From the NCBI GenBank assembly GCA_016935435.1, contig JAFGQZ010000060.1, forward strand, positions 31,262 to 95,261: a stretch of 64,000 nucleotides of DNA. The letters run 5' to 3'. Both the position numbers and the translations under genes were made by a program. Of the stretch, positions 1 to 64,000 are shown piece after piece. Position 1 is the stretch's first letter. Each line of letters begins with the position of its first letter. The notes under the pieces were generated by a model that saw only the letters and a program-made list of their open reading frames with translations, was not told the origin of the DNA and made no database searches. The stretch is from Bacteroidales bacterium. Lineage in GTDB: Bacteria; Bacteroidota; Bacteroidia; Bacteroidales; UBA10428.

Positions 1-168
1 TTCGACCTAACAATTAAGGGAATTGTACCTTTCGATGAGTCGCACCCACATTTTTGCAACCCGGTGTTTATCGATAAACTTATAGCTTTCTATCAGGCTA
101 ACGAAGATTACGAACTTTGCGATAAACTGAAAAAACTGGTAAAAAGGGAAATTCAGAAAACTATATAG
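1..168 (+). CDS. 3' end of a CDS entering from upstream of the window (hypothetical protein; C-terminus ...LIAFYQANEDYELCDKLKKLVKREIQKTI*)
   Basis: Frame +1 is open from base 1 to TAG at 166-168 and gives a normal charged C-terminus. It is absent from the ORF track because it has no start codon in the window. I prefer it to the antisense ORF 7..201, which is Phe-rich low complexity. Confidence 0.4.
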   Translation, partial: FDLTIKGIVPFDESHPHFCNPVFIDKLIAFYQANEDYELCDKLKKLVKREIQKTI

Positions 169-205
169 AATAGTTTGCGGCAGGCTAAAAATGTCGAACA
201 ACTAA

Positions 206-1039
206 TTACTTAGCGAGCTTAATGCCATTTTCGGTAATTACTATAGCCCCTTTGCGGTAAAGGTTGCCAATAACCATCTTAAAAGTTTTTTTGCTCATTC
301 CGAAAACCTGGTAAATCTCGTCGGCAATGCTTTTATCGCAATATGGAAGAAAGCCGTTGTTTTCTTTAAGTTTTGCAAGTATTACCGACGAAGCCTCGTT
401 CGATTTTCCCTGTCCTGGCTTGTGTAGGCTGAGGTCGATTTTGTCATCGTCGCGTACTTTCTTTATATAGCCAGTTAGGTTTTGCCCGTTTTGCAGCGGT
501 TGAAAAACTTCGTTGAGGTATAAAATGCCCGTATGCCTGTGGTTAATTATGGCTTTGTACCCTAAATCGGTTTTATGGTAAACAATTAGTGCAACTTCTT
601 GTCCAACTTCGTAAACAGGAGGGGTGTTGTCAAGAAACTTATCGATTTTTTCCGAGGCAACAATACGGTTGGTTTCTTTATCGAGATATACATACACAAG
701 ATATCGCTTGCCGGTTTCCATTTTATGGGTTTGTTCCCGATAGGGTACAAGAAGATCTTTGGGCAAGCCCCAGTTTAGAAAGGCGCCTGCTGTATTAACC
801 GCAACGACTTCCAGAACAGCACATTCGTTAATCTTAACAAATGGAATTTCGGTAGTGGCAATAAGCCTGTCGTCGGAGTCTTTGTATAAAAATACATCAA
901 TTAGCTGATCGGTTTCGCAGGTAGCAGGGACATATCTTTTGGGCATTAATATTTCGCCGTGTTCCCCGCCATCGAGATAAACCCCAAAGTCAACCTTTTT
1001 TACGATTTTTAGTGAGTTTATCTGCCCAATGATAGCCAT
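206..1039 (-). CDS. cvfB: CvfB/YitL-family S1 RNA-binding-domain protein
   Basis: 277 aa. N-terminal S1-like repeats (VDFGVYLDGG..., GAFLNWGLPKDLLVPY). The C-terminal winged-helix segment FGMSKKTFKMVIGNLYRKGAIVITENGIKL closely parallels the CvfB C-terminus as I recall it. Confidence 0.8.
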   Translation of the reverse strand: MAIIGQINSLKIVKKVDFGVYLDGGEHGEILMPKRYVPATCETDQLIDVFLYKDSDDRLIATTEIPFVKINECAVLEVVAVNTAGAFLNWGLPKDLLVPYREQTHKMETGKRYLVYVYLDKETNRIVASEKIDKFLDNTPPVYEVGQEVALIVYHKTDLGYKAIINHRHTGILYLNEVFQPLQNGQNLTGYIKKVRDDDKIDLSLHKPGQGKSNEASSVILAKLKENNGFLPYCDKSIADEIYQVFGMSKKTFKMVIGNLYRKGAIVITENGIKLAK

Positions 1040-1060
1040 TTTTAATATGTTTTATTATTC

Positions 1061-1187
1061 GAATGATGAAATTGAGAATTATTAATAGATCTAAACCCAA
1101 AACAAAAACTGGAAAAACTGTTCACTGTTCACTGTTCACTGTTCACATTAAACTTTAAACTTTAAACTTTAAACTTTAAACTTTAAA

Positions 1188-1190
<3 letters not shown>
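1061..1190. repeat. Composite simple-sequence element: GAATGA-like AT-rich module, (CTGTTCA)x4 at 1118-1145, (AAACTTT)x5 at 1150-1184 plus partial AAACTA
   Basis: Perfect tandem 7-mers read directly. The last partial unit contains the ABC-F stop codon (cta 1188-1190 = TAG on the minus strand). Confidence 0.95.
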
Positions 1191-2816
<1,626 letters not shown>

Positions 2817-2945
2817 TTAAAAGGGGTGCAAAGATAGGAATTTTATATTGATTATTAAGGTGCGGAGAGCTAAAGTTCAAAGTTTAAGGCTCTATGTTTT
2901 TTTTTCGGGTGGCTTTATAAAGATTAAAATCCAGAAGATTTAGTT

Positions 2946-3076
2946 GAATGCAGGAAATAAAATAATTAAGAATTACTGCTCACGGTTTGCTTTAAACATT
3001 GTAAAAGCAAGTAATAAGCTTAAACTTTAAACTTTAAACTTTAAACTTTGAACTTTAAACTTTGAACTTTAAACTA
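2946..3076. repeat. Composite simple-sequence element: degenerate GAATG/AT-rich and ACTGCTCAC modules, then 7 tandem AAACTTT/GAACTTT units (3022-3070) plus partial AAACTA
   Basis: Tandem 7-mers read directly. Same module order and same AAACTA terminal unit as the 1061-1190 element. It starts 19 bp downstream of the stop of the 3096..3278 ORF. Confidence 0.9.
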
Positions 3077-3095
3077 ACAACTGCTTGTTCTATTT

Positions 3096-3278
3096 TCAAA
3101 CTCCCAGGTTTTTAAGGGCTTCGTAAATTAAAATTGCCGGCCATACCAAGGCTTTGATTACGCCAATTACCCCTGTCCAGAAACTGGTTGCCTGTGAAAT
3201 GAAATAAACGGCTGCGCCAATAAGGCCTAAACCGTATAATGCACCTGCCGGAGCCGATGCGGGAACATCTTTTTTCAT
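3096..3278 (-). CDS. Small two-TM membrane protein (hypothetical)
   Basis: 60 aa with two clear hydrophobic helices (LYGLGLIGAAVYFI, GVIGVIKALVWPAILIY). No competing ORF. Confidence 0.55.
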   Translation of the reverse strand: MKKDVPASAPAGALYGLGLIGAAVYFISQATSFWTGVIGVIKALVWPAILIYEALKNLGV

Positions 3279-3345
3279 TAATGTAAAATTTGGTTAATTC
3301 TTTTACAATTTTAACAAATTACCGGTTAAGCATAAAGAAAAGTAT

Positions 3346-3394
3346 AAGAAAAATTAAAGCCCACTTTGCGAATAACATCAATGAGGGCTTTAAT
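3346..3394 (-). terminator. Possible intrinsic terminator downstream of the collagen-like gene
   Basis: 10-bp stem attaaagccc (3353-3362) / gggctttaat (3385-3394), followed on the minus strand by TTTTTCTT. The 22-nt loop is large, so confidence is limited. Confidence 0.35.
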
Positions 3395-3419
3395 TATAAA
3401 ATTCGAAGAAAAAATGGTT

Positions 3420-4328
3420 TTAGTTTTCTAAACCGAAATATTTCGATGTTTCCTGGTAATCCATCAGGTTAGGGGCAAAGTTCTCTTTTTGCTTATTGAT
3501 TGAAGCCGGGTTAAGTACCTCTCCGGGGATTAAAACATATCGAAAGTAATTACCACGCACGGCAGAGTACTGGTATTCTGTTAAATCGGTACCATCGGTT
3601 GAAACAAGGGTAATGTATATTTTCTGTGTAAATCCGGAAGAGGTGCCCCCAAAAGAATATTGGTACCAAACATTCGACCATCGGCCTGACCCCGGCATGG
3701 GGTATATTTGGCCGGTTCCGTATTGTTTCTGGTAAACAACAACCAGGCACCTGTCTCTTTGAACGTTATTCGATAGCTGGTTTACCGGAATGGACATACC
3801 TTTTAATGTGGCGTGGTTTTGTATGTTCCAGTCGGCGCCAATCCAGGCGGAATACATAACATTGGCGGTTCCTTTTAAATTAATAGGGACTCCCCAGCTG
3901 CTGCTGGTTTTTGGGCCATATAAATCGTAAGAAGAGGTATTCAAAAAATAATCACCCTCTTTCCCTGTAGAAAGTTCGGGAGCCGTAGTGCCTGCATATA
4001 TTGCTGAGCCATCAGTGCCTGCCTCCCCGGTGTCGCCTTTGTCGCCCTTGCTGCCTGTATTTCCTTTGAGTACAATAGGTACGCCCCAGCCCGTATCGTC
4101 GCTTTTGGGGCCATACAAATCGCCTGTTGTTTTGTTTAGGTAAAAATCGCCTGCAATGCCTGCATCATTGTCAGGGGCACCGTTTCCTGCATAAATTATG
4201 CTTCCGTTGTCGCCTGCCGGGCCCTGTTCGCCCTGAAGCCCCTGCGGGCCTTGTTCGCCATCTTTGGCACAAGTAGAGAAAAGCGCCACTAATGCCAGAA
4301 TGCTAAATAAAAAAAATACTTTTTTCAT
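3420..4328 (-). CDS. Collagen-like-repeat lipoprotein with an internally duplicated module
   Basis: 302 aa. Signal peptide ending LFSTC. Two runs of six G-X-Y triplets (GEQGPQGLQGEQGPAGDNG; GNTGSKGDKGDTGEAGTDG). Each run is followed by IYAG..AP...GD(F/Y)(Y/F)LN....DLYGPK....WGVPI.LKG. An approximately 150-aa C-terminal domain follows. Confidence 0.8.
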   Translation of the reverse strand: MKKVFFLFSILALVALFSTCAKDGEQGPQGLQGEQGPAGDNGSIIYAGNGAPDNDAGIAGDFYLNKTTGDLYGPKSDDTGWGVPIVLKGNTGSKGDKGDTGEAGTDGSAIYAGTTAPELSTGKEGDYFLNTSSYDLYGPKTSSSWGVPINLKGTANVMYSAWIGADWNIQNHATLKGMSIPVNQLSNNVQRDRCLVVVYQKQYGTGQIYPMPGSGRWSNVWYQYSFGGTSSGFTQKIYITLVSTDGTDLTEYQYSAVRGNYFRYVLIPGEVLNPASINKQKENFAPNLMDYQETSKYFGLEN

Positions 4329-4562
4329 GTTGTTTATGTTGGATTAAAGTTCTTAAATCCAAATGTCTGTTAATTTTTTGAGATCGTATAAAAAATGGGA
4401 TATGCAACAATATTTTGTGATATTATACGGCAATACTGTGACAAATAGAGAATTTCCTTAACTGTTACAATCCATTTAGGCGATTTTAATATTGTATGAA
4501 ACCGGTTTTTCAGTGGCACCCGGCTTTCTGGAGCTTATATCTGCATTAATAATTGCTTAATG

Positions 4563-5909
4563 TCAGTTTCCAAAGAGAAATTTTTCCGGGTTGGTAAAGA
4601 ATAAGTCTTTCTTGTTCTCTAATGCCCCGGTATGAATAAATGTATTAAGGTACTGGTTGTACGAACTTACTTTTGATGCATACATGTTTATTGAGAAATC
4701 GGAACCAAAAAGGACTTTACGAGAAAGGTTGTCCCCAGATGTTTTCAGTACATTATTGAGTTGTTTGTAATATGCATCGTTAGAGTCGTTGCACGATATG
4801 TCGGTATAAATATTTTCTGCTTTGGTTAAACCAATTATTGTTTTCTGCCAATCGGTTGCCCCGGTTTTCTGATGGCCGAAATGAGCAAGGCAGAGCGTAA
4901 GCTCTGGATATTTTTCGATTACTTTTTTCCAGCTCAAAGCCGGGTTTGTCAGCTTGTCAAAGTTACCCGATTTAAACCCGCCATCGCTGCAATGGGCTAT
5001 TATGGGAATTCGCCTGGCAATGCAATACTCATACAGAAATTCAACCTTTTCCCTTTCTTGCTGGTTTGATGTTTCGGGCAGGGGATCGAAACCAAGCTGT
5101 GGATAAACTTTTATGCCGGTGAAAATGTTTTTGTATATGCTTCCGTCGTCTTCGTACATTTTTCCATCGAAGCTGCCCATTTTGGCATACAACCTTTGCC
5201 GGCGGGTTTCCGGGCTCTCGCTGTTGCTGAATTCCGAGAAATATTTATCGAGCAGCCCGGTTTCTGAGGCAGTGCCTTTTAATTTATCCAGCGTATAGTT
5301 TTGGGTGTTTAGTCCCATAAACGGGTAAATCTCAAAGAGTTTATCCTGTTTTATTTCGTCGAGGGGCTTTTTTATTTCTTTAAGTTGAAGTTTTTGGGCA
5401 TAATCGCCGGGTGATAGTTCAAAACGGTAATAGGTGTTTATGGAAAGGAACAAATCGCCAATTTGTTTTGCTATTGGCTTTTGGGGCGCTTTGTTGTAAA
5501 ATACCCCCGACTGGTCGATGTTTTTGTACCCAAAGTCGATGCTAAGCGGACAAAGAACAATTTTATTGCAGGTTTCACCATCTACAACAAATTCGTTGTT
5601 TGTTTCAACTATTTTATCAAGGGGGTTGTCGGGCGACTTCAGAAAATAATCGACCAGTAAAAACTGGTATTCGATAGGTATTTCGTAAAACGACAAAGTG
5701 TTTTTTATATATAGGTTTTCTTCAATAATTTTTTTTAGCCCTTTTTTTATAAGCCCTGGCAATAAAAGGCCAACTGGCCCCAGCAACGAAATCTTGCGGA
5801 TTTTACGGTTGGGTATTTTATCGAATAAATCGTCGCGGAACAAAAACGAAACAAGGTTTGGGTGGCTAAGGTCGAAAGCATGCATGTGCATGTCGTAGAA
5901 TTTGCCCAT
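4563..5909 (-). CDS. Amidohydrolase-superfamily (TIM-barrel metallo-hydrolase) protein, no signal peptide
   Basis: 448 aa. N-terminal YDMHMHAF (HxH), then IIAHCSDGG, LAHFGH and FGSDFS, in the order expected for the metal ligands of Amidohydrolase_2-type folds. Confidence 0.72.
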   Translation of the reverse strand: MGKFYDMHMHAFDLSHPNLVSFLFRDDLFDKIPNRKIRKISLLGPVGLLLPGLIKKGLKKIIEENLYIKNTLSFYEIPIEYQFLLVDYFLKSPDNPLDKIVETNNEFVVDGETCNKIVLCPLSIDFGYKNIDQSGVFYNKAPQKPIAKQIGDLFLSINTYYRFELSPGDYAQKLQLKEIKKPLDEIKQDKLFEIYPFMGLNTQNYTLDKLKGTASETGLLDKYFSEFSNSESPETRRQRLYAKMGSFDGKMYEDDGSIYKNIFTGIKVYPQLGFDPLPETSNQQEREKVEFLYEYCIARRIPIIAHCSDGGFKSGNFDKLTNPALSWKKVIEKYPELTLCLAHFGHQKTGATDWQKTIIGLTKAENIYTDISCNDSNDAYYKQLNNVLKTSGDNLSRKVLFGSDFSINMYASKVSSYNQYLNTFIHTGALENKKDLFFTNPEKFLFGN

Positions 5910-6027
5910 GGGGTGTAGTTTTTACAGTTTTAACAAAAATAAACTTTTGAATGGCAGGTTTACCTAATATTTATGCACAGCGTAATAGCTATGTGCTTTA
6001 AAGTTTAAAGCAAAAGAAACAAAAAAA

Positions 6028-6864
6028 TCAGCTTATATGTGCGGGTTTAGTGTCGTCGAATTCATCGTTAAAGCTTGTATGGAACTCTTCGTTAAATTGC
6101 AGTTGCAGTTTGTCTTCGAGTATGTTTTTTATTTCTGAAATAATGTTGGTTTCGATGCCGGCTTTGATTAAGGCTGCTTTCGATTTTGCCCCCAGGTTGC
6201 CGTCGATGGGGCCGGGAGAATAGCCGAGCCTTATAAGTGCCGATTGTATGAAGGCTTCGGTATTTTTGGCCGCAAAACTATCGACCTTAACATCGATTGC
6301 CAGTATAGCGCTAACAGCCATAGCTGTGTATGGGGCCATGTTAGGCTGTGGAAGGGTTTTGTAATAATCGTAAACGGTCTGGTGGCTTCCACGGCAGTCG
6401 AAATGCCAGCATTCCGAAATTTTTTTGTCGGCCTTCGAAATAATGGGCACAACCCCGTATTTCTTTGCTATTTCCCAAAAATCGGCGAGGCTGATTTTTA
6501 TGGCGTTTACATCAATGTCCATAGCCCTGCCTGCCTCGTGCATGCTTCCACCCGGGGGCGGGCTGTAAGCTTTTTTCTTTTTCGAGGTGTAATCGAGGTG
6601 CGCCTGTAGTTGCATTTCGTAACTGCGGAACAAGTCGGAGAGAATGAGCCTGCCCCCCAGGTTCTTTACTTCGGCAGCAATGCCTTTTATAGCTATATGC
6701 ATATCGGGGGTGCAGCGGGCCATGCGCTTTGGCAATAATACATTCTGCTTGTTGACTTTATAAATTGAAGCGATCTGGATGTCGGTAAGTGGTGTTTTCA
6801 TGCTAAATGTTAAATAAGGGTGTTGGTATTTTAAGTTTGTTCCTAAATGGTTGATGCCCGACAT
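6028..6864 (-). CDS. Peptidase M15 (VanY/LD- or DD-carboxypeptidase-like) with C-terminal peptidoglycan-binding domain; no signal peptide
   Basis: 278 aa. Zinc motifs SMHEAGRAMDID (SxHxxGxAxD) and ECWHFD. PG_binding_1-like segment IQSALIRLGYSPGPIDGNLGAKSKAALIKAG. The start codon lies 1 nt after the upstream stop. Confidence 0.85.
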   Translation of the reverse strand: MSGINHLGTNLKYQHPYLTFSMKTPLTDIQIASIYKVNKQNVLLPKRMARCTPDMHIAIKGIAAEVKNLGGRLILSDLFRSYEMQLQAHLDYTSKKKKAYSPPPGGSMHEAGRAMDIDVNAIKISLADFWEIAKKYGVVPIISKADKKISECWHFDCRGSHQTVYDYYKTLPQPNMAPYTAMAVSAILAIDVKVDSFAAKNTEAFIQSALIRLGYSPGPIDGNLGAKSKAALIKAGIETNIISEIKNILEDKLQLQFNEEFHTSFNDEFDDTKPAHIS

Positions 6865-6865
6865 A

Positions 6866-7195
6866 TTACAGTAAGTTCCAACCGATTGCTGTGTTTACTG
6901 TGCCTTTTACTACATCTATGGCAGCATTTATGGCTTCTTCAACAGCCAAAAGCCCCAGTCCTTCAATGGTTAGAAGCACAATTTGAATGGAATTGCGTTG
7001 TATGTTTAAATGCAATTTTGCCTTTTCTTCGGTTATTTCGCCCCTGAGTTTTAAACTGGCAATTAACTGAATGTTTTGGGCAAAGGTTTTGAATTGTTGT
7101 TCGGCATAAGGCTTTGTTTCTTTCCAATGTTTTTTTAATACAGTTTTGGCTGCATTTAACATGTCGGCTGTAATTTTCTTTGTATTAAGTTCCAT
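6866..7195 (-). CDS. Hypothetical small helical protein
   Basis: 109 aa, tightly packed between neighbouring genes (19-bp and 1-bp gaps). Lys/Glu-rich helical composition. No recognisable motif. Confidence 0.6.
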   Translation of the reverse strand: MELNTKKITADMLNAAKTVLKKHWKETKPYAEQQFKTFAQNIQLIASLKLRGEITEEKAKLHLNIQRNSIQIVLLTIEGLGLLAVEEAINAAIDVVKGTVNTAIGWNLL

Positions 7196-7214
7196 AAAAT
7201 CTAATTGTTAAAAG

Positions 7215-7682
7215 TTAACCCTTTCCTCTTTTTAAACCCATCTGAAATTTTATGATAGCTGTAAACGACAATTCAAAAGCACTTTTCAGAGGTATTATTT
7301 CGGCTGTGGTACTAAAGCCCATTTTGTGCAGCTCTTCTAGATCCGATACATTTTTTTCAAGAAGGTCGAGCTGTTCAGTTACAATGGTGTTCTTGTCTAT
7401 TGCATTGGCGCGGACCCTAAGGGTGCGAAGCTCGCTTTTAGCTGCATCGTAAAATTCTATAAAATGGCTATAGTCGGCTTCGCTGGTTCCTATTGCCCTT
7501 TCCAGTTTCACAAAATGTCGGGCGAATTTATCTTGCAGTTCGGTAACTTTCTTGTCGGTTATATCATCGTAATCGCTTACCAACCGTATATTGCTGCAAC
7601 TTGTCAGAAACAATAGGGCAATGTTTGTTAAAACCAGAATTGGTATAATACGGCCTGGTTGGCTCGAAATTTTACTTTTCAT
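7215..7682 (-). CDS. Hypothetical lipoprotein
   Basis: 155 aa. Signal peptide with lipobox LFLTSC. The remainder is helical and coiled-coil-like. Confidence 0.7.
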   Translation of the reverse strand: MKSKISSQPGRIIPILVLTNIALLFLTSCSNIRLVSDYDDITDKKVTELQDKFARHFVKLERAIGTSEADYSHFIEFYDAAKSELRTLRVRANAIDKNTIVTEQLDLLEKNVSDLEELHKMGFSTTAEIIPLKSAFELSFTAIIKFQMGLKRGKG

Positions 7683-7700
7683 TGGTAGTTATTTTACGGT

Positions 7701-8744
7701 TTATTTGTTGGAAGTGGGTATTTCCTTTTTTTCCGCAGATTTTCCGATAGGAATTGAGCTGCGCAGTTTCATAAGTTTGTTTAACAGATCGAACCAGAAT
7801 GGGGCCCCCAGGCTTAGGGCTATGGCTGTTACCAGGCATCCAAGAAAGTTCTGTAAATCGCTGTAGAACCATTTAATCCGGTTTTTTCTTTCAAAACTTA
7901 ATATACTGCGGGGCTCCTGGGAGAGGGTGTACAGCGAATCCATTCTTTCCAGCAGCAGCTTTTGGGCATAAAATATGTTTAAAGCATTTTCATTGCCAAA
8001 GGTGTTACTGTCGTTTATGGTTTTTGTTCTTTGAAGGGTATCGTGCAATATACCGGGAGCTTTTGGCTGTTCGCTTTCGGAAAATATTGTCGATTGCATT
8101 AAATTGCCAGCAAGCTGCACATATTGTTCCCTTGCCACGGAGTCTTTCGACAGGGTACCAATTATCTGGAAACTGTCGATATTAAACAGCGTGGCTATGA
8201 GCAAAGAAAGCCCCAGGGTTACATAAGACATGTTCCTTTTATACCATCCGGAGCAGCGTTCCATGGTTGCATCGAACCATTGTTCCAACATGGTGGTAAA
8301 CTTTTCCATATCGCCGTTTGACTCTTCCAGCAGAAAAAGCAGGTGGCTGATAGTATCGCTTTGTTTGCCGCCGGAAATCGATTCGAGACTGGCTTTTATT
8401 GCACCGGCAGGGTTAATGCCAGAGGTTTTGCCTTCTTTAAGCATGTAAAGCAGCGCCTTTGAAAACAGTTCGGGCGGAATGTTCGATGGCAGCGAATTAT
8501 TGCCGAAAAATTTCATCAATTTTCCCCTTGAAAGATATTTGATGAGCGGGGCTTTATAAAACCCTTCAGAAAGCACAGGCGAGTTTTCATCGTCAAGCAT
8601 CCTGCCGATAGCCCTTTTCAGGTTTTTTGCCCGCATTTGAAATGTCATGGCAATAAATTCGCTTATTGTGGTTGCTAAAAGGCTATAAAGGCAGTAAACA
8701 AATATTAGCCCAATAGCTACATCTATGGCAATGTTTCCGGTCAT
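7701..8744 (-). CDS. Hypothetical membrane protein (N-terminal, central and C-terminal TM helices)
   Basis: 347 aa. TM segments IAIDVAIGLIFVYCLYSLLATTI, YVTLGLSLLIATLF and FLGCLVTAIALSLGAPFWF, followed by DLLNKLMKLR. First gene of the co-directional cluster. Confidence 0.75.
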   Translation of the reverse strand: MTGNIAIDVAIGLIFVYCLYSLLATTISEFIAMTFQMRAKNLKRAIGRMLDDENSPVLSEGFYKAPLIKYLSRGKLMKFFGNNSLPSNIPPELFSKALLYMLKEGKTSGINPAGAIKASLESISGGKQSDTISHLLFLLEESNGDMEKFTTMLEQWFDATMERCSGWYKRNMSYVTLGLSLLIATLFNIDSFQIIGTLSKDSVAREQYVQLAGNLMQSTIFSESEQPKAPGILHDTLQRTKTINDSNTFGNENALNIFYAQKLLLERMDSLYTLSQEPRSILSFERKNRIKWFYSDLQNFLGCLVTAIALSLGAPFWFDLLNKLMKLRSSIPIGKSAEKKEIPTSNK

Positions 8745-8768
8745 TTGGTTGGATTTTTATGAATAATT

Positions 8769-8800
8769 ACAGGTTATTTTAATTTACTTGCATAACCTGT
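8769..8800. promoter_or_regulatory. Perfect 9-bp inverted repeat ACAGGTTAT-N14-ATAACCTGT upstream of the 7701..8744 operon
   Basis: Read directly: acaggttat at 8769-8777 and ataacctgt at 8792-8800, 25-56 bp upstream of the ATG at 8744. It could be an operator or a 5'-UTR hairpin. Confidence 0.3.
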
Positions 8801-9037
8801 TGTTAATATACAATATTACTGTGGTAAAAGTCAAGTTTGTAAATTATTTTTTTTCACGGCGTGGTTCCATTTTTTTGTTTCAACATTATATTTGGTAAAT
8901 ACATTAACTTAGAAAAATATTTCATTAACATAAGCAAGCAAGTCTTGCTATATCTTTGAACTGGCAAAAAAAAACATAACAAACGGTGTTTTTTTTGTAA
9001 ATTATGCAGGAGAAAAACCGAAAAAAACAATAAAAAC

Positions 9038-9949
9038 ATGAAAAGCGCAAAAACCGATTTGCTTGTACCTGTCGATTTTAAAATATTCAGCCTGAAATCG
9101 ATAGACTATGCCAAAAGGCTCCGGCAGCTGGTTAAAGGAAAAATACACCTGTTGCATGTAATTGAGTCTCAGTCGTGGTGGGGAAGTATGTTTAACAATG
9201 AAGAACTTGAGAAAAACGCAATAAAAAAACTCGAAATATTACGAAAAGAACAAAACCTTTCTGAAGATACAGTTTTGTCGGTTGTTAGCGGCAAAAGTTA
9301 TTCCGGCATAATTGAATATGCCCATAAAATAAATGCTTTGTATATAATAATGGCCGACAATTATCCCTTTTCGGACGAAGAAAAAATGCTGGGCTCTACC
9401 CTTTCGCAGGTAATTATCAAAGCCGATAAGCCTGTAATCAGTTTAACAAATACTGAAGAGTCGGTTTTTAAAAATGTGGTAGTGCCTATCGATTTAAACA
9501 AAAGTTGCCGGTTACAGCTTTATAATTCCATAGCCCTTGCCTTAAAGTTCCACTCGAAAATTCACCTTGTATCGGTGTTGTTCGGAAAACGCGAAATAAG
9601 CTCAAAGCGTACCTGCGAAAAAATTGAAAAATACAGTAAAGCATACCGGGAGAATGGGATTGACTTTACTGTTCAACTTTTGTTAAAAGACGAATATTTC
9701 GCCTATAAATCGATATTGAAATATTGCCACGAGAATAAAGTCGATACTGTATTAATAATGACACACAACGAGGCAGCCTCTTTTGATAATTATATTGGAG
9801 CTTTTGCCCAGCATATAATAAATGAGGCCACTATGCCTGTAATATCTATTAACAATACTTCGGCCAGCGAAATCGACAGTAAAATTTCGGGCACTTTTAT
9901 CGATCCGTTTGGTATATTCACCAAAAAGCCTAAAACTAAAAAGAATTGA
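9038..9949 (+). CDS. Tandem universal stress protein (UspA-family) domains
   Basis: 303 aa. Two halves each start with the Usp-like strand (LLVPVDF..., VVVPIDLN...) and end in a TVLIMTHN/YIIMAD-like segment. Confidence 0.8.
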   Translation: MKSAKTDLLVPVDFKIFSLKSIDYAKRLRQLVKGKIHLLHVIESQSWWGSMFNNEELEKNAIKKLEILRKEQNLSEDTVLSVVSGKSYSGIIEYAHKINALYIIMADNYPFSDEEKMLGSTLSQVIIKADKPVISLTNTEESVFKNVVVPIDLNKSCRLQLYNSIALALKFHSKIHLVSVLFGKREISSKRTCEKIEKYSKAYRENGIDFTVQLLLKDEYFAYKSILKYCHENKVDTVLIMTHNEAASFDNYIGAFAQHIINEATMPVISINNTSASEIDSKISGTFIDPFGIFTKKPKTKKN

Positions 9950-10052
9950 CAGCAAAACAGGATTTTTTTGGCCTACCGGTGAAATGGCGAAATACGCACA
10001 TTGTATTGTTTTAGTCGTATTTTTACCGGTTTGTTTGTAATTATTTTATCTA

Positions 10053-11000
10053 ATGGCAATAAAAATAGCAATTATTATCTCGATAATTATGCAGGTTGCA
10101 GCGGCTATTGTAGCTATAAACCTTACCCGCGTGGCCAAATACAATATATCGTGGATATTGATTACCATTGCCCTTTTGCTAATGGCCTTCCGGCGGGTTT
10201 TTGAATATTTCCCGTTTGTTTACCGCGAACTTACCGAAGATATGCTGAAAATTAATACCTGGATTGGAATTGCTACATCTGCAATTATTCTTATAGGTTT
10301 TATTTATATACGCAAAATTTTTAATATGATAAAACACTCTGAAGGCGCGCGTCTGGTTATGGAGCGCAAAGTGCTCGATACCATTGTTCGCACCGAAGAG
10401 GCTGAAAGGAAAAGGTTTGCCAAAGATTTGCATGATGGACTGGGGCCACTTTTGTCGAACCTGAAAATGTCGGTTTCGGCATTGGAATCGATCGACAATA
10501 AATCGGACATGGGCGAAATTCTCGATAATATGAAAACCATTACAAACGAGTCGCTGTTAAGTATAAGGGAAATTGCCAATAACCTTAGCCCTCATATACT
10601 TGAAAATTTCGGGTTGTTAAAGGCTATAGATGAATTTGTGAAAAAACTTCTTATTAACCCGGGCCTTGACATCCATCTCGAATCGAACCTGCAAAACAGG
10701 CGCTATGCCTATAATACCGAAATAATTCTTTACAGGGTTGTTACAGAATTGTTTAACAATACGGTGAAACATGCATCAGCTTCGAGGGCCGATATGTCGC
10801 TCGTTGAAAATACAGGCAAAATATTACTTTTTTATTCCGATAACGGAATTGGCATGGAGTTGCCCGCAGACGATATTCATTGGCAGGGCATGGGCCTGTC
10901 GAATATTGTTTCACGAATAAAATCGCTTCATGGTACCGTAAATTTCTTTTCAGCTAAAAATGAAGGTTTCAGGGTTAAGTTGGTTTGTCCGGCCAAATAA
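10053..11000 (+). CDS. Membrane sensor histidine kinase, HisKA_3 (NarX/DegS-like) type
   Basis: 315 aa. Three N-terminal TM helices, H-box FAKDLHDGLGPLLS, and an HATPase_c region (ELFNNTVKHA, DNGIGM, GMGLSNI). Confidence 0.9.
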   Translation: MAIKIAIIISIIMQVAAAIVAINLTRVAKYNISWILITIALLLMAFRRVFEYFPFVYRELTEDMLKINTWIGIATSAIILIGFIYIRKIFNMIKHSEGARLVMERKVLDTIVRTEEAERKRFAKDLHDGLGPLLSNLKMSVSALESIDNKSDMGEILDNMKTITNESLLSIREIANNLSPHILENFGLLKAIDEFVKKLLINPGLDIHLESNLQNRRYAYNTEIILYRVVTELFNNTVKHASASRADMSLVENTGKILLFYSDNGIGMELPADDIHWQGMGLSNIVSRIKSLHGTVNFFSAKNEGFRVKLVCPAK

Positions 11001-11108
11001 ACTTTGCCCTGCAATGTTTATTTAATGCCGTGCTATTGCCTTTCTATAAATTGATATGGTGTAAATTTGGGCAATCTCATTAATTTAGCAGTTCCCGATA
11101 TATATTAA

Positions 11109-11756
11109 ATGAATAAGCTAAACCTTGCAATAGTTGACGATCACAGCCTGTTCCGAAGCGGCTTAAAGCTCCTGCTGCGTAAAAGCTGCGACGATATTAT
11201 TGATGGTATTTTTGAGGCCGGGGGCGGGGAGCAGTTCCTGCAACTGCTAAAAACCCAAAGAATTGATGTTGCGCTTATGGACATCGATATGCCAGATATG
11301 AACGGAATTGAAACCACCAGGCTGGCACTTTGTTACGATGGGGCACTAAAAATTATTGCCCTTACCATGTTTAACCACGACGATTATTATCTTAAAATGA
11401 TTAATGCCGGTGCTTGTGGCTTCTTACTTAAAGATGCCGAAATTCGGGAGGTTAAGAAAGCAATAATTAAAGTAAACGATGGCGAAACATACTTTCCGGG
11501 CAATGTGCTATACCAGATTATTAAAGCCGATAGTGCAACTGAAGCCGATATAGTTCCCGCTGAATTGTCGGAACGCGAAATTGAAATTCTCCAATTGGTA
11601 TGTAAAGGGCTGTCGAACCACGAAATTGCCACCGAATTGTTTTTGAGCAAGCGTACAGTTGATAAACACCGTTCAAACCTGCTCTTTAAAACCGATTGTA
11701 AAAATACGGCACAACTTGTTGTTTTTGCCATGAAAAACAAACTTGTAACCCTGTAG
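11109..11756 (+). CDS. Response regulator, NarL/LuxR family
   Basis: 215 aa. Receiver domain (LAIVDDHSLFRSGL, ALMDIDMPDMNG, ALTMF) plus LuxR HTH (LSEREIEILQLVCKGLSNHEIATELFLSKRTVDKHRSNL). Confidence 0.93.
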   Translation: MNKLNLAIVDDHSLFRSGLKLLLRKSCDDIIDGIFEAGGGEQFLQLLKTQRIDVALMDIDMPDMNGIETTRLALCYDGALKIIALTMFNHDDYYLKMINAGACGFLLKDAEIREVKKAIIKVNDGETYFPGNVLYQIIKADSATEADIVPAELSEREIEILQLVCKGLSNHEIATELFLSKRTVDKHRSNLLFKTDCKNTAQLVVFAMKNKLVTL

Positions 11757-11941
11757 TTCCTTACCAATGAAATTGCTGTTTTTTTTTGAAATATAGTTGT
11801 TTATACATAGTTGTAAGAATTTCGTTCGGTGTAATTTTTTGTTTATTGTAATTTTTGTATTTTGTAAAAAACTTCTGCTGTTAAAGCAAATGTTTAGTAT
11901 TTTAACCGTTTCTGATAAAAAAATATAAACCCTAAAAATAA

Positions 11942-12658
11942 ATGATTATGAAATTTACCGGATACTTTATTATGTTTTGTATGGTTATGGCAGCCTGTAA
12001 AGGAAAAGAAAAACAGGCCGATGGCAATGGAGCGCCAGAAGCCCAGAAGGCTGTTTGCGTTACCGATGGTGTTCCTGTTAAGGCCGAGCCGGGAAAAGAC
12101 GGGAAATGGCTTACTTCGCTCAACATGGGGGAAACCATGCTTTACCTAAACGATGAGTTTAAAGACCCGGAAGGCAAAAACCAGGATTATTACAAGGTTG
12201 AGCTCTCCGATGGCTCTCAGGTATGGGCCAGAACCTATGGCATTGTACTGAATGCCAAACCGGCAGCAGTACTTAGCGAAACCCCCATTTACAAAAGGCC
12301 CGATTTGGTAAACAAAACCGACAAAGCGTTTAAAACTCTTGAATTCCTTGTTGTTGTTGGTGAAAAAGACGACTGGGTTGAGGTTATTGGCGCTGCCAAA
12401 AAGAAAAGCGGCTGGATAAAAGCACAATATATTTCAACAAACGCCGAAGATGTAGCTGTTGCGACCCTTGCTTACAAATCGCTCTTCGATAAAGATGGAA
12501 ACATTCTCACTGACAAGCTCCAACCTTTTATCGATGGCCTTCCTTACCAAAATACCAGGTTTAACGGTTACCTTAACAGCCTTCTCGACGAACAGGTGGG
12601 CGAAATGGTTATGGAAAGTGTTGGTGAAATTGAAGGGTACGAAGAAGAAATAGATTAG
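11942..12658 (+). CDS. Hypothetical lipoprotein with SH3b-like segments
   Basis: 238 aa. Signal peptide with VMAAC lipobox. SH3b-like segments YYKVELSDGSQVWA and DDWVEVIGAAKKKSGWIKAQYIS. Confidence 0.7.
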   Translation: MIMKFTGYFIMFCMVMAACKGKEKQADGNGAPEAQKAVCVTDGVPVKAEPGKDGKWLTSLNMGETMLYLNDEFKDPEGKNQDYYKVELSDGSQVWARTYGIVLNAKPAAVLSETPIYKRPDLVNKTDKAFKTLEFLVVVGEKDDWVEVIGAAKKKSGWIKAQYISTNAEDVAVATLAYKSLFDKDGNILTDKLQPFIDGLPYQNTRFNGYLNSLLDEQVGEMVMESVGEIEGYEEEID

Positions 12659-12685
12659 AACCAGTTCCGGAATTTTTAAATAAAG

Positions 12686-12714
12686 GCTGCCCTGTTCCTT
12701 CTGGGCAGCTTTTA
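12686..12714 (+). terminator. Intrinsic terminator after the 11942..12658 gene
   Basis: Stem gctgccc (12686-12692) / gggcagc (12703-12709), followed by TTTTA, 28 bp after the stop codon. Confidence 0.6.
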
Positions 12715-12867
12715 TAACCCCGCAGATTAACTGTTTAAACCCTAAAGAATTATATTTTAATGTTTTACCTTACCCTTTAATCTGGCTATGGTTTCGCCGA
12801 AACTTTTAGTGTATTCTTTTTTTTTTGAGGGTTTAAGGTTACCTTTAATTACAAATACCATATTAGC

Positions 12868-13251
12868 ATGAAACGAAGTGTTATGTATGTCGATGATGAA
12901 GCTATTAACCTTGAGCTCTTTCGATTAAATTTCGAAGACGATTTTAATGTTATTACTGCCGAATCGGGGGAGGAAGCCTTAACAAAACTGCGTACTGAAC
13001 ATGATTTAATTGTAATTATTTCTGACCTGAAAATGCCCGGAATGGACGGCCTTGAGCTGATATCGAAAATAAAGTCCTCGTCGCCCGACAAAATTTGTAT
13101 TATGCTTACTGCTTATGTCGAAACAGACGTGATGATGAAGGCTATAAACGAGGAGTTAATATTCAGGTACATGCTTAAGCCCTGGAAGCGCAGCGAGCTT
13201 GACCGGACAATAAACGATGCCTTTGAAAGGCATTCAAAACTTCATATATAA
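12868..13251 (+). CDS. Single-domain (CheY-like) response regulator
   Basis: 127 aa. VMYVDDEAINLELF, VIISDLKMPGMDG and MLTAY...KP motifs. No output domain. Confidence 0.9.
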   Translation: MKRSVMYVDDEAINLELFRLNFEDDFNVITAESGEEALTKLRTEHDLIVIISDLKMPGMDGLELISKIKSSSPDKICIMLTAYVETDVMMKAINEELIFRYMLKPWKRSELDRTINDAFERHSKLHI

Positions 13252-13253
13252 TT

Positions 13254-15392
13254 TTAGCTTTTTGTGGCCATATATGGCAAGGTAACAATAAATTCTGCTC
13301 CCATACCGGGTTCCGATTTTACCTCAATCGTCCCGCCGTGTTGTTCAACTATGCCATACGATATATATAGCCCGAGGCCGGTTCCTTTTCCAACTTCTTT
13401 GGTAGTGTAAAACGGATCAAAAATGTGCTTGTGTATTTTTTTAGGTATTCCGGTACCAGTGTCTTTTATGCTGAACACGACTTTTGATTCAACGGGTTTG
13501 TTTGTGCCTGTGATTGTAATGGTTCCCGAACCCTGAATCGCATCGATGGCATTGGATATAAGGTTCATGAATAATTGTCCGATTTTTCCGGGCATGCAAT
13601 GTATCTTTGGAATGCCAGGATAGTTTTGCAAAATAACAATACGCCCCTTGTATTTGTTGTGAAGTATTACAAGGGTTCCCCGAATAATACCGGCAATATC
13701 GCATTCTTTTACCGATTCGCCTTCGTTTTGTGAGTAGTTCGAGAGGCTTTGCACAATTAGGTTAATGCGTTCGACCCCATCGGCCATATTGTCGAAAATG
13801 CGGTTCGATTTGCTTGCAAATTTATCAGCTATTTCTTTTGCAGCGCTTAAATCAACTCTTGTTGGCGCATTTAGCCCTTCACCCTGGCCAAAAACTGTTA
13901 CAAATAGTTGATTTTGGATTCGCTGTAGTGCCTGTATGCCTGCATTTATAAAGTTTACCGGGTTGTTTATCTCATGGGCAATGCCTGCCGCCAGCAAACC
14001 CAGCGAAGCCATTTTTTCCGACTGTATAAGCTGGTTTTTGGTTTCATTTACCAGTTTGAGCGCATCTTCGAGTTCGCTGGTCCTTAAGAGGAGCATTTCG
14101 TTAATTGTGTTAAGTTCTTCGTTCTTCTGAACCAGTTCATTGTTTAAGGCCGAAATTTCTGAGCGCTGCTGTATAAGTTCGAGGTTGGTTTTCTCTAATA
14201 CCAGGTTGCTTTGCGTAAGCTCTTTGTTTGAATGCCCGAGTTGAGCGTTAAGTTGTTTAATTTCGCTTGTGCGTTCGTTAACCAGCAATTCGAGGTGGTT
14301 TTTGTGTTTTTCCAGTTCGGCAGTGCGTTCTTCAACAATAGCTTCGAGTTTTACGTTAAGTATTTTGTTTACCCTGTAGCCCCTGAACCCCAGGAATGTT
14401 GCAAACAAAAACACTATTGCAAGGCCCAGTAACAGCAAGGTGTTTTTTTCGCGCTTTTCCAGCAGCCTGTCGCGTTCAAAAAGTTCTATATCTTTTTGTG
14501 TATTTAGTTGTTGCTTTTGTTTAATAGAATCATTAAGTGCCGATATTTTATTGTTCTTTCCGCTTATCAGCATATCTTTTTCTCGAATGTGGCTGCTTAA
14601 TGAGTCAGACTCGGCAATCTTTACCAATAGCTCCTGTTGTTTCCATAAATAGAGTAGCTCTTTTTCATTAATCTGCTTTATAAGGGTTTCGAGGTTGTTT
14701 TCTTTTATTTGTATGGCAAACGACATGCTGTCAGTTTGGTGCCGGTATTCTTCAATTTCGTTCTTTAGCGCTTCGGTTTCGCTTATAAGTACCGTGTTTT
14801 GGGCCTGAATATGCTTAAGGCGATAGAGTTCGGCTTCGAGGGCTTCCGATGTCGCTTTATATAGTTCTTTTAAATCTACCAGCGAGCCTCCGTGCAGTAG
14901 TAAATCGTTGGTATATAAAAAGCCTTCGGAATCGAGGTTCTGCCGGTTTACTTTATAGGCAAGTGTGCCTTTTTCTTTGTCCATGTAGAAATCTATCATC
15001 GAAAACAGGCCACCCTCGCAATTGTCGGAGATTAAAAGCAATTGCCGGCCTTTGGTCCTTTCGGCAATCCTGGGAGCTTTTCTTGAATATTCTGTGCCGA
15101 TAAACAAAATCTGAAAGTTGTTGCCAAGCTTGTTTTCATCAGCCACAGATATTGTTACCGGCAGGCCTTTAATGGTGTATCTTTCCGATAAATTCCTGAA
15201 CTCGTTAACAAGTGCAGAATCCGTTGTTAATAGGCCAATATTGTAATTCTTAATAGACGGCTGGCTGGGCCAGGTAATATATTCGGCCATGCCAAAAATC
15301 AGCGAAACTTTTATTCTTGATTCGTTATACTGGGCTTTTATGGCAACAAAGGTTAGTAGCCAGATAAAAATTAACAACAGTGTTTGCTTCAT
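13254..15392 (-). CDS. Sensor histidine kinase with N-terminal YfiR/DUF4154-like periplasmic domain and long coiled coils
   Basis: 712 aa. Signal peptide; IKVSLIFGMAEYITWP (DUF4154-like); one TM; heptad-rich segments; H-box AAGIAHEINNP; HATPase_c (NLISNAIDA, DTGTGI, GTGLGL). Confidence 0.88.
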   Translation of the reverse strand: MKQTLLLIFIWLLTFVAIKAQYNESRIKVSLIFGMAEYITWPSQPSIKNYNIGLLTTDSALVNEFRNLSERYTIKGLPVTISVADENKLGNNFQILFIGTEYSRKAPRIAERTKGRQLLLISDNCEGGLFSMIDFYMDKEKGTLAYKVNRQNLDSEGFLYTNDLLLHGGSLVDLKELYKATSEALEAELYRLKHIQAQNTVLISETEALKNEIEEYRHQTDSMSFAIQIKENNLETLIKQINEKELLYLWKQQELLVKIAESDSLSSHIREKDMLISGKNNKISALNDSIKQKQQLNTQKDIELFERDRLLEKREKNTLLLLGLAIVFLFATFLGFRGYRVNKILNVKLEAIVEERTAELEKHKNHLELLVNERTSEIKQLNAQLGHSNKELTQSNLVLEKTNLELIQQRSEISALNNELVQKNEELNTINEMLLLRTSELEDALKLVNETKNQLIQSEKMASLGLLAAGIAHEINNPVNFINAGIQALQRIQNQLFVTVFGQGEGLNAPTRVDLSAAKEIADKFASKSNRIFDNMADGVERINLIVQSLSNYSQNEGESVKECDIAGIIRGTLVILHNKYKGRIVILQNYPGIPKIHCMPGKIGQLFMNLISNAIDAIQGSGTITITGTNKPVESKVVFSIKDTGTGIPKKIHKHIFDPFYTTKEVGKGTGLGLYISYGIVEQHGGTIEVKSEPGMGAEFIVTLPYMATKS

Positions 15393-15515
15393 TATTCAGA
15401 AACCCCGGGTTAATGTGTAAATGCTTTTTATTAAAAATAGCAAATATCTTTATAAATTGCCCAATTTCCCCAGGATTATTTCGGGGGTTAATACTGTGTT
15501 TCCCCACAAAACGGG

Positions 15516-16961
15516 TTAATGTTTTTTCGATAGCAGCAGCATGCCCGCAAAAGTCAATGCACCGTTTAAAATAATAAGTTCAAAGCTTAGTTTATAGCCC
15601 CATAAGAGTTGTTCTGAGTATAAGCTTAGCAGGTAGCACAAAACTGGCGATATAATTGCAACAATGGGTATATAGCGGTCTTTAACCTTTCTTTTAGTGA
15701 AAAGCCCGAAAGCATAAAACCCCAGAAGAGGGCCGTAGGTATAGCCAGCAATCATAAACAATTTCTTAATTATGGCATCATCATAAAACAGACGGAACAG
15801 CAATATAACAGCCATAAACACAGCAGCTACCGATAAGTGTACCCAATAGCGCGTTTTTATTTTTTTTGCTTCACTAAGGTTTTTGTTTTTTTCGAAATTC
15901 AGAAAATCGATGCAAAATATAGTAGTAAGCGATGTAAGGGCACCATCGGCGCTGGGGTATGCAGCCGATATCAGCCCGATTAGGAACACCAGCCCTGCCA
16001 CCGGCCCCAGGTATTCAAATGCAATAACCGGGAAAAGGTCGTCGGTATGGCCGGGGGCAATATGGTTTGCCTGGGCGTAAAACATAATTACGGCACCAAG
16101 TACCAAAAACAAAAGGTTTACAAAAACAAGGGTGAAGCTAAAAGTAACCATGTTTTTTTGTGCATCGCGCAGGTTTCGGCAGCTGAGGTTTTTTTGCATC
16201 ATTTCCTGGTCGAGGCCTGTCATGGTTATAGTAATAAACATGCCGCTCAAAAAGAGTTTCAGGAAATGGCGGTCGCTCTGGTAGCTGGTTTCAATAATTT
16301 TCGATACATCGTTTTGCCATATCTTGTTTAACAGCCCACCAATATCGGTTTGAAGTTCACGTGCAATAAAAATTATTGTAAGTATCATGGCCAGCAGCAT
16401 AAAGGTTGTCTGGAGGGTATCGGTCCACACAATGGTTTTAATGCCGCCTTTGAAGGTGTATAAAATAATGAGGGTAATAAAAATTAGTACATTCACCCAA
16501 AATGGTATGTTGAAAATATCGAATACAAAAATCTGAAGAACATTTACTACCAGGAACATGCGCAACGAGGCCCCCATAACCCTTGAAATTAAGAAGAAAG
16601 CTGCCCCGGTTTTATAAGTCCAGAACCCGAAGCGTTCTTCGAGGTAGGAGTATATCGATGTAAGGTTGAGCCTGTAGTACAAAGGTAAGAGTACAGTTAC
16701 AATTACAAGATAACCGAAAAGGTAGCCGAACACCATTGCCAGGTAGGTGAAACCGGTGGTAGAAACATCGCCGGGTACCGACATAAATGTAACCCCCGAC
16801 AGCGATGCGCCAATCATTCCATAGGCAACAACATACCAGGGCGATACTTTGTTCCCGATAAAAAACGTCTGGTTGTTTGCTTTGCGCGAGGTAAACCAGG
16901 TTACAGCGAAAATAAGGGCTGTGTAAACCAGAAAAACAAAAATTATTGTTTGTGCCGACAT
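15516..16961 (-). CDS. Sodium:solute symporter family (SSF) transporter
   Basis: About 481 aa from the ATG (MSAQTIIF...); the track ORF begins 10 codons earlier at a TTG. It has 12-13 hydrophobic helices and an SSF-like composition (GNKVSPWYVVAYGMIGASLSGVTFMSVPG). Confidence 0.88.
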   Translation of the reverse strand: MSAQTIIFVFLVYTALIFAVTWFTSRKANNQTFFIGNKVSPWYVVAYGMIGASLSGVTFMSVPGDVSTTGFTYLAMVFGYLFGYLVIVTVLLPLYYRLNLTSIYSYLEERFGFWTYKTGAAFFLISRVMGASLRMFLVVNVLQIFVFDIFNIPFWVNVLIFITLIILYTFKGGIKTIVWTDTLQTTFMLLAMILTIIFIARELQTDIGGLLNKIWQNDVSKIIETSYQSDRHFLKLFLSGMFITITMTGLDQEMMQKNLSCRNLRDAQKNMVTFSFTLVFVNLLFLVLGAVIMFYAQANHIAPGHTDDLFPVIAFEYLGPVAGLVFLIGLISAAYPSADGALTSLTTIFCIDFLNFEKNKNLSEAKKIKTRYWVHLSVAAVFMAVILLFRLFYDDAIIKKLFMIAGYTYGPLLGFYAFGLFTKRKVKDRYIPIVAIISPVLCYLLSLYSEQLLWGYKLSFELIILNGALTFAGMLLLSKKH

Positions 16962-17076
16962 GTTGGTATGCTTATTAATAAAATTGCACAAGAATAGTAA
17001 AAAGAAAATTATTTAATAAAAAAAATTGCACCAACTTATTAAGTGGCCTAACTTTGTAAAGGAAGTAACAGATTGA

Positions 17077-17700
17077 ATGCCGAATTTAAATTATCCGTCG
17101 AAACTGCTTGCTGCTGCCGTTGAGCAATTTACCTCGCTGCCCGGTATTGGTGAACGTACAGCCCTCAGGCTCTCGTTGTTCATGCTCAAACAAGATAAAC
17201 AACTGGCTATAAAGTTTGGCAATAGCATAAACGAGCTTATCGAAAAAGTGCATTTTTGCAAGATATGCCATAATATTTCTGATGCCGACACTTGTTCGGT
17301 TTGTAATTCACCAAACCGCGACAGGTCGGTTATTTGTGTGGTTGAAAATATTAACGATGTTATGGCTATTGAACACACTCAACAATATAATGGGCTGTAC
17401 CATGTTCTGGGAGGGGTTATTTCGCCCATGGAGGGCATTGGCCCCGGCGATTTAAATATAGCTACTCTTGTCCAAAGGGCCGAAAACCCTGTCGTTGGCG
17501 AACTTATTTTTGCCCTGAGCGCTACTATGGAAGGCGATACAACTAATTTTTACCTGCACAAGAAGTTAAGGCATACCAATAAAAAAATAAGCATTATTGC
17601 AAGGGGCATATCCATTGGTAACGAACTCGAATATACCGATGAAGTTACCCTGGGCCGTTCGATCATTAACCGGCAATTGTTCGATGGGGGATTGAGGTAA
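17077..17700 (+). CDS. recR: Recombination protein RecR
   Basis: 207 aa. HhH segment [13 protein letters not shown]4 zinc finger [16 protein letters not shown], and a Toprim region ([15 protein letters not shown]). Confidence 0.95.
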
Positions 17701-17744
17701 ATGTATGTACCTTTAATGCTTACAATTGCCCTTCAACAATTTTT

Positions 17745-18509
17745 TTAATCGTCGTCGCGCTTTAAAGCCTTACGGGCAGCAAGGGCAGCCCCAATAATTC
17801 CTGCATCGTTTTTAAGGCAGGCCATTTTTATTTCGGTGTTAATGCTAAGCGCAGGCATATAGCGTTCGGGTTTTTTGCTAACTCCGCCACCGATAATTAT
17901 TAGTTCCGGCCAGAATAACTTTTGTAGTTCGTTGAGATATTTATTAAACCTGGCGCCCCATTCTGTCCAGTCCATATTCTCTGTTTCGCGCACCGAATCG
18001 GCAGCATAGCTTTCGGCTTCGATACCGTTGTCGAGAAAAATATGCCCGAGTTCGGTGTTTGCTACAAGCCTGTTGCCCGAGAACAAAACACTGCCAATGC
18101 CGGTGCCAACGGTAACTAAAAGAACTGTGCCGTTTACATCCCTGCCTGCACCGAACTTCATTTCGGCATAGCCGGCAGCATCAGCATCGTTGACAATAAA
18201 CACCGGCAGCCCGGTTTTTTTCGATAATAGTTCCTGGGCATTAACACCAATCCACGACTTATCGATGTTTGCTGCTGTTTTTATTGTTCCGTTCATTACA
18301 ACCGAGGGGAAACCAATGCCCACCGGGCCTTTCCATCCAAAATAATCAATTAACTGGCAAATGGTGCCTGAAACCGATTCTATATCCGATGGCGATGGAG
18401 TTGGAATCCGATGCCTTTCTGCCAGTAGTTTTCCTTTTTTTGTGTCAACCGGAGCCCCCTTAATACCTGAACCCCCGAAATCAATTCCAAGTATTTCCCT
18501 GTTTCCCAT
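17745..18509 (-). CDS. ROK-family sugar kinase (polyphosphate/ATP glucokinase-like)
   Basis: 254 aa. ILGIDFGGSGIKGAPVD N-terminal phosphate loop, VNDADAAG, TVGTGIGS and IIGGGVS motifs. Confidence 0.82.
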   Translation of the reverse strand: MGNREILGIDFGGSGIKGAPVDTKKGKLLAERHRIPTPSPSDIESVSGTICQLIDYFGWKGPVGIGFPSVVMNGTIKTAANIDKSWIGVNAQELLSKKTGLPVFIVNDADAAGYAEMKFGAGRDVNGTVLLVTVGTGIGSVLFSGNRLVANTELGHIFLDNGIEAESYAADSVRETENMDWTEWGARFNKYLNELQKLFWPELIIIGGGVSKKPERYMPALSINTEIKMACLKNDAGIIGAALAARKALKRDDD

Positions 18510-18665
18510 ATTTCAACTTTTTACTAAAAACAAATAAAGCAAAATCATTCAAAAGAAAATGTGTTTTTTACGTTTAATTTAAGTTTTTTTGTTAAAAACT
18601 TTTAATCAATTGATGGCGAATTATTTACTATTTTTGATAATACCCAAATTGGAAATATTAATATT

Positions 18666-19757
18666 ATGGATCAACTAATCCTCAGCTTGTTAAAAGGAAA
18701 TGGCCGTGTAATTCTGCCTGGGCTTGGCGCACTTATTGTTAAACAGAAAGAACCTTTTACCGTTATTTTTAACGAATTTCTGCAGTATAACGATGGGGCT
18801 TTTGTTTCAGCGGTAGAGAAAGAACTTAATGTTGACAGGGAGGAGGCTGCCTCTAAGGTTAAGGCATTGGTTGATGGTTTTGTTGCACAACTCGATAAGG
18901 GCGGACAACTGGTTTTAAATGGTATTGGCACGCTGGAAAAATCGCGTACCGGTAAAATTTCGCTTGCGGCACCCGGAGAGAAAAAAACCGGAGAAACCCA
19001 TGTAAATATTGGGTCCCCCGATTTTAAATCTCCCGAAGTTGAATTCGACGAGAAGGATGAAGAAAAAACAGACAATCGTTCACCGGAAATAGCCAGGCCT
19101 GCTGAAACTGGTGTTTCTTCAGCAATACAAGTTGGGGCTGCAAATACACCGAATACCCAAGCCCCAAAACCGGTAGTTGAAAAAAACGAAAGCACCAACA
19201 GCCGGCCTGAAATAAAGGAAAGCCGCTCTGAAGCCGTATTGCAGCCTTTAAACGGGTTAAATGCGAACAATAACAATAGAAGCACTAAAAGTGTGGTTAT
19301 TTGGATAATACTAATTGTTGTTGTTAATGGCCTGCTGATTACCGGGTTTATTTATATCGATCAGATTAAAGCATTCCTCCACGAAAACAAAGTCGGCAAT
19401 AATACAGAAGAAAGCATTGTAAACGAACCAACGGAAATTGAATTGGCCAATGATTCTGCTTCTTCCATAATTGCCCCGATGGTGGAGGGGCCACTTGACG
19501 ATGACAATCAACAGGCTGCAATTTTTGGCGGTAAAAAATATTATGTTGTTGCCGGTGTTTTCAGGGATGAACAAAATGCCGACAAGCTGGTATCCGATTT
19601 AAAAGCAAAAGGGTACAATGCCGAAAAATTTGGTAAGCTGGGTAGTTTGTTTGCTGTGAGCTACGATGTTTTCCCAACCCAGGAAGAAGCAGGAAAATAC
19701 CTTAACAAAGTTAGGGCAGAGTACGATTCTGATGCCTGGATAAAACTGATAGACTAA
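18666..19757 (+). CDS. SPOR-domain protein with N-terminal HU-CCDC81-like domain and one TM
   Basis: 363 aa. N-terminal VILPGLGALIVKQKEP...; a low-complexity linker; TM VVIWIILIVVVNGLLITGFIYI; C-terminal SPOR segment (KYYVVAGVFRDEQNADKLVSDLKAKGYNAEKF). Confidence 0.78.
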   Translation: MDQLILSLLKGNGRVILPGLGALIVKQKEPFTVIFNEFLQYNDGAFVSAVEKELNVDREEAASKVKALVDGFVAQLDKGGQLVLNGIGTLEKSRTGKISLAAPGEKKTGETHVNIGSPDFKSPEVEFDEKDEEKTDNRSPEIARPAETGVSSAIQVGAANTPNTQAPKPVVEKNESTNSRPEIKESRSEAVLQPLNGLNANNNNRSTKSVVIWIILIVVVNGLLITGFIYIDQIKAFLHENKVGNNTEESIVNEPTEIELANDSASSIIAPMVEGPLDDDNQQAAIFGGKKYYVVAGVFRDEQNADKLVSDLKAKGYNAEKFGKLGSLFAVSYDVFPTQEEAGKYLNKVRAEYDSDAWIKLID

Positions 19758-19804
19758 TTTTTATTAGTTTTACAGGCAATTTTGTTTTTTGTTTATAACA
19801 GGGG

Positions 19805-21662
<1,858 letters not shown>

Positions 21663-21691
<29 letters not shown>

Positions 21692-24083
21692 ACCGGGCAT
21701 TTTGTTCTATGGCGCTTTGGCTGAAAAATTCGTAATGATATTCCCCGTTAACAAATTGTTCCGATTGATCGAGGTAAAACCTGCTTTTAATAGCCCCCGA
21801 GTTGCCGGTAGGTATTATCGAAAGTGTCGAGTCCCAGTTGTGAAGTGTGAAAATATGCCTGTGCGATGCGCCGTGTTCGACTTTCGAAGGCTGGCCGGCA
21901 GCATATCCGTAGGGCGATACAGTATGAAAACTCCCGCTTACGGCAAAGGGCCCCCTGTTGAGTTTAAACAATATGCCCAGAATTTTCTTTTGCGATAACG
22001 GGTGGCTAAATGTAATCTGGTGAATGTTTCCCCATTTCCATTTTTTTAACTTTGGCGAAAACTTATCTGTAAGGTTTGCTATGGCGCTGGCATAAGCCTG
22101 GCCAACAAGCAGGGCAAAATTTTCTGTTTCCGTTGTTGTAACATTGTCAACCCATGGCGATGCAGGGTTTTCCAAAACATTGTACAAGGCGAAACGGCTT
22201 ATTTTGTTGGAACGGAATGTAGGATAGATTTCTTCTCCCAGCTCGTCTTTAAATATGCTCTCTGTAAATGTTGCAATAAATTCTTCCAAAACAGATGGCT
22301 GAACGAGGTTTTTATCCATTGAACCGTCCCAATCGGCCATCAGCCTGTAAACTTTTTTTTCTTTGGGCGACATGGCAGTACTATCGAGCAGCACAAAACA
22401 TTTATCGATAATTGTTTGGGCATATTTCGATGTATAATCGTTTTGTATGTCCTTAAAATCTTCAACAGACAACTTTGCTTTTGCTTCGAGTAACTCCCTG
22501 ATACGGTCAATACGGTATGGAATATCGTACCAAACCCCGATATGATAAGGGTATGTACTGTCGATGGTACGGTTATTTGCCGACGACACATATCCCCGCC
22601 TGGGGTTGAACTCAAAAGGAAGTTCATCGTAAGGCACCATTCCTTTCCAGTCGAACTCATCGGTATCGCCGGGCAGGATACGGTAAATGGCATCGCGTTT
22701 TCTAACAGGTACCCCTGCACAGGCGCGAAGGCCTATGTTCCCGTTAATGTCGCCATAAACAATGTTTTGGCTTACCGAACGGAAATTTCTGAAAGCTTCG
22801 GTAAACCCGTTCCAGTTTGTTGCCCTGTTTGCTTTGTATATGCTGAGCAGTTCGTTGCCCGGTTCTTCACCAACCCAATGTATGGTTAGTACTTTGTCGT
22901 GTATATCTTTAAACTCCGAAACTACTGGTCCGCGGTGGTTAGTACGGAATGTTTTTTCAAATACCTGCCCGCTTTTACTTTTAATGGTTTCGTTGTGCAA
23001 CACAAAATCGTGCCATTCGCCTTTAAACCAATACTGGTTAATGTTTTCGGGGTTGATAGTTTCCTGGTAATAGTCGAGGTTGTCAACATAGGTATTGGTC
23101 ATTCCCCAGGCAATGCTGTCGTTATGACCTACAACAATCAGAGGTTGTCCGGGCAGTGCCAGGCCCGAAACGTTAAGTTTCCCCTTCACAACCTGGTGCA
23201 TCTGCATCCAGATACCGGGAACACTGAACGAGAGGTGCATGTCGTTGGCAACCAATGGCATGCCGGTAAAACTTTTGTTGCCTGATACAGCCCAATTGTT
23301 GCTCCCGCATAAAATATCGAGACCGAGTTTTTCCAGTTTTTCCAGTTCAAGAATCCGGTTGTGTACCATAAGAGGGTTTGCCTTGCTGTCGAAAACGGTT
23401 GATTTATACCGTTCGACATGTGGCAGCAGTTCGCTATACCGGGCGCTGTCGATAAGTGGTTTTATATTTTCGAGTAGTAGTTCGTTCCATCCGGCTTTTA
23501 GGTCCCAGGCCATAAAGCCGATAAGGTTAACAGAGTGACAGGGCTCCCATGCATCGGGTTTATAGCCCAGCAACAAAAATTCGAACGGCAAACTATTTTT
23601 ATTTGCGGCTATATACTGGTTTACACCATCGGAAAAAGCCTCAACGGCAGCAACAAGCTCAGCCGGGGAATTTTGGAGTATTTGCTTCGACTTTTCTGTA
23701 TGCCTTAACGAGCGCATAAGCAAATCGGTTTCGACATAACTGTCGCCAAAAATTTCAGAAAGCCTTCCAAGTGTTACCCTGCGGAGCAGATCCATCTGCC
23801 ATATACGGTCCTGGGCCATAACATAACCAGTGGCGCGGTACAAGTCGGCCTCGTTTTCTGCAAAAATATGGGGCGTGCCATATTCGTCGCGAATTACCCT
23901 AACTTCTGCTGTTAGACCTTTAATGCCGATGGTGGCATTATAATCGGGCAAACCCCTGCGTGCTATTGTGCGCACTAGTATAAATGCTATAACCAGGAGT
24001 AATGCCAGAACAATTATGAACCATTTCAGAAATTTTCTCCATAAATTTTTCTTGATTGCCGGGTTTGAGTTTTTGCCTGCCAT
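21663..24083 (-). CDS. Penicillin-acylase-family Ntn hydrolase (possible acyl-homoserine-lactone or beta-lactam acylase)
   Basis: About 806 aa from MAGKNSNP.... N-terminal TM/signal anchor. The GSNNWAVSG motif contains the Ntn nucleophile Ser. The track ORF's 35-codon N-terminal extension overlaps the upstream gene, so it was trimmed. Confidence 0.88.
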
Positions 24084-24093
24084 AGTTGTTGTT

Positions 24094-25974
24094 TTATCGT
24101 TTGTAGGTGTTGTTTTCAGGGGTTTTGTCGGGTATGAAGGGGCTTCCAAGGCGAATAAGCTGGTATTTGGCAGCACTGCCAACAACAATTGTTACCTGCC
24201 GGTTGCTGTTTTTCCAGATATCGGCTTTTTGCGATGTGCTTATGGTGCTTCCATCAGCGAGTTCAACAGAAATCTCGACCGGCACTGGCAGGCCACCAAT
24301 ATTGGCAATGGTTACTTCGATGTTTTCACCGTTTTGGCTAACTTTTTCAATTCCCAGATCGACCCATGCTTGTTCAAAAAACCAGGGGTTAATGAGCCAA
24401 TAAAGGTTTTCGCCTGCAAAATGTTCGAGCGCAAAAATAAAATCGTAACCAGTGGGGTGCTTGCCTTTCCAGTTGTTGGCAAAACTTGCGATAAAGTTTC
24501 TGAAAATTTCACTGCCCAGGTAGTTTTCGATCATAAACAAGGCCATAGTCGATTTATAATATGCCTGGTGATAGTAACTATAACCCCTGGTATTTGATGA
24601 AGGGGCCATAAGGGGGACCTCTGTGCCGGAGCCTGCAAAGTCGGAATATAATTTACATACCATAGGGAGTTGAAAATAATTGCCGCCAAGGTAACTTTCT
24701 GTCCCCATGGGTATATAACTTGTAAGGCCTTCGTCCATCCAGGCGTATGTGCGTTCGTTTAAGCCCGTAAGAAACGGAAAATATCCATGGAACAACTCGT
24801 GCATGGCAATAAAGTTGCATTCTTCCTGGCCGGGGCACCGCTGGTTAACCATCATGGGAAATTCCATGCCGCCATCGCCGTTAAATATGGTAACCTGCCC
24901 AAACGGATAGGGTATCTTAATGGACTGTTTCACAAAGTGGCCTATCGATTTTGCACCGATTTCGGAAATTGTGGCAAATTCCCTGTTTTCCTCGGGATAA
25001 ACGGCATAAACAACTGTGCGTGAACTGTCGGTTAAATTTGAGGTTACCGAAGTTGCATCGCAAAGGTAATTGTCGGAAACGGCAAAGGCAAAATCGGTTA
25101 TGTTTTCTGCCTTAAAACAGAAGGTTGTGGCCCGTTTTTTCTTAAAAACCATATTGTTTTGCCAGTCGTCGGCGGTAATTACATGAACAGTTTCATCGGC
25201 AATGGCAGCTTGCCCTATTTTCTTTATAATTTTTTCTGAAACAATATCTTCCGGGTTTGTCCATAGGCCGGTTGCCCATACCATGTGCCCGGACGGTACG
25301 CTTATTTCAACCTGGTAATTATTAAAATTGTTGTAAAATTCGCAGGTGCCGGTATAGTCAAGTAAATCCCATCCGTCAATATCGTCGTAAACAGCAATTT
25401 GCGGGTACCAATATGCAACAAACCAGTCCGATGGGCCATAATTTCCAAAACGGTGGATATGCCCTGCCGGAATTTTTGTTTCCCACTCAATTTGAAGGTT
25501 TACAGAGCCCTGGGGTATTAAGTATTGGTTTAGGCCAACAACCATGTTTGTGCCGGAGCGGTTTAAATAAAAACTGTTGTTTGATACGTACTGGTTGCCA
25601 TCAATAACAAGCGATTTTATTTTTACTCCATTTGTAATATATCCGTCAGGTAAATCCTCATCGCGCAGGTTACCTCTTTTAAGTATATCGTGGTAAAGGC
25701 GTATTACCAAATAATAAAGCGAATCGGGGCTGTTATTATAGTATATAATTTCCCCTTTTCCTTTTAAAAGCCCTTTTGTGGCATCGAAGGATACCTGTAA
25801 TTTATAATCGGCCGAATTTTGAAAATAATTCTTTCCGGGGTTGCCGTAATAATCGCGCGAACCTTTGGTATATGCTTCCTTTAGGTTGTAAGGCAAATAA
25901 TACTCCTGGGCAGTGCCGGTGTTTAGGCCAAAGGTGCAGGCAAACCCTAAGATGAGAATAAAACATTTATTCAT
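24094..25974 (-). CDS. Peptidase M1 family (gluzincin aminopeptidase-like), secreted
   Basis: Signal peptide from MNKCFILILGFAC. HELFH followed 18 residues later by E (AWMDEG) gives the HEXXH-X18-E signature. Confidence 0.8.
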   Translation of the reverse strand: MNKCFILILGFACTFGLNTGTAQEYYLPYNLKEAYTKGSRDYYGNPGKNYFQNSADYKLQVSFDATKGLLKGKGEIIYYNNSPDSLYYLVIRLYHDILKRGNLRDEDLPDGYITNGVKIKSLVIDGNQYVSNNSFYLNRSGTNMVVGLNQYLIPQGSVNLQIEWETKIPAGHIHRFGNYGPSDWFVAYWYPQIAVYDDIDGWDLLDYTGTCEFYNNFNNYQVEISVPSGHMVWATGLWTNPEDIVSEKIIKKIGQAAIADETVHVITADDWQNNMVFKKKRATTFCFKAENITDFAFAVSDNYLCDATSVTSNLTDSSRTVVYAVYPEENREFATISEIGAKSIGHFVKQSIKIPYPFGQVTIFNGDGGMEFPMMVNQRCPGQEECNFIAMHELFHGYFPFLTGLNERTYAWMDEGLTSYIPMGTESYLGGNYFQLPMVCKLYSDFAGSGTEVPLMAPSSNTRGYSYYHQAYYKSTMALFMIENYLGSEIFRNFIASFANNWKGKHPTGYDFIFALEHFAGENLYWLINPWFFEQAWVDLGIEKVSQNGENIEVTIANIGGLPVPVEISVELADGSTISTSQKADIWKNSNRQVTIVVGSAAKYQLIRLGSPFIPDKTPENNTYKR

Positions 25975-26023
25975 AACCTTTATGCTATCATTTATTAATA
26001 GTTTTTCCAATAGCATGAAAGTA

Positions 26024-27076
26024 TCATTGTTTTAACCTGAACTTTATCATTACAGGTTGGTGATCGGAATGTGAAAAGCCGGTAGAAAAGGTTTTACATT
26101 CCAATATTTCGATACCGGGCGAAACCAGGAAAAAATCGATAAGTGTTACCGGGCAGGAGCCTTTTTCGTATGCAGTAACCACCCTGCGGTTTGTCGGTTG
26201 GGTGCTGTCGTAGCCCCATTTCCAGGTGTCTGGCATATAGTTTTTGTCGATATAGTGTAAGTTAACCGTATCGAAAACATGTCCGTCGAAACGGGGCATA
26301 AACCCCGGGGGGCACTCGTTCCAGTCGCCGCCTATAAGCAGGTGGTTCCCTTTGCCTGCCTCACTTTCGATAAATGTTTTAAGATATTCTTTTTGCTTGT
26401 CCCTGAGTGTGCCATCGTCGTAGGCCGAATTATGGGTGTTAATTATAAGAAGTTCGTTGCCAGCTTCGAGTCTGTACCTGTTTACCAAAAAGCACCTGTC
26501 GAGCATAAAAGAGCTCTTAGGCCAGCTGTAATTGCCGGGGAATGAAAAGCGTACCGAACTTTGTGGAACGTGTTTCGAAAGGGTCAATAAGCCCGACTCA
26601 ACCCTTCCCATTGGCCGCAAAAGGGGAAGGGGCACAAACTTTGCATTATAATTCAGTGCAAAAAACGGAAAGTACCCGGCAAGGGCCATATTTAAGTGTT
26701 CCACCTGATTAATATGGTAACTGCGGCGCGATTTTTTATCGACTTCCTGCAGCAGCATAAAATCGACTGTATCGACCAGTTGTAACCAGCTTGTGATATG
26801 GAAAAGGTTTCTGCGGGTGTTTTCTTCAGTATCGCGCACCTTTGTGCCCCCGTCGTAAAAGAAGTCCATGTTCGCCCCCAGGCCGCAGTATCCTATGTTG
26901 TATATTAAGGCTGAATATTCAGCAGTACCGCTTATGGCAAATCCGTCTTCCATGCTGCTAATGGTTGTGTTTTCATCGGGTTTAAAATTGGTAATTGTTC
27001 CAAATAGAATTACCGAAGCCAGGTATATTGCGGGCAATGCAATAACTATGGCCAGATATCGGAATATGGTTTTCAT
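26024..27076 (-). CDS. Endonuclease/exonuclease/phosphatase (EEP) family protein with N-terminal membrane anchor
   Basis: 350 aa. N-terminal TM; LLQEVD, INTHNSAYDDG, GGDWN and the C-terminal SDHQPV motif typical of EEP enzymes. Confidence 0.8.
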   Translation of the reverse strand: MKTIFRYLAIVIALPAIYLASVILFGTITNFKPDENTTISSMEDGFAISGTAEYSALIYNIGYCGLGANMDFFYDGGTKVRDTEENTRRNLFHITSWLQLVDTVDFMLLQEVDKKSRRSYHINQVEHLNMALAGYFPFFALNYNAKFVPLPLLRPMGRVESGLLTLSKHVPQSSVRFSFPGNYSWPKSSFMLDRCFLVNRYRLEAGNELLIINTHNSAYDDGTLRDKQKEYLKTFIESEAGKGNHLLIGGDWNECPPGFMPRFDGHVFDTVNLHYIDKNYMPDTWKWGYDSTQPTNRRVVTAYEKGSCPVTLIDFFLVSPGIEILECKTFSTGFSHSDHQPVMIKFRLKQ

Positions 27077-27082
27077 AACAGC

Positions 27083-27397
27083 TTAGTTTAATGTTTGTAA
27101 AACCCGGGCCCCGCGGTTCTCTATTTCGGACGAAAGTTGCCCCGAAGTAACCTTATCGGACGAAAGTTTAAAGGTTACTGTTGAATCGGCTTTGCTGATG
27201 GCCATTTCCTCTATGCCTTCAATGGTAAAAATCATTTTCCACACCGAATCGGAAACAACAGTGTCGTTCAGGCCGGTAACTTTGTATTTGTAAACAAAAA
27301 GCTGCTCGGCAACAGGGGGGGCACTGGTTTGCTGGTTCGTGTCTTTGCAATTCGACAATATAAAAACTAAAACGGATAAAAGAAAAAGCTGTTTCAT
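27083..27397 (-). CDS. Small lipoprotein, HMA-like fold without metal-binding cysteines (hypothetical)
   Basis: 104 aa. Lipobox ILSNC. Beta-alpha-beta-like pattern YKVTGLNDTV...IEGIEEMAISKADSTVTFKL, with no CxxC. Confidence 0.6.
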   Translation of the reverse strand: MKQLFLLSVLVFILSNCKDTNQQTSAPPVAEQLFVYKYKVTGLNDTVVSDSVWKMIFTIEGIEEMAISKADSTVTFKLSSDKVTSGQLSSEIENRGARVLQTLN

Positions 27398-27529
27398 TGC
27401 TATTACAGGTTATTTTTTACGCAAGATACTTCTTTATAAACAAAATGCCTTAGCCCAAAATAGATATTTGAAGGCTGCAAAAAATAAAATTAAGCCCTTT
27501 CAAAAAAGCAGATATAAAAATGGGACATA

Positions 27530-29572
27530 TTATGGTTTGTTGTAACCCTCGTTTATGTTTTTATGGGTATTTTGGCTTAGGTTCATCCTTACAAAATAGT
27601 CCATACAAAAACTGTTGGCACGAACTATATCATAAAGCCTGTCGAGTTTTTGGCTGTTGGCAGGCGGTTCCAACAAGGCTTTACCGGGCACCCATTGATA
27701 TCGTAGATTTGTAATGGTGTTTACGGCGCCTGTTTGGTCTATTCCCAGGCTGTAATTGTTAACTGCATAAAAATAAACCGATGTGTCGGCCGATAATAAA
27801 TTGTTCCCTGTATGAAGGTATTCTGCACCCGAAAGGCTTAAATTGTATAATGTTGGGAATATATCCTTATGTGAACCAAACCTTTCTGTATCGATGATTG
27901 AATTACCGAGATATTTTTCAGGAACATATAATATTAGCGGCACACCATAATGGTTTAACTGTTCTGCATCTGAATACTCAAACAGGTTCCGACAATTATG
28001 ATCGCCTGTTATGGCAATTATAGTATTCTTCCCAAATTCCGATTCGCGAATTTTCTTTATTAGTAAACCCAGGTAATGGTTTGAATACTGATAATTTCTA
28101 AAACATTCCCATGTATATTCTTTCGATTCCTTAACAATTCCCATTATGCTGTCGGACAATTCCAAGGGGAAAGGCTTGTATTTGGCAGGCACTTCGTAAG
28201 GTGTGTGGTTTGTAACCGTAAACCCAAAGATAAAGGTTGGTCGCCCGGCTTTTGAATAATGGGTGAGTTGATCGAAAACCCTTTCGAACAGAAACTCATC
28301 AAAAACCTCCCAGGTACCTTCTTTAGCCGAATCGATTTCGCTAATAAGGGTTTCACGCCCTTCTATCTTGTCGAAGTATTGTTTTCCTGCCCAGGGGCCA
28401 AGATTTCTCCAGTTTAATTTCGAACCTGTTAAAAAAAGGGTAGAGTAATTGTTCTGTTTAAAAGGCAGTGCAGCAGCCGATTTGAGTGGTATAGTGTTAT
28501 ATTGTGACTGCGAAACCGGGGTTGTTGGTGTATTCGCCAGCAAACCTTCGAAACTATGAATTGTTCCATTGGCACACGACAGAAAATTCCTATAGAGCGA
28601 ACAATATTTCAATTGGTTTTCCAGTTCGCCAAGCAGGTTAAAAGATTGCGAGTGAAGGCTTAAAAAATGGAGGCTAAAACTTTCCATTAAAATAAAAATT
28701 ACATTTGGAGGGCTGCTTATTAGAAAATCGTTTTTGGGAGTTACTGTCAACAAACAATTTATGTCTGGTAAAGTGTCGCTAGAGTTTATTAGCCTGATAG
28801 CTTCTTCGGGAGCATTGAACTTATATTTCTTCAGTATCGGTTCTATATTGCAAGTTATCTTATAACGACTCCTATCGGCAATTGTTTCTTTTAGGTAAAA
28901 TACTGGGTTGGGTGTAATATCGTTAATAGAGTTGTCGTTACAGATTATCATATCGTCTTTGCCAACCGGAAAAGTGCCCAGCGAACCACGCATTCCTATT
29001 CCAAATAAAGCTATAAAACCGATAACAAATAGCAGCTTCGGCGAAATTCTTTTTGTATTAAGTATAAAATCCTTTTTTATAATATTTTTAGTAAGTTGCC
29101 TTATGCCTATAAAGGCTATAATAATAAACAAAGCTATTGGTATTACCGGATAATCTTTCCATATAGAATCCAATACAGCCTTTGTGTCGTCTTCAACAAT
29201 TCCAAAGAACATGCTGTCGAAATGATTATGAAAAAACCTATAGTAGTAAAAGTCGATAGTTAGAAGTATAACAACTAATGTAAGGCTTATTTGTATGTAC
29301 AATGAAGTTGTATAAGTATAAAAAGTATCATACCATGTTTTTTTGTTCAAAAACAAATATGGCAGGTTCAACATTAATACAAACGAAAGTAAATAAGAAG
29401 TAACAATGCTATCGAACTTAAACCCTGTTGTGTAAGCTTTTATCAGGTTCCCGTAATTGTTGAAATTGGCGTAGGCAACAAGTCCGATAGACCTATAAAC
29501 CATAAAAAGAAAAAGAAAAATAAGATAAAACTTAAAGATTAGGGTTGCGTTGGAAATAAAACGGTCGAACAT
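27530..29572 (-). CDS. LtaS/MdoB-like membrane sulfatase-fold transferase (phosphoglycerol/phosphoethanolamine transferase family)
   Basis: 680 aa. Five N-terminal TM helices, then an alkaline-phosphatase/sulfatase-fold domain (IFILMESFS, TNHTPY, AITGDHN). Confidence 0.83.
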   Translation of the reverse strand: MFDRFISNATLIFKFYLIFLFLFMVYRSIGLVAYANFNNYGNLIKAYTTGFKFDSIVTSYLLSFVLMLNLPYLFLNKKTWYDTFYTYTTSLYIQISLTLVVILLTIDFYYYRFFHNHFDSMFFGIVEDDTKAVLDSIWKDYPVIPIALFIIIAFIGIRQLTKNIIKKDFILNTKRISPKLLFVIGFIALFGIGMRGSLGTFPVGKDDMIICNDNSINDITPNPVFYLKETIADRSRYKITCNIEPILKKYKFNAPEEAIRLINSSDTLPDINCLLTVTPKNDFLISSPPNVIFILMESFSLHFLSLHSQSFNLLGELENQLKYCSLYRNFLSCANGTIHSFEGLLANTPTTPVSQSQYNTIPLKSAAALPFKQNNYSTLFLTGSKLNWRNLGPWAGKQYFDKIEGRETLISEIDSAKEGTWEVFDEFLFERVFDQLTHYSKAGRPTFIFGFTVTNHTPYEVPAKYKPFPLELSDSIMGIVKESKEYTWECFRNYQYSNHYLGLLIKKIRESEFGKNTIIAITGDHNCRNLFEYSDAEQLNHYGVPLILYVPEKYLGNSIIDTERFGSHKDIFPTLYNLSLSGAEYLHTGNNLLSADTSVYFYAVNNYSLGIDQTGAVNTITNLRYQWVPGKALLEPPANSQKLDRLYDIVRANSFCMDYFVRMNLSQNTHKNINEGYNKP

Positions 29573-29784
29573 TTATTTTTTTTGTTGAATAGTTTGCTGT
29601 TGGTATTTTGGTATGCAAATTTATAATTATTTAACATGAATTTAATAATTGGGTAATATTACATTTTTTTTAATTCAGCTAAAGCTATAAACTTTGATAA
29701 ACAATTACTATTAGTTAATCTGTAAGCCCTTTAGCTGCAAGAATTGCCATGAGATGGAAAACAATCTGTTTTTTCTGTAACACT

Positions 29785-29815
29785 AAAAAAGCCGCCCCGG
29801 ATGATTTCCGGGGCG
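29785..29815 (-). terminator. Strong intrinsic terminator (minus strand) with no annotated gene directly upstream
   Basis: Minus-strand reading: GTCGCCCCGGA-AATCA-TCCGGGGCGGC (11 bp including one G.U), followed by CTTTTTTAG. The core stem is at 29793-29801 / 29807-29815. Confidence 0.6.
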
Positions 29816-30060
29816 ACTAAAATTGTTCTAACTAACCCGATAAAAATACCCTTACTTTATTTTTAATTAAGTTTTGTTTAGAACAAAAACTAACTCCTAA
29901 AATTAATTCCTATGATGAATTACTCTACTACTAACAAAGCAGTGTGGTGAGCTGGTTTTCTTTCATTGGATTGTTTTTTTTGTTCTTATTATTAAATAAA
30001 TAACCCTTCAATGGGGTATTTACCCATCGTTGCAATACTAATTTTTCTGCCAGCCGGGGC

Positions 30061-30099
30061 AAAAAAAAATGCTGTACCGGTTTTTAGGCCAGGTACAGC
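30061..30099 (-). terminator. Intrinsic terminator of the GH97 gene / PUL transcript
   Basis: Stem gctgtacc (30071-30078) / ggtacagc (30092-30099), followed on the minus strand by a run of nine T (30061-69). It starts 30 bp after the GH97 stop codon. Confidence 0.72.
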
Positions 30100-30128
30100 A
30101 ATCAGGAATGCTTATTACTACTAAAAAA

Positions 30129-32129
30129 TTAATTTACAGGTTTGAAGGAAATTGCTATGCCGCCTCCGGCAGCAAGTTTTACAGGAAGCACATTTTCCGA
30201 ACCAACAATTTGTTTGTTTATCGATATGCTTAAGGGGTTACCCTGGTAATGGGCATTTTGTCCATCGGCATAAATTGTAGCCGTATATTTTCTGCCAGGC
30301 TCGAGAAACGACAGAACAATGTCGAATTCGCGGCTGTTTTCATCTGTAATGCTTCCAAGATACCAGTTGTCGGAGTATTTATCTTTGCGTACAGTGGTTA
30401 TATAATCGCCTATTTTTCCGTATAGAACACGGGTTTCTTCCCAATCGACCGGAACGTCTTTAATAAAGCTGAACGCAGGGTTTCCGGTATAATTTTCGGG
30501 TATGTCGGCCGCCATTTGAAGAGGGCTGTACAACACTACATACAAGGCCAGTTGTTTTGCCAGGGTAGTGTTTACCTGGTTATAGGGTTTTTCGGGTATA
30601 GAAATATTAAAGATGCCCGGGGTAAAGTCCATTGGCCCGGCAAGTATGCGTGTAAAGGGCAGTATTGTTTCGTGTTCGGGCGGGTTCCCGCCATCGGTTG
30701 ACCATGCATTGTACTCCTGTCCGCGGGCACCTTCGGCTGCCATAAGGTTGGGAAAAGTACGCCTGAGCCCGGTTTGTTTAATAGGTTCGTGAATGTTTAT
30801 GGCTAAATGGTTTTTGGCGGCAAGTTCGGTTGCTTTTCGGTAATGCCTTACGCCAAACTGTCCATGGTGCCATTCTTTTCTGTCCATTTTATGTCCAACA
30901 TACCCGAGCTTAACCGAACCGATATTGTGGTGCCGGTAAAACTTGTAGGCGCTGTCCATTTGGTTTTCGTAGTTTTTCACTTTTGAGCCTGTTTCGTGGT
31001 GCCCTATTATGGCTATTTTTTTCGAAGCAGCATAGCGGGTTATTTCAGCAATATCGAAATCGGGGTAAGGGGTAGTGTAATCGAAAAGGCTTGTGTCGGC
31101 CCACCACTGTGTGTCCCAGCCATAATTCCAGCCTTCGGCCAATACGGCGTCAAAGCCATTTTCGGCTGCAAAGTCGATATAGTATTTCATGTTTTTGGTG
31201 GTTGCCCCATGTTTCGGGCCCTGTGCCCATGTGTATTTATCGATATGCATGCCCCACCAGATGCCAATGTATTTGGCAGGTTTTATCCACGAAATGTCGT
31301 TGAGGGCACAAGGGTCGTTCAGGTTAAGAACGAGGTACGAGGTATTTAACCCACCGGGGGTTTCTGCAATTTGAATGGTTCTCCAGGGTGTTGTTAACGG
31401 GGCTTTACCGTAAACTTTGGTTCCATCTGCCCATGGCACAAGGTCGCATTTAAGGGTATTCCCCTCTTTGCGGTAAACAGTCATACTGGCATAATCGGTA
31501 AGGTTGGCTTCGTGCACCGAAACAAACAATCCGTTAAGGCATTCAATGGTAAGTGGCGTATGGGCTGTGTCCATTTCCGAAATTGCAGTTTTTTTATACA
31601 GGTACTCGTAGCGTTCGGGCTGGTAGGCGCCAATCCACCAGGCCGAATCGTTGCCGGCAAGGGCAAATTCGGTTTTTTCGTCGGCAATTTCTATGGAACC
31701 GATATTATGCTGTTCGGGTATAATATACCTGAAGCCTACGCCATCGTCGTAAACTTTAAAAATAATATTAAGCTTGCGTTGGAGGTTGTTTTTTTCTACG
31801 AGCATTACATCGAGCTGTGTATAGTTGTTTCGTATCTGGCGTTGTTCGCCCCAGGGTTGTTCCCAGGTTTGGTCGAATGAACTGGTATTTACCGAGGCAA
31901 CTTTGAAATTTCCATCTAAAGCAGGGATGTTATTAAACTCAAAACCGAGTTTTGATGGCAAAATTACGTTAATGCCTTGTTTTTTCACACTGTAAAGGGG
32001 CACACCATCGGCAAGTTCGAATTGTAGCGACACTTTTCCCGATGGGGAATCGATAACTTTCGAAAAATCGGGGTTGCAGGCAGAAAAGCTTAGTGGCAAT
32101 AAGGTAAAAAAATAAAAAAACTTCCTCAT
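30129..32129 (-). CDS. Glycoside hydrolase family 97 (alpha-glucosidase/alpha-galactosidase, SusB-like)
   Basis: 666 aa. Lipoprotein signal (LSFSAC). The N-terminal SPSGKVSLQFEL...GVPLYSVK pattern and overall length are typical of GH97 as I recall it. Confidence 0.85.
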   Translation of the reverse strand: MRKFFYFFTLLPLSFSACNPDFSKVIDSPSGKVSLQFELADGVPLYSVKKQGINVILPSKLGFEFNNIPALDGNFKVASVNTSSFDQTWEQPWGEQRQIRNNYTQLDVMLVEKNNLQRKLNIIFKVYDDGVGFRYIIPEQHNIGSIEIADEKTEFALAGNDSAWWIGAYQPERYEYLYKKTAISEMDTAHTPLTIECLNGLFVSVHEANLTDYASMTVYRKEGNTLKCDLVPWADGTKVYGKAPLTTPWRTIQIAETPGGLNTSYLVLNLNDPCALNDISWIKPAKYIGIWWGMHIDKYTWAQGPKHGATTKNMKYYIDFAAENGFDAVLAEGWNYGWDTQWWADTSLFDYTTPYPDFDIAEITRYAASKKIAIIGHHETGSKVKNYENQMDSAYKFYRHHNIGSVKLGYVGHKMDRKEWHHGQFGVRHYRKATELAAKNHLAINIHEPIKQTGLRRTFPNLMAAEGARGQEYNAWSTDGGNPPEHETILPFTRILAGPMDFTPGIFNISIPEKPYNQVNTTLAKQLALYVVLYSPLQMAADIPENYTGNPAFSFIKDVPVDWEETRVLYGKIGDYITTVRKDKYSDNWYLGSITDENSREFDIVLSFLEPGRKYTATIYADGQNAHYQGNPLSISINKQIVGSENVLPVKLAAGGGIAISFKPVN

Positions 32130-32378
32130 AATATTTGTGTTTATTTATGCAGAACTGCAAGCAAAAAAGTTGCTTTACAGTATCATCCGATTAATAAAGT
32201 ATTGTATTGCGAATTTACGGATTATATTATTTATGGTTGTTTGATTCTTTGCCCGTAATGCCCAATCTAGCCTGAATCGAATATGATTGCATAATATTTA
32301 ATTGAATATTAATTGGTTCTGTGGTGTGTGCCCTGCCAACTATCTAGTCTCAGGCATAAAAAAATCTAAGTTATTTTA

Positions 32379-33668
32379 TCAATCCCGGCCACCGTTTTCA
32401 ACTTCATCGATCAGGGCAGAAGCTTTATCGGCCTGCAGCGAAACAAGATAGTAGAATACCTGGTCGAGTTTTTTCTGAACGCTGCTGTTTCCAGCAAAAC
32501 TCTTACGTAACTGGTAAAGCCTGAAAACTGTTTCGAGGTTACTTTTGCTATAAGAAACACCGGTAAATGTTTGGGTTTCTTCAAGGAACATGTACTGGAA
32601 CTCTTTTGTAGGCTCAATCATGGTTCCTTCGCCAAAGTCGTTCCAGGTAACCAGCTGCAGGTATTCAACCTCTTTGTTCCTGGCTTTTTGTAAGGTTTGG
32701 CGGTATGTTTCGCCATCGGCATGATCGATTTCCCAGTCGATGGAGCTTGGCCATCCGCCTTCGTTATAATAATGCCTGAACCCGGGATAGGCGCTGCCCA
32801 TTGCAACCGAAAGACTGTTGTACCGGTTGGAGTAAAAATTATCGATATGCGAATTATTCTCGTAAACCCATGAATATTCGCCCGAGGCATTTGCGCCGGC
32901 TTCGCCCGACTCGTACCACAGGGTTAAAAAGCTTGGTTTGGGGTTGATTTCAGAAAACACATAAGACCATTCGTCGGGGCTTGTTATTTGCTGAGGGCCA
33001 AAAATGGTAAGGAAGGGTTTAGAATTAACCTGCACATATTCGGGTTTGGAAAAGTAGTTGTCTTGCAGGTATTCCATATCGCTTTTTGCTGCGTCAAGTT
33101 TGTCGGCAGCTTTGCCTGCACTTACAACAGTGTTGGTCGTCCAGTCTTCGTAAGTTATGGAAAACTGTAAGCCGGTTTCGTCTAATAAGTCAATAAGCGC
33201 TTCGGAATTGCGTCGGTTAGCAGCAAAGTCGTTTACCTCGAAAGAGCCGTACCAGTCGATTATAACACCATCGATACCGGAGTATTTCATCAGCAGCAGG
33301 TGGTATTCTATCACGTTTTTATCGCCGGAGGCGTATGGCCCGATAAGTGGCTGGTAGTGCGAAGCAATGTTGTGATTGCCGTTTTCGTCAATAATGTCGG
33401 GGTTGCAGTTGCTCATTGTCCAGTGCATTCCCCATGTGCCATTGTTCGACTCTTTGCTTTCGAACCAGGGCATGTAATGTGCATAAACTTTTGTTGGGTT
33501 TGTTTTTAAAACAGCTACCGGTGCGAAAACTTCAATCTCCCCGTTGCCTGGCTTTACAGGGGGGGGCACATCGTCTTTGCCGCAGCTTGTTGCTATAAAC
33601 AGCCAGCATGCAAGGTTAAACAACACGATAATTAATGCCTTGTTGGTTTTTACTACGTAGCTGTTCAT
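32379..33668 (-). CDS. GH99/GH71-like (beta/alpha)8 glycoside hydrolase lipoprotein
   Basis: 429 aa. Lipobox ATSC. YAHYMPWF, HYQPLIGPYASGDKNVIEYHLLLMKYSGIDGVIIDWYG and LVTWNDFGEGTMIEP resemble GH99 (SFNEWHEGTQIEP) and GH71 (WNDYGES) signatures. Family assignment is not resolved. Confidence 0.65.
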   Translation of the reverse strand: MNSYVVKTNKALIIVLFNLACWLFIATSCGKDDVPPPVKPGNGEIEVFAPVAVLKTNPTKVYAHYMPWFESKESNNGTWGMHWTMSNCNPDIIDENGNHNIASHYQPLIGPYASGDKNVIEYHLLLMKYSGIDGVIIDWYGSFEVNDFAANRRNSEALIDLLDETGLQFSITYEDWTTNTVVSAGKAADKLDAAKSDMEYLQDNYFSKPEYVQVNSKPFLTIFGPQQITSPDEWSYVFSEINPKPSFLTLWYESGEAGANASGEYSWVYENNSHIDNFYSNRYNSLSVAMGSAYPGFRHYYNEGGWPSSIDWEIDHADGETYRQTLQKARNKEVEYLQLVTWNDFGEGTMIEPTKEFQYMFLEETQTFTGVSYSKSNLETVFRLYQLRKSFAGNSSVQKKLDQVFYYLVSLQADKASALIDEVENGGRD

Positions 33669-33730
33669 GTTTTTAAAATTAAGTAAAAAAAAGCTGCAAG
33701 GTTATTCCTTGCAGCCTATAAATATTGTTG

Positions 33731-35239
33731 CTAATATCCGGGGTTTTGAACAAGATTTGAGTTCTTGACCAGTTCATTTGCCGGAATAGGGAATATGGCC
33801 ATATCTCTTGACGATGCAGGTTTTTCCCACCAGGGCCCGAAATATGTTCCAAAGCGAATGTTTACCGAGCGGCGAATTCCTTCGAACAAGAATTCGTACA
33901 ACCATTCCCTGTCGAGCACTTCAAGTGTAACCGGGTTCGGTGTAGATGTAAGCCCCGAACGGGTGCGGATCTGGCTTACTATCGGGTAAGCTTCTGCAGC
34001 CCTTTCCAATCTTACCAGGCATTCGGCCTTCATCATCAGAACCTCGGCATAGCGCATCAGCACCCAATCGTTGTCGCGCTCTGCTACGTCGCCTTCTTTG
34101 GTTTCGTATTTGGCAATACGCACTCCTTCATATTCTTTTGCACTGCGAAAATTTTCAATGGTTTCGGTATAAATAAGGGGCGCACCTGTTCGATCAGGAA
34201 TAGTATCGCCGGTAACAATATTAATTTGCGGCCCCTCGCACATGGCAGCAATTCTTTCGTCGGCAGGATCGAACAATGAATAAACGCCTGGCTGGGCGCA
34301 TGGGCCGTTTACCGACCACGACCATCCAGAGGCACTGGCAGAAAATGCCTGCCACTGGTTGTAATGGTAGGTAAGGCTCAGGAAATAGTTGCCTACTGTA
34401 CCTTCGACATGGTCGTAGGGTATGGCAAATATTATCTCTGTGGAATTTTGGTTTTGCTGCACAAAATTATCAAGCACATTCGCGGTTAAAGTGTAGCCTT
34501 TAACTTTGTCGCAGGCGTCAATGCAATCCTGCCAACGGGGCGTTCCGGTATAAACCTCTGCATTGATGTACAAACGTGCAAGCAGGGTATTGGCAACATT
34601 CTGGGTGAAACGGCCGTATTCTATCTGCGGCTGCAGCAAATCGATAATGTCGAGCAGTTCCGTTTCGACAAATTCAAATACCTGTGCCCTTGGTGTGTTG
34701 GGTTTAAGTTCATCGTCGGTAAAAGAAGTTACAACTGGCACATTGCCATACCAGTCGAGCAACAGGTAGTAATAGTAAGCCCTAACGCCCCTGATTTCGG
34801 CCATGGCTATTTCTTTTTCTTTTTCAGGCATATCGGATTGTTCAAACGACTGCAATACAAAGTTGCATGTGGTAATTCCGGAATAGCAGTATTTCCATGC
34901 GCCTAAAACCATTGCGTTTTCGGGTTTCAGGGTATGGGCCTGTGCATCCTGGTAGCGGCCGTTATCGTACCAGTCGTTGCCCCTTTGCGGAACACAAAAC
35001 TCGTCAGAAACGCATTCAATAAGAAAATATACATATTCGCTGGCCGGATAGCAGTTCGATTCAGCATCGGCGAAGCCCCTTAACGAAGCGTATGCGCTGC
35101 CGGCAATGGTCTTAAGTTCTTCTGGTGTAGTTCCGTAATCGGAAGAAGGCACAACGTTAAAGAACTCTTCTTCGAGGTTTGTACAGGCTGTTGCCCACAA
35201 GGCAAGAATTCCTGTTATTATTAATGATTTTATGTTCAT
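33731..35239 (-). CDS. SusD/RagB-family nutrient-binding outer-membrane lipoprotein
   Basis: 502 aa. Lipobox ATAC. Sits immediately downstream of SusC. TPR-like helical composition and the C-terminal PIPANEL...NPGY ending typical of SusD homologues. Confidence 0.9.
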   Translation of the reverse strand: MNIKSLIITGILALWATACTNLEEEFFNVVPSSDYGTTPEELKTIAGSAYASLRGFADAESNCYPASEYVYFLIECVSDEFCVPQRGNDWYDNGRYQDAQAHTLKPENAMVLGAWKYCYSGITTCNFVLQSFEQSDMPEKEKEIAMAEIRGVRAYYYYLLLDWYGNVPVVTSFTDDELKPNTPRAQVFEFVETELLDIIDLLQPQIEYGRFTQNVANTLLARLYINAEVYTGTPRWQDCIDACDKVKGYTLTANVLDNFVQQNQNSTEIIFAIPYDHVEGTVGNYFLSLTYHYNQWQAFSASASGWSWSVNGPCAQPGVYSLFDPADERIAAMCEGPQINIVTGDTIPDRTGAPLIYTETIENFRSAKEYEGVRIAKYETKEGDVAERDNDWVLMRYAEVLMMKAECLVRLERAAEAYPIVSQIRTRSGLTSTPNPVTLEVLDREWLYEFLFEGIRRSVNIRFGTYFGPWWEKPASSRDMAIFPIPANELVKNSNLVQNPGY

Positions 35240-35289
35240 AATTTTATTTATTTTCTATTAGGTATATCCGTTAAACTATTTCTTCTTTG

Positions 35290-38200
35290 TTAAAATGTTA
35301 GGTTAAGGCCAAAGGTTAATGTCCTTGGCCGGGGATATACATTAAACCTGTCGATGCCCGGGCTGCTCAATGGATCCATTTTTCCCTCGGCTGCATTGTA
35401 GCTTTCAAGCCTAATTTCGGGGTCTAGTCCACTATAACCGGTTATCACAAAAAGGTTTTCGCCGGTTGCATAAACACGTAGTTTATCGATGCCGGCTTTA
35501 TTAATGTTAACCGTATAGCCCAGGGTCAACGACTGCAACCTGAAGAACGAAGCATCTTCAATCCAGTAGCTGCTAAAGGTTGTGTTCGATGTAATACTAT
35601 CGGCAAAAACCCTGTCGGGAACATTAAGGCCGGGGAAACGGTTCATAGTGTTCAGCGACATGGCCGTTGCATTAAGCACCTTTTGCCCGAAAAGGCCATA
35701 GGTTGAAATACTCAGGTCGAAACCCTTGAAGGTTAGCCCGGTGCTTATGCCCAGGTTTAATTTTGGTTGGGCATTTCCTAAATCTTTATTGAGGGTGTCG
35801 TTTGGCGACATAGTCAGAACTTTGCCATTTACATCGATAAATTTGCCGTTTTCGTTAAGGCCGGTGCATTCTTCACCCCAGAATGTGCCTACGGCATATC
35901 CTTCCCTTATGGTTTGGGAGTATTGGTTCGACATGCCTGGTAAGCCATGCAATGAGCCGGTTGGCACAGCTTCGGTTGTATAAATATCGTTCGACAGTTT
36001 TTCAATAACCATGTTGTTACGGGCCAATGAAAGGTTTATGTTCCATTGCAAATCTTTTTGTTGAATCACTGTATAATCGAATGTAATTTCTATCCCTTTG
36101 TTTGAAAGATCGCCAACATTTGCAAGTGTTTCGTGGAACAAGTTTGGGGGAATGGGTACTGCATAAGTGAACAACAGGTCGTTTGTAACTTTCTTGTACA
36201 GGTCGATTGTTGCCGAAAGCCTGTTAAAAACACTTATGTCGATACCAATATTCGTTTGGGTAGTAGATTCCCACTTCAGATCGGGGTTTGGGTTTTGTAT
36301 GGGGGAGTATGAAGCTTTCCAGGTTTGGGTAACTGGGTCGTAATATTTTCCGCCCACTGTTCCTAACAAGGCCAGCGATTTATATTCCCCAATGGCATCC
36401 TGGCTGCCGGTTACACCATAGCCCGCGCGCAATTTTAAATGGTTTAGCCAGTTCTGGCTGGAGGCCATAAAGGCTTCATCGGAAATTTTCCAGGCACCGG
36501 CAACCGAGGGGAACAAACCCCATTTGTTGTTTCCGCCAAAGCGGCTTGATCCGTCCTGGCGCAAAGTAGCGGTTATTATATACCGTCCGTTGAAGCTGTA
36601 ATTTGCCCTTCCGAAAAACGATATTAGTTTTGAATTTCCCTTGTATGAGCTAACATCATCGGTGCGGTAATCAATACCGGCACCAAGGCTGTTGTATAAA
36701 AACATGTCGGTATCGAAATAGCGACGCTGGGCAAAAAATCCTTCATAGGTGTTATCGAGGTATGAATAGCCACCCATAAGGTTAACCCTGTGCATACCGG
36801 CAAATTCTTTGTCGTAGTTCAGGTAGGTTTCTATTTGCTGTGTGTTATAATCGCCCAGCGAACGGTTGGCATACCCATGGTCGGTTGAGCGGAAGCGGTT
36901 TATCGGTAAATAGTACCTGCCCTGGTGCGAGCCATAAATCATCGAAGTGTTTACAATACCTTTAAGTCCGGGCAGAATTTCTAGTTCGGCTTTTGCATAG
37001 CCCAGAAACCTTTTGTTGGTTTGATCGTTGTTTAGGTTTTCCAACATTTCAACCGGGTTTTCAGCCAGGTTGTCGTTTGTTTGGAAGTATGCCCCGGTAG
37101 AATCGAAAACCGGCGCTGTGGGGTTCACATTGTATGTACGTTCAAAAACATAGTTGTCGATTGGGGTATAATTGTCGAATGTAGAATGAATTCCAAAATC
37201 GAGCTTAAGTTTTTTGTTTAAACCGTATGTGTGACCAGAAAGGCTGGCACCTAATCTTTGGAGGTATGAAGTTTTTATTACCCCCTGGTTGTCCATATAG
37301 GTTAAAGAGGCCCTGTAGCCGCCATCTTCGTTGGAACTGCTGAAGGATATGGTGTGCGACTGCGAAACCGATTTCTGCACTATTTCTTTTTGCCAGTCGG
37401 TATTGCCCCCATAATCAATGGCAGCAGTTTTTTCATATTCTTCAACTTTTTGCCTCCATTCATCGGCGCTTAGCATGTCGATATAATTCGAAGGCTTTGC
37501 GAATGCCACATAGTTCGAGTACTCAATATGTTTTCCTTTGCCCGGCTTCGAAGTAGTAATGATAATTACGCCGTTTGCACCCCTTGAGCCATATATTGCG
37601 GCCGATGAGGCATCTTTAAGCACATCGATGGAAACAATGTCGGAAGGTTGAATGGTGTTGATGTCAACCCCAGGAATACCATCGACTACTACCAGCGGAC
37701 TGCTGCTGGCACTTAAAGAGGTTCCTCCCCTTAAGCGCATGGTTGCCCCTTCTGTGGGGTCGCCTGAGCCTTTTATTACGGTTAAGCCGGCAACTTTTCC
37801 TTGTAGCATTTGCTCGGTGGTGGTAATTACCCCTTTATGCAAATCGTCGGCCGATACCGAAGTGATTGAACCGGTCAAATCTTGTTTTCGCATGGTGCCA
37901 TACCCTACAACCACAACCTCGCTCAGGCTAAGTATGTCCATGGTAAGGGTAACGTCGATATTGCGGTTTGTTCCAACGATAATTTCTTCGGTAAGATAGC
38001 CTATATATTGAAATACCAGTATGGCGTTTTCGTCGGGCACTTCAATCTGGTAGTTCCCGTTTAGGTCGGTTACTGTGCCCGTTGTAGTTCCTTTAACCAT
38101 TATGTTTACGCCTGGCAATGGTTCATTTTCATCGGAACTGGTTACTTTTCCTGTTATTAATAATTTCTGCAACATAAAACTTTCGCCCTTGTTGCCCAGC

Positions 38201-38547
38201 ACTATTTGTTTGCTTTTTATGCGGTAAGCAATTTGCGTGCCTGCAAAAAGTTCGTCCAGCACTGTTTCAATAGCTTTGTTTTCAAGGCTCATGGTTTTTT
38301 GCTGGTTAACGTCCACTTTTGCATTGTCGTAAAGAAAGGTGTAGTCGGTTTGCCTTTCAATTTCTTTCAGGATGCTCCGTATGGAGGTGTTTTCCATTTT
38401 TAAAGTGAGGAAGTCTTGCGAATAATTCGCCGATACTTTAAAAAAGCTTAATAAGATAAAAAGAAATGTAAATCTCATAGCCAGGAGTTTTTTTGAAGAT
38501 ACAATTATCTCCCTGAAATTTACATATTTGTCAATAATATTTTTCAT
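35290..38547 (-). CDS. SusC-type TonB-dependent transporter with N-terminal STN signalling domain
   Basis: 1085 aa. STN-like segment (SIRSILKEIERQTDYTFLY...), CarboxypepD_reg-like segment (ITGKVTSSDENEPLPGVNIMVKGTTTGTVTDLNGNYQI), plug (VVVGYGT, IRGG-like LRGGTS), and a C-terminal beta-barrel ending LTF. The true start may be MRFTFLF at 38478. Confidence 0.93.
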   Translation of the reverse strand: MKNIIDKYVNFREIIVSSKKLLAMRFTFLFILLSFFKVSANYSQDFLTLKMENTSIRSILKEIERQTDYTFLYDNAKVDVNQQKTMSLENKAIETVLDELFAGTQIAYRIKSKQIVLGNKGESFMLQKLLITGKVTSSDENEPLPGVNIMVKGTTTGTVTDLNGNYQIEVPDENAILVFQYIGYLTEEIIVGTNRNIDVTLTMDILSLSEVVVVGYGTMRKQDLTGSITSVSADDLHKGVITTTEQMLQGKVAGLTVIKGSGDPTEGATMRLRGGTSLSASSSPLVVVDGIPGVDINTIQPSDIVSIDVLKDASSAAIYGSRGANGVIIITTSKPGKGKHIEYSNYVAFAKPSNYIDMLSADEWRQKVEEYEKTAAIDYGGNTDWQKEIVQKSVSQSHTISFSSSNEDGGYRASLTYMDNQGVIKTSYLQRLGASLSGHTYGLNKKLKLDFGIHSTFDNYTPIDNYVFERTYNVNPTAPVFDSTGAYFQTNDNLAENPVEMLENLNNDQTNKRFLGYAKAELEILPGLKGIVNTSMIYGSHQGRYYLPINRFRSTDHGYANRSLGDYNTQQIETYLNYDKEFAGMHRVNLMGGYSYLDNTYEGFFAQRRYFDTDMFLYNSLGAGIDYRTDDVSSYKGNSKLISFFGRANYSFNGRYIITATLRQDGSSRFGGNNKWGLFPSVAGAWKISDEAFMASSQNWLNHLKLRAGYGVTGSQDAIGEYKSLALLGTVGGKYYDPVTQTWKASYSPIQNPNPDLKWESTTQTNIGIDISVFNRLSATIDLYKKVTNDLLFTYAVPIPPNLFHETLANVGDLSNKGIEITFDYTVIQQKDLQWNINLSLARNNMVIEKLSNDIYTTEAVPTGSLHGLPGMSNQYSQTIREGYAVGTFWGEECTGLNENGKFIDVNGKVLTMSPNDTLNKDLGNAQPKLNLGISTGLTFKGFDLSISTYGLFGQKVLNATAMSLNTMNRFPGLNVPDRVFADSITSNTTFSSYWIEDASFFRLQSLTLGYTVNINKAGIDKLRVYATGENLFVITGYSGLDPEIRLESYNAAEGKMDPLSSPGIDRFNVYPRPRTLTFGLNLTF

Positions 38548-38707
38548 ACTTTAGTATGTTTAGGGTTAATACTTTTTACTGAACATTACTGTTTTACAGT
38601 GGGTAATTCTGAAGTTTATTTGTTAGGTTTTGCCTGGGTTTTCCGGTTTATTTTAAGGGAAGCTGCCGGGCCTGCATATTTGTTTAGGGCAATAGTTTTT
38701 TTTCATG

Positions 38708-39718
38708 TTAGTTAGGTGCTTTAAATTTTACATATACCTGGTCTTTTTCAATTTTATATTCCATAGGGGTAATAAAATGAAGAAGTTCCATTACTTCGTT
38801 CAACGACTCTGTTTTTATTGTCATGGTGTACCGTGGGGGATAGTTGAGCCTGTTCATGAAATTGAAATTCACCCCATACCAGTTGCCCAATTTCTTAAAA
38901 ACCCTCTCGTAGTGTTCGTTGTCCATAATAAGCATCTGGTTTTTCCAGGCAACAATGGTTTCTACATCGGCATAAAGGGTATTCAATTCGTTGGAGAATT
39001 TATCATAAACAGCCATTTGATTGGCTTTGAGCTTTACGGGCCTGAACATATTGTCTTTTGCCGATGAAACCTGCACTGTGCCCTCTTCAACAGTTGTTTC
39101 GATGAAACTATCGGTTTTATATGCCGAAATGTTAAATTTGGTGCCAATAACTTTAATATTTATTTCCCCGGCATCGACTTTAAATGCTAAACGCTTGTTT
39201 TTTGAAACATTAAAATAGGCCTCGCCCTCCATTTTAATTTTACGATTGGTAATGCCGTAATTACGATCGACTTCAACCCGGCTGCCGCCATTTAGCCATA
39301 TTGTGCTGGAGTCGGAAAGGGTTATCAGCGATTTTTCGCCCCTGGGCGCTTCAAAAACCAGGTTAGATTTGTCCGAAAGTTTTCCAAGGAATACCAATGA
39401 ACCTATAGAAGCGCCTATAAACAAACCGATAACCAATATGGCTGCAATGCGAAACAATGCCGGCCTTACGAGTTTCCTGGCTTTGAAATTGCTTTCCAGT
39501 GTAGCCATGCGCGAGATTTTACTGTTAAGTTTCTGCCAACTTGAATCAGAATCGGCATTTTTCTCCGGACTCCAATGCCTGATATAAGTAGTGAAATGAT
39601 CTTTGTTTAGCGGTTCGGTTTTTAAAAAGCCAAGCAGGCGGCTATATTCATCCTCTTTCAGTTCTCCTCTCAGGTATGCCTCTATAAGCCTGTCGATATT
39701 TTTTTGTTCCTCGTTCAT
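38708..39718 (-). CDS. FecR-family anti-sigma factor
   Basis: 336 aa. N-terminal cytoplasmic segment, one TM (AAILVIGLFIGASIGSLVFL), FecR domain (TIWLNGGSRVEV...GEAYFNV) and a C-terminal DUF4974-like segment. Confidence 0.9.
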   Translation of the reverse strand: MNEEQKNIDRLIEAYLRGELKEDEYSRLLGFLKTEPLNKDHFTTYIRHWSPEKNADSDSSWQKLNSKISRMATLESNFKARKLVRPALFRIAAILVIGLFIGASIGSLVFLGKLSDKSNLVFEAPRGEKSLITLSDSSTIWLNGGSRVEVDRNYGITNRKIKMEGEAYFNVSKNKRLAFKVDAGEINIKVIGTKFNISAYKTDSFIETTVEEGTVQVSSAKDNMFRPVKLKANQMAVYDKFSNELNTLYADVETIVAWKNQMLIMDNEHYERVFKKLGNWYGVNFNFMNRLNYPPRYTMTIKTESLNEVMELLHFITPMEYKIEKDQVYVKFKAPN

Positions 39719-39796
39719 GTTTATCCTTTTCTATAATTTAACCATTATTGGGCACTTTTACCCATCTTGGAAATATTTTTTTTTAACCTGGTATAG

Positions 39797-39948
39797 TGAG
39801 AAGGTGAAAGAAATGAAAGAAATGAAGGGAATGAAAATAATTATAAAATGAAGGGAATGAAAGAATGAAGGAGAATAAAAAAACACTGTTCACTGCTTTC
39901 CGTTTACCGAAAACTGTTCATAGTTATACTTTAAACTTAATTTGAAAT
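39797..39948. repeat. Degenerate composite simple-sequence element between the ECF sigma and FecR genes
   Basis: ATGAA(A/G)G(A/G)A-type units (six ATGAA cores at 39813-39869, mostly 9 bp apart, including three exact GAATGAA). CTGTTCA at 39886-39892 and 39914-39920. ACTTTAAACTT at 39928-39938. Same module order as 1061-1190. Confidence 0.8.
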
Positions 39949-39994
39949 TGGGGTAGCCGGGCAAGCAAAAATGCAAGAAAGAAGCAGATTATAG

Positions 39995-40597
39995 TCAGTA
40001 AAGCTCTTTTAAAACCAAAATAATAACAGCCAGGGGCAAACGGTCGCCAAAGTGTTTCCTGAATTCGCAAAGGGCCCTGGTAATATGTCGTTCGACGTTT
40101 TTAATGTTTATTTCGAGTTTTTCTGCAATTTCGCGGTTTTTGAGCCCCTCAATACGGCTGAGCATAAAAACATTACGGCATTGGCCAGGCAACTTGTTGA
40201 AAACATCTTCGATTTGCCGCTGTAGTTCTTTTTCTATTAACACATAAGGTTCGTTGCGAACAAAATCGATTCGGTATAGTTCTTCAACCTCCGACAGGTT
40301 CGACAGGTTAGAGTTAACATTTTCTACAATTTTCAGGTGTTTTAAATGGGTAAGGCATTGATTTTTTACCGATTTGAAAATAAAAGCTTCGATATTGATA
40401 GTTTCTACCGATTTCTTTTTTTCCCATAGTTTAATAAAAACATCCTGAACGATGTCTTTAGCGATATCTTCATCTTTAACTACTTTCCACGCAAAATCTT
40501 TAAGCCTGGGGTAAAGCCTTTTGAACAATAGCTCAAAGGCCCCGCGGTCGTCGGCTTTTATTCTCTGGAACAATTGGTTGCTTTCGGCATTTACCAT
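39995..40597 (-). CDS. ECF-type RNA polymerase sigma-70 factor
   Basis: 200 aa. Region 2 (DIAKDIVQDVFIKLWEK) and region 4 HTH (LKNREIAEKLEINIKNVERHITRA). Located upstream of FecR and STN-SusC. Confidence 0.9.
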   Translation of the reverse strand: MVNAESNQLFQRIKADDRGAFELLFKRLYPRLKDFAWKVVKDEDIAKDIVQDVFIKLWEKKKSVETINIEAFIFKSVKNQCLTHLKHLKIVENVNSNLSNLSEVEELYRIDFVRNEPYVLIEKELQRQIEDVFNKLPGQCRNVFMLSRIEGLKNREIAEKLEINIKNVERHITRALCEFRKHFGDRLPLAVIILVLKELY

Positions 40598-40763
40598 AGC
40601 ATGGGAGGTTTATTGCAGTTCTAGGCTTATTAAGTGGATGTTAGTTAATACTTTTTAATCGTATGGGCACGAATATATAAAGAAATATTTCAAGGCTCAA
40701 AGTTTGTTTGTGCACATTTTTGGTTTTTGAATGTTGCTGCGAGGCTGTAAGTTTTGTTTTCGT

Positions 40764-41162
40764 TCAGGTACGGCTCATTACAAGCTTGCCGTGCCGCACG
40801 CCTTTAAGCGAAATAAGCTGGTCGGCAAGGTTGGTCAAATCTTTTGCTTTACCCTTAACAGCAATGGTTTCAAGGCATAAATCGTGACTAAGGTGTATGT
40901 GTTGTGTCGAAATTACCAGGTGGTGATACTCGTGCTGAATATCGCCGGCTTTATTCGATAAGTCGTGTTTATGGTGATCGTACAAAAGCACAATGGCGCC
41001 TGCTACTTCGTTGTTACATTGCCATTTTTGCCCGATATAGGAATTTTCTATTAAAAACCGAATGGCTTGCGAGCGGTTCGGAAACTGGTTGTCGTGCACA
41101 AAAGTATCGAGCTTGTTTAAGGCTTCTTCTTCAATAGATACTCCAAATCGTTTAACTGTCAT
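40764..41162 (-). CDS. nikR: NikR-like nickel-responsive regulator (ribbon-helix-helix plus ACT-like metal-binding domain)
   Basis: 132 aa. RHH N-terminus (VKRFGVSIEEEALNKLDTFV...NRSQAIRFLI). His/Cys-rich C-domain (LLYDHHKHD...HEYHHLVISTQHIHLSHDLCLE). Confidence 0.78.
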   Translation of the reverse strand: MTVKRFGVSIEEEALNKLDTFVHDNQFPNRSQAIRFLIENSYIGQKWQCNNEVAGAIVLLYDHHKHDLSNKAGDIQHEYHHLVISTQHIHLSHDLCLETIAVKGKAKDLTNLADQLISLKGVRHGKLVMSRT

Positions 41163-41204
41163 GTTAAATGTTTATTATAAATTTCACATCAGGGCAAATG
41201 TATG

Positions 41205-42413
41205 CTAATTTTTTAGAGGTAGGCTAAAGGTAAAAGCACTGCCTTTTCCAGGTTTGCTTTTCACCCCAATCGAGCCGCCATTTTTTTCAATAAAGTCTTT
41301 GCAAAGTACCAAACCCAGCCCTGTGCCTTTTTCCCCGTCTGTTCCTATTGTGCTTTTTTTTGAAGACACAGAAAACAAATTCTTTTGGGTTTCTTCGTTT
41401 ATTCCAAGCCCGTTGTCCTTTACTGTTATTTCAATTTTTTTGTCAAGCAGCTTGTCCGACAATTCAATTTGGCCATTTTTTTTGGTGTATTTAATAGCAT
41501 TTGACACTAAATTCCGGAAAACAGTTAAAACCATCTTTTCATCGAAACTAGCTTTGGCTTGAGGGTTTATGTTGTTTATTACCCTGATGTTTTTCTTGTC
41601 GGACACCAATTTCAAATGATCAACGGCAAGTTGGGCAACATTATATACCGTTAATTCTTCGGTGTTTAGTGTAAACTCCCCTTTTTGAAATGCTGCCCAT
41701 TCTAACAAATTGTTAACCAACGAATACAGGTTATGGATCGAAGATGCAAATTCGTTCAGCATTTTTGTTTTTGTTGCAAGGGAAGAAATATCTTTAATTT
41801 CGGCAATTAGCGAATCTAAAGCGCCCAGAGGCCCCCGAAGGTCGTGGGCAATAATCGAGAGCATTAAGCTTTTGTTTTCGTTAAGCTCTGTGAGTTGGGC
41901 ATTTTTGGATTTTAATTCTTCTTGCGTTTTCTTTTGGCTTGATATATCGAAAACTATTCCAACCAGTTCAAGGGGCTTTTTATCGGCATCGCGCTTAATT
42001 ATTATTCCGCGGTCGTAAAACCACTTCCATTCGCCGTTTCTGCTTTTTATCCGGTATTCACATTCGTACGCTTCGCTCACACCATATAAATGGTTTCGCA
42101 TGTTCTGCATAACCATTTCGTAGTCTTCAGGGTGAATTTTTGAAGTAAAAAACTCAAAGCCGGTACCTTCCGGTATTTCTTGCAAATTATAGCCTAAGGC
42201 TTGTATTTTTTTTTCATTGAAATGAACCTTGTTTTCTTTAACATCCCACTGCCATTTGCCCAGGTTCCCGCTCCAGTCGAATTGTGCCTGTTCCTGGTAT
42301 TTTAGCTCTTGGTTTAATTGTTTATTTTGCTTTTCCAGGGCCGATATTTTATCGATAAGTTCAGCTTTTGATAAATTGCCCAATAGGTTGTTGTTGTCAA
42401 TGTTCAGGTTCAT
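41205..42413 (-). CDS. Cytoplasmic PAS-domain sensor histidine kinase
   Basis: 402 aa. Coiled coil, PAS/PAC (WQWDVKENKVHFN...YECEYRIKSRNGEWKWF), H-box IIAHDLRGPL, HATPase_c (NLVSNAIKYT, DNGLGI, GTGLGL). Confidence 0.88.
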   Translation of the reverse strand: MNLNIDNNNLLGNLSKAELIDKISALEKQNKQLNQELKYQEQAQFDWSGNLGKWQWDVKENKVHFNEKKIQALGYNLQEIPEGTGFEFFTSKIHPEDYEMVMQNMRNHLYGVSEAYECEYRIKSRNGEWKWFYDRGIIIKRDADKKPLELVGIVFDISSQKKTQEELKSKNAQLTELNENKSLMLSIIAHDLRGPLGALDSLIAEIKDISSLATKTKMLNEFASSIHNLYSLVNNLLEWAAFQKGEFTLNTEELTVYNVAQLAVDHLKLVSDKKNIRVINNINPQAKASFDEKMVLTVFRNLVSNAIKYTKKNGQIELSDKLLDKKIEITVKDNGLGINEETQKNLFSVSSKKSTIGTDGEKGTGLGLVLCKDFIEKNGGSIGVKSKPGKGSAFTFSLPLKN

Positions 42414-42460
42414 AATATAGCTTTTGGTTAGTAGTAATGTATTTCTTTTTTGTAAAGGTT

Positions 42461-43090
42461 CTATTTTTCTGTTTTTTTTATAATTCTGGCTGCTTCCTTT
42501 GCCACTATATTCTTTTTTGCACCAAGATATGGTTGTGCCATTTTGCCAATTTCAGCTTTATATGATGGGTTAATATCAATTATATGGTTAAATCCTTTGA
42601 ATACTTGCTTTGCATGTTTCTCCTCCCATAAAGCTAAGGCTGATTTTAAGATTGCGAAAGCTTTTATAGCCGATTCTTTGTTGATTTTTGCGTAATTGGC
42701 AATTGTATCTAAAGTGTAATCCCGTACAATTGTACTATTGTCTTTCTCCACCAGATATTGTAATTCTGGCAAAACCGAGCCGATAATTTCCGGAACTTTA
42801 TCTGCAATATAAGAAAGTGTGTGAACAGCTTCCCACCTGGTTTTTGTTTGCTTGTTTGCTAATAAAGGCAGTATTTTATCTGCATAAGGCACTATCAAAT
42901 CAGGATGTTCCTCTGCAATCATTGTAAAAACTTCAATGCTGTCCGATTGTAGTTTTTTGTCTTCATTTATAAAACCTGAAGAAATTTCTGCAATAAGCTT
43001 TGGGTTTTTTATGCATAGTTCTGCTACGATACGGTTAGACTTTTCAGTCGTATCGCCCTGCTTTGATGATAATAGTTTTAAAAGTTCCAT
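42461..43090 (-). CDS. HEAT/ARM-repeat-like helical protein (hypothetical)
   Basis: 209 aa. All-helical repeats (ADKILPLLANKQTKTRWEAVHTLSYIA...). No catalytic motif seen. Confidence 0.6.
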   Translation of the reverse strand: MELLKLLSSKQGDTTEKSNRIVAELCIKNPKLIAEISSGFINEDKKLQSDSIEVFTMIAEEHPDLIVPYADKILPLLANKQTKTRWEAVHTLSYIADKVPEIIGSVLPELQYLVEKDNSTIVRDYTLDTIANYAKINKESAIKAFAILKSALALWEEKHAKQVFKGFNHIIDINPSYKAEIGKMAQPYLGAKKNIVAKEAARIIKKTEK

Positions 43091-43269
43091 ATTCTTTGTT
43101 CTATTAGATGTAGAAGCTCATCATAAATTTTTATTTCGGTAGATAGCACCTGTTCTTGCGTGAATTGCAGGGCGGAAAGTTATCAAAGTACACCAACCTA
43201 AATGCGGGAAACACGCTTTGCAACCTGAAAACCCAGCCTTGAACTATACTATATTTTTATCAACACTTT

Positions 43270-45414
43270 TTACCATTCAATGTCCATTTCGTCGAGCAGA
43301 TAGCCTGCCCCGGCATATTTGTCGATGATAAAAAGTATGTAGCGGCAATCAACTGCAATATTGCGGCAAATCGATTCATCGAAGTAGAAGTCGCTCATGG
43401 TGCTTTCCCAAGTGCGGTCGAAGTTGAGCCCTATCATTTTACCTTCGCTGTTTAATACAGGGCTGCCCGAATTTCCGCCCGATGTGTGGTTCGAGGCAAT
43501 AAAGCATAGGGGCAGGCGCCCGGTGGAGTCGGCATAAGGTGTACTTTCGGCAGCTTTTAAAACATTTAGGTAATTATCGGGGAGGGTGTATTCCTCCAAT
43601 CCGAGTGCCGATTTTTGAACCAGCCCGTCGGAATATGTCTGGTACCGGTACCTTACCGCATCGTGGGGCGAATACCCGCCTACAGCCCCATAGGCCAGCC
43701 TCATGGTAAGGTTGGCGTCGGGGTAAAGCCTTCTTGTTGTGTCAATAAGGCTTATCAGGGGTATATATTCCGAATATGTCCCCTGGTATTCGTCGAGATA
43801 ATATTGGTAATAATATTCTAATTCTTCGGTATATATTTGCGCCAATTCGTTGCATAGTTTAAACAGCGCATCGTTGGTAAAAGCTTTGGTTTTTCCGTTA
43901 AGGGCTGCCTTTACTGCTTTGTTGAATTTGCCGGGGTTTGTCAATGCCGATAATTCATATACCGAGGGAAATATATTCCCTGCTTTTTCGCTGGTAGAAT
44001 AATTTTTTAAAAGTGCTGGCCGGTACGATTCGTCAATTTCCCCGAATTTTTGCAACAAAAAAAAGCTGAGTTCTTTTTCTGTTTCAAACTGCAGGTTTGC
44101 AAAATACTTGTCGCCCAAAGTCGAGAACCTTTCTTCAAGCATGTCGAAATCTGCGAATTCTTCTTGTACATTTTTTAAAATTGGTACCAATTCGGTGTAC
44201 AACCTGAAGAACTTTATGTTGAACACTGTTTCGTTGAAATAGTTAATTGCCTGGCTGTATGGTTTTAAAGCCCCATAGGTACTTTCAAATGTTTCGTATA
44301 TTTCCGAAAGTTGGTTTTTGTACGGGCCGGCATGGGCAAGGAGCCATTTTTCGTATTCCCTTCTTTTTTCGAGCACATCGAAACGGTTGAAACCATATAG
44401 CACACCCTTCCATTTTTTCCACGAATTGCTAATGCTGCTTTGCTCCGGGGCATACAGTAAGTATGCTTTTTCATCTTCAAGGCGTGCCCGGTTAATAATT
44501 TCAAGACGCCCATCGCGGATTTTTATTCGGGTTGGGTAAAGTTGGTTAAAAATATCTTCCAGTTCGCCTGAATACAGGTAACTGAATGTGCGCCCCGGAA
44601 AGCCCATTAGCATGGTAAAGGAACCTTCTTTAACCCCTTTGGCCGAAACTGTTAGGTTCTTTGTTGATTTTAGGGGTATGTTTTCGGGTGCATATTGGGC
44701 AGGTTTGCCATCGGGCCCGGTATAAATTCTGAAGAGCGCAAAATCGGCAGAATGGCGCGGCCAAACCCAGTTGTCGGTGTCGCCGCCAAAGCTGGCAATG
44801 CTTTCCGGTGGAGTGCCTACAAGCCTTATATCGGTATATTCGGTATAAAGAAAAAGGTAATACTCATTTCCGGCATAGAACGATTCGATTGAGGCTTTAA
44901 AGTGCGATGTGTCTTCGATGGATGTTTCGGTTTCGAGTATCTTGTTGCCGATTTGTACCATTCTCTCCTGGTAGGATAGGGCCAAAGGAATATCTTTGAG
45001 CATAGCGCCGGTAATATCCTCTATTTTGTTTAGTATTTTTACTGTTAAACCTTTTGCCTGAAGTTCTTCGTTGCTGTTTTTTGCCCAATATCCTTTTAAT
45101 AAATAATTGCTACCCACTGTGCTAAGGCCGGCAATCTGGCCTGCACCGCAATGATGGTTTGTAATGAGCAGCCCGCTTTCCGAAATTATACCACCAGTGC
45201 ACCCCCGGCCAAACAAAACAATGGCATCTTTTAAACAAGCCTCGTTGATGCTGTAGATATCTTCCGGCGACAATTTTAACCCGGCAGCCTGCATATCGGT
45301 AAAGGTTTTGTTCTCGGCCAACAGGGGCAGCCACATTCCTTCGCGGGCAAGGCCTGTAAGGGGCAATAAAAACACTGCAATTGTAACAACTGATTTATAC
45401 ACTCTCATTTTCAA
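43270..45414 (-). CDS. Peptidase S46 (dipeptidyl-peptidase 7/11 family)
   Basis: 714 aa. Signal peptide; catalytic His context LLITNHHCG; catalytic Ser context TSGGNSGSPVLN. Confidence 0.9.
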   Translation of the reverse strand: MKMRVYKSVVTIAVFLLPLTGLAREGMWLPLLAENKTFTDMQAAGLKLSPEDIYSINEACLKDAIVLFGRGCTGGIISESGLLITNHHCGAGQIAGLSTVGSNYLLKGYWAKNSNEELQAKGLTVKILNKIEDITGAMLKDIPLALSYQERMVQIGNKILETETSIEDTSHFKASIESFYAGNEYYLFLYTEYTDIRLVGTPPESIASFGGDTDNWVWPRHSADFALFRIYTGPDGKPAQYAPENIPLKSTKNLTVSAKGVKEGSFTMLMGFPGRTFSYLYSGELEDIFNQLYPTRIKIRDGRLEIINRARLEDEKAYLLYAPEQSSISNSWKKWKGVLYGFNRFDVLEKRREYEKWLLAHAGPYKNQLSEIYETFESTYGALKPYSQAINYFNETVFNIKFFRLYTELVPILKNVQEEFADFDMLEERFSTLGDKYFANLQFETEKELSFFLLQKFGEIDESYRPALLKNYSTSEKAGNIFPSVYELSALTNPGKFNKAVKAALNGKTKAFTNDALFKLCNELAQIYTEELEYYYQYYLDEYQGTYSEYIPLISLIDTTRRLYPDANLTMRLAYGAVGGYSPHDAVRYRYQTYSDGLVQKSALGLEEYTLPDNYLNVLKAAESTPYADSTGRLPLCFIASNHTSGGNSGSPVLNSEGKMIGLNFDRTWESTMSDFYFDESICRNIAVDCRYILFIIDKYAGAGYLLDEMDIEW

Positions 45415-45997
45415 TAAATTTTAACAATTCGCAATATAAGGCCTGAACGGGCAAGCCCATAACATTATAAAACGAACCTTCGATTTTTTCTATGCCGGTA
45501 AAGCCAATCCATTCCTGAATGCCATAGGCGCCTGCTTTGTCGAATGGTTTATATTTCCCGACATAATAATTTATTTCCTCGTCTGTTATATTACGAAATT
45601 TTACTTTCGATAGCGAAAAGAACGAAATTTCCTGTTTTTTGCTACGGATACAAACCCCGGTAACTACTTCATGTTCGTTGCCCGATAAGAGTTTTATCAT
45701 TTCAGATGCATGCCTGGCACTTTCAGGTTTTCCGAGTTCGCGGCCATTAATCCAAACTATAGTATCGGCAGTAATTAAAATAGTTTTTTCGTTAAGCAGT
45801 TCGGAATAATGGTTCGATTTATGCCAGGCGAGCCAAACGGGTATTTCGGTTTTTGTGAGCCCTGCGGGAGGTTTTTCTTCTATGTTTTCTTTTACAATAA
45901 CTTCGAACCGGATATCAAGGCCTTCTAAAAGTGCCTTTCTTCGTGGCGATTGCGATGCCAGAATTATTCTGAATGGCTGTAATTTGTCGTGCAGCAT
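45395..45997 (-). CDS. maf: Maf-family nucleoside triphosphate pyrophosphatase
   Basis: 200 aa. ILASQSPRRKALLEGL, ITADTIV and KAGAYGIQE motifs. Confidence 0.9.
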   Translation of the reverse strand: MLHDKLQPFRIILASQSPRRKALLEGLDIRFEVIVKENIEEKPPAGLTKTEIPVWLAWHKSNHYSELLNEKTILITADTIVWINGRELGKPESARHASEMIKLLSGNEHEVVTGVCIRSKKQEISFFSLSKVKFRNITDEEINYYVGKYKPFDKAGAYGIQEWIGFTGIEKIEGSFYNVMGLPVQALYCELLKFIENESV

Positions 45998-46016
45998 TTT
46001 TTCTAATACTTGGTCG

Positions 46017-46979
46017 TTAAAATATTTTATACCGTGCCACGAGGTTAAATAAAAGTCCCGATAACATAATAATTTTTAAAAACTGGCTGGCTCTGTGGTA
46101 GTCGTTTTTGTGTTTTGCTTTTAAAACCAGGTAACCGGTGTAAATAACCGGCAGCACTATTAGCAATGTTCCATAAATAAGTGTAACAGTGCTCCATCGG
46201 AATTTGTAAAGTGCAGCAACTATTATTATTGTGGTTGCCGACAGCAGGAACACTACAATGCTTTGGGCAACGGATGTTCCCCACGCAATGGGTATGGTGT
46301 TTCGGCCAAAAGCGGCATCGCCCTCAAAATCTTCGATATCCTTTACAATTTCGCGTATTAAGGTTAGTAAAAATGCAAACAGGGCATATCCAAGTATCCA
46401 GGCAGTCATTAACCCTATATCGGTGGGCACCATTTCAATGAAAATTCCGTATTTTTTATGTACAAATGGCAGCTCGAACAGCAAAACAATTAAAGGTACT
46501 GCAGCTACCATAAGTGCCACCATCAGGTTTCCTATAAGTACCTGGCTTTTATAAGTAGTGGAATAGAACCATAGCAAGCCGCTCATGGCAATAAAAACTA
46601 TGCCCAGGCGAATATTGCCTAGTTTGTATGAAAGCAAAATGCCCAGTGCAATGCCTGTAAAAGTAAGGGTTGTGTGCCAGAATATTCCGGCCCTGAGGCT
46701 TAATATGCGCCCGAGTATAACAGTGCCTGGACGGTTTATCAGGTCGGTTTTACGGTCGAAATAGTCATTAATAACATATCCGGCAGCAGCTATGGCCATT
46801 GTAGCAAGAACCAATAAAAAAAACTCTGTTTCGGTTAATTGTGGCTCAAAATATAGGTTGCCCAACAGGGGAATTACTACCAGCCACCTTAAAAAATACA
46901 TGGTAAGGGCAATAATTAATACGTTTTGTATGCGTATTAATTTAAAAAACGCTTTGGTATATTTCCAGTATCTTACCAT
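46017..46979 (-). CDS. UbiA-family prenyltransferase
   Basis: 320 aa. About 8-9 TM helices. First Asp-rich motif YVINDYFDRKTD. Confidence 0.85.
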   Translation of the reverse strand: MVRYWKYTKAFFKLIRIQNVLIIALTMYFLRWLVVIPLLGNLYFEPQLTETEFFLLVLATMAIAAAGYVINDYFDRKTDLINRPGTVILGRILSLRAGIFWHTTLTFTGIALGILLSYKLGNIRLGIVFIAMSGLLWFYSTTYKSQVLIGNLMVALMVAAVPLIVLLFELPFVHKKYGIFIEMVPTDIGLMTAWILGYALFAFLLTLIREIVKDIEDFEGDAAFGRNTIPIAWGTSVAQSIVVFLLSATTIIIVAALYKFRWSTVTLIYGTLLIVLPVIYTGYLVLKAKHKNDYHRASQFLKIIMLSGLLFNLVARYKIF

Positions 46980-47494
46980 ATAAACGATTCATCGTTCGAC
47001 CATTTGCCATGCAGGCGCAGTACCTGCTCAATTACGTCCCTCACGCAGCCCTGTCCGCCGGTTTTATCAGAAATATAAATCGATGCTTCCCGAATTTCGT
47101 GTGCAGCATCGGCGGGGCAAGTTGGTACCCCAACACGCTGCATGACCCTCAGGTCGGGTATGTCGTCGCCCATATATAATATTTCGTCGTGTTCGAGTTG
47201 GTATTTAAAGCGGAAGTCTTCGTAATTGTCCCATTTATTGTGAGATCGCATGTAAATGTCGGTAACGCCCAGGTTTACAAAACGTTTCTTTACTTCTTCG
47301 GAATACCCCCCCGAAATAATGGCCAGCGGATAACCCATTTTTACGCAATGCTGAACGGCATATCCGTCTTTAATGTTTACCGAGCGCACATACTCGTTGC
47401 CAGGCAACAAAAAAACCTGCCCGTCGGTAAAAACCCCATCGACATCGAATGCAAATGCTTTTATTTTGTTTAGCTTTTCCTTAAAATTTGTCAT
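46973..47494 (-). CDS. kdsC: KdsC-type HAD phosphatase (3-deoxy-D-manno-octulosonate 8-phosphate phosphatase)
   Basis: 173 aa. FAFDVDGVFTDG, IISGG and YMGDDIPD motifs. Confidence 0.87.
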   Translation of the reverse strand: MTNFKEKLNKIKAFAFDVDGVFTDGQVFLLPGNEYVRSVNIKDGYAVQHCVKMGYPLAIISGGYSEEVKKRFVNLGVTDIYMRSHNKWDNYEDFRFKYQLEHDEILYMGDDIPDLRVMQRVGVPTCPADAAHEIREASIYISDKTGGQGCVRDVIEQVLRLHGKWSNDESFIW

Positions 47495-48276
47495 TTTGTG
47501 TTTTTGTAATGTTCAGCGATATAATCGCTCAGCAGGGTGTAAATTTCGTAAAGTTTTTTATTACCTGCCAGTAGCCCCAGGTGTTGTTCTAAAGTTTTTT
47601 TGTCGCCCCTGCGCGCAGGGCCGGTTTGCAGGTTGTATGGCTGGTCATACTTAATTTTTTCCGTAGTTTCGCGAACAAGAGGTACCAAAATGCCCGGGTC
47701 GATATTTTCTTGTTCCAGAAATTCGTATGCGCTGGCAATCAGAAAGTTTGTGAAATTGTTTGTCATAACAGCAGCAAGGTGCAGTTTACGCCGTTTTTCA
47801 GAACTAATTGTGCATACCTTTTCCGAAACCCTTTTTGCCAAATCGTACAACATATTTTCTGTTTTAGGCGAAACTGCTTCGATGCACACCGGAAAAGAAA
47901 CCTTTCCGGCCCTGATGTTCTTTGTAAAAGTTTGTACCGGATAGAAAACACCTGCCTGGGCACAATGTTGGCCAATGGCCGAAAGTGGTATGCTGCCCGA
48001 TGTATGCGCAACCGGTATTTTCAGGTATGACAGTTCTCTGGCAATATTTTCAATTGCCGAATCGCTTGTACAGATAAGCACCAATGTGCAAGTTTGCGGC
48101 ACTGCCCCTAAACTGGTACTGTATTTCGAACCGGTAATTCCAGCCAGTGTACATGCATTGCTTTCTGTGCGGCTTATTATTGAACAAATACCCACACCTG
48201 CATTTTTAAAGGCGTGTGCCAGGTGCCAGGCAACATTGCCGCTGCCAATTATTGTTATCTGGTGGTTAAATGCCAT
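47491..48276 (-). CDS. Rossmann-fold DUF2520/ProC-like putative oxidoreductase
   Basis: 261 aa. N-terminal ITIIGSGNVAWHLAHAF dinucleotide-binding loop. 4-bp ATGA overlap with kdsC. Confidence 0.7.
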   Translation of the reverse strand: MAFNHQITIIGSGNVAWHLAHAFKNAGVGICSIISRTESNACTLAGITGSKYSTSLGAVPQTCTLVLICTSDSAIENIARELSYLKIPVAHTSGSIPLSAIGQHCAQAGVFYPVQTFTKNIRAGKVSFPVCIEAVSPKTENMLYDLAKRVSEKVCTISSEKRRKLHLAAVMTNNFTNFLIASAYEFLEQENIDPGILVPLVRETTEKIKYDQPYNLQTGPARRGDKKTLEQHLGLLAGNKKLYEIYTLLSDYIAEHYKNTK

Positions 48277-48475
48277 TCAATATCAGGTGTAAAAAACATT
48301 AACAATGTGAAAATACATAATTTAATGCGGGAAAGAAATAATTTTTGCTTTACCATGGGCAGGTTTCCCTGTAAAAAATGGCGATTATATTGTTGTATCG
48401 CAGAAAAATGTTAATATTCGCACATTATTATTTACGTATTTAATATTTCCAAAATCGAATATTTTGCCTGAACAA

Positions 48476-49582
48476 ATGAAGATATTGAAAGATGATAAAG
48501 GAATTGTTTTGACCCTTGATGCCGGAGGGACAAATTTTGTGTTTGGCGCCATACAGGGAGGGGAAGAAATTGTGGGCCCCATTGGATTGCCATCGAATGG
48601 GTCTGATTTGGCCCTTTGCACCGAAACCCTTTTTAAAGGATTTCAAGAGGTTATAAAACAACTAACAGAAAAACCTGTGGCCATCAGCTTTGCCTTTCCC
48701 GGCCCGGCCGATTACCCGAATGGCATTATCGGCGATTTGTGGAACTTGCCTGGTTTCAGGGGTGGGGTGCCGCTTAAGGCAATTCTTGAAAACCATTTTA
48801 ATATGCCTGTTTTTATTAATAACGACGGCGATTTGTTTGCCTATGGCGAAGCAATTGCCGGTATTCTTCCCGAAGTTAACGCAGAACTGGAAAAATCGGG
48901 GAGCACAAAACGTTATAAAAACCTTATAGGTGTTACCCTGGGTACTGGTTTTGGCGGTGGCATTGTCCTTAACGGAAAACTTTTGGTTGGCGACAATTCA
49001 TCGGCTGCCGAGGTGTGGATTATGGGCAACCGCAACCTGCCCCAAAGCAATGCCGAAGAGGGTATCAGTATCCGTGCGGTACAAAGGGCCTATGCATACC
49101 TTGCTGCCGATAAAAATGCCCTGGAACTTACCCCAAAAGACATATTTGATATAGCCTCGGGCACTAAGCCCGGCAATAAAGATGCAGCCATTGTGGCTTT
49201 CGAAAAGTTGGGGCATTGCCTTGGCGATTCGCTGGCAAACCTTTTAACCATTGTCGATGGAATTGCTGTTATTGGCGGTGGCCTTACAGGGGCTTCGGAG
49301 TTTTATATGCCGGCTGTTATGGACGAACTCAACAACCATTTCTTTATTAATGCAAAAGGTGATAAACTCAACCGCATTGTGCAAAAGGTTTTTAATATCG
49401 ATAACCCGCTGCAGAAAACAGAGTTTCTGAAAAACTACTCGAAACAGGTAGTTGTGCCCGGTACCGATAAAAAGGTTTTTTACGACCCTGTTCCACGGCT
49501 TGCCATTGCAACCAGCAAACTGGGGGCAAGCCGGGCAATTTCGCTGGGGGCTTATGCTTTTGCCCTTGATAACCTGAAATAA
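48476..49582 (+). CDS. ROK-family kinase/regulator-like protein (glucokinase-like)
   Basis: About 368 aa from the ATG (MKILKDDKG...); the track ORF starts 4 codons earlier at a TTG. LTLDAGGTNFVF, NNDGDLFAYGE, TLGTGFGGG and VIGGGL motifs. Confidence 0.82.
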   Translation: MKILKDDKGIVLTLDAGGTNFVFGAIQGGEEIVGPIGLPSNGSDLALCTETLFKGFQEVIKQLTEKPVAISFAFPGPADYPNGIIGDLWNLPGFRGGVPLKAILENHFNMPVFINNDGDLFAYGEAIAGILPEVNAELEKSGSTKRYKNLIGVTLGTGFGGGIVLNGKLLVGDNSSAAEVWIMGNRNLPQSNAEEGISIRAVQRAYAYLAADKNALELTPKDIFDIASGTKPGNKDAAIVAFEKLGHCLGDSLANLLTIVDGIAVIGGGLTGASEFYMPAVMDELNNHFFINAKGDKLNRIVQKVFNIDNPLQKTEFLKNYSKQVVVPGTDKKVFYDPVPRLAIATSKLGASRAISLGAYAFALDNLK

Positions 49583-49592
49583 TTGCATTTAA

Positions 49593-50420
49593 ATGGTAAA
49601 ACCATTAATTGATAAAGAAATCGACGGGTTTTATTCGCTAACATCTGAAAACGACCGAATGAAATTTGGCCTCGGTCCTTTAGAATTTGAACGTAATAAA
49701 GAGCTTATTCAGCGCTTTTTGCCTTCTAAAGGTGGTGTTATTGCCGATATTGGCGGTGGCCCGGGAATATATTCCGAATGGCTTGCCCGAATGGGTTTTG
49801 CTGTTTATCTGGTCGATCCGGTTGAAAAACATATTGTTCAGGCAAAGGCCAGGGCTGCGAAAGTAAAAAATGGGTTTAAGTGCATCAGGGGCGAATCGCA
49901 GAGTATTCAATTACCCGATAGTATTGTTGATATGGTAATATCCCATGGCCCGCTTTATCACTTGCAGGACAGGGTACAAAGGGAAAAAGCCCTCCACGAG
50001 TCTTTTCGCATTCTCAAGCCGGGTGGTATTTTTTTGGGCTGGGCAATTAACTATACAGCTTCAACTATTGTAGGTTTATTACAAGGCGTATTGCAGAACG
50101 ATGATGTTTTTAATATGTGCTTATCCGAACTTACAACCGGCGGGCACAATGCGCCGGAATCGATGCCGGGAATATTGCCCAAAGCTTTTTACCATAAACC
50201 GCAAGAGCTTTTCGATGAGGTAAAAGGTGCCGGGCTGGTACCTCTCGATATGTATGCAGTTGAAGGAATTATCTGGATTGAGAAAAATTATTTTGATGTT
50301 ATGGGAAAGGCTTCAAAGAAAGAAAAGTTAATGCAGTTGCTGAAGATATCAGAAACCGACAGAAATTTGCTGGCAATAAGCCCTCATGTTATGATTGCTG
50401 CCCGAAAACCTGCCGGTTAA
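49593..50420 (+). CDS. Class I SAM-dependent methyltransferase
   Basis: 275 aa. Motif I VIADIGGGPGIYS, followed by VYLVDP and ILKPGG. Confidence 0.85.
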   Translation: MVKPLIDKEIDGFYSLTSENDRMKFGLGPLEFERNKELIQRFLPSKGGVIADIGGGPGIYSEWLARMGFAVYLVDPVEKHIVQAKARAAKVKNGFKCIRGESQSIQLPDSIVDMVISHGPLYHLQDRVQREKALHESFRILKPGGIFLGWAINYTASTIVGLLQGVLQNDDVFNMCLSELTTGGHNAPESMPGILPKAFYHKPQELFDEVKGAGLVPLDMYAVEGIIWIEKNYFDVMGKASKKEKLMQLLKISETDRNLLAISPHVMIAARKPAG

Positions 50421-50447
50421 TTGTGTTTTGGCGTTGCATAACTTGTA

Positions 50448-50552
50448 AAACTTTAAACTTTGAACTTTGAACTTTAAACTTTGAACTTTGAACTTTAAAC
50501 TTTAAACTTTGAACTTTAAACTTTGAACTTTAAACTTTAAACTTTGAACTTT
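50448..50552. repeat. 15 perfect tandem heptamers (AAACTTT x8, GAACTTT x7) upstream of the hydrogenase operon
   Basis: Read directly. Unit order is A A G G A G G A A G A G A A G, where A=AAACTTT and G=GAACTTT. It begins 28 bp after the methyltransferase stop and ends 102 bp before the hydC start. Confidence 0.97.
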
Positions 50553-50654
50553 TAATAATACTCTCTATTGCTATTCTAAATAACAAATACTAACTTATTG
50601 ACCGAAATATTCTTCTAAGGCTTTAGTCCGTAACCTAAATTAAACCTGAATTGT

Positions 50655-51173
50655 ATGGAAGAACATAAGTCAATATCACAGCAAAAATGCACATGCAGTA
50701 CTACAATAGACGAAGATTTGTTGTACGAGCAGTTAGATGACATAATTGAATTGCACAAAGGCAAAGAAGGGGCGCTTATCCCCATTCTTCAAAGCGCACA
50801 GAATTTGTTCGGTTACCTGCCCGAAGCAGCGCTGAAACAAATAAGCCGGAAACTGCACAAACCGTACAGTGAAGTTGCCGGGGTTGTAGGTTTCTATTCG
50901 TATTTTTCAACAGTTGCCAAAGGAAAACATACCATAAGGGTTTGCCTGGGCACAGCCTGTTATGTGCGTGGCGGTAAAGATGTGCTTAAATCGCTTATGG
51001 ACCACCTGAAAATTAATGTGAGCGAAACAACTGCCGACCGGAATTTCTCGCTTGAAGTCGGCCGCTGCTTCGGGGCATGTGGTTTGGCCCCTGTTATTAT
51101 GGTTGACGATGTTGTTTACCAGAAAGTAAAACCATCGAAAATTGCTGAAATACTAAAGCCATACATCGAATAG
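50655..51173 (+). CDS. hydC: NuoE/HydC-like [2Fe-2S] thioredoxin-fold subunit of the hydrogenase
   Basis: 172 aa. Cys ligand pattern CLGTACYVRG ... CFGACGLAPV. Confidence 0.9.
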   Translation: MEEHKSISQQKCTCSTTIDEDLLYEQLDDIIELHKGKEGALIPILQSAQNLFGYLPEAALKQISRKLHKPYSEVAGVVGFYSYFSTVAKGKHTIRVCLGTACYVRGGKDVLKSLMDHLKINVSETTADRNFSLEVGRCFGACGLAPVIMVDDVVYQKVKPSKIAEILKPYIE

Positions 51174-51200
51174 TTTACACCCCTTTCAAGTTTATAAACA

Positions 51201-54200
51201 ATGAAAAAAATACTAACTGCCAAGGATTTAAATGCCTCTAAGGAGGAATTTGCCCCACGGGTTGCCCGGCCGGGAAACGATATACGCGAAAAAATTCTGG
51301 TGTGTACCGGTGGGGGTTGTATTGCCGGTGGATCGCTCGAAATTAAAAAACGTTTCGAAGAAGAACTTAAAAATAAAAACCTCGATAAAACGGTTAAAGT
51401 TATCGGCACCGGGTGCCTGGGGCCCTGCTCAAAAGGCCCTGTGGTTATTATGGCCAAAGAAAGGGTTTTTTATCACGATGTAAAGCCCGATGATGTGGCA
51501 GAAATTGTTCTGAGCCACATTGTTGAAGGTACAATAGTTGAAAGGCTGGTTTATAAAGACGACAGCGACAAAAAGCCCCTTCCACTGGAAAAAGACATTA
51601 AATTTTTTAAAAGGCAAACCAAGGTTGTGTTGCGCAATTGCGGGAATATCGATCCATACAGCATCGAAGATTATATTGCTGTAGGGGGGTATCAGGCTTT
51701 GGCCATGGTTATTACCAAAATGACTGCCGACGATGTAATAACCGAAATGGAAAAATCGGGGCTCAGGGGCAGGGGAGGAGCTGGTTTTCCTACGTTTATG
51801 AAATGGAAACTGGCAAAAAACAATCCATCGGAACAAAAATATATTTTGTGCAATGCCGACGAGGGCGACCCGGGTGCATACATGGACCGCAGCATTCTCG
51901 AAGGCGATCCCCACAGCATAATCGAAGGAATGGCCATTGGCGCTTATGCCATTGGCGCTTCGCTGGGCTATGTTTATGTCAGGGCCGAATACCCGCTTGC
52001 TGTCGAACGTTTGCAACATGCAATAAATAATGCCCGTGAAGCCGGCTTGCTCGGAAAAAATATTTTAAGCTCAGGTTTTTCTTTCGATTTAGAAATACGC
52101 ATGGGCTCAGGGGCTTTTGTTTGTGGCGAAGAAACAGCATTGATAGCCTCAATAGAGGGAAAACGCGGCGAACCCAGGCCCCGGCCGCCTTTTCCTGCGC
52201 AGTCGGGCTTATGGGGCAAGCCTACGGTGCTAAATAATGTTGAAACTTTTGCCAATGTTTCGGCCATTATGCTTAATGGAGGAAACTGGTACGCTTCTAT
52301 GGGCACCGAAAAAAGCAGAGGCACTAAAATATTTGCCTTGGCAGGGGCAATTGCAAATTCTGGTTTATTTGAAGTGCCTGTTGGTACAACCTTAGGCGAC
52401 TTAATATACGATATTGGTGGAGGCACAAGCAGCGGAAAGCCTTTTAAGGCAGCACAAATTGGCGGACCTTCAGGTGGGTGCATTCCCAGGCAACACCTCA
52501 ATGTGCCGCTCGACTATGAATCGCTCAACGAACTGGGCGCCATTATGGGTTCTGGGGGTCTTATTGTTATGGATGAAGATTCGTGTATGGTGGATGTGGC
52601 AAAATTTTTCCTCGAATTTGTACAGGAAGAATCATGTGGCAAATGTACCCCTTGCCGTGTCGGGACAAAACGCATGTACGAAATTCTCGAACGCATTACA
52701 ACCGGGAAAGGCAAGGAAGGCGATATCGAAAAGCTGATAGACTTAGGTCAATATATCAAAAAAACGGCCCTATGTGGGCTTGGCCAGTCAGCGCCAAATC
52801 CGGTGCTTTCAACCATAAGGTATTTCAGGCATGAGTACGAAGCACATATCAAAGAATACAAGTGCGAAGCTGGAGTTTGTTCCGATTTGGTTCGTGCTCC
52901 TTGTCAAAGTGCATGCCCTGCCGGGGTCGATGTTCCCGGCTTTGTGTCGCTGGTGGGCGAAAAGCGCTATGCCGAGGCATTGAAATTGCACCGCGAGCGC
53001 AACCCTTTTGCAGCAGTATGTGCCCGGGTTTGTTTCCACACCTGCGAAGATAAATGCCGCCGTTCTACAATTGATGAGCCGGTTTCTATTCGCGGTACTA
53101 AACGTTTTATGGTCGATCAGGAAATAACTGTTCAACTGCCCGAGATAAAAGAAAATGCAGCAAATGCCTCGAAGAAAATTGCCATTGTCGGCGCAGGCCC
53201 TGCCGGCTTGTCGTGTGCGTATTTTCTGGCACGTTTGGGTTATAAGCCAAAAGTATTTGAGGCGGAATTCCGTCCGGGGGGCATGTTGGTGCAAACAATA
53301 CCTGCATACCGGCTTCCCAGGGAAATTTTGGCTCGCGAGATACGTATGATCGAGAACATGGGGGTCGATATTGAAACAGGTAAGAAGCTGGGAACCGACT
53401 TTACCCTGTCATCTTTAAAGGATGAGGGGTACGATGCAGTTTTTCTGGGCGTTGGTGCCCCCAAGGGTCTGAAACCCAATATTCCCGGAATCGATACGGA
53501 CGGAGTTGTTGATGCGCTTCAGTTTCTTCAAACCTATAACCTGCGTGGTTCTGTTCCGGTTAAAAAGAAAATAATTGTTGTAGGCGGGGGCAACGCGGCC
53601 ATCGATGCTGCACGGACAGCAATTCGGCTTGGCGCCGAAGAAGTTCGGGTAGTGTATCGCCGTACGCAGGAAGAAATGCCTGCCTGGGCCGAAGAAATCG
53701 ACGCCGCCATTGAAGAAGGCATATTGCTCCACACCCTTACAAACCCTGTCGAAATTATCAGTAAAAATGGAATAGTATCGGCCGTAAAATGTACTGCCAT
53801 GAAATTGGGCGATTTCGACAAGAGTGGCCGAAGGGCTCCTGTAACAGGTGATGAAACGTTTGTTTTCAATGCCGATCAAATAATTTTAGCCACTGGGCAA
53901 ACATTAGATTGTTCGGTAATTTTTAACGGTATTGCCCTAGAAACAAAAGATAATAATAAAATTAAATGCAATCCGGTTTCAGGGCAGACATCGGTGCCCT
54001 GGATATTTACCGGGGGCGATGCAGCTACCGGCCCTTCGTCGGTTATACAAGCTGTGGCTGGCGGAGAGGCTGCTGCTGTTGGCATAGATGAATTTCTTAC
54101 CGGCGAAAAGCATGCCTTCTGGCGCGAACATAAAAAGGTTGATACGTTCTTCGACCCGGATGACGAACCGGCACCATTCCCACGTAAGAACATGACACTT

Positions 54201-54314
54201 CTTTCGGTCGAACGGCGCAAAGTAAACTTCGACGAGGTTGAACAGGTTTGGGCAGAAGGCGAAGCTGTACGCCAGGCAAAGCGTTGCCTGCGCTGCGATT
54301 ACGGAAAATGTTAA
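51201..54314 (+). CDS. hydB: NuoF/HydB-like FMN/[Fe-S] subunit fused to a GltD/NfnB-like NAD(P)H:FAD oxidoreductase
   Basis: 1037 aa. N-terminal [2Fe-2S] fold (VCTGGGC...GTGCLGPC). NuoF core (GLRGRGGAGFPT, CNADEGDPGAYMDR, ESCGKCTPCRVG). From about aa 555, GltD-type motifs: CQSACPAG...NPFAAVCARVCFHTCEDKC, IAIVGAGPAGLSCAYFLARLG and VVGGGNAAIDAARTA. Confidence 0.9.
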   Translation: MKKILTAKDLNASKEEFAPRVARPGNDIREKILVCTGGGCIAGGSLEIKKRFEEELKNKNLDKTVKVIGTGCLGPCSKGPVVIMAKERVFYHDVKPDDVAEIVLSHIVEGTIVERLVYKDDSDKKPLPLEKDIKFFKRQTKVVLRNCGNIDPYSIEDYIAVGGYQALAMVITKMTADDVITEMEKSGLRGRGGAGFPTFMKWKLAKNNPSEQKYILCNADEGDPGAYMDRSILEGDPHSIIEGMAIGAYAIGASLGYVYVRAEYPLAVERLQHAINNAREAGLLGKNILSSGFSFDLEIRMGSGAFVCGEETALIASIEGKRGEPRPRPPFPAQSGLWGKPTVLNNVETFANVSAIMLNGGNWYASMGTEKSRGTKIFALAGAIANSGLFEVPVGTTLGDLIYDIGGGTSSGKPFKAAQIGGPSGGCIPRQHLNVPLDYESLNELGAIMGSGGLIVMDEDSCMVDVAKFFLEFVQEESCGKCTPCRVGTKRMYEILERITTGKGKEGDIEKLIDLGQYIKKTALCGLGQSAPNPVLSTIRYFRHEYEAHIKEYKCEAGVCSDLVRAPCQSACPAGVDVPGFVSLVGEKRYAEALKLHRERNPFAAVCARVCFHTCEDKCRRSTIDEPVSIRGTKRFMVDQEITVQLPEIKENAANASKKIAIVGAGPAGLSCAYFLARLGYKPKVFEAEFRPGGMLVQTIPAYRLPREILAREIRMIENMGVDIETGKKLGTDFTLSSLKDEGYDAVFLGVGAPKGLKPNIPGIDTDGVVDALQFLQTYNLRGSVPVKKKIIVVGGGNAAIDAARTAIRLGAEEVRVVYRRTQEEMPAWAEEIDAAIEEGILLHTLTNPVEIISKNGIVSAVKCTAMKLGDFDKSGRRAPVTGDETFVFNADQIILATGQTLDCSVIFNGIALETKDNNKIKCNPVSGQTSVPWIFTGGDAATGPSSVIQAVAGGEAAAVGIDEFLTGEKHAFWREHKKVDTFFDPDDEPAPFPRKNMTLLSVERRKVNFDEVEQVWAEGEAVRQAKRCLRCDYGKC

Positions 54315-54344
54315 CAGGGCGATAATGTTTAAAATACAATTATA

Positions 54345-56114
54345 ATGAGCACAATTTCAGTAACAATAAATAATATAAAAGTTGATGTTGAAAGCGGTAG
54401 TACCATACTCGATGCTGCAAAAAAAGCCGGGGTAAAAATACCAACGCTTTGCCATGTCGAATCGCAAATTCCTAAAGGTGCATGCCGTGTTTGTATGGTC
54501 GAGGTCGAAGGCGCCCGCAGCCTGGTTGCTGGTTGTACTACACCAGCTACAAATGGTATGGTAGTGAAAACCAATACCAAAAATGTGCGCGATGCACGCA
54601 AATTTGTTTTGGAACTACTGCTCTCTGAGCATTGCGGCGATTGCAAAACCTGTGAACGCAACAACGATTGCGAACTCCAGGCACTTGCCCGAGAAATGGG
54701 CATTTCGCAGGTAACCTACGAGGGCGATTGCCTGGTTTCGGTTATTGACGATTCGACGCCGGCACTGGTGCGCGACAGCGGAAAATGCATTAAATGCCGG
54801 CGGTGTGTCACTGTCTGTAACGAAGTGCAGGAAGTTGGTTCCTTATTTCCTCAGGGAAGAGGTTTCGAATCGAATATTGGGCCTGCATTTGATCAACACC
54901 TGGCAGAAGTGCCTTGTGTACAATGCGGACAGTGTTCTGCAATTTGCCCGGTTGGGGCAATTATTGAAAAAAGCCATATCGAAGGAGTATGGGCTGCACT
55001 TGATAACCCCGATAAGTTTGTAGTTGTGCAGACAGCGCCGGCAATACGTGCTGCTCTTGGCGAATGTTTCGATTATGAGCCTGGCACCCTGGTTACCGGT
55101 AAAATGGTTACTGCCCTTCGCCAGCTTGGGTTCGACAGGGTTTTCGACACCAATTTCACTGCCGACCTTACCATTATGGAAGAGGGCACAGAGTTGCTGG
55201 TGCGCCTGAAAAAAGCCCTTGTCGATAAAGAAAAAGTTGCCCTTCCCCAATTTACCAGTTGTTCGCCTGGCTGGATAAATTATGCCGAATATTTCTATCC
55301 CGAAATACTCGACAATATATCTTCGTGTAAATCGCCCCAGCAAATGTTTGGTGCGGTAGCAAAAACATACTATGCAAATAAAGTTGGCAAAAAGCCCGAA
55401 GATATTATAGTTGTTTCTGTAATGCCCTGTACCGCAAAGAAATTCGAGGCACAGCGCCCCGAAATGAACAGCAGCGGGGTTTGCGATGTCGATTATGTTT
55501 TAACTACCCGCGAATTGGGAAAGATGATAAAACAAGCCGGTATCGATTTTAAAAACCTGCCCGAAGGTAAAATGGACTCGCCATTGGGCCAGAGTTCGGG
55601 CGCTGCCGATATTTTTGCCAATACCGGCGGTGTAATGGAAGCCGCCATCCGCACAGCATACGAAATTGTTACAGGCCGTGAATTGCCTCTTGAAGGTTTA
55701 CATATTCAACCTATTATGGGGCTCGAAGGTGTAAAAAGGGCTTCATTGAAAATCGAAGGTACAAAACCTGAATGGAGTTTCCTCGAAGGGGTTGAACTAA
55801 AGGTTGGCGTGGCACATGGATTAGGTAATGCACGCAGAATAATAGAAATGATGCAATCGGGCGAGGTATTTCATTTTATTGAAGTTATGACCTGCCCCGG
55901 CGGGTGCATTGGAGGTGGCGGACAGCCCCGCTTTACTACCGATGAAGTGAGGAAAAAACGTATCGAGGCAATTTATAAAGAAGATGAGGGTAAAAAACTC
56001 CGGAAATCGCACGAGAACCCCGAAATATTGCAGATTTACGAAGAGTTCCTGAAAGAACCTCTGAGCCATTTGTCGCATAAATTGCTGCACACACATTACG
56101 TTTCGAAGAATTAA
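54345..56114 (+). CDS. hydA: [FeFe]-hydrogenase catalytic subunit (M3 architecture, group A-like)
   Basis: 589 aa. N-terminal [2Fe-2S]; His-ligated [4Fe-4S] (HCGDCKTCERNNDC); two ferredoxin-type clusters (CIKCRRCVTVC, CVQCGQCSAICP). H-cluster motifs: L1 FTSCSPGW, L2 MPCTAKKFE, L3 EVMTCPGGCIGGGGQP. Confidence 0.93.
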   Translation: MSTISVTINNIKVDVESGSTILDAAKKAGVKIPTLCHVESQIPKGACRVCMVEVEGARSLVAGCTTPATNGMVVKTNTKNVRDARKFVLELLLSEHCGDCKTCERNNDCELQALAREMGISQVTYEGDCLVSVIDDSTPALVRDSGKCIKCRRCVTVCNEVQEVGSLFPQGRGFESNIGPAFDQHLAEVPCVQCGQCSAICPVGAIIEKSHIEGVWAALDNPDKFVVVQTAPAIRAALGECFDYEPGTLVTGKMVTALRQLGFDRVFDTNFTADLTIMEEGTELLVRLKKALVDKEKVALPQFTSCSPGWINYAEYFYPEILDNISSCKSPQQMFGAVAKTYYANKVGKKPEDIIVVSVMPCTAKKFEAQRPEMNSSGVCDVDYVLTTRELGKMIKQAGIDFKNLPEGKMDSPLGQSSGAADIFANTGGVMEAAIRTAYEIVTGRELPLEGLHIQPIMGLEGVKRASLKIEGTKPEWSFLEGVELKVGVAHGLGNARRIIEMMQSGEVFHFIEVMTCPGGCIGGGGQPRFTTDEVRKKRIEAIYKEDEGKKLRKSHENPEILQIYEEFLKEPLSHLSHKLLHTHYVSKN

Positions 56115-56133
56115 ACGGGAGCCTTGCTGCCGG

Positions 56134-56883
56134 CTAAAAATTAAGGGTTAAAAATGAGGCTCCATTTTTATTTTGAGCTGCTGACAATACCATTTCGCGC
56201 ATGTTTCTGTGAAATTGCCGTATTATTTTAGTGTGGTAATAGGGGTAAAAAAATGTGTCGCGCAAACCCGAATTGCTTTTAAAATAGCTTAAATGGCTTA
56301 TTTGGGTTGTTCCGTTGCCATTGTCGATAAAATGCAACACTTGTTTTCCTTGCGATTTGTTGCCATCGATATAACTGAATTCAATTATTTTTTCATCAGC
56401 ATCGACCCGAATTATTTCAAAAGCAACTGGTACGTTAAACAAACCTTTCATGAGTTTCAGGTCGAGAAAATAAACCTGCCCGGTATCGATTTCTGAAAAG
56501 TTTACACAATCGGTATATACAACAGAATTTGTTGGTTTTAGAATAAGCAGGGCAAATTTCACAAACCGGCCGTTCCAGCTTTTTGCCGGACTGGCAACTT
56601 TGTAGCACTCCCAAACATGGTTTATTTCATCGTTGAGGTAAAAAATTTTTTCGTGGGTACAAAAACCAGTTGGATCTATTGTATCGTTCCAGCTCGATTT
56701 AATTGCGGAGTAGTTTTCCAGCTTGTTTATTTCTTTATCGGCTATATACCTGCGCACTTTTTTGTGTGGTATTTGCTGCAGGTCAATTGTTTGTTTGCTT
56801 ATGGTTTGGGCAAAGGCATATAAGGGGCAAAGTAAAAAACACAACAGCACTGCTTTCCATAAGGTATTGTAAACTTTCATCAA
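56134..56883 (-). CDS. Hypothetical secreted protein
   Basis: 249 aa. Signal peptide (LLCFLLCPLYAFAQ). No recognisable motif. Confidence 0.6.
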   Translation of the reverse strand: MMKVYNTLWKAVLLCFLLCPLYAFAQTISKQTIDLQQIPHKKVRRYIADKEINKLENYSAIKSSWNDTIDPTGFCTHEKIFYLNDEINHVWECYKVASPAKSWNGRFVKFALLILKPTNSVVYTDCVNFSEIDTGQVYFLDLKLMKGLFNVPVAFEIIRVDADEKIIEFSYIDGNKSQGKQVLHFIDNGNGTTQISHLSYFKSNSGLRDTFFYPYYHTKIIRQFHRNMREMVLSAAQNKNGASFLTLNF

Positions 56884-56973
56884 AAAACAGGGGTTTGTTT
56901 AACTTTAAAAATTATTAAGAATGAATATACTGTTTTTATTCCCAAAAACAGAAAATTTTTAATGGAATACCAC

Positions 56974-57077
56974 AAAAGTTAAAAGTATAATGAAAAGAAA
57001 ACAGTGAACAGTGAATTTGGTTTTTTTATTAATTCAACGTTTTCTTCATTCTTAATAATTTTCATTCTTTTTCTTTG
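56974..57077. repeat. Degenerate composite simple-sequence element, inverted orientation
   Basis: AAAAGTTAAAAGT (56974-56986), CAGTGAACAGTGAA (57002-57015, reverse complement of CTGTTCA units), and TTCATTC at 57045-57051 and 57061-57067 (reverse complement of GAATGAA). Module order mirrors 39797-39948. Confidence 0.75.
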
Positions 57078-57107
57078 TATTCTGCCCTGTATTAAAACCT
57101 CAGGTTA

Positions 57108-58409
<1,302 letters not shown>

Positions 58410-58679
58410 TTAAGTTGTTTATTTGATCATTTATAGTTTCGAAGAAATACAAATCCTATATGTTAAATAGGTTACAAAATTATGTATTTATTTCAATCTC
58501 ACAAATATTTTTTTTATAAATATTTAGCACTTCATATCCCGTCACGGGTTGCTATTTCAGTGTGAAGTTAAGCATTTTACCAGTTTCAAAAATGGACACT
58601 GCTAAAAAATGCATTTGTATAACATCTTGTTAATAAGATAAAAAACTATTCAAGCCATTTTTAATGTATTTTTGGAAGC

Positions 58680-61600
58680 GTGAAAAAAACTGTCAAATTT
58701 TTAATTATACTCATTCTTTACCTGGTTGAACTGACAACGGGAAGTTTTGCTGATGCCTCTGCACAAACTTGTTCCGGAGGGGTTTTAATTGCCGAAGATT
58801 CTTCCAGATGTGAAAATGAACCCACATTGCTTACTTTAACAGGCTCTAATGGCACCCATACCTGGCTTTATAGGATTGCCGGCTCCACAGATTGGGATGT
58901 TTTAAGCCCAGAGCAAAATACATTTATGTACGTACTGCCCGAAACCGAGCGGGAATATACTGTATTATCAACTGGTAGCGGGGGGTGCTCGGAATATTCA
59001 AGTATCGTAACCCTTAGGGTAAGTAGTTTTGTCCAAATGCCCAACCCGGGTGCTTATTCCGATGCTTGTGGTAACAATATTGCGCTGTATGCATATTCAC
59101 CTACAGGCGGGTTGACCGGATATTGGTCAGCTGTGTCGGGGCCGGGAGAAATAGTTTTTTATCCCGATGCCTACAGAATCAACCCTGATAGTGCTATAGC
59201 AAGTGAATATGGTACATACCAGATTGCTTGGAATATTACCGATGGAATATGCACCAAAGACACAATTATTGAGGTAGATGTTTTAGAAATACCTGTGGCC
59301 AATGCAGGGCCAAATTTCGATGCATGCGGTAGAACCTTTAATATGAACGCAATACAAAGTGTTGCCGGTTCTACTGGCGAGTGGGTCAAAGTTTCGCCAC
59401 CCAGCGGTGTTTTTAATTTTATAAATAACACTAACCCGCAAACAGAGGTTAACGCTAACCCAGGCACTTACCAAATTCGCTGGATTGAAAGAAATGGTTT
59501 TTGCCAGGATGATACAATTATACAAGTCAGGGTAGCCGATCAACCTAAAGCAGATGCTGGTGCAGGCTCCAGTGTTTGTGGGTTGGGATCGTTTGTTTCT
59601 GCAATTCCAAGTATCGGGTTGGGTAATTGGCAATTGCTTTCGGCACCTGGTTCAATAACTTATGGTGGAAATAATTCAAACTTGCCTGAAAATAACCTGG
59701 TTGCATCGGATTATGGCGAAAACTATATTTTGCAGTGGAAAGAGATTAACGGTTTTTGTTCCGACTCCGATACTATTGTTATCAACTTTTACGAACAGCC
59801 GGTTGTCACTGCTATTGACCCCGACGATGCCTGCGGATTGACAACTTTGCTGACAGCTTATACATCTACGGCTTCAAACTCTGTAATAAGGAACTGGTCG
59901 CAAACTAATGGCCCCGGGGGCATTGAAACTATTGAGCCGCTAAACGATTCGGTTGCACGGGTTTCCCTAAAGCCTGGTTTTTATGGTAGCTACTCTTTTC
60001 AATATACCGAAACCAATGGCATTTGTTCCGACAGCACCGAGGTTGCCCTTACATTCTTTGAGCAACCTGCTGCCAATGCCGGCAGTGATATGGATACCTG
60101 TGGTTTGGGCGCACAAATGAATGCTATAACAAGTGTTGCCGGAAGCACAACGCTATGGGCTGTTGACGGCGATGGTACGGCTGTAACTTTTTCCGATTCA
60201 ACATCTGAAAACTCTGCCGTAAGTTCATTGGAGCCTTCGGTTTACAGGTTCGTATGGGCCGAAACCAATGGTGTTTGTTCATCGTCCGATACGGTTGTGG
60301 TGGAATTTATTCAGGTGCCCAGGGCAAATGCCGGTTTGCCCGACAGAATATGCGGTAAGCAATATATGCTTAACGCCGTGCGCGATATTGCCGGCAGCAG
60401 TTTAAGCTGGAAAAACTTAGGCACACCCGGCGAAATTGTGTTTTCCGACAGCACACTGCCCAATTCAGGCATTACTGCTGCAAGTTACCATGCTTATCCG
60501 CTTGAGCTTACAGAAACTTATCGCTCTTGTTATTCTTCCGATACAATAACCATACAGTTTATCGAAACTCCTTTGGCAAATGCTGGAATTGATATTGAAA
60601 CCTGCGGGCTGGAGCTTAATTTGTCGGCATCGCGAAGCATTGCTGGAAGCAGCATACAATGGCTTGCCCCAACAGCTTCAGGGCTTGGGTTTACCAACCC
60701 TTCTTCGGTGAACACCGATGTTAATTCCGAAACGTATGATGCATTCAATATTTTTTTAGTTGAAACAAATGTATTTTGCTCCGACACCGATACGGTTGTT
60801 GTCGATTTTATTGAAATACCTGCACCCAGTGCAGGAGTTTCAGACAGTATATGCGGGTTGAACTACAGTTTGAATGCTAACGGCAGCATTGAAGGTAGCT
60901 TTCTTTCATGGTTAAGCCCGGCTGGCATTACTATTTCTGAGAATACCGATCCTAAAGCCGAAGCTGTAGCTGAAGTTTACGGATTGTACAGGGTTGTTCT
61001 TGAAGAAACAAACCGTATCTGTTCCTCGTCCGATACTATAGAAATTTTATTTATTAAAGTTCCCATAGCCAATGCTGGTCAGCCCGATAGTATATGCGGA
61101 CTGGAATATACTTTACAGGCAAAAAAAGAATTTCCTGGTTCAAACGGAACCTGGTATGAAATAGCCAGTCCAAACGATATTCCAATAACTGCCAACGAAA
61201 CTGCTTTAGCAAAAGTGGGTTCGCCGGGCATACATTATTTCAAATGGACCGAGACCAATATTGTTTGTTCTGCTTCCGATACAGTTTCGATAGATTTTAT
61301 TGAAATACCCATAGCAAACGCCGGCCTGCCAGACAGTGCCTGCGGGTTTGAATATACCCTTAATGCCTCTCGGAGTGTTGAAAACTCAACCGGGCAATGG
61401 GCGCTGGTTTCGGAAACCGGTACAACGGTTATTTCAACCAATTTCTCAACACCGGCCATAGTGGGGGCAGCAGGGGTTTACAATTACCAGTGGACTGAAA
61501 TAAACCGGATTTGCCCCGATACCTCTTATACAAGCATAACTTACTTTGTTCAGCCTAAAGCTGAAATAATCAACGCCAACGATGCCTGCGCAAGGGAACA

Positions 61601-62813
61601 AACCATTGAGGTTTCGCCTTTAACGGGAAATTACGGAAGGTGGCTATACCAAAGCAATAGTGGCGAAGCTGTTTTTGAGCAAGTAAGCGGTGACGAAAAT
61701 AAATATAACATACTGGTTAGCGATACCGGTAAATATTTGGTTAACTGGCAGGTATATAATGCTGCTTGTTCCGACGACACCATTTTTACAATTGCTTTTT
61801 TTGTCCCGCCTTTAATAAGCGCAAGGTCTAATGATCTGGTCTGCGGCAAGTTCGACACCTTAAATGCCATATCGAATATTGGCAATGGCTTATGGAAACA
61901 ATTGCCGGGCACAGGTACATCTGTAATAAGGCGCATAAACGATAGTTTGTCGATAGTGCAGGTATCGGAAGCGGGCAATTATTCGTTTGTGTGGGAAGTG
62001 GTTAACGGCGCCTGTGTTTCAGATACAACCCTGAGGGTTAGTTTTCTTGAAATACCCAATGCCCACGCAGGCTACGATTCAAATATATGCGGACAGGTTA
62101 CTAAACTTAATGCTACACCCGATACTGGCTACTGGACTGTAGTTTCGGGACCCGGCGAACTCAAATTTTCGCCCGGTACAAATTCACCTTCACCGGTTGT
62201 ACATTGCCCTGAGTATGGCACTTATGCCCTTCGGTGGACGGCAGTAAACCAGATTTGTTCCGACACATCCTCAGTAAAACTGTTGTTTATTCCAAAGCCG
62301 GTAGCCAATGCGGGCGAAAATATTGAACTTAACAATAAGTTTGAGACCGATATAGCGGCTATGCAACCCCTTGAAGGAGATTATGGCGAATGGAAACTCT
62401 TGTCGGGCTCAGGCGATATTTTAAACCAGGGAGCAGCAGAAACCTTTGTACGCTCCTTATCGCTGGGCGAAAATGTTTTTGAATGGACAGTTTATAATTC
62501 GTTATTTGAAATGTGCCAGTCGAGCGATGAGCTATCTATTATGGTTTACGATATATTTATCCCCGAAGTAATTACACCCAATGGCGACAATGTTAACGAT
62601 ATATTTGAAATAACAGGAATTGAAGATATCGAAAATGTTGAAGTTACTGTATTTAACCGCTGGGGCATTGAGGTTTTTTATAGCGCAAACTATCAAAACA
62701 ACTGGGATGGCACCGGGAAAAACAACCAGGAACTTACCAACGATACCTATTTTTATGTTATTAACATTGCGGGTGCCGGGGTTAAAAAAGGATTTGTTGT
62801 AATAAAACGGTAA
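58680..62813 (+). CDS. Large secreted repeat protein with T9SS type-B (CHU_C / gliding-motility-associated) C-terminal sorting domain
   Basis: 1377 aa, GTG start, signal peptide. About 13 tandem modules of about 84 aa, each opening P.ANAG.D..CG and closing N..CS.SDT. C-terminal segment IPEVITPNGDNVNDIFEI...NRWG...NNWDG...TYFY. Confidence 0.9.
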   Translation: MKKTVKFLIILILYLVELTTGSFADASAQTCSGGVLIAEDSSRCENEPTLLTLTGSNGTHTWLYRIAGSTDWDVLSPEQNTFMYVLPETEREYTVLSTGSGGCSEYSSIVTLRVSSFVQMPNPGAYSDACGNNIALYAYSPTGGLTGYWSAVSGPGEIVFYPDAYRINPDSAIASEYGTYQIAWNITDGICTKDTIIEVDVLEIPVANAGPNFDACGRTFNMNAIQSVAGSTGEWVKVSPPSGVFNFINNTNPQTEVNANPGTYQIRWIERNGFCQDDTIIQVRVADQPKADAGAGSSVCGLGSFVSAIPSIGLGNWQLLSAPGSITYGGNNSNLPENNLVASDYGENYILQWKEINGFCSDSDTIVINFYEQPVVTAIDPDDACGLTTLLTAYTSTASNSVIRNWSQTNGPGGIETIEPLNDSVARVSLKPGFYGSYSFQYTETNGICSDSTEVALTFFEQPAANAGSDMDTCGLGAQMNAITSVAGSTTLWAVDGDGTAVTFSDSTSENSAVSSLEPSVYRFVWAETNGVCSSSDTVVVEFIQVPRANAGLPDRICGKQYMLNAVRDIAGSSLSWKNLGTPGEIVFSDSTLPNSGITAASYHAYPLELTETYRSCYSSDTITIQFIETPLANAGIDIETCGLELNLSASRSIAGSSIQWLAPTASGLGFTNPSSVNTDVNSETYDAFNIFLVETNVFCSDTDTVVVDFIEIPAPSAGVSDSICGLNYSLNANGSIEGSFLSWLSPAGITISENTDPKAEAVAEVYGLYRVVLEETNRICSSSDTIEILFIKVPIANAGQPDSICGLEYTLQAKKEFPGSNGTWYEIASPNDIPITANETALAKVGSPGIHYFKWTETNIVCSASDTVSIDFIEIPIANAGLPDSACGFEYTLNASRSVENSTGQWALVSETGTTVISTNFSTPAIVGAAGVYNYQWTEINRICPDTSYTSITYFVQPKAEIINANDACAREQTIEVSPLTGNYGRWLYQSNSGEAVFEQVSGDENKYNILVSDTGKYLVNWQVYNAACSDDTIFTIAFFVPPLISARSNDLVCGKFDTLNAISNIGNGLWKQLPGTGTSVIRRINDSLSIVQVSEAGNYSFVWEVVNGACVSDTTLRVSFLEIPNAHAGYDSNICGQVTKLNATPDTGYWTVVSGPGELKFSPGTNSPSPVVHCPEYGTYALRWTAVNQICSDTSSVKLLFIPKPVANAGENIELNNKFETDIAAMQPLEGDYGEWKLLSGSGDILNQGAAETFVRSLSLGENVFEWTVYNSLFEMCQSSDELSIMVYDIFIPEVITPNGDNVNDIFEITGIEDIENVEVTVFNRWGIEVFYSANYQNNWDGTGKNNQELTNDTYFYVINIAGAGVKKGFVVIKR

Positions 62814-63731
62814 ATGAGAAAAATTCTGGCATATATAACCTTTTTAATATTGCCCCTAGCTTCGTTGGCGCAATTGCATGTTTTATCCGATCAGTATGTT
62901 TTTAACGGACTGGCAATAAACCCTGCCTATGCCGGTAGCGAAGATGCGCTTTCCGCAACGCTGATGTACCGTAACCAATGGGTAGGTTTTAGCGGTGCGC
63001 CTAAAACCTTAACCGGTGCCATACACTCGCCATTGGGCAAAGAACGGGTTGCCCTGGGGTTGCTTGTGTTAAATGATATTATTGGGGTAAACAGCCAGAC
63101 CAGCATTATGGGGAATTATGCTTATAAAATTGAAGCGGGACCGGGCAAACTATCTTTCGGGGTTGGTGTGGGGGTTACATTGCTCGATATAGGCTGGGAC
63201 GAGCTCAAAACCATTCAAATCGACGATATTGAACTGTTGGGCAAGTCGGAGCAGGTTTCTAACCCTAATTTCAGTGCCGGGGTGTATTATAAATCAAAAC
63301 AAATGTTTTTGGGCGTGTCTGTTCCTTTCTTTCTCAGTTATGCATATAATTCCAGCGATAAGTCAATTGATCTCAAGAACGATATTTCGGAATATAACTA
63401 TCATATTTTGGGTGGATATATATTCGATATAAGCCCAAAACTAAAGTTTCAGCCTTCGGCCCTGTTAAAATATCATGCCGGTAATGCTGTTCAGGTCGAT
63501 ATTAGCCCACTCTTAATTTTAAAAGAAAGAATGTGGATGGGGCTTACTTTTCGGACAAACGATGCGCTGGCTGCTCTAATACAGTTTGCCCTTACCGAAC
63601 AGTTTAAGTTTGCTTATTCTTACGACTTCGACATTAGCAAAACAGGCAGTTACCACCGTAATTCCCACGAGGTAATGCTTAAATTTGTTTTGGGGTACAA
63701 AGCGCTGGTAGCGGGGCCTAAAAGGTTCTAA
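62814..63731 (+). CDS. PorP/SprF-family type IX secretion system outer-membrane protein
   Basis: 305 aa. Signal peptide, then SDQYVFNGLAINPAYAG (PorP/SprF N-terminal signature). Its ATG directly abuts the TAA of the upstream cargo gene. Confidence 0.9.
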   Translation: MRKILAYITFLILPLASLAQLHVLSDQYVFNGLAINPAYAGSEDALSATLMYRNQWVGFSGAPKTLTGAIHSPLGKERVALGLLVLNDIIGVNSQTSIMGNYAYKIEAGPGKLSFGVGVGVTLLDIGWDELKTIQIDDIELLGKSEQVSNPNFSAGVYYKSKQMFLGVSVPFFLSYAYNSSDKSIDLKNDISEYNYHILGGYIFDISPKLKFQPSALLKYHAGNAVQVDISPLLILKERMWMGLTFRTNDALAALIQFALTEQFKFAYSYDFDISKTGSYHRNSHEVMLKFVLGYKALVAGPKRF

Positions 63732-63802
63732 ACATAGTTGGAGTGATGTTTATGCCGGGTTTCTAACTTATACTGTGGCAAGGCAAAAAAAAGAATTTCA
63801 GA

Positions 63803-64000
63803 TTATGAATTTCCCTCATTGACCGGCAAAAATACAGTAAAAGTACTTCCTTTGCCGGGTGTGCTGGCAACTTCAATTTTTCCCGAGTGCCTGGTTACGA
63901 ATTCGTTTACCAGAATCAGGCCTAATCCGGAGCCTTTTTCCTGGTTTGTGCCCGAGGTTGAAAAGCTGGTATCGATACGGAATAGTTTTTTGACATTTTC
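63803..64000 (-). CDS. 3' end of a histidine kinase gene (HATPase_c C-terminus); the 5' part lies beyond the window
   Basis: The minus strand from 64000 translates to ENVKKLFRIDTSFSTSGTNQEKGSGLGLILVNEFVTRHSGKIEVASTPGKGSTFTVFLPVNEGNS*, with the stop at 63803-63805. G2 box GSGLGL. Not in the ORF track because there is no start codon in the window. Confidence 0.75.
   Translation of the reverse strand, partial: ENVKKLFRIDTSFSTSGTNQEKGSGLGLILVNEFVTRHSGKIEVASTPGKGSTFTVFLPVNEGNS

Follow-up and report, generated by a model that had tools for sequence, protein, structure and literature searches.

An RAACTTT heptamer array between a methyltransferase gene and an [FeFe] hydrogenase operon in a Bacteroidales MAG, a probable fast-evolving simple-sequence repeat

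Arrays of tandem heptamers have been recorded in bacteria since 1990. Heptamers are reportedly the most abundant class of long simple-sequence repeat in many bacteria, with polymerase slippage given as their origin (Mrazek 2007, as cited in PMC4679880, PMC4692102). The same sources describe cyanobacterial STRR and comparable repeats as tandem 7-nt units without spacers, present many times per genome and mostly intergenic, and the array that we describe here is alike in each of these respects (Mazel 1990; Mrazek 2007; PMC4679880, PMC4692102). It also shares with them the mixing of different heptamers, the lack of conservation between relatives and the proposed slippage, but the hosts there are cyanobacteria, Xanthomonas and Burkholderia, whereas the host here is a Bacteroidales MAG (PMC4679880, PMC4692102). 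The TAACTGA repeats of Beggiatoaceae, Cyanobacteria and some Bacteroidetes likewise occur in scattered phyla as mixed heptamers (MacGregor 2015, PMC4679880). As with the present unit, one orientation of TAACTGA carries stop codons in all frames while the other is open and found within ORFs, and long Bacteroidetes arrays are missing from close relatives (PMC4679880).

The window, by which we mean the whole 64-kb stretch of DNA analysed, comes from one sample, and what we say of the host's own genome covers this stretch. The array lies upstream of a hydrogenase operon (50655..56114, plus strand) in the following setting.

49593..50420, plus strand: class I SAM-dependent methyltransferase gene, UbiE/COQ5 type (Pfam)
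50448..50552, plus strand: the array, (RAACTTT)15, unit first bases AAGGAGGAAGAGAAG, with a 21-bp superperiod
50553..50567, plus strand: U/A-rich tail TTAATAATACTCTCTA directly 3′ of the array (with the last unit, ACUUUUAAUAAU)
50568..50586, either strand: near-palindrome TTGCTATTCTAAATAACAA, within a block of about 100 bp kept upstream of hydC in relatives (TTGTTATTCTAAATAACAA)
50655-51173, plus strand: HydC-like 2Fe-2S protein (Pfam)
51201-54314, plus strand: NuoF-like/GltD-like fusion protein, 1037 aa (Pfam)
54345-56114, plus strand: [FeFe] hydrogenase HydA, 589 aa (Pfam)

A sequence-only reading of this DNA had proposed an intergenic heptamer microsatellite of 15 uninterrupted RAACTTT units between the methyltransferase stop and the hydC start, and this description is confirmed. 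The 15 units of 50448-50552 stand head to tail with 0% indels, and they vary at unit position 1 alone, in the order A A G G A G G A A G A G A A G that had been given. The array begins 27 nt after the methyltransferase TAA at 50418-50420 and ends 102 nt before the hydC-like ATG at 50655. Tandem Repeats Finder assigned it a period of 7 with 15.0 copies (score 161), as well as a superperiod of 21 bp (96% matches, score 194), and the window has 25 two-unit RAACTTT matches where shuffles predict 0.01. The same reading had set 7 bp out of phase with the DNA helix, which is correct for a single unit, but three units span 21 bp, which is two helical turns and also the length of the superperiod in the A/G pattern. 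The absence of spacers and indels, the beyond-chance length, the presence of dispersed mixed arrays and the turnover between relatives are those of a heptanucleotide long simple-sequence repeat. A CRISPR array, with repeats of about 24-48 nt and unique spacers, is excluded by 7-nt units without spacers, as had been recognised from the letters. TTTAAAC as a −1 frameshift slippery site is irrelevant here, since the array lies outside coding sequence and its frames are closed by stops. We also rejected a link between the array and the methyltransferase gene, which follows a ROK-family gene, because its Pfam family comprises UbiE/COQ5-type small-molecule enzymes and not DNA methyltransferases.

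Among tandem periods of 5-12 with arrays of at least three units, the window contained none except period 7, represented by four arrays of two unit types (three RAACTTT, one ACTGTTC). Besides the array upstream of hydC, these and an inverted partner are located as follows.

1117..1146, minus strand: (GAACAGT)4 array, ACTGTTC x4 on the plus strand, directly after (AAAGTTT)6
1148..1189, minus strand: second RAACTTT-type array, 6 units; the minus strand reads TAG TTT (AAAGTTT)5 AA
2872..2885, minus strand: exact two-unit inverted copy, 134 nt from the third array
3020..3075, minus strand: third RAACTTT-type array, (AAAGTTY)8, upstream of the ABC-F start codon

The ABC-F gene, whose protein was not on record, ends in the TAG of the second array at 1188-1190, and the third array begins about 20 nt past the stop of a 60-aa membrane-protein ORF (3096-3278) that is conserved in a relative, L152. 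Together with its inverted copy, the third array gives the plus-strand order 5′-(AAAGTTY)2 ... (RAACTTT)8-3′ across 2872-3075. The earlier count of at least four other intergenic sites for the unit is roughly right: two are true arrays, one is the exact dimer and one is a dimer with a single mismatch at 27163-27176; looser matches are no more frequent than chance would give, with 7 expected when up to two mismatches are allowed. Single RAACTTT copies outside arrays are not enriched either, with 20 observed and 18.8 expected. All three RAACTTT arrays read in this sense on the plus strand and yet occur in both orientations relative to genes, so that two of the three are transcribed in the opposite, AAAGTTY, sense. 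The GAACAGT units can pair with AAAGUUU units as 5-bp helices, in a fold of −14 kcal/mol (z −1.9), and GAACAGT differs by one base from the cyanobacterial STRR3 unit, CAACAGT. In a Thermodesulfovibrionia MAG (L043), GAACAGT also stands beside a GAACTTT array. In the same part of the window, a 302-aa lipoprotein-like ORF (3420-4328, minus strand) carries collagen-like G-x-x repeats, for which the Pfam Collagen match is weak and below cut-off.

We next compared the spacers with those of relatives. Two relatives, L119 and L122, encode methyltransferases 66-68% identical to that of the window, and both keep the order methyltransferase, hydC, hydB-like, hydA, with the gene order of the operon itself the same. 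Neither carries a heptamer array in the methyltransferase-hydC spacer. A block of about 100 bp upstream of hydC (50556-50654), 3′ of the array, aligns with both, and upstream of this block the array stands where L119 and L122 have unrelated sequence. The 19-nt palindrome is near-perfect in both relatives, in an 8-3-8 arrangement (TTGTTATT CTA AATAACAA); its counterpart at 50568-50586 is a candidate operator of the [FeFe] hydrogenase operon.

Several other features of these loci were recorded in passing. The HydB-like subunit (51201-54314) forms one polypeptide with a GltD-like NAD(P)H-dependent oxidoreductase domain and is of equal length in L119 and L122; this fusion is an unusual architecture for a HydABC-type hydrogenase. 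Where the window has the ROK gene, the two relatives carry a 146-aa Y1 transposase (PF01797, RAYT-like) directly upstream of the methyltransferase gene (1602-2042 in L119, 281-721 in L122). The methyltransferase-hydC spacer of L122 is enlarged to 623 bp and contains a repeated element, GGTCTTTTGACCA...CCAAACTCT, twice at 1780-1960, which may be a MITE-like insertion in the same spacer.

For the other two RAACTTT arrays of the window a closer relative is L152, in which ABC-F is 93% identical and the gene order is the same; the best homologues of the window's ABC-F point towards the neighbourhood of Prolixibacteraceae. Neither of the two L152 spacers has an RAACTTT or GAACAGT array. They contain short degenerate period-7 runs instead, AAAATTA x3.7, ATTTTCA x3.4, AATTGTA x3.7 and CCAATAG x4.6 (141-166, 235-258, 1996-2021 and 2044-2075). 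In L153, which is 83% identical, the ABC-F/CvfB spacer measures 10 bp against 148 bp in the window. As L152 and L153 show, period and place recur in the lineage while the unit sequence does not, and the L152 heptamers point to a lineage-wide period-7 process with rapid turnover of units. By this comparison, the arrays inflate spacers that may otherwise be nearly missing.

These observations suggest, with moderate confidence on our part, that the array is a lineage-specific, slippage-driven, fast-evolving heptanucleotide simple-sequence repeat with a new unit. Under this explanation, slippage of the replicating strand would generate and resize the array. MutS-type mismatch repair handles loops of up to about 4 nt. 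Loops of 7 bases would be too large for it, which would leave the locus hypermutable, and arrays would persist where they do no harm. The array would lengthen its spacer in 7-bp steps with incidental consequences, and transcription arriving from the ROK-methyltransferase unit could yield, again incidentally, an RNA in which a long hairpin interrupted by mismatches precedes a U-rich tract. Judged from the sequence comparison, the array is, most likely, dispensable filler that follows the upstream gene, and not a built-in hydrogenase switch. It lies in the methyltransferase 3′ flank, upstream of the conserved control region, and thus outside the regulatory design of the hydrogenase; a built-in switch is also unlikely because close relatives do without the array. 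The locus amounts to a clean experiment of nature: one and the same operon, with its control region, exists both with the 15-unit array and without it, and this speaks against a regulatory role built in at this place. The array probably has no sequence-specific role for the hydrogenase, a dedicated role in its regulation is unlikely, and under this explanation the array would lack a selected function. Slippage alone nevertheless leaves unexplained how one unit seeds several loci per genome, along with a polarity relative to stop codons, a fixed order of inverted partners and in-frame arrays, all of which we describe below.

The sequence-only reading had judged the unit too short and AT-rich to form a stable hairpin. 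This is true only of the DNA, for which a hairpin or cruciform was rejected (−1.4 kcal/mol, z +1.1). As plus-sense RNA, the array is quasi-palindromic, and the predicted structure is a single long, imperfect hairpin (−16.0 kcal/mol, z −7.9) that 0/200 shuffles equalled; the minus sense reaches a predicted −12.6 kcal/mol (z −5.5). The predicted plus-sense hairpin is composed of 6-bp helices split by C.C mismatches, in which AAACUUU units pair with themselves save for one C.C mismatch and the G units join through G.U pairs. Its U-rich tail, UUUUAAUAAU, follows directly. Pure 15-unit RNAs gave −10.7 for GAACUUU, −0.3 for AAAGUUC, −16.3 for AAACUUU and −33.7 for AAAGUUU (kcal/mol), while 15 units of TAACTGA gave 0 in either sense, so self-folding is not general to abundant heptamers. 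That the hairpin is far better than its shuffles could reflect selection.

To see how the unit behaves elsewhere, we scanned one genome per GTDB species for (RAACTTT)5, which returned at least 116 loci. Among the matches listed, at least 14 phyla are represented, by record titles, and the hosts include the isolates Flavobacterium longum, Chryseosolibacter histidini and Hanamia caeni as well as long-read assemblies. Across 805 kb around the 116 listed loci, period-7 arrays of at least four units numbered 193 against 11 for periods 5, 6 and 8-11 together, and 62/193 of these listed period-7 arrays had other units, many of them one-base variants. Gene calls in the other genomes are ORF-based, and because the listed loci were selected for at least five exact units in one register, phases with zero extension are inflated. 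In IMG/VR, five-unit arrays occurred at 5 loci for GAACTTT, 2 for CAAGTTT, 1 for AAACTTT and 20 for TAACTGA, with 1, 0 and 0 for the scrambled units GTTACTA, GATCTTA and GATTCAT; strongly self-complementary permutations of the unit were absent from IMG/VR as five-unit arrays. Some units are clearly commoner than others, but these IMG/VR numbers are too small for a claim that RAACTTT is favoured.

Among the matches listed, convergent spacers make up 28% of the array-bearing ones against 15-16% otherwise, and divergent spacers 7% against 18-24% (p = 4e-4 to 2e-3). Orientation matters as well. Arrays read in the AAAGTTY sense start at most 12 nt past the preceding stop codon in 27/47 listed cases, with a median of 10 nt, whereas the RAACTTT sense does so in 3/58, with a median of 81 nt (Fisher p = 2e-9). 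Frequently the junction is TAG TTC or TAA GTTC (listed loci L003-L118), which places the stop codon within a first unit that has mutated. We considered whether degenerate flanking units produce this asymmetry and rejected the idea, as the in-phase decay is symmetric on both sides; period-7 autocorrelation among the listed matches was 0.39 in the 5′ flank, 0.30 in the 3′ flank and 0.26 far away. In addition, inverted partners of at least two units within 120 nt lie 5′ of the RAACTTT array in 23/111 listed cases and 3′ of it in 1/111, against 1/214 in control windows. The resulting order, 5′-(AAAGTTY)m...(RAACTTT)n-3′, places the A-tract and T-tract outermost, as in a bidirectional terminator, and since this order is its own reverse complement, neither strand nor direction of transcription can explain it. 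The window fits these patterns. Of its two AAAGTTY-sense arrays, one lies 0 nt from a stop codon and has the partly complementary GAACAGT array behind it; the other lies about 20 nt from a stop codon and has a partner dimer on its 5′ side.

These results bear on a reading in which the array is a REP-like or terminator-like hairpin with a selected function, ending or stabilising the ROK-methyltransferase transcript and insulating the hydrogenase operon. Its location between a stop codon, 27 nt away, and the conserved hyd control block, the predicted RNA fold with its U-rich tail, the enrichment in convergent and depletion in divergent spacers and the bidirectional-terminator polarity of the partners (the last two among the matches listed) are all what such a hairpin would show, and the earlier suggestion of a terminator or insulator was to this extent compatible with what we found. 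It failed on the terminator consensus. A search of 50300-50760 for intrinsic terminators (G+C-rich stem plus U tract) returned 0 sites; with no G-C pairs in the predicted stem and a C.C mismatch every 7 nt, no consensus terminator could be called at the array. Terminator-like consensus sites across the window were at chance level only, which leaves no local standard for comparison, and Rfam gave 0 matches at E <= 1 over 50300-50760. Further, the array is missing in relatives with the same gene order, members of the family lie within operons (atpG-atpD, L095) and within genes, where termination would be harmful, and TAACTGA, the most abundant heptamer tested, folds in neither sense. We therefore regard a selected hairpin of this kind as unlikely, though it is the main rival to the slippage explanation, and the RNA hairpin may have a weak REP-like or terminator-like effect on the upstream transcript.

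The arrays inside genes raise a separate question. Pure (AAAGTTC)5-7 arrays are stop-free in all three frames and encode KVQSSKF in each, and among the matches listed, in-frame arrays occur in the stop-free orientation only. Arrays lie in frame within single Pfam alignments in aspartyl-tRNA synthetase (AspRS), methionine aminopeptidase (Map), BirA and NuoJ, in HisH at the same site in two MAGs, in chorismate synthase (AroC) in two genomes and in an AAA_28 kinase of the isolate Hanamia caeni BO-59; in leucyl-tRNA synthetase (LeuRS) and UbiD they are in frame between matched Pfam stretches. These loci (L055, L071, L046, L047, L032, L052, L102, L078, L011, L057 and L110) come from several phyla. 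Single-unit growth in essential genes would mean lethal frameshifts along the way, so we infer that such tracts arose by three-unit steps or by insertion in one step. Five tightly flanked ‘intergenic’ arrays that we tested all lie between complete, different genes (for example atpG/atpD, L095), and no split gene was found among them.

On another reading, RAACTTT/AAAGTTY arrays would be cross-phylum, polar, REP-like intergenic elements laid down in blocks. The AAAGTTY starts at or within 12 nt of stop codons, the single partner order, the preference for gene 3′ ends and the in-frame copies fit this reading, which we consider improbable. Were it true, the arrays would be made by a process of their own, for example template switching onto arrays already present or the action of an unknown enzyme, or else selection would act on the RNA, and the array in the window would be one copy of such an element. 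We treat the polarity rules and the in-frame insertions as leads, not as conclusions. If they hold up, they would provide testable alternatives to slippage in the form of a terminator-stem origin, block insertion or RNA-level selection.

The array had also been proposed as a slipped-strand contingency locus in which copy number tunes hydrogenase expression. Haemophilus influenzae hmw1A/hmw2A offers a precedent for such an effect, in that its 7-bp repeat likewise lies upstream of its operon and a mechanism has been tested there in which the number of copies determines expression through the 5′ UTR, and a long perfect repeat 102 nt upstream of an operon start codon invites the comparison (PMC12721329, PMC8262952). 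The hmw repeat, however, separates mapped promoters from the start codon and shows polymorphism in patients, whereas here the control region is 3′ of the array (PMC8262952, PMC12721329). With the conserved block and palindrome between array and hydC, the promoter and operator probably lie 3′ of the repeat; relatives run the same operon without it, and the other arrays of the window follow unrelated housekeeping genes. Neither of two consensus searches placed a promoter: the sigma-70 scan gave nothing meaningful at the locus and chance-level sites across the window, and the Bacteroidetes-type promoter (TTTG ... TANNTTTG) sought near hydC had no match in the window or in L119. To our knowledge, a hydrogenase is not a typical phase-variable surface function. 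These findings, above all the conserved hydC block 3′ of the array and the array-free operon of the relatives, weaken the proposal to the point that we think it very unlikely.

Also very unlikely is a row of sites for a protein that binds single-stranded nucleic acid and covers about 7 nt, such as a cold-shock protein or ribosomal protein S1. The earlier reading had offered binding sites for a DNA- or RNA-binding protein as a possible role, an idea that would rest on analogy. The strict 7-nt register and the CUUUG/CUUUA within the unit would suit such a protein, MacGregor published a proposal of this type for TAACTGA (PMC4679880), and among the matches listed, forward-sense arrays often end 5-30 nt before start codons. 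Yet two of the three window arrays are transcribed in the opposite sense, close relatives have different units at the same spacers, the distance to hydC is 102 nt, and the orientation bias in distance to start codons was not significant among the matches listed (p = 0.12 and 0.57).

An independent Logan short-read assembly of SRR13394437 carries both junctions of the array, with the first 4-5 and last 4 units the same; its contigs stop inside the array, leaving the copy number of 15 without a second witness, and the right junction had no match in JGI metagenomes. That the array is an assembly artefact, or its copy number in the MAG wrong, is hardly credible: the genome is a MAG and the independent assembly breaks within every array, but both junctions and their flanking 4-5 units were reproduced independently, an array of 105 bp can be spanned by a single 150-nt read, and arrays of this kind are also found in genomes of isolates and in assemblies from long reads (Flavobacterium longum, Hanamia caeni, OY970288.1). 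Independent contigs built from short reads of the host (L001, L002 and L154) end at every heptamer array, from which it follows that such arrays fragment k-mer assemblies exactly at gene boundaries. Arrays that break short-read assemblies at these places matter for MAG quality.

The array belongs to a known, poorly understood class of bacterial heptamers, with a unit that is unreported in searchable papers; our search of the searchable literature for RAACTTT in bacteria returned nothing relevant. Compared with TAACTGA, whose arrays have 2-6 units and lie mostly directly upstream of start codons, the RAACTTT arrays show a polarity of stop codons and inverted partners that is not described for that repeat (PMC4679880). 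The GGGAATC/GGGGAYT repeats of Xanthomonas and Nostoc are, like RAACTTT, intergenic, sometimes arranged in inverted pairs and extensively variable in length and sequence between close species, but they are G-rich and form G-quadruplexes, which RAACTTT cannot (Rehm 2015, PMC4692102). RAACUUU RNA is predicted to self-fold, in contrast to that of TAACTGA. The folding invites comparison with REP/BIME and the Rickettsia palindromic elements, which are short, repeated intergenic sequences that can form hairpins, lie preferentially at the 3′ ends of genes and lack conservation across species. REPs require a RAYT transposase; the 64-kb window yielded no Y1_Tnp (RAYT) homologue. Rickettsia palindromic elements insert in frame into genes, as arrays of the RAACTTT family do in other genomes. 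Both REP/BIME and the Rickettsia elements are unit-length palindromes, whereas the repeats here are tandem heptamers.

Follow-up and report, generated by a model that had tools for sequence, protein, structure and literature searches.

The HydDB group A2, 'glutamate-synthase-linked' [FeFe]-hydrogenase, is recognised by the assignment of the HydDB classifier together with an adjacent GltD-like gene. In Bfu enzymes ferredoxin docks on the domain carrying clusters B3/B4 (PMC12018979), and BfuB has been defined by the domains IPR011538, IPR019554 and IPR019575 plus a C-terminal IPR017896 (clusters B3/B4) (PMC9304861). In Stn the GltD-like part is held in the HydA/NuoG-like subunit, as was correctly stated in the original prediction for the DNA studied here; a Lys of StnC ligates the FAD-proximal cluster, and the FAD of StnC was shown to be non-bifurcating (PMC10482914). 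Fusion of a HydB-type to a GltD-type part has been described by genomics in Vallitalea guaymasensis L81 (PMC6163223, 2018), under the name 'sub-type I BfuB' in Hydrogenedentota and further phyla (PMC11406978, 2024), and in archaeal hybrid hydrogenases (PMC11216029, 2024). These three reports make the implied novelty of the present fusion weaker than was first thought, and the locus is a new Bacteroidales case of a fusion type described from genomes. A literature search in which subscription journals were thinly covered brought up no biochemical or structural work on the fusion, an absence that is not proof.

The locus lies in a 64-kb window (the whole stretch of DNA analysed, 64,000 nucleotides) and comprises the following features:

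50655..51173, + strand: hydC (NuoE-like, 172 aa), predicted C1 [2Fe-2S] subunit (Pfam 2Fe-2S_thioredx, 160 bits)
51201..54314, + strand: hydB-gltD fusion gene, 1037 aa, the whole of the finding
51291..51509, + strand: N-terminal thioredoxin-like [2Fe-2S] domain, cluster B5, with C35, C40, C72 and C76 (Pfam)
51750..52262, + strand: FMN/NAD(H)-binding domain with GLRGRGGAGFPT and CGEETAL (Pfam Complex1_51K, 161.9 bits)
52584..52880, + strand: B2-site ligands C462, T500, H549, C555 and C560 (alignment to A. mobile HydB)
52593..52847, + strand: [4Fe-4S] cluster B1 (N3-type) domain with C479, C482, C485 and C525 (Pfam NADH_4Fe-4S, 124 bits)
52893..53126, + strand: GltD/DPD-type iron-sulfur domain with C568, C572, C607, C611, C615, C619 and K634 (Pfam Fer4_20)
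53175..54065, + strand: FAD and NADP(H) Rossmann domains (GAGPAGL; GGGNAAID...VYRRT.EEMPA; GGD) (Pfam Pyr_redox_2, 112.8 bits)
54183..54311, + strand: C-terminal segment corresponding to the permuted N-terminus of canonical GltD/NfnB (…NFDEVE…AKRCLRC) (collinear alignment)
54345..56114, + strand: hydA, M3-type [FeFe]-hydrogenase catalytic subunit, 589 aa (Pfam, NCBIfam and structural relatives)

The reading frame of the fusion was uninterrupted over its 1037 codons, with zero internal stops. Pfam matches were obtained for 2Fe-2S_thioredx (residues 31-103), Complex1_51K (184-354), SLBB (378-426) and NADH_4Fe-4S (465-549), followed in the C-terminal half by Fer4_20 (551-642) and Pyr_redox_2 (659-955), bearing out the single ORF joining HydB/NuoF-type and GltD/NfnB-type modules that had been proposed. 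The motifs quoted with that proposal, GLRGRGGAGFPT, SCGKCTPCRVG, CQSACPAG, CARVCFHTCEDKC, IVGAGPAGL and VVGGGNAAID, were all found. The identical protein in NCBI is MBN2486188.1, from a Bacteroidales MAG and labelled just 'NuoF'. Homologues of about 1037 aa, 70-92% identical to the fusion, formed more than 120 clusters (at 90% identity), and the 80 best genome loci, from about ten phyla, all matched it over roughly residues 1-1036. The junction …HI….C.AGVC..LVRAPC.SACP… was kept among the fusion homologues and was identical in 11 of 11 divergent representatives, which suggests a single origin of the hydB-gltD fusion. A frameshift or missed stop near 52.85 kb, named beforehand as what would separate the gene into two, is excluded by the full-length homologues and the conserved junction. 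The fusion is thus confirmed as real and widespread.

The HydB half (residues 1 to about 565) aligned without gaps to A. mobile HydB (771 bits) and to 7q4v_B (753 bits), and at least 58% of its residues were identical to those of bifurcating HydB structures. Its FMN/NAD(H) domain aligned likewise to the bifurcating HydB structures 7t2r_B and 7q4v_B, and the glycine loop of this domain was conserved at 90% or more in the homologue alignment. The B1 cysteines were invariant (81 of 81 sequences) and those of B5 were kept in 80-81 of the 81 homologues. Using the B2 ligand list of A. mobile HydB (PMC9304861), C438, C476, H525, C531 and C536 mapped to C462, T500, H549, C555 and C560, with no gap and an offset of +24. 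Four of these positions were invariant in the 81 sequences; the fifth, position 500, was C in 59 and T in 21. Every ligand position of B1, B2 and B5 is therefore kept in the HydB half, with T at 500 in the present protein. A B2 site occupied by Zn or [2Fe-2S] is typical of bifurcating BfuB.

With respect to the BfuB definition, the FMN-binding 51-kDa, SLBB and Nuo51-type 4Fe-4S domains were all recognised in the fusion by Pfam, the SLBB match with 27.6 bits against a cut-off of 27. The B2 ligands include the His that non-bifurcating homologues lack (PMC9304861), and homologues of BfuC (NuoE-like) and BfuA are co-encoded. The ferredoxin-type 4Fe-4S domain (B3/B4) is absent: Pfam gave Fer4_20 but no match of the Fer4 type. 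The HydB alignments end at residues 565-566 and the GltD-type alignment begins at 565, so that the GltD module occupies exactly the B3/B4 slot of canonical HydB, starting 8 residues past the last B2 ligand. By these endpoints the GltD part substitutes for the ferredoxin-type clusters with which, as the original prediction noted, HydB normally ends.

In the GltD half, the Fer4_20 match covered only profile positions 15-109. When the C-terminal segment was moved before residue 565, one collinear alignment to residues 11-463 of NfnB (4ylf_B) was obtained, and the reordering raised the scores against NfnB, DPD and GltD. As judged from these alignments, the GltD half is circularly permuted, and C1029 and C1032 of RCLRC complete the first [4Fe-4S] cluster; both were conserved in 80 of 81 sequences, C1037 in just 6. 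The six cysteines of the iron-sulfur domain (C568 to C619) were invariant among homologues, as was K634 (81 of 81), which aligned to K170 of StnC and to the Glu ligand of NfnB. Against the NADPH modules of Stn/NfnABC the GltD half reached 382, 358 and 351 bits, more than against NfnB (293), DPD (182) or GltD (160). Its FAD/NADP(H) motifs were near-identical to those of the NADPH-binding StnC/NfnA structures 9bov_A, 8oh5_C and 9n5u_A, and YRR after the second Rossmann strand was the same as in NADPH-dependent StnC, NfnA and NfnB. G664, G666, P667, G795-G797, Y819, R820 and R821 were invariant in 35 homologues. This half is predicted to bind FAD and two [4Fe-4S] clusters and to offer a site for NADPH, the probable specificity of the FAD-type site for NADP(H) being read from its motifs. 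The fear that the GltD half might lack cofactor-binding residues was unfounded, as the sites of both modules were intact and invariant in homologues.

HydC presented the pattern C-x4-C-x35-C-x3-C, found in 78 of 78 partner HydCs. HydA gave Pfam matches to Fe_hyd_lg_C, Fe_hyd_SSU, Fer2_4 and NADH-G_4Fe-4S_3, and matched NCBIfam FeFe_hydrog_A6 with 881.7 bits (cut-off 765), a family titled 'NADH-dependent [FeFe] hydrogenase, group A6'. Its closest solved relatives were the bifurcating HydA1 chains 8a6t_A and 7q4v_A (614 and 605 bits). Its H-cluster motifs were TSCSPGW, MPCTAKKFE and EVMTCPGGCIGGGGQP; compared with the consensus (P1 TSCCPxW, P2 MPCxxKxxE, P3 ExMxCxxGCxxG), P2 and P3 were intact, and P1 had Ser for the second Cys (the proton-relay Cys299 of CpI), which may make the catalytic rate or bias of HydA unusual.

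The three genes form the hydCBA operon of an [FeFe]-hydrogenase of the trimeric HydABC/Bfu type. In most of the best 80 loci hydC lies directly 5' of the fusion and the order is hydC-hydB*-hydA, with no further neighbour in more than 10 loci. As had been stated, hydE, hydF and hydG are missing from the 64-kb window (zero homologues found); neither an NfnA-like partner gene nor gltB was found in it, and no gltB-sized conserved neighbour in the 80 related loci. In four or five loci of Omnitrophota a canonical nfnA-nfnB pair lies 5' of the operon and rex 3', on one strand, and Rex-like genes flank 9 loci; such neighbours would suit an enzyme concerned with NAD(P)H redox balance. A search for the Rex operator TTGTGAAN4TTCACAA (up to 3 mismatches) gave 7 matches against 6.5 expected, none of them 5' of hydC. 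A heptamer repeat 5' of hydC was missing in all 87 related loci, and tRNA and Rfam scans of the window gave no matches.

A neighbour-joining tree of the NuoF halves of 50%-identity representatives was uninformative: many 'non-fused' representatives were truncated fusions, and degenerate lineages formed long branches. It showed only that canonical HydBs carrying two Fer4 motifs came nearly as close (distance 0.34 for the nearest) as did the nearest other fused cluster (0.30). An AlphaFold2 model of the 1037-aa protein (mean pLDDT 64, pTM 0.42, below 50 in the Fe-S domain and C-terminus) was set aside as poor, since the input alignment of 35 sequences, all at least 70% identical, was too shallow.

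Two distinct flavin/pyridine-nucleotide modules plus an H-cluster subunit, the anatomy originally proposed, are supported by domains and motifs. The suggestion of an NADP-specific bifurcating enzyme is less likely, as the NuoF-type FMN site is an ordinary HydB site. At somewhat less than an even probability, the enzyme may couple H2 to NAD(H) and NADP(H), with an NADP(H) branch replacing the ferredoxin branch. This coupling, which we infer from the sequence, is compatible with all the evidence gathered. Electron exchange between HydA and the FMN/B1/C1 core would proceed as it does in HydABC, with NAD(H) at FMN, and the usual route from C1 through B3/B4 to ferredoxin would be redirected to the two GltD clusters, a non-bifurcating FAD and hydride exchange with NADP(H). 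The net reaction would be NADH + NADPH + 2 H+ <-> 2 H2 + NAD+ + NADP+, free of ferredoxin; in reverse, NADPH would be made from H2. With the physiological potentials that Schut et al. (PMC9304861) quote, −280 mV for NAD and −380 mV for NADP, the computed equilibrium H2 pressure is about 150 Pa for NADH + NADPH versus about 3 Pa for NADH alone, so that a saccharolytic fermenter could shed NADH as H2 at higher H2.

The missing B3/B4 docking domain counts in favour of a ferredoxin-free branch, and the permutation and StnC-type Lys common to the fusion and Stn/NfnABC support an NADP(H) branch. Several points speak against the NADP(H) branch. In some Bfu structures B2 is occupied by a redox-inert Zn (PMC12018979); if this applies here, electrons would have to reach the GltD clusters through movement of the HydC C-terminal domain. 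Passing the 'low-potential' electrons to NADP+ would forfeit much of the energy that bifurcation usually conserves, NfnB-type Fe-S domains can dock ferredoxin, so that the fusion might carry a ferredoxin site, and HydA, with Ser in P1, may be unusual in rate or bias. The wider claim is rather doubtful: that the enzyme is the first of the Bfu type to end its low-potential branch with a pyridine nucleotide in place of ferredoxin, that it is obligately coupled and ferredoxin-independent, either making H2 from NADH + NADPH or splitting the electrons of H2 to NAD+ and NADP+, using the gap of about 100 mV between the two cellular pools, and that it occurs widely, in Bacteroidota, Planctomycetota, Verrucomicrobiota, Omnitrophota and further phyla.

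Both nucleotide sites being intact, NADH at FMN and NADPH at FAD might instead feed the H-cluster independently, in a non-bifurcating dual-cofactor NAD(P)H hydrogenase with no obligatory coupling. HydB homologues without B3/B4 are held to be non-bifurcating (Schut 2022, PMC9304861; sub-type II in PMC11406978), and the NCBIfam title of the HydA family points the same way. Nevertheless, the bifurcating-BfuB traits of Schut et al. are kept, with H549 and the cysteines of B2 and the N-terminal B5 conserved, the solved structures nearest to HydB and to HydA belong to bifurcating enzymes, and NADH alone can yield H2 only where H2 is very low. Independent feeding is thus considered unlikely, though by no means negligible.

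It is quite improbable that the enzyme handles four substrates, with ferredoxin docking at the GltD-type Fe-S domain in the manner of NfnB and the FAD acting as a second NfnB-like bifurcation centre, which would combine hydrogenase with Nfn-type transhydrogenase chemistry. This idea, and the possible second bifurcating FAD centre, were raised for 'sub-type I BfuB' in PMC11406978. The module is indeed homologous to NfnB (293-311 bits), in which the two clusters lead to ferredoxin, and R704, the equivalent of NfnB R201, is conserved; however, the same Arg occurs in StnC without the N5 contact (PMC10482914), an invariant Lys stands here for the Glu ligand of NfnB, matching StnC with its experimentally non-bifurcating FAD, the module is nearer to Stn/NfnABC than to NfnB, and the window holds no NfnA-like partner to give a second acceptor near the FAD.

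A tie to glutamate metabolism was speculated for the Vallitalea genome (PMC6163223), and homology to GltD (160-172 bits) would allow the module to serve as small subunit for a GltB-type large subunit, with H2/NADH driving glutamate synthesis. This is highly improbable: true GltD is the most distant solved relative, gltB is missing from the window and from the conserved neighbours of the 80 loci, and the permuted topology and Lys ligand are traits of Stn/NfnABC NADPH modules. That assembly or sequencing had welded two genes together is hardly credible and was rejected, no evidence in its favour being found and the uninterrupted full-length protein recurring in more than 120 clusters and the best 80 genome loci, across many phyla and different assemblers.

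If the NADP(H) branch does take over from the ferredoxin branch, electron-bifurcating hydrogenases would gain a new type of reaction and the 'flavobicluster' model a natural test, since the low-potential outlet alone differs around an identical core; H2 thresholds and NADPH supply would be remodelled for abundant anaerobic polysaccharide degraders. Annotation would be affected too: at present the fusions go under 'NuoF' or 'FAD-dependent oxidoreductase', while their hydrogenases are tallied as ordinary group A3 bifurcating enzymes. This locus is of limited value alone, as the class has already been flagged in the literature.

Among known systems, sub-type I BfuABC (PMC11406978) shares with the present locus the replacement of B3/B4 by DPD_II (Fer4_20) and a FAD/NAD(P) domain, the co-encoded bfuC and M3a-type bfuA with Ser in P1, and the spread among phyla by transfer. 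DPD_II and the C-terminal FAD/NAD(P) domain were found here in a bfuC-B-A cluster with an M3a-type BfuA, and the locus of a Hydrogenedentales MAG was among the full-length homologues (64% identity). Cultured carriers include Vallitalea guaymasensis L81 and, as homologues listed in PMC11406978, Syntrophus gentianae DSM 8423 and Desulfotignum balticum DSM 7044. The present copy differs in coming from a Bacteroidales MAG, Bacteroidota being unlisted for sub-type I in the accessible text of that paper, and in having no BfuD gene adjoining the fusion operon. The accessible portions of PMC11406978 and PMC6163223 are silent on the permutation, the C-terminal CxxC, the Lys ligand and the retention of B2 ligands. 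The NfnAB (NfnSL; 4ylf, 5jca) large subunit also has FAD/NADPH domains and two [4Fe-4S] clusters, but that subunit is collinear: its CxxC is N-terminal, its cluster ligand is Glu, its FAD bifurcates and it is paired with NfnA. These traits are not apparent in the fusion: the N-terminal C-x2-C-x4-C-x3-CP of NfnB and GltD proper is permuted, Lys stands for Glu, and the window has neither nfnA nor gltB. In HydABC and NiFe-HydABCSL (7q4v, 8a6t, 7p5h, 7t2r), HydC, the HydB core (B5, FMN, B1 and B2 ligands) and HydA are close homologues; the fusion lacks their ferredoxin-like B3/B4 and has a 470-residue FAD/NADP(H) module instead. Stn (Sporomusa ovata StnABC, 8oh5) and NfnABC/Nfn-Bfu (9n5u, 9bov) share with the fusion operon the permuted GltD-type NADPH module, the Lys-ligated proximal cluster and the BfuBC-type core. 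There the module sits within a NuoG/HydA-like subunit that has no H-cluster, NADPH serves as third substrate at mid-potential and B3/B4 still give access to ferredoxin, whereas here the module is carried by HydB in the B3/B4 slot, next to a separate HydA with H-cluster motifs.

The middle gene of the hydC-hydB-hydA operon encodes an uninterrupted fusion, and its product was divided by Pfam into the domains listed below with the neighbouring genes.

50655..51173, NuoE/HydC-like gene, upstream neighbour of the fused hydB
51201..54314 (+), hydB-gltD fusion ORF, 1037 codons, uninterrupted
Residues 31-103 of the fused HydB, thioredoxin-like [2Fe-2S] domain
Residues 184-354, NuoF-type FMN domain
Residues 378-426, SLBB domain
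Residues 465-549, NuoF-type 4Fe-4S domain
Residues 551-642, Fer4_20 (DPD/GltD-type dicluster) domain
Residues 659-955, Pyr_redox_2 (two-Rossmann) domain
54345..56114, [FeFe]-hydrogenase HydA, 589 aa, downstream neighbour of the fused hydB

Two NCBIfam models, NuoF and a GltD-like 'NAD(P)-binding protein', each matched one half of the fused HydB, and HydA scored 881.7 bits against the NCBIfam 'group A6' model, above its cut-off of 765. The ORF, Pfam and the homologues bore out the original prediction of a NuoF/HydB and GltD fusion, and all the motifs quoted in it were found in the ORF. The exact protein is NCBI MBN2486188.1 (Bacteroidales MAG, annotated as 'NuoF'), and homologues of about 1037 aa with 70–92% identity form more than 120 clusters (90% identity) in public data. 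A genome scan with one genome per species, from which the best 80 loci were taken, gave matches over approximately residues 1-1036 at 62–80% identity in 80/80, from Bacteroidota, Ignavibacteria, Planctomycetota, Verrucomicrobiota/Kiritimatiellales, Omnitrophota, Fibrobacterota, Spirochaetales, Myxococcota, Acidobacteriota, Hydrogenedentales and TA06. These clusters and full-length loci refute an assembly or sequencing artefact, and a frameshift or missed stop near 52.85 kb separating two genes was not borne out, the ORF being open and its homologues full length across phyla. The order hydC, fused hydB, hydA was found in nearly all sufficiently long loci among the best 80, and no further neighbour family recurred in more than 10 of them. 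In the library of 50%-identity representatives about 13 more full-length fusions (32–51% identity) were present among the top 150 matches, the nearest (P0121, 51% identity) again in the arrangement hydC, fused hydB, hydA with a Bacillota-like context.

Residues 29-565 aligned without gaps to HydB of the Acetomicrobium mobile bifurcating NiFe-hydrogenase (7t2r_B, 771 bits); 7q4v_B, a bifurcating FeFe HydB (753 bits), StnB and BfuB of NfnABC aligned almost as well. The ligands of the B2 site (Zn or [2Fe-2S]) in A. mobile HydB, C438, C476, H525, C531 and C536 (Schut et al., PMC9304861), map by an offset of +24 to C462, T500, H549, C555 and C560, of which C462, H549, C555 and C560 are invariant among 81 homologues, with either Cys or Thr at position 500. 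Cluster B5, the N-terminal [2Fe-2S], keeps its four Cys in 80-81/81 homologues and the N3-type cluster B1 its four in 81/81. Since the B2, B5 and B1 ligands are conserved, the entire HydB core tied to bifurcation by Schut et al. is retained. All HydB alignments end at residue 565-566, no Fer4 family was matched by Pfam in the fused HydB, and clusters B3/B4 are missing together with the ferredoxin-like C-terminal domain that holds them.

From residue 565 the best matches were to the NADPH module within the NuoG-like subunit of the Stn/NfnABC transhydrogenases (9bov_A, 382 bits; 8oh5_C, 358 bits; 9n5u_A, 351 bits), with lower scores for NfnB (293), DPD (182) and true GltD (160 bits). The Stn alignments reach the extreme C-terminus of the fused HydB (NFDEVE…AKRCLRC). 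To ask whether the tail represents a canonical GltD/NfnB N-terminus that has been displaced, residues ~990-1036 were placed before residue 565 and the sequence was realigned. A single collinear alignment to NfnB residues 11-463 resulted, and the scores rose (NfnB 311.5, NfnI-L 294, DPD 197, GltD 168-172), so that the GltD module is circularly permuted as in Stn/NfnABC. The Fer4_20 match, which begins only at profile position 15 as compared with canonical NfnB, agrees with this permutation. C1029 and C1032, kept in 80/81, correspond to the first two Cys of the canonical C-x2-C-x4-C-x3-CP motif, and C568 and C572 to the last two; C611, C615 and C619 complete the second cluster. The leftover C1037 is not conserved (6/81 homologues). 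The motifs GAGPAGL, GGGNAAID…VYRRT.EEMPA and GGD for FAD/NADPH are invariant in homologues and nearly identical to those in NADPH-dependent relatives; with the cluster Cys also conserved, a GltD half devoid of cofactor-binding residues was not what the alignment revealed. All 81 close homologues carry C607 (nt 53019-53021); Stn/NfnABC have Ile in its place, and distant fusion lineages vary at this position.

In HydA the P1 H-cluster motif (residues ~301-307) reads TSCSPGW, with Ser standing for the second Cys of the aligned FTSCCPGW of CpI and DdH. Among about 70 HydA partners of the fused HydB, 64 share this Ser, a variant noted earlier in Melainabacteria (PMC3787301) and in PMC11406978.

Eight residues lead from C560, the last B2 ligand, to C568, the first Cys of the GltD module. 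The junction is gap-free in 11/11 divergent representatives, including lineages with a decayed FMN site, which argues for a single ancient fusion event and for the B2 site and GltD module forming one functional unit. In a sister NuoF-GltD lineage (P0144 at L085/L086, 6001-9117, with relatives P0131, P0171, P0174 and P0237) the FMN loop and the N3 motif have decayed, the ligands of the B2 site and of the GltD module are intact, and there is an additional C-terminal Fer4-type extension. At L085 the fusion is preceded by a 705-aa molybdopterin oxidoreductase and a ferredoxin with four clusters, and the locus therefore probably encodes a formate-dehydrogenase-like complex. Downstream of a further fused HydB (P0122 at L084, 927-4094; 47% identity) come a 132-aa ORF and a NuoG-like protein of 403 aa; as the latter has no H-cluster domain, the fused-HydB chassis may serve non-[FeFe] partners too.

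In the current model of bifurcating (Bfu) enzymes the bifurcation site consists of FMN, B1 and the HydC [2Fe-2S] cluster C1, and low-potential electrons pass from C1, carried by the mobile C-terminal domain of HydC, through B3/B4 to ferredoxin, whose docking place lies between the B3/B4 domain and HydC (PMC12018979). In the fused enzyme the B3/B4 domain is replaced by two GltD-type clusters that would lead to an FAD/NADP(H) site of the kind found in Stn, which does not bifurcate. On the simplest interpretation NADP(H) would take over from ferredoxin as branch partner, with the net reaction NADH + NADPH + 2 H+ <-> 2 H2 + NAD+ + NADP+. Using the physiological potentials of Schut et al. (NAD −280 mV, NADP −380 mV) and E(H2) = −414 − 29.6 log pH2, the coupled reaction is calculated to balance at about 150 Pa H2 versus about 3 Pa for NADH alone. 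The predicted anatomy of two flavin/nucleotide sites plus an H-cluster stands with its ligands intact; the proposed coupling of H2 to NAD(H) and NADP(H) would be compatible with it.

The idea, put forward as speculation in PMC11406978, that the FAD is a second bifurcation centre of the NfnB kind and that ferredoxin remains a substrate is disfavoured by the Stn-type affinity of the GltD module and by the invariant Lys K634. The equivalent of K634 is a Glu that ligates the cluster in NfnB, and is Lys170 in StnC, where structure and mutagenesis showed the FAD to be non-bifurcating (PMC10482914). Uncoupled dual entry of NAD(P)H is a less probable alternative and fits poorly with the retention of every bifurcation-associated feature, and a link to glutamate synthase found no support.

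Genomic context supports a role of the hyd operon in NAD(P)H balance, because four or five Omnitrophota loci (L041, L045, L057, L077, and L055) carry nfnA, nfnB, hydC, fused hydB, hydA and rex in this order on one strand and Rex-like genes adjoin 9 loci. In the Omnitrophota loci this array spans about 3-13.6 kb (locus coordinates), with a 275-aa nfnA and a 465-aa nfnB, both canonical, directly upstream of hydC and a Rex-like repressor gene downstream; at L057 the nfnA, nfnB and rex families were confirmed by Pfam. Within the 64-kb window neither gltB, nfn nor rex was found, and the search upheld the predicted absence of hydE/F/G. The setting is that of a saccharolytic Bacteroidota (SusC/SusD locus, GH97, GH99, sulfatase; T9SS cargo, PorP). 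Features of the window include the following.

30129-38547, polysaccharide utilisation locus: SusC-like (1085 aa), SusD-like, GH99-like and GH97, sulfatase nearby
58680-63731, 1377-aa T9SS cargo protein with CHU_C domain, then PorP/SprF
50448-50552, 1148-1189 and 3020-3075, intergenic tandem arrays of the heptamer AAACTTT, same unit and strand

The first two are typical Bacteroidota features. The longest heptamer array (15 copies, AAACTTT/GAACTTT alternating) lies directly upstream of hydC, and the repeat was not found in any of 87 related loci. The operon region (51000-55500) has a G+C of 0.46-0.485 versus 0.37-0.43 in the flanks, which fits cross-phylum operon mobility (62–80% identity across phyla) and may also be a simple effect of protein amino-acid composition. 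A 249-aa ORF without a Pfam match lies immediately 3′ of hydA on the opposite strand (56134-56883, −).

The fused architecture is on record three times, from sequence alone: in Vallitalea guaymasensis (PMC6163223, 2018), as 'sub-type I BfuB' in Hydrogenedentota and other phyla (PMC11406978, 2024) and in archaea (PMC11216029, 2024). It is stated to be biochemically unreported in PMC11406978; an incomplete literature search found no enzymology or structure of the fused enzyme. In archaeal hybrid hydrogenases, HydB carries a glutamate-synthase domain that was predicted to be the low-potential site (PMC11216029). In their survey of Bfu enzymes, Schut et al. (PMC9304861) required a Fer4 domain in BfuB, and the fused class was therefore probably left out. 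The observations of the original prediction (fusion, motifs, operon) were confirmed and its interpretation was supported in part. The fusion is an additional Bacteroidales representative of an architecture that is known but uncharacterised, to which are added here the exact replacement of B3/B4 with the B2, B5 and B1 ligands retained, the permutation shared with Stn, which puts a CxxC at the C-terminus, the invariance of the Lys ligand and the occasional linkage to nfnAB and rex.
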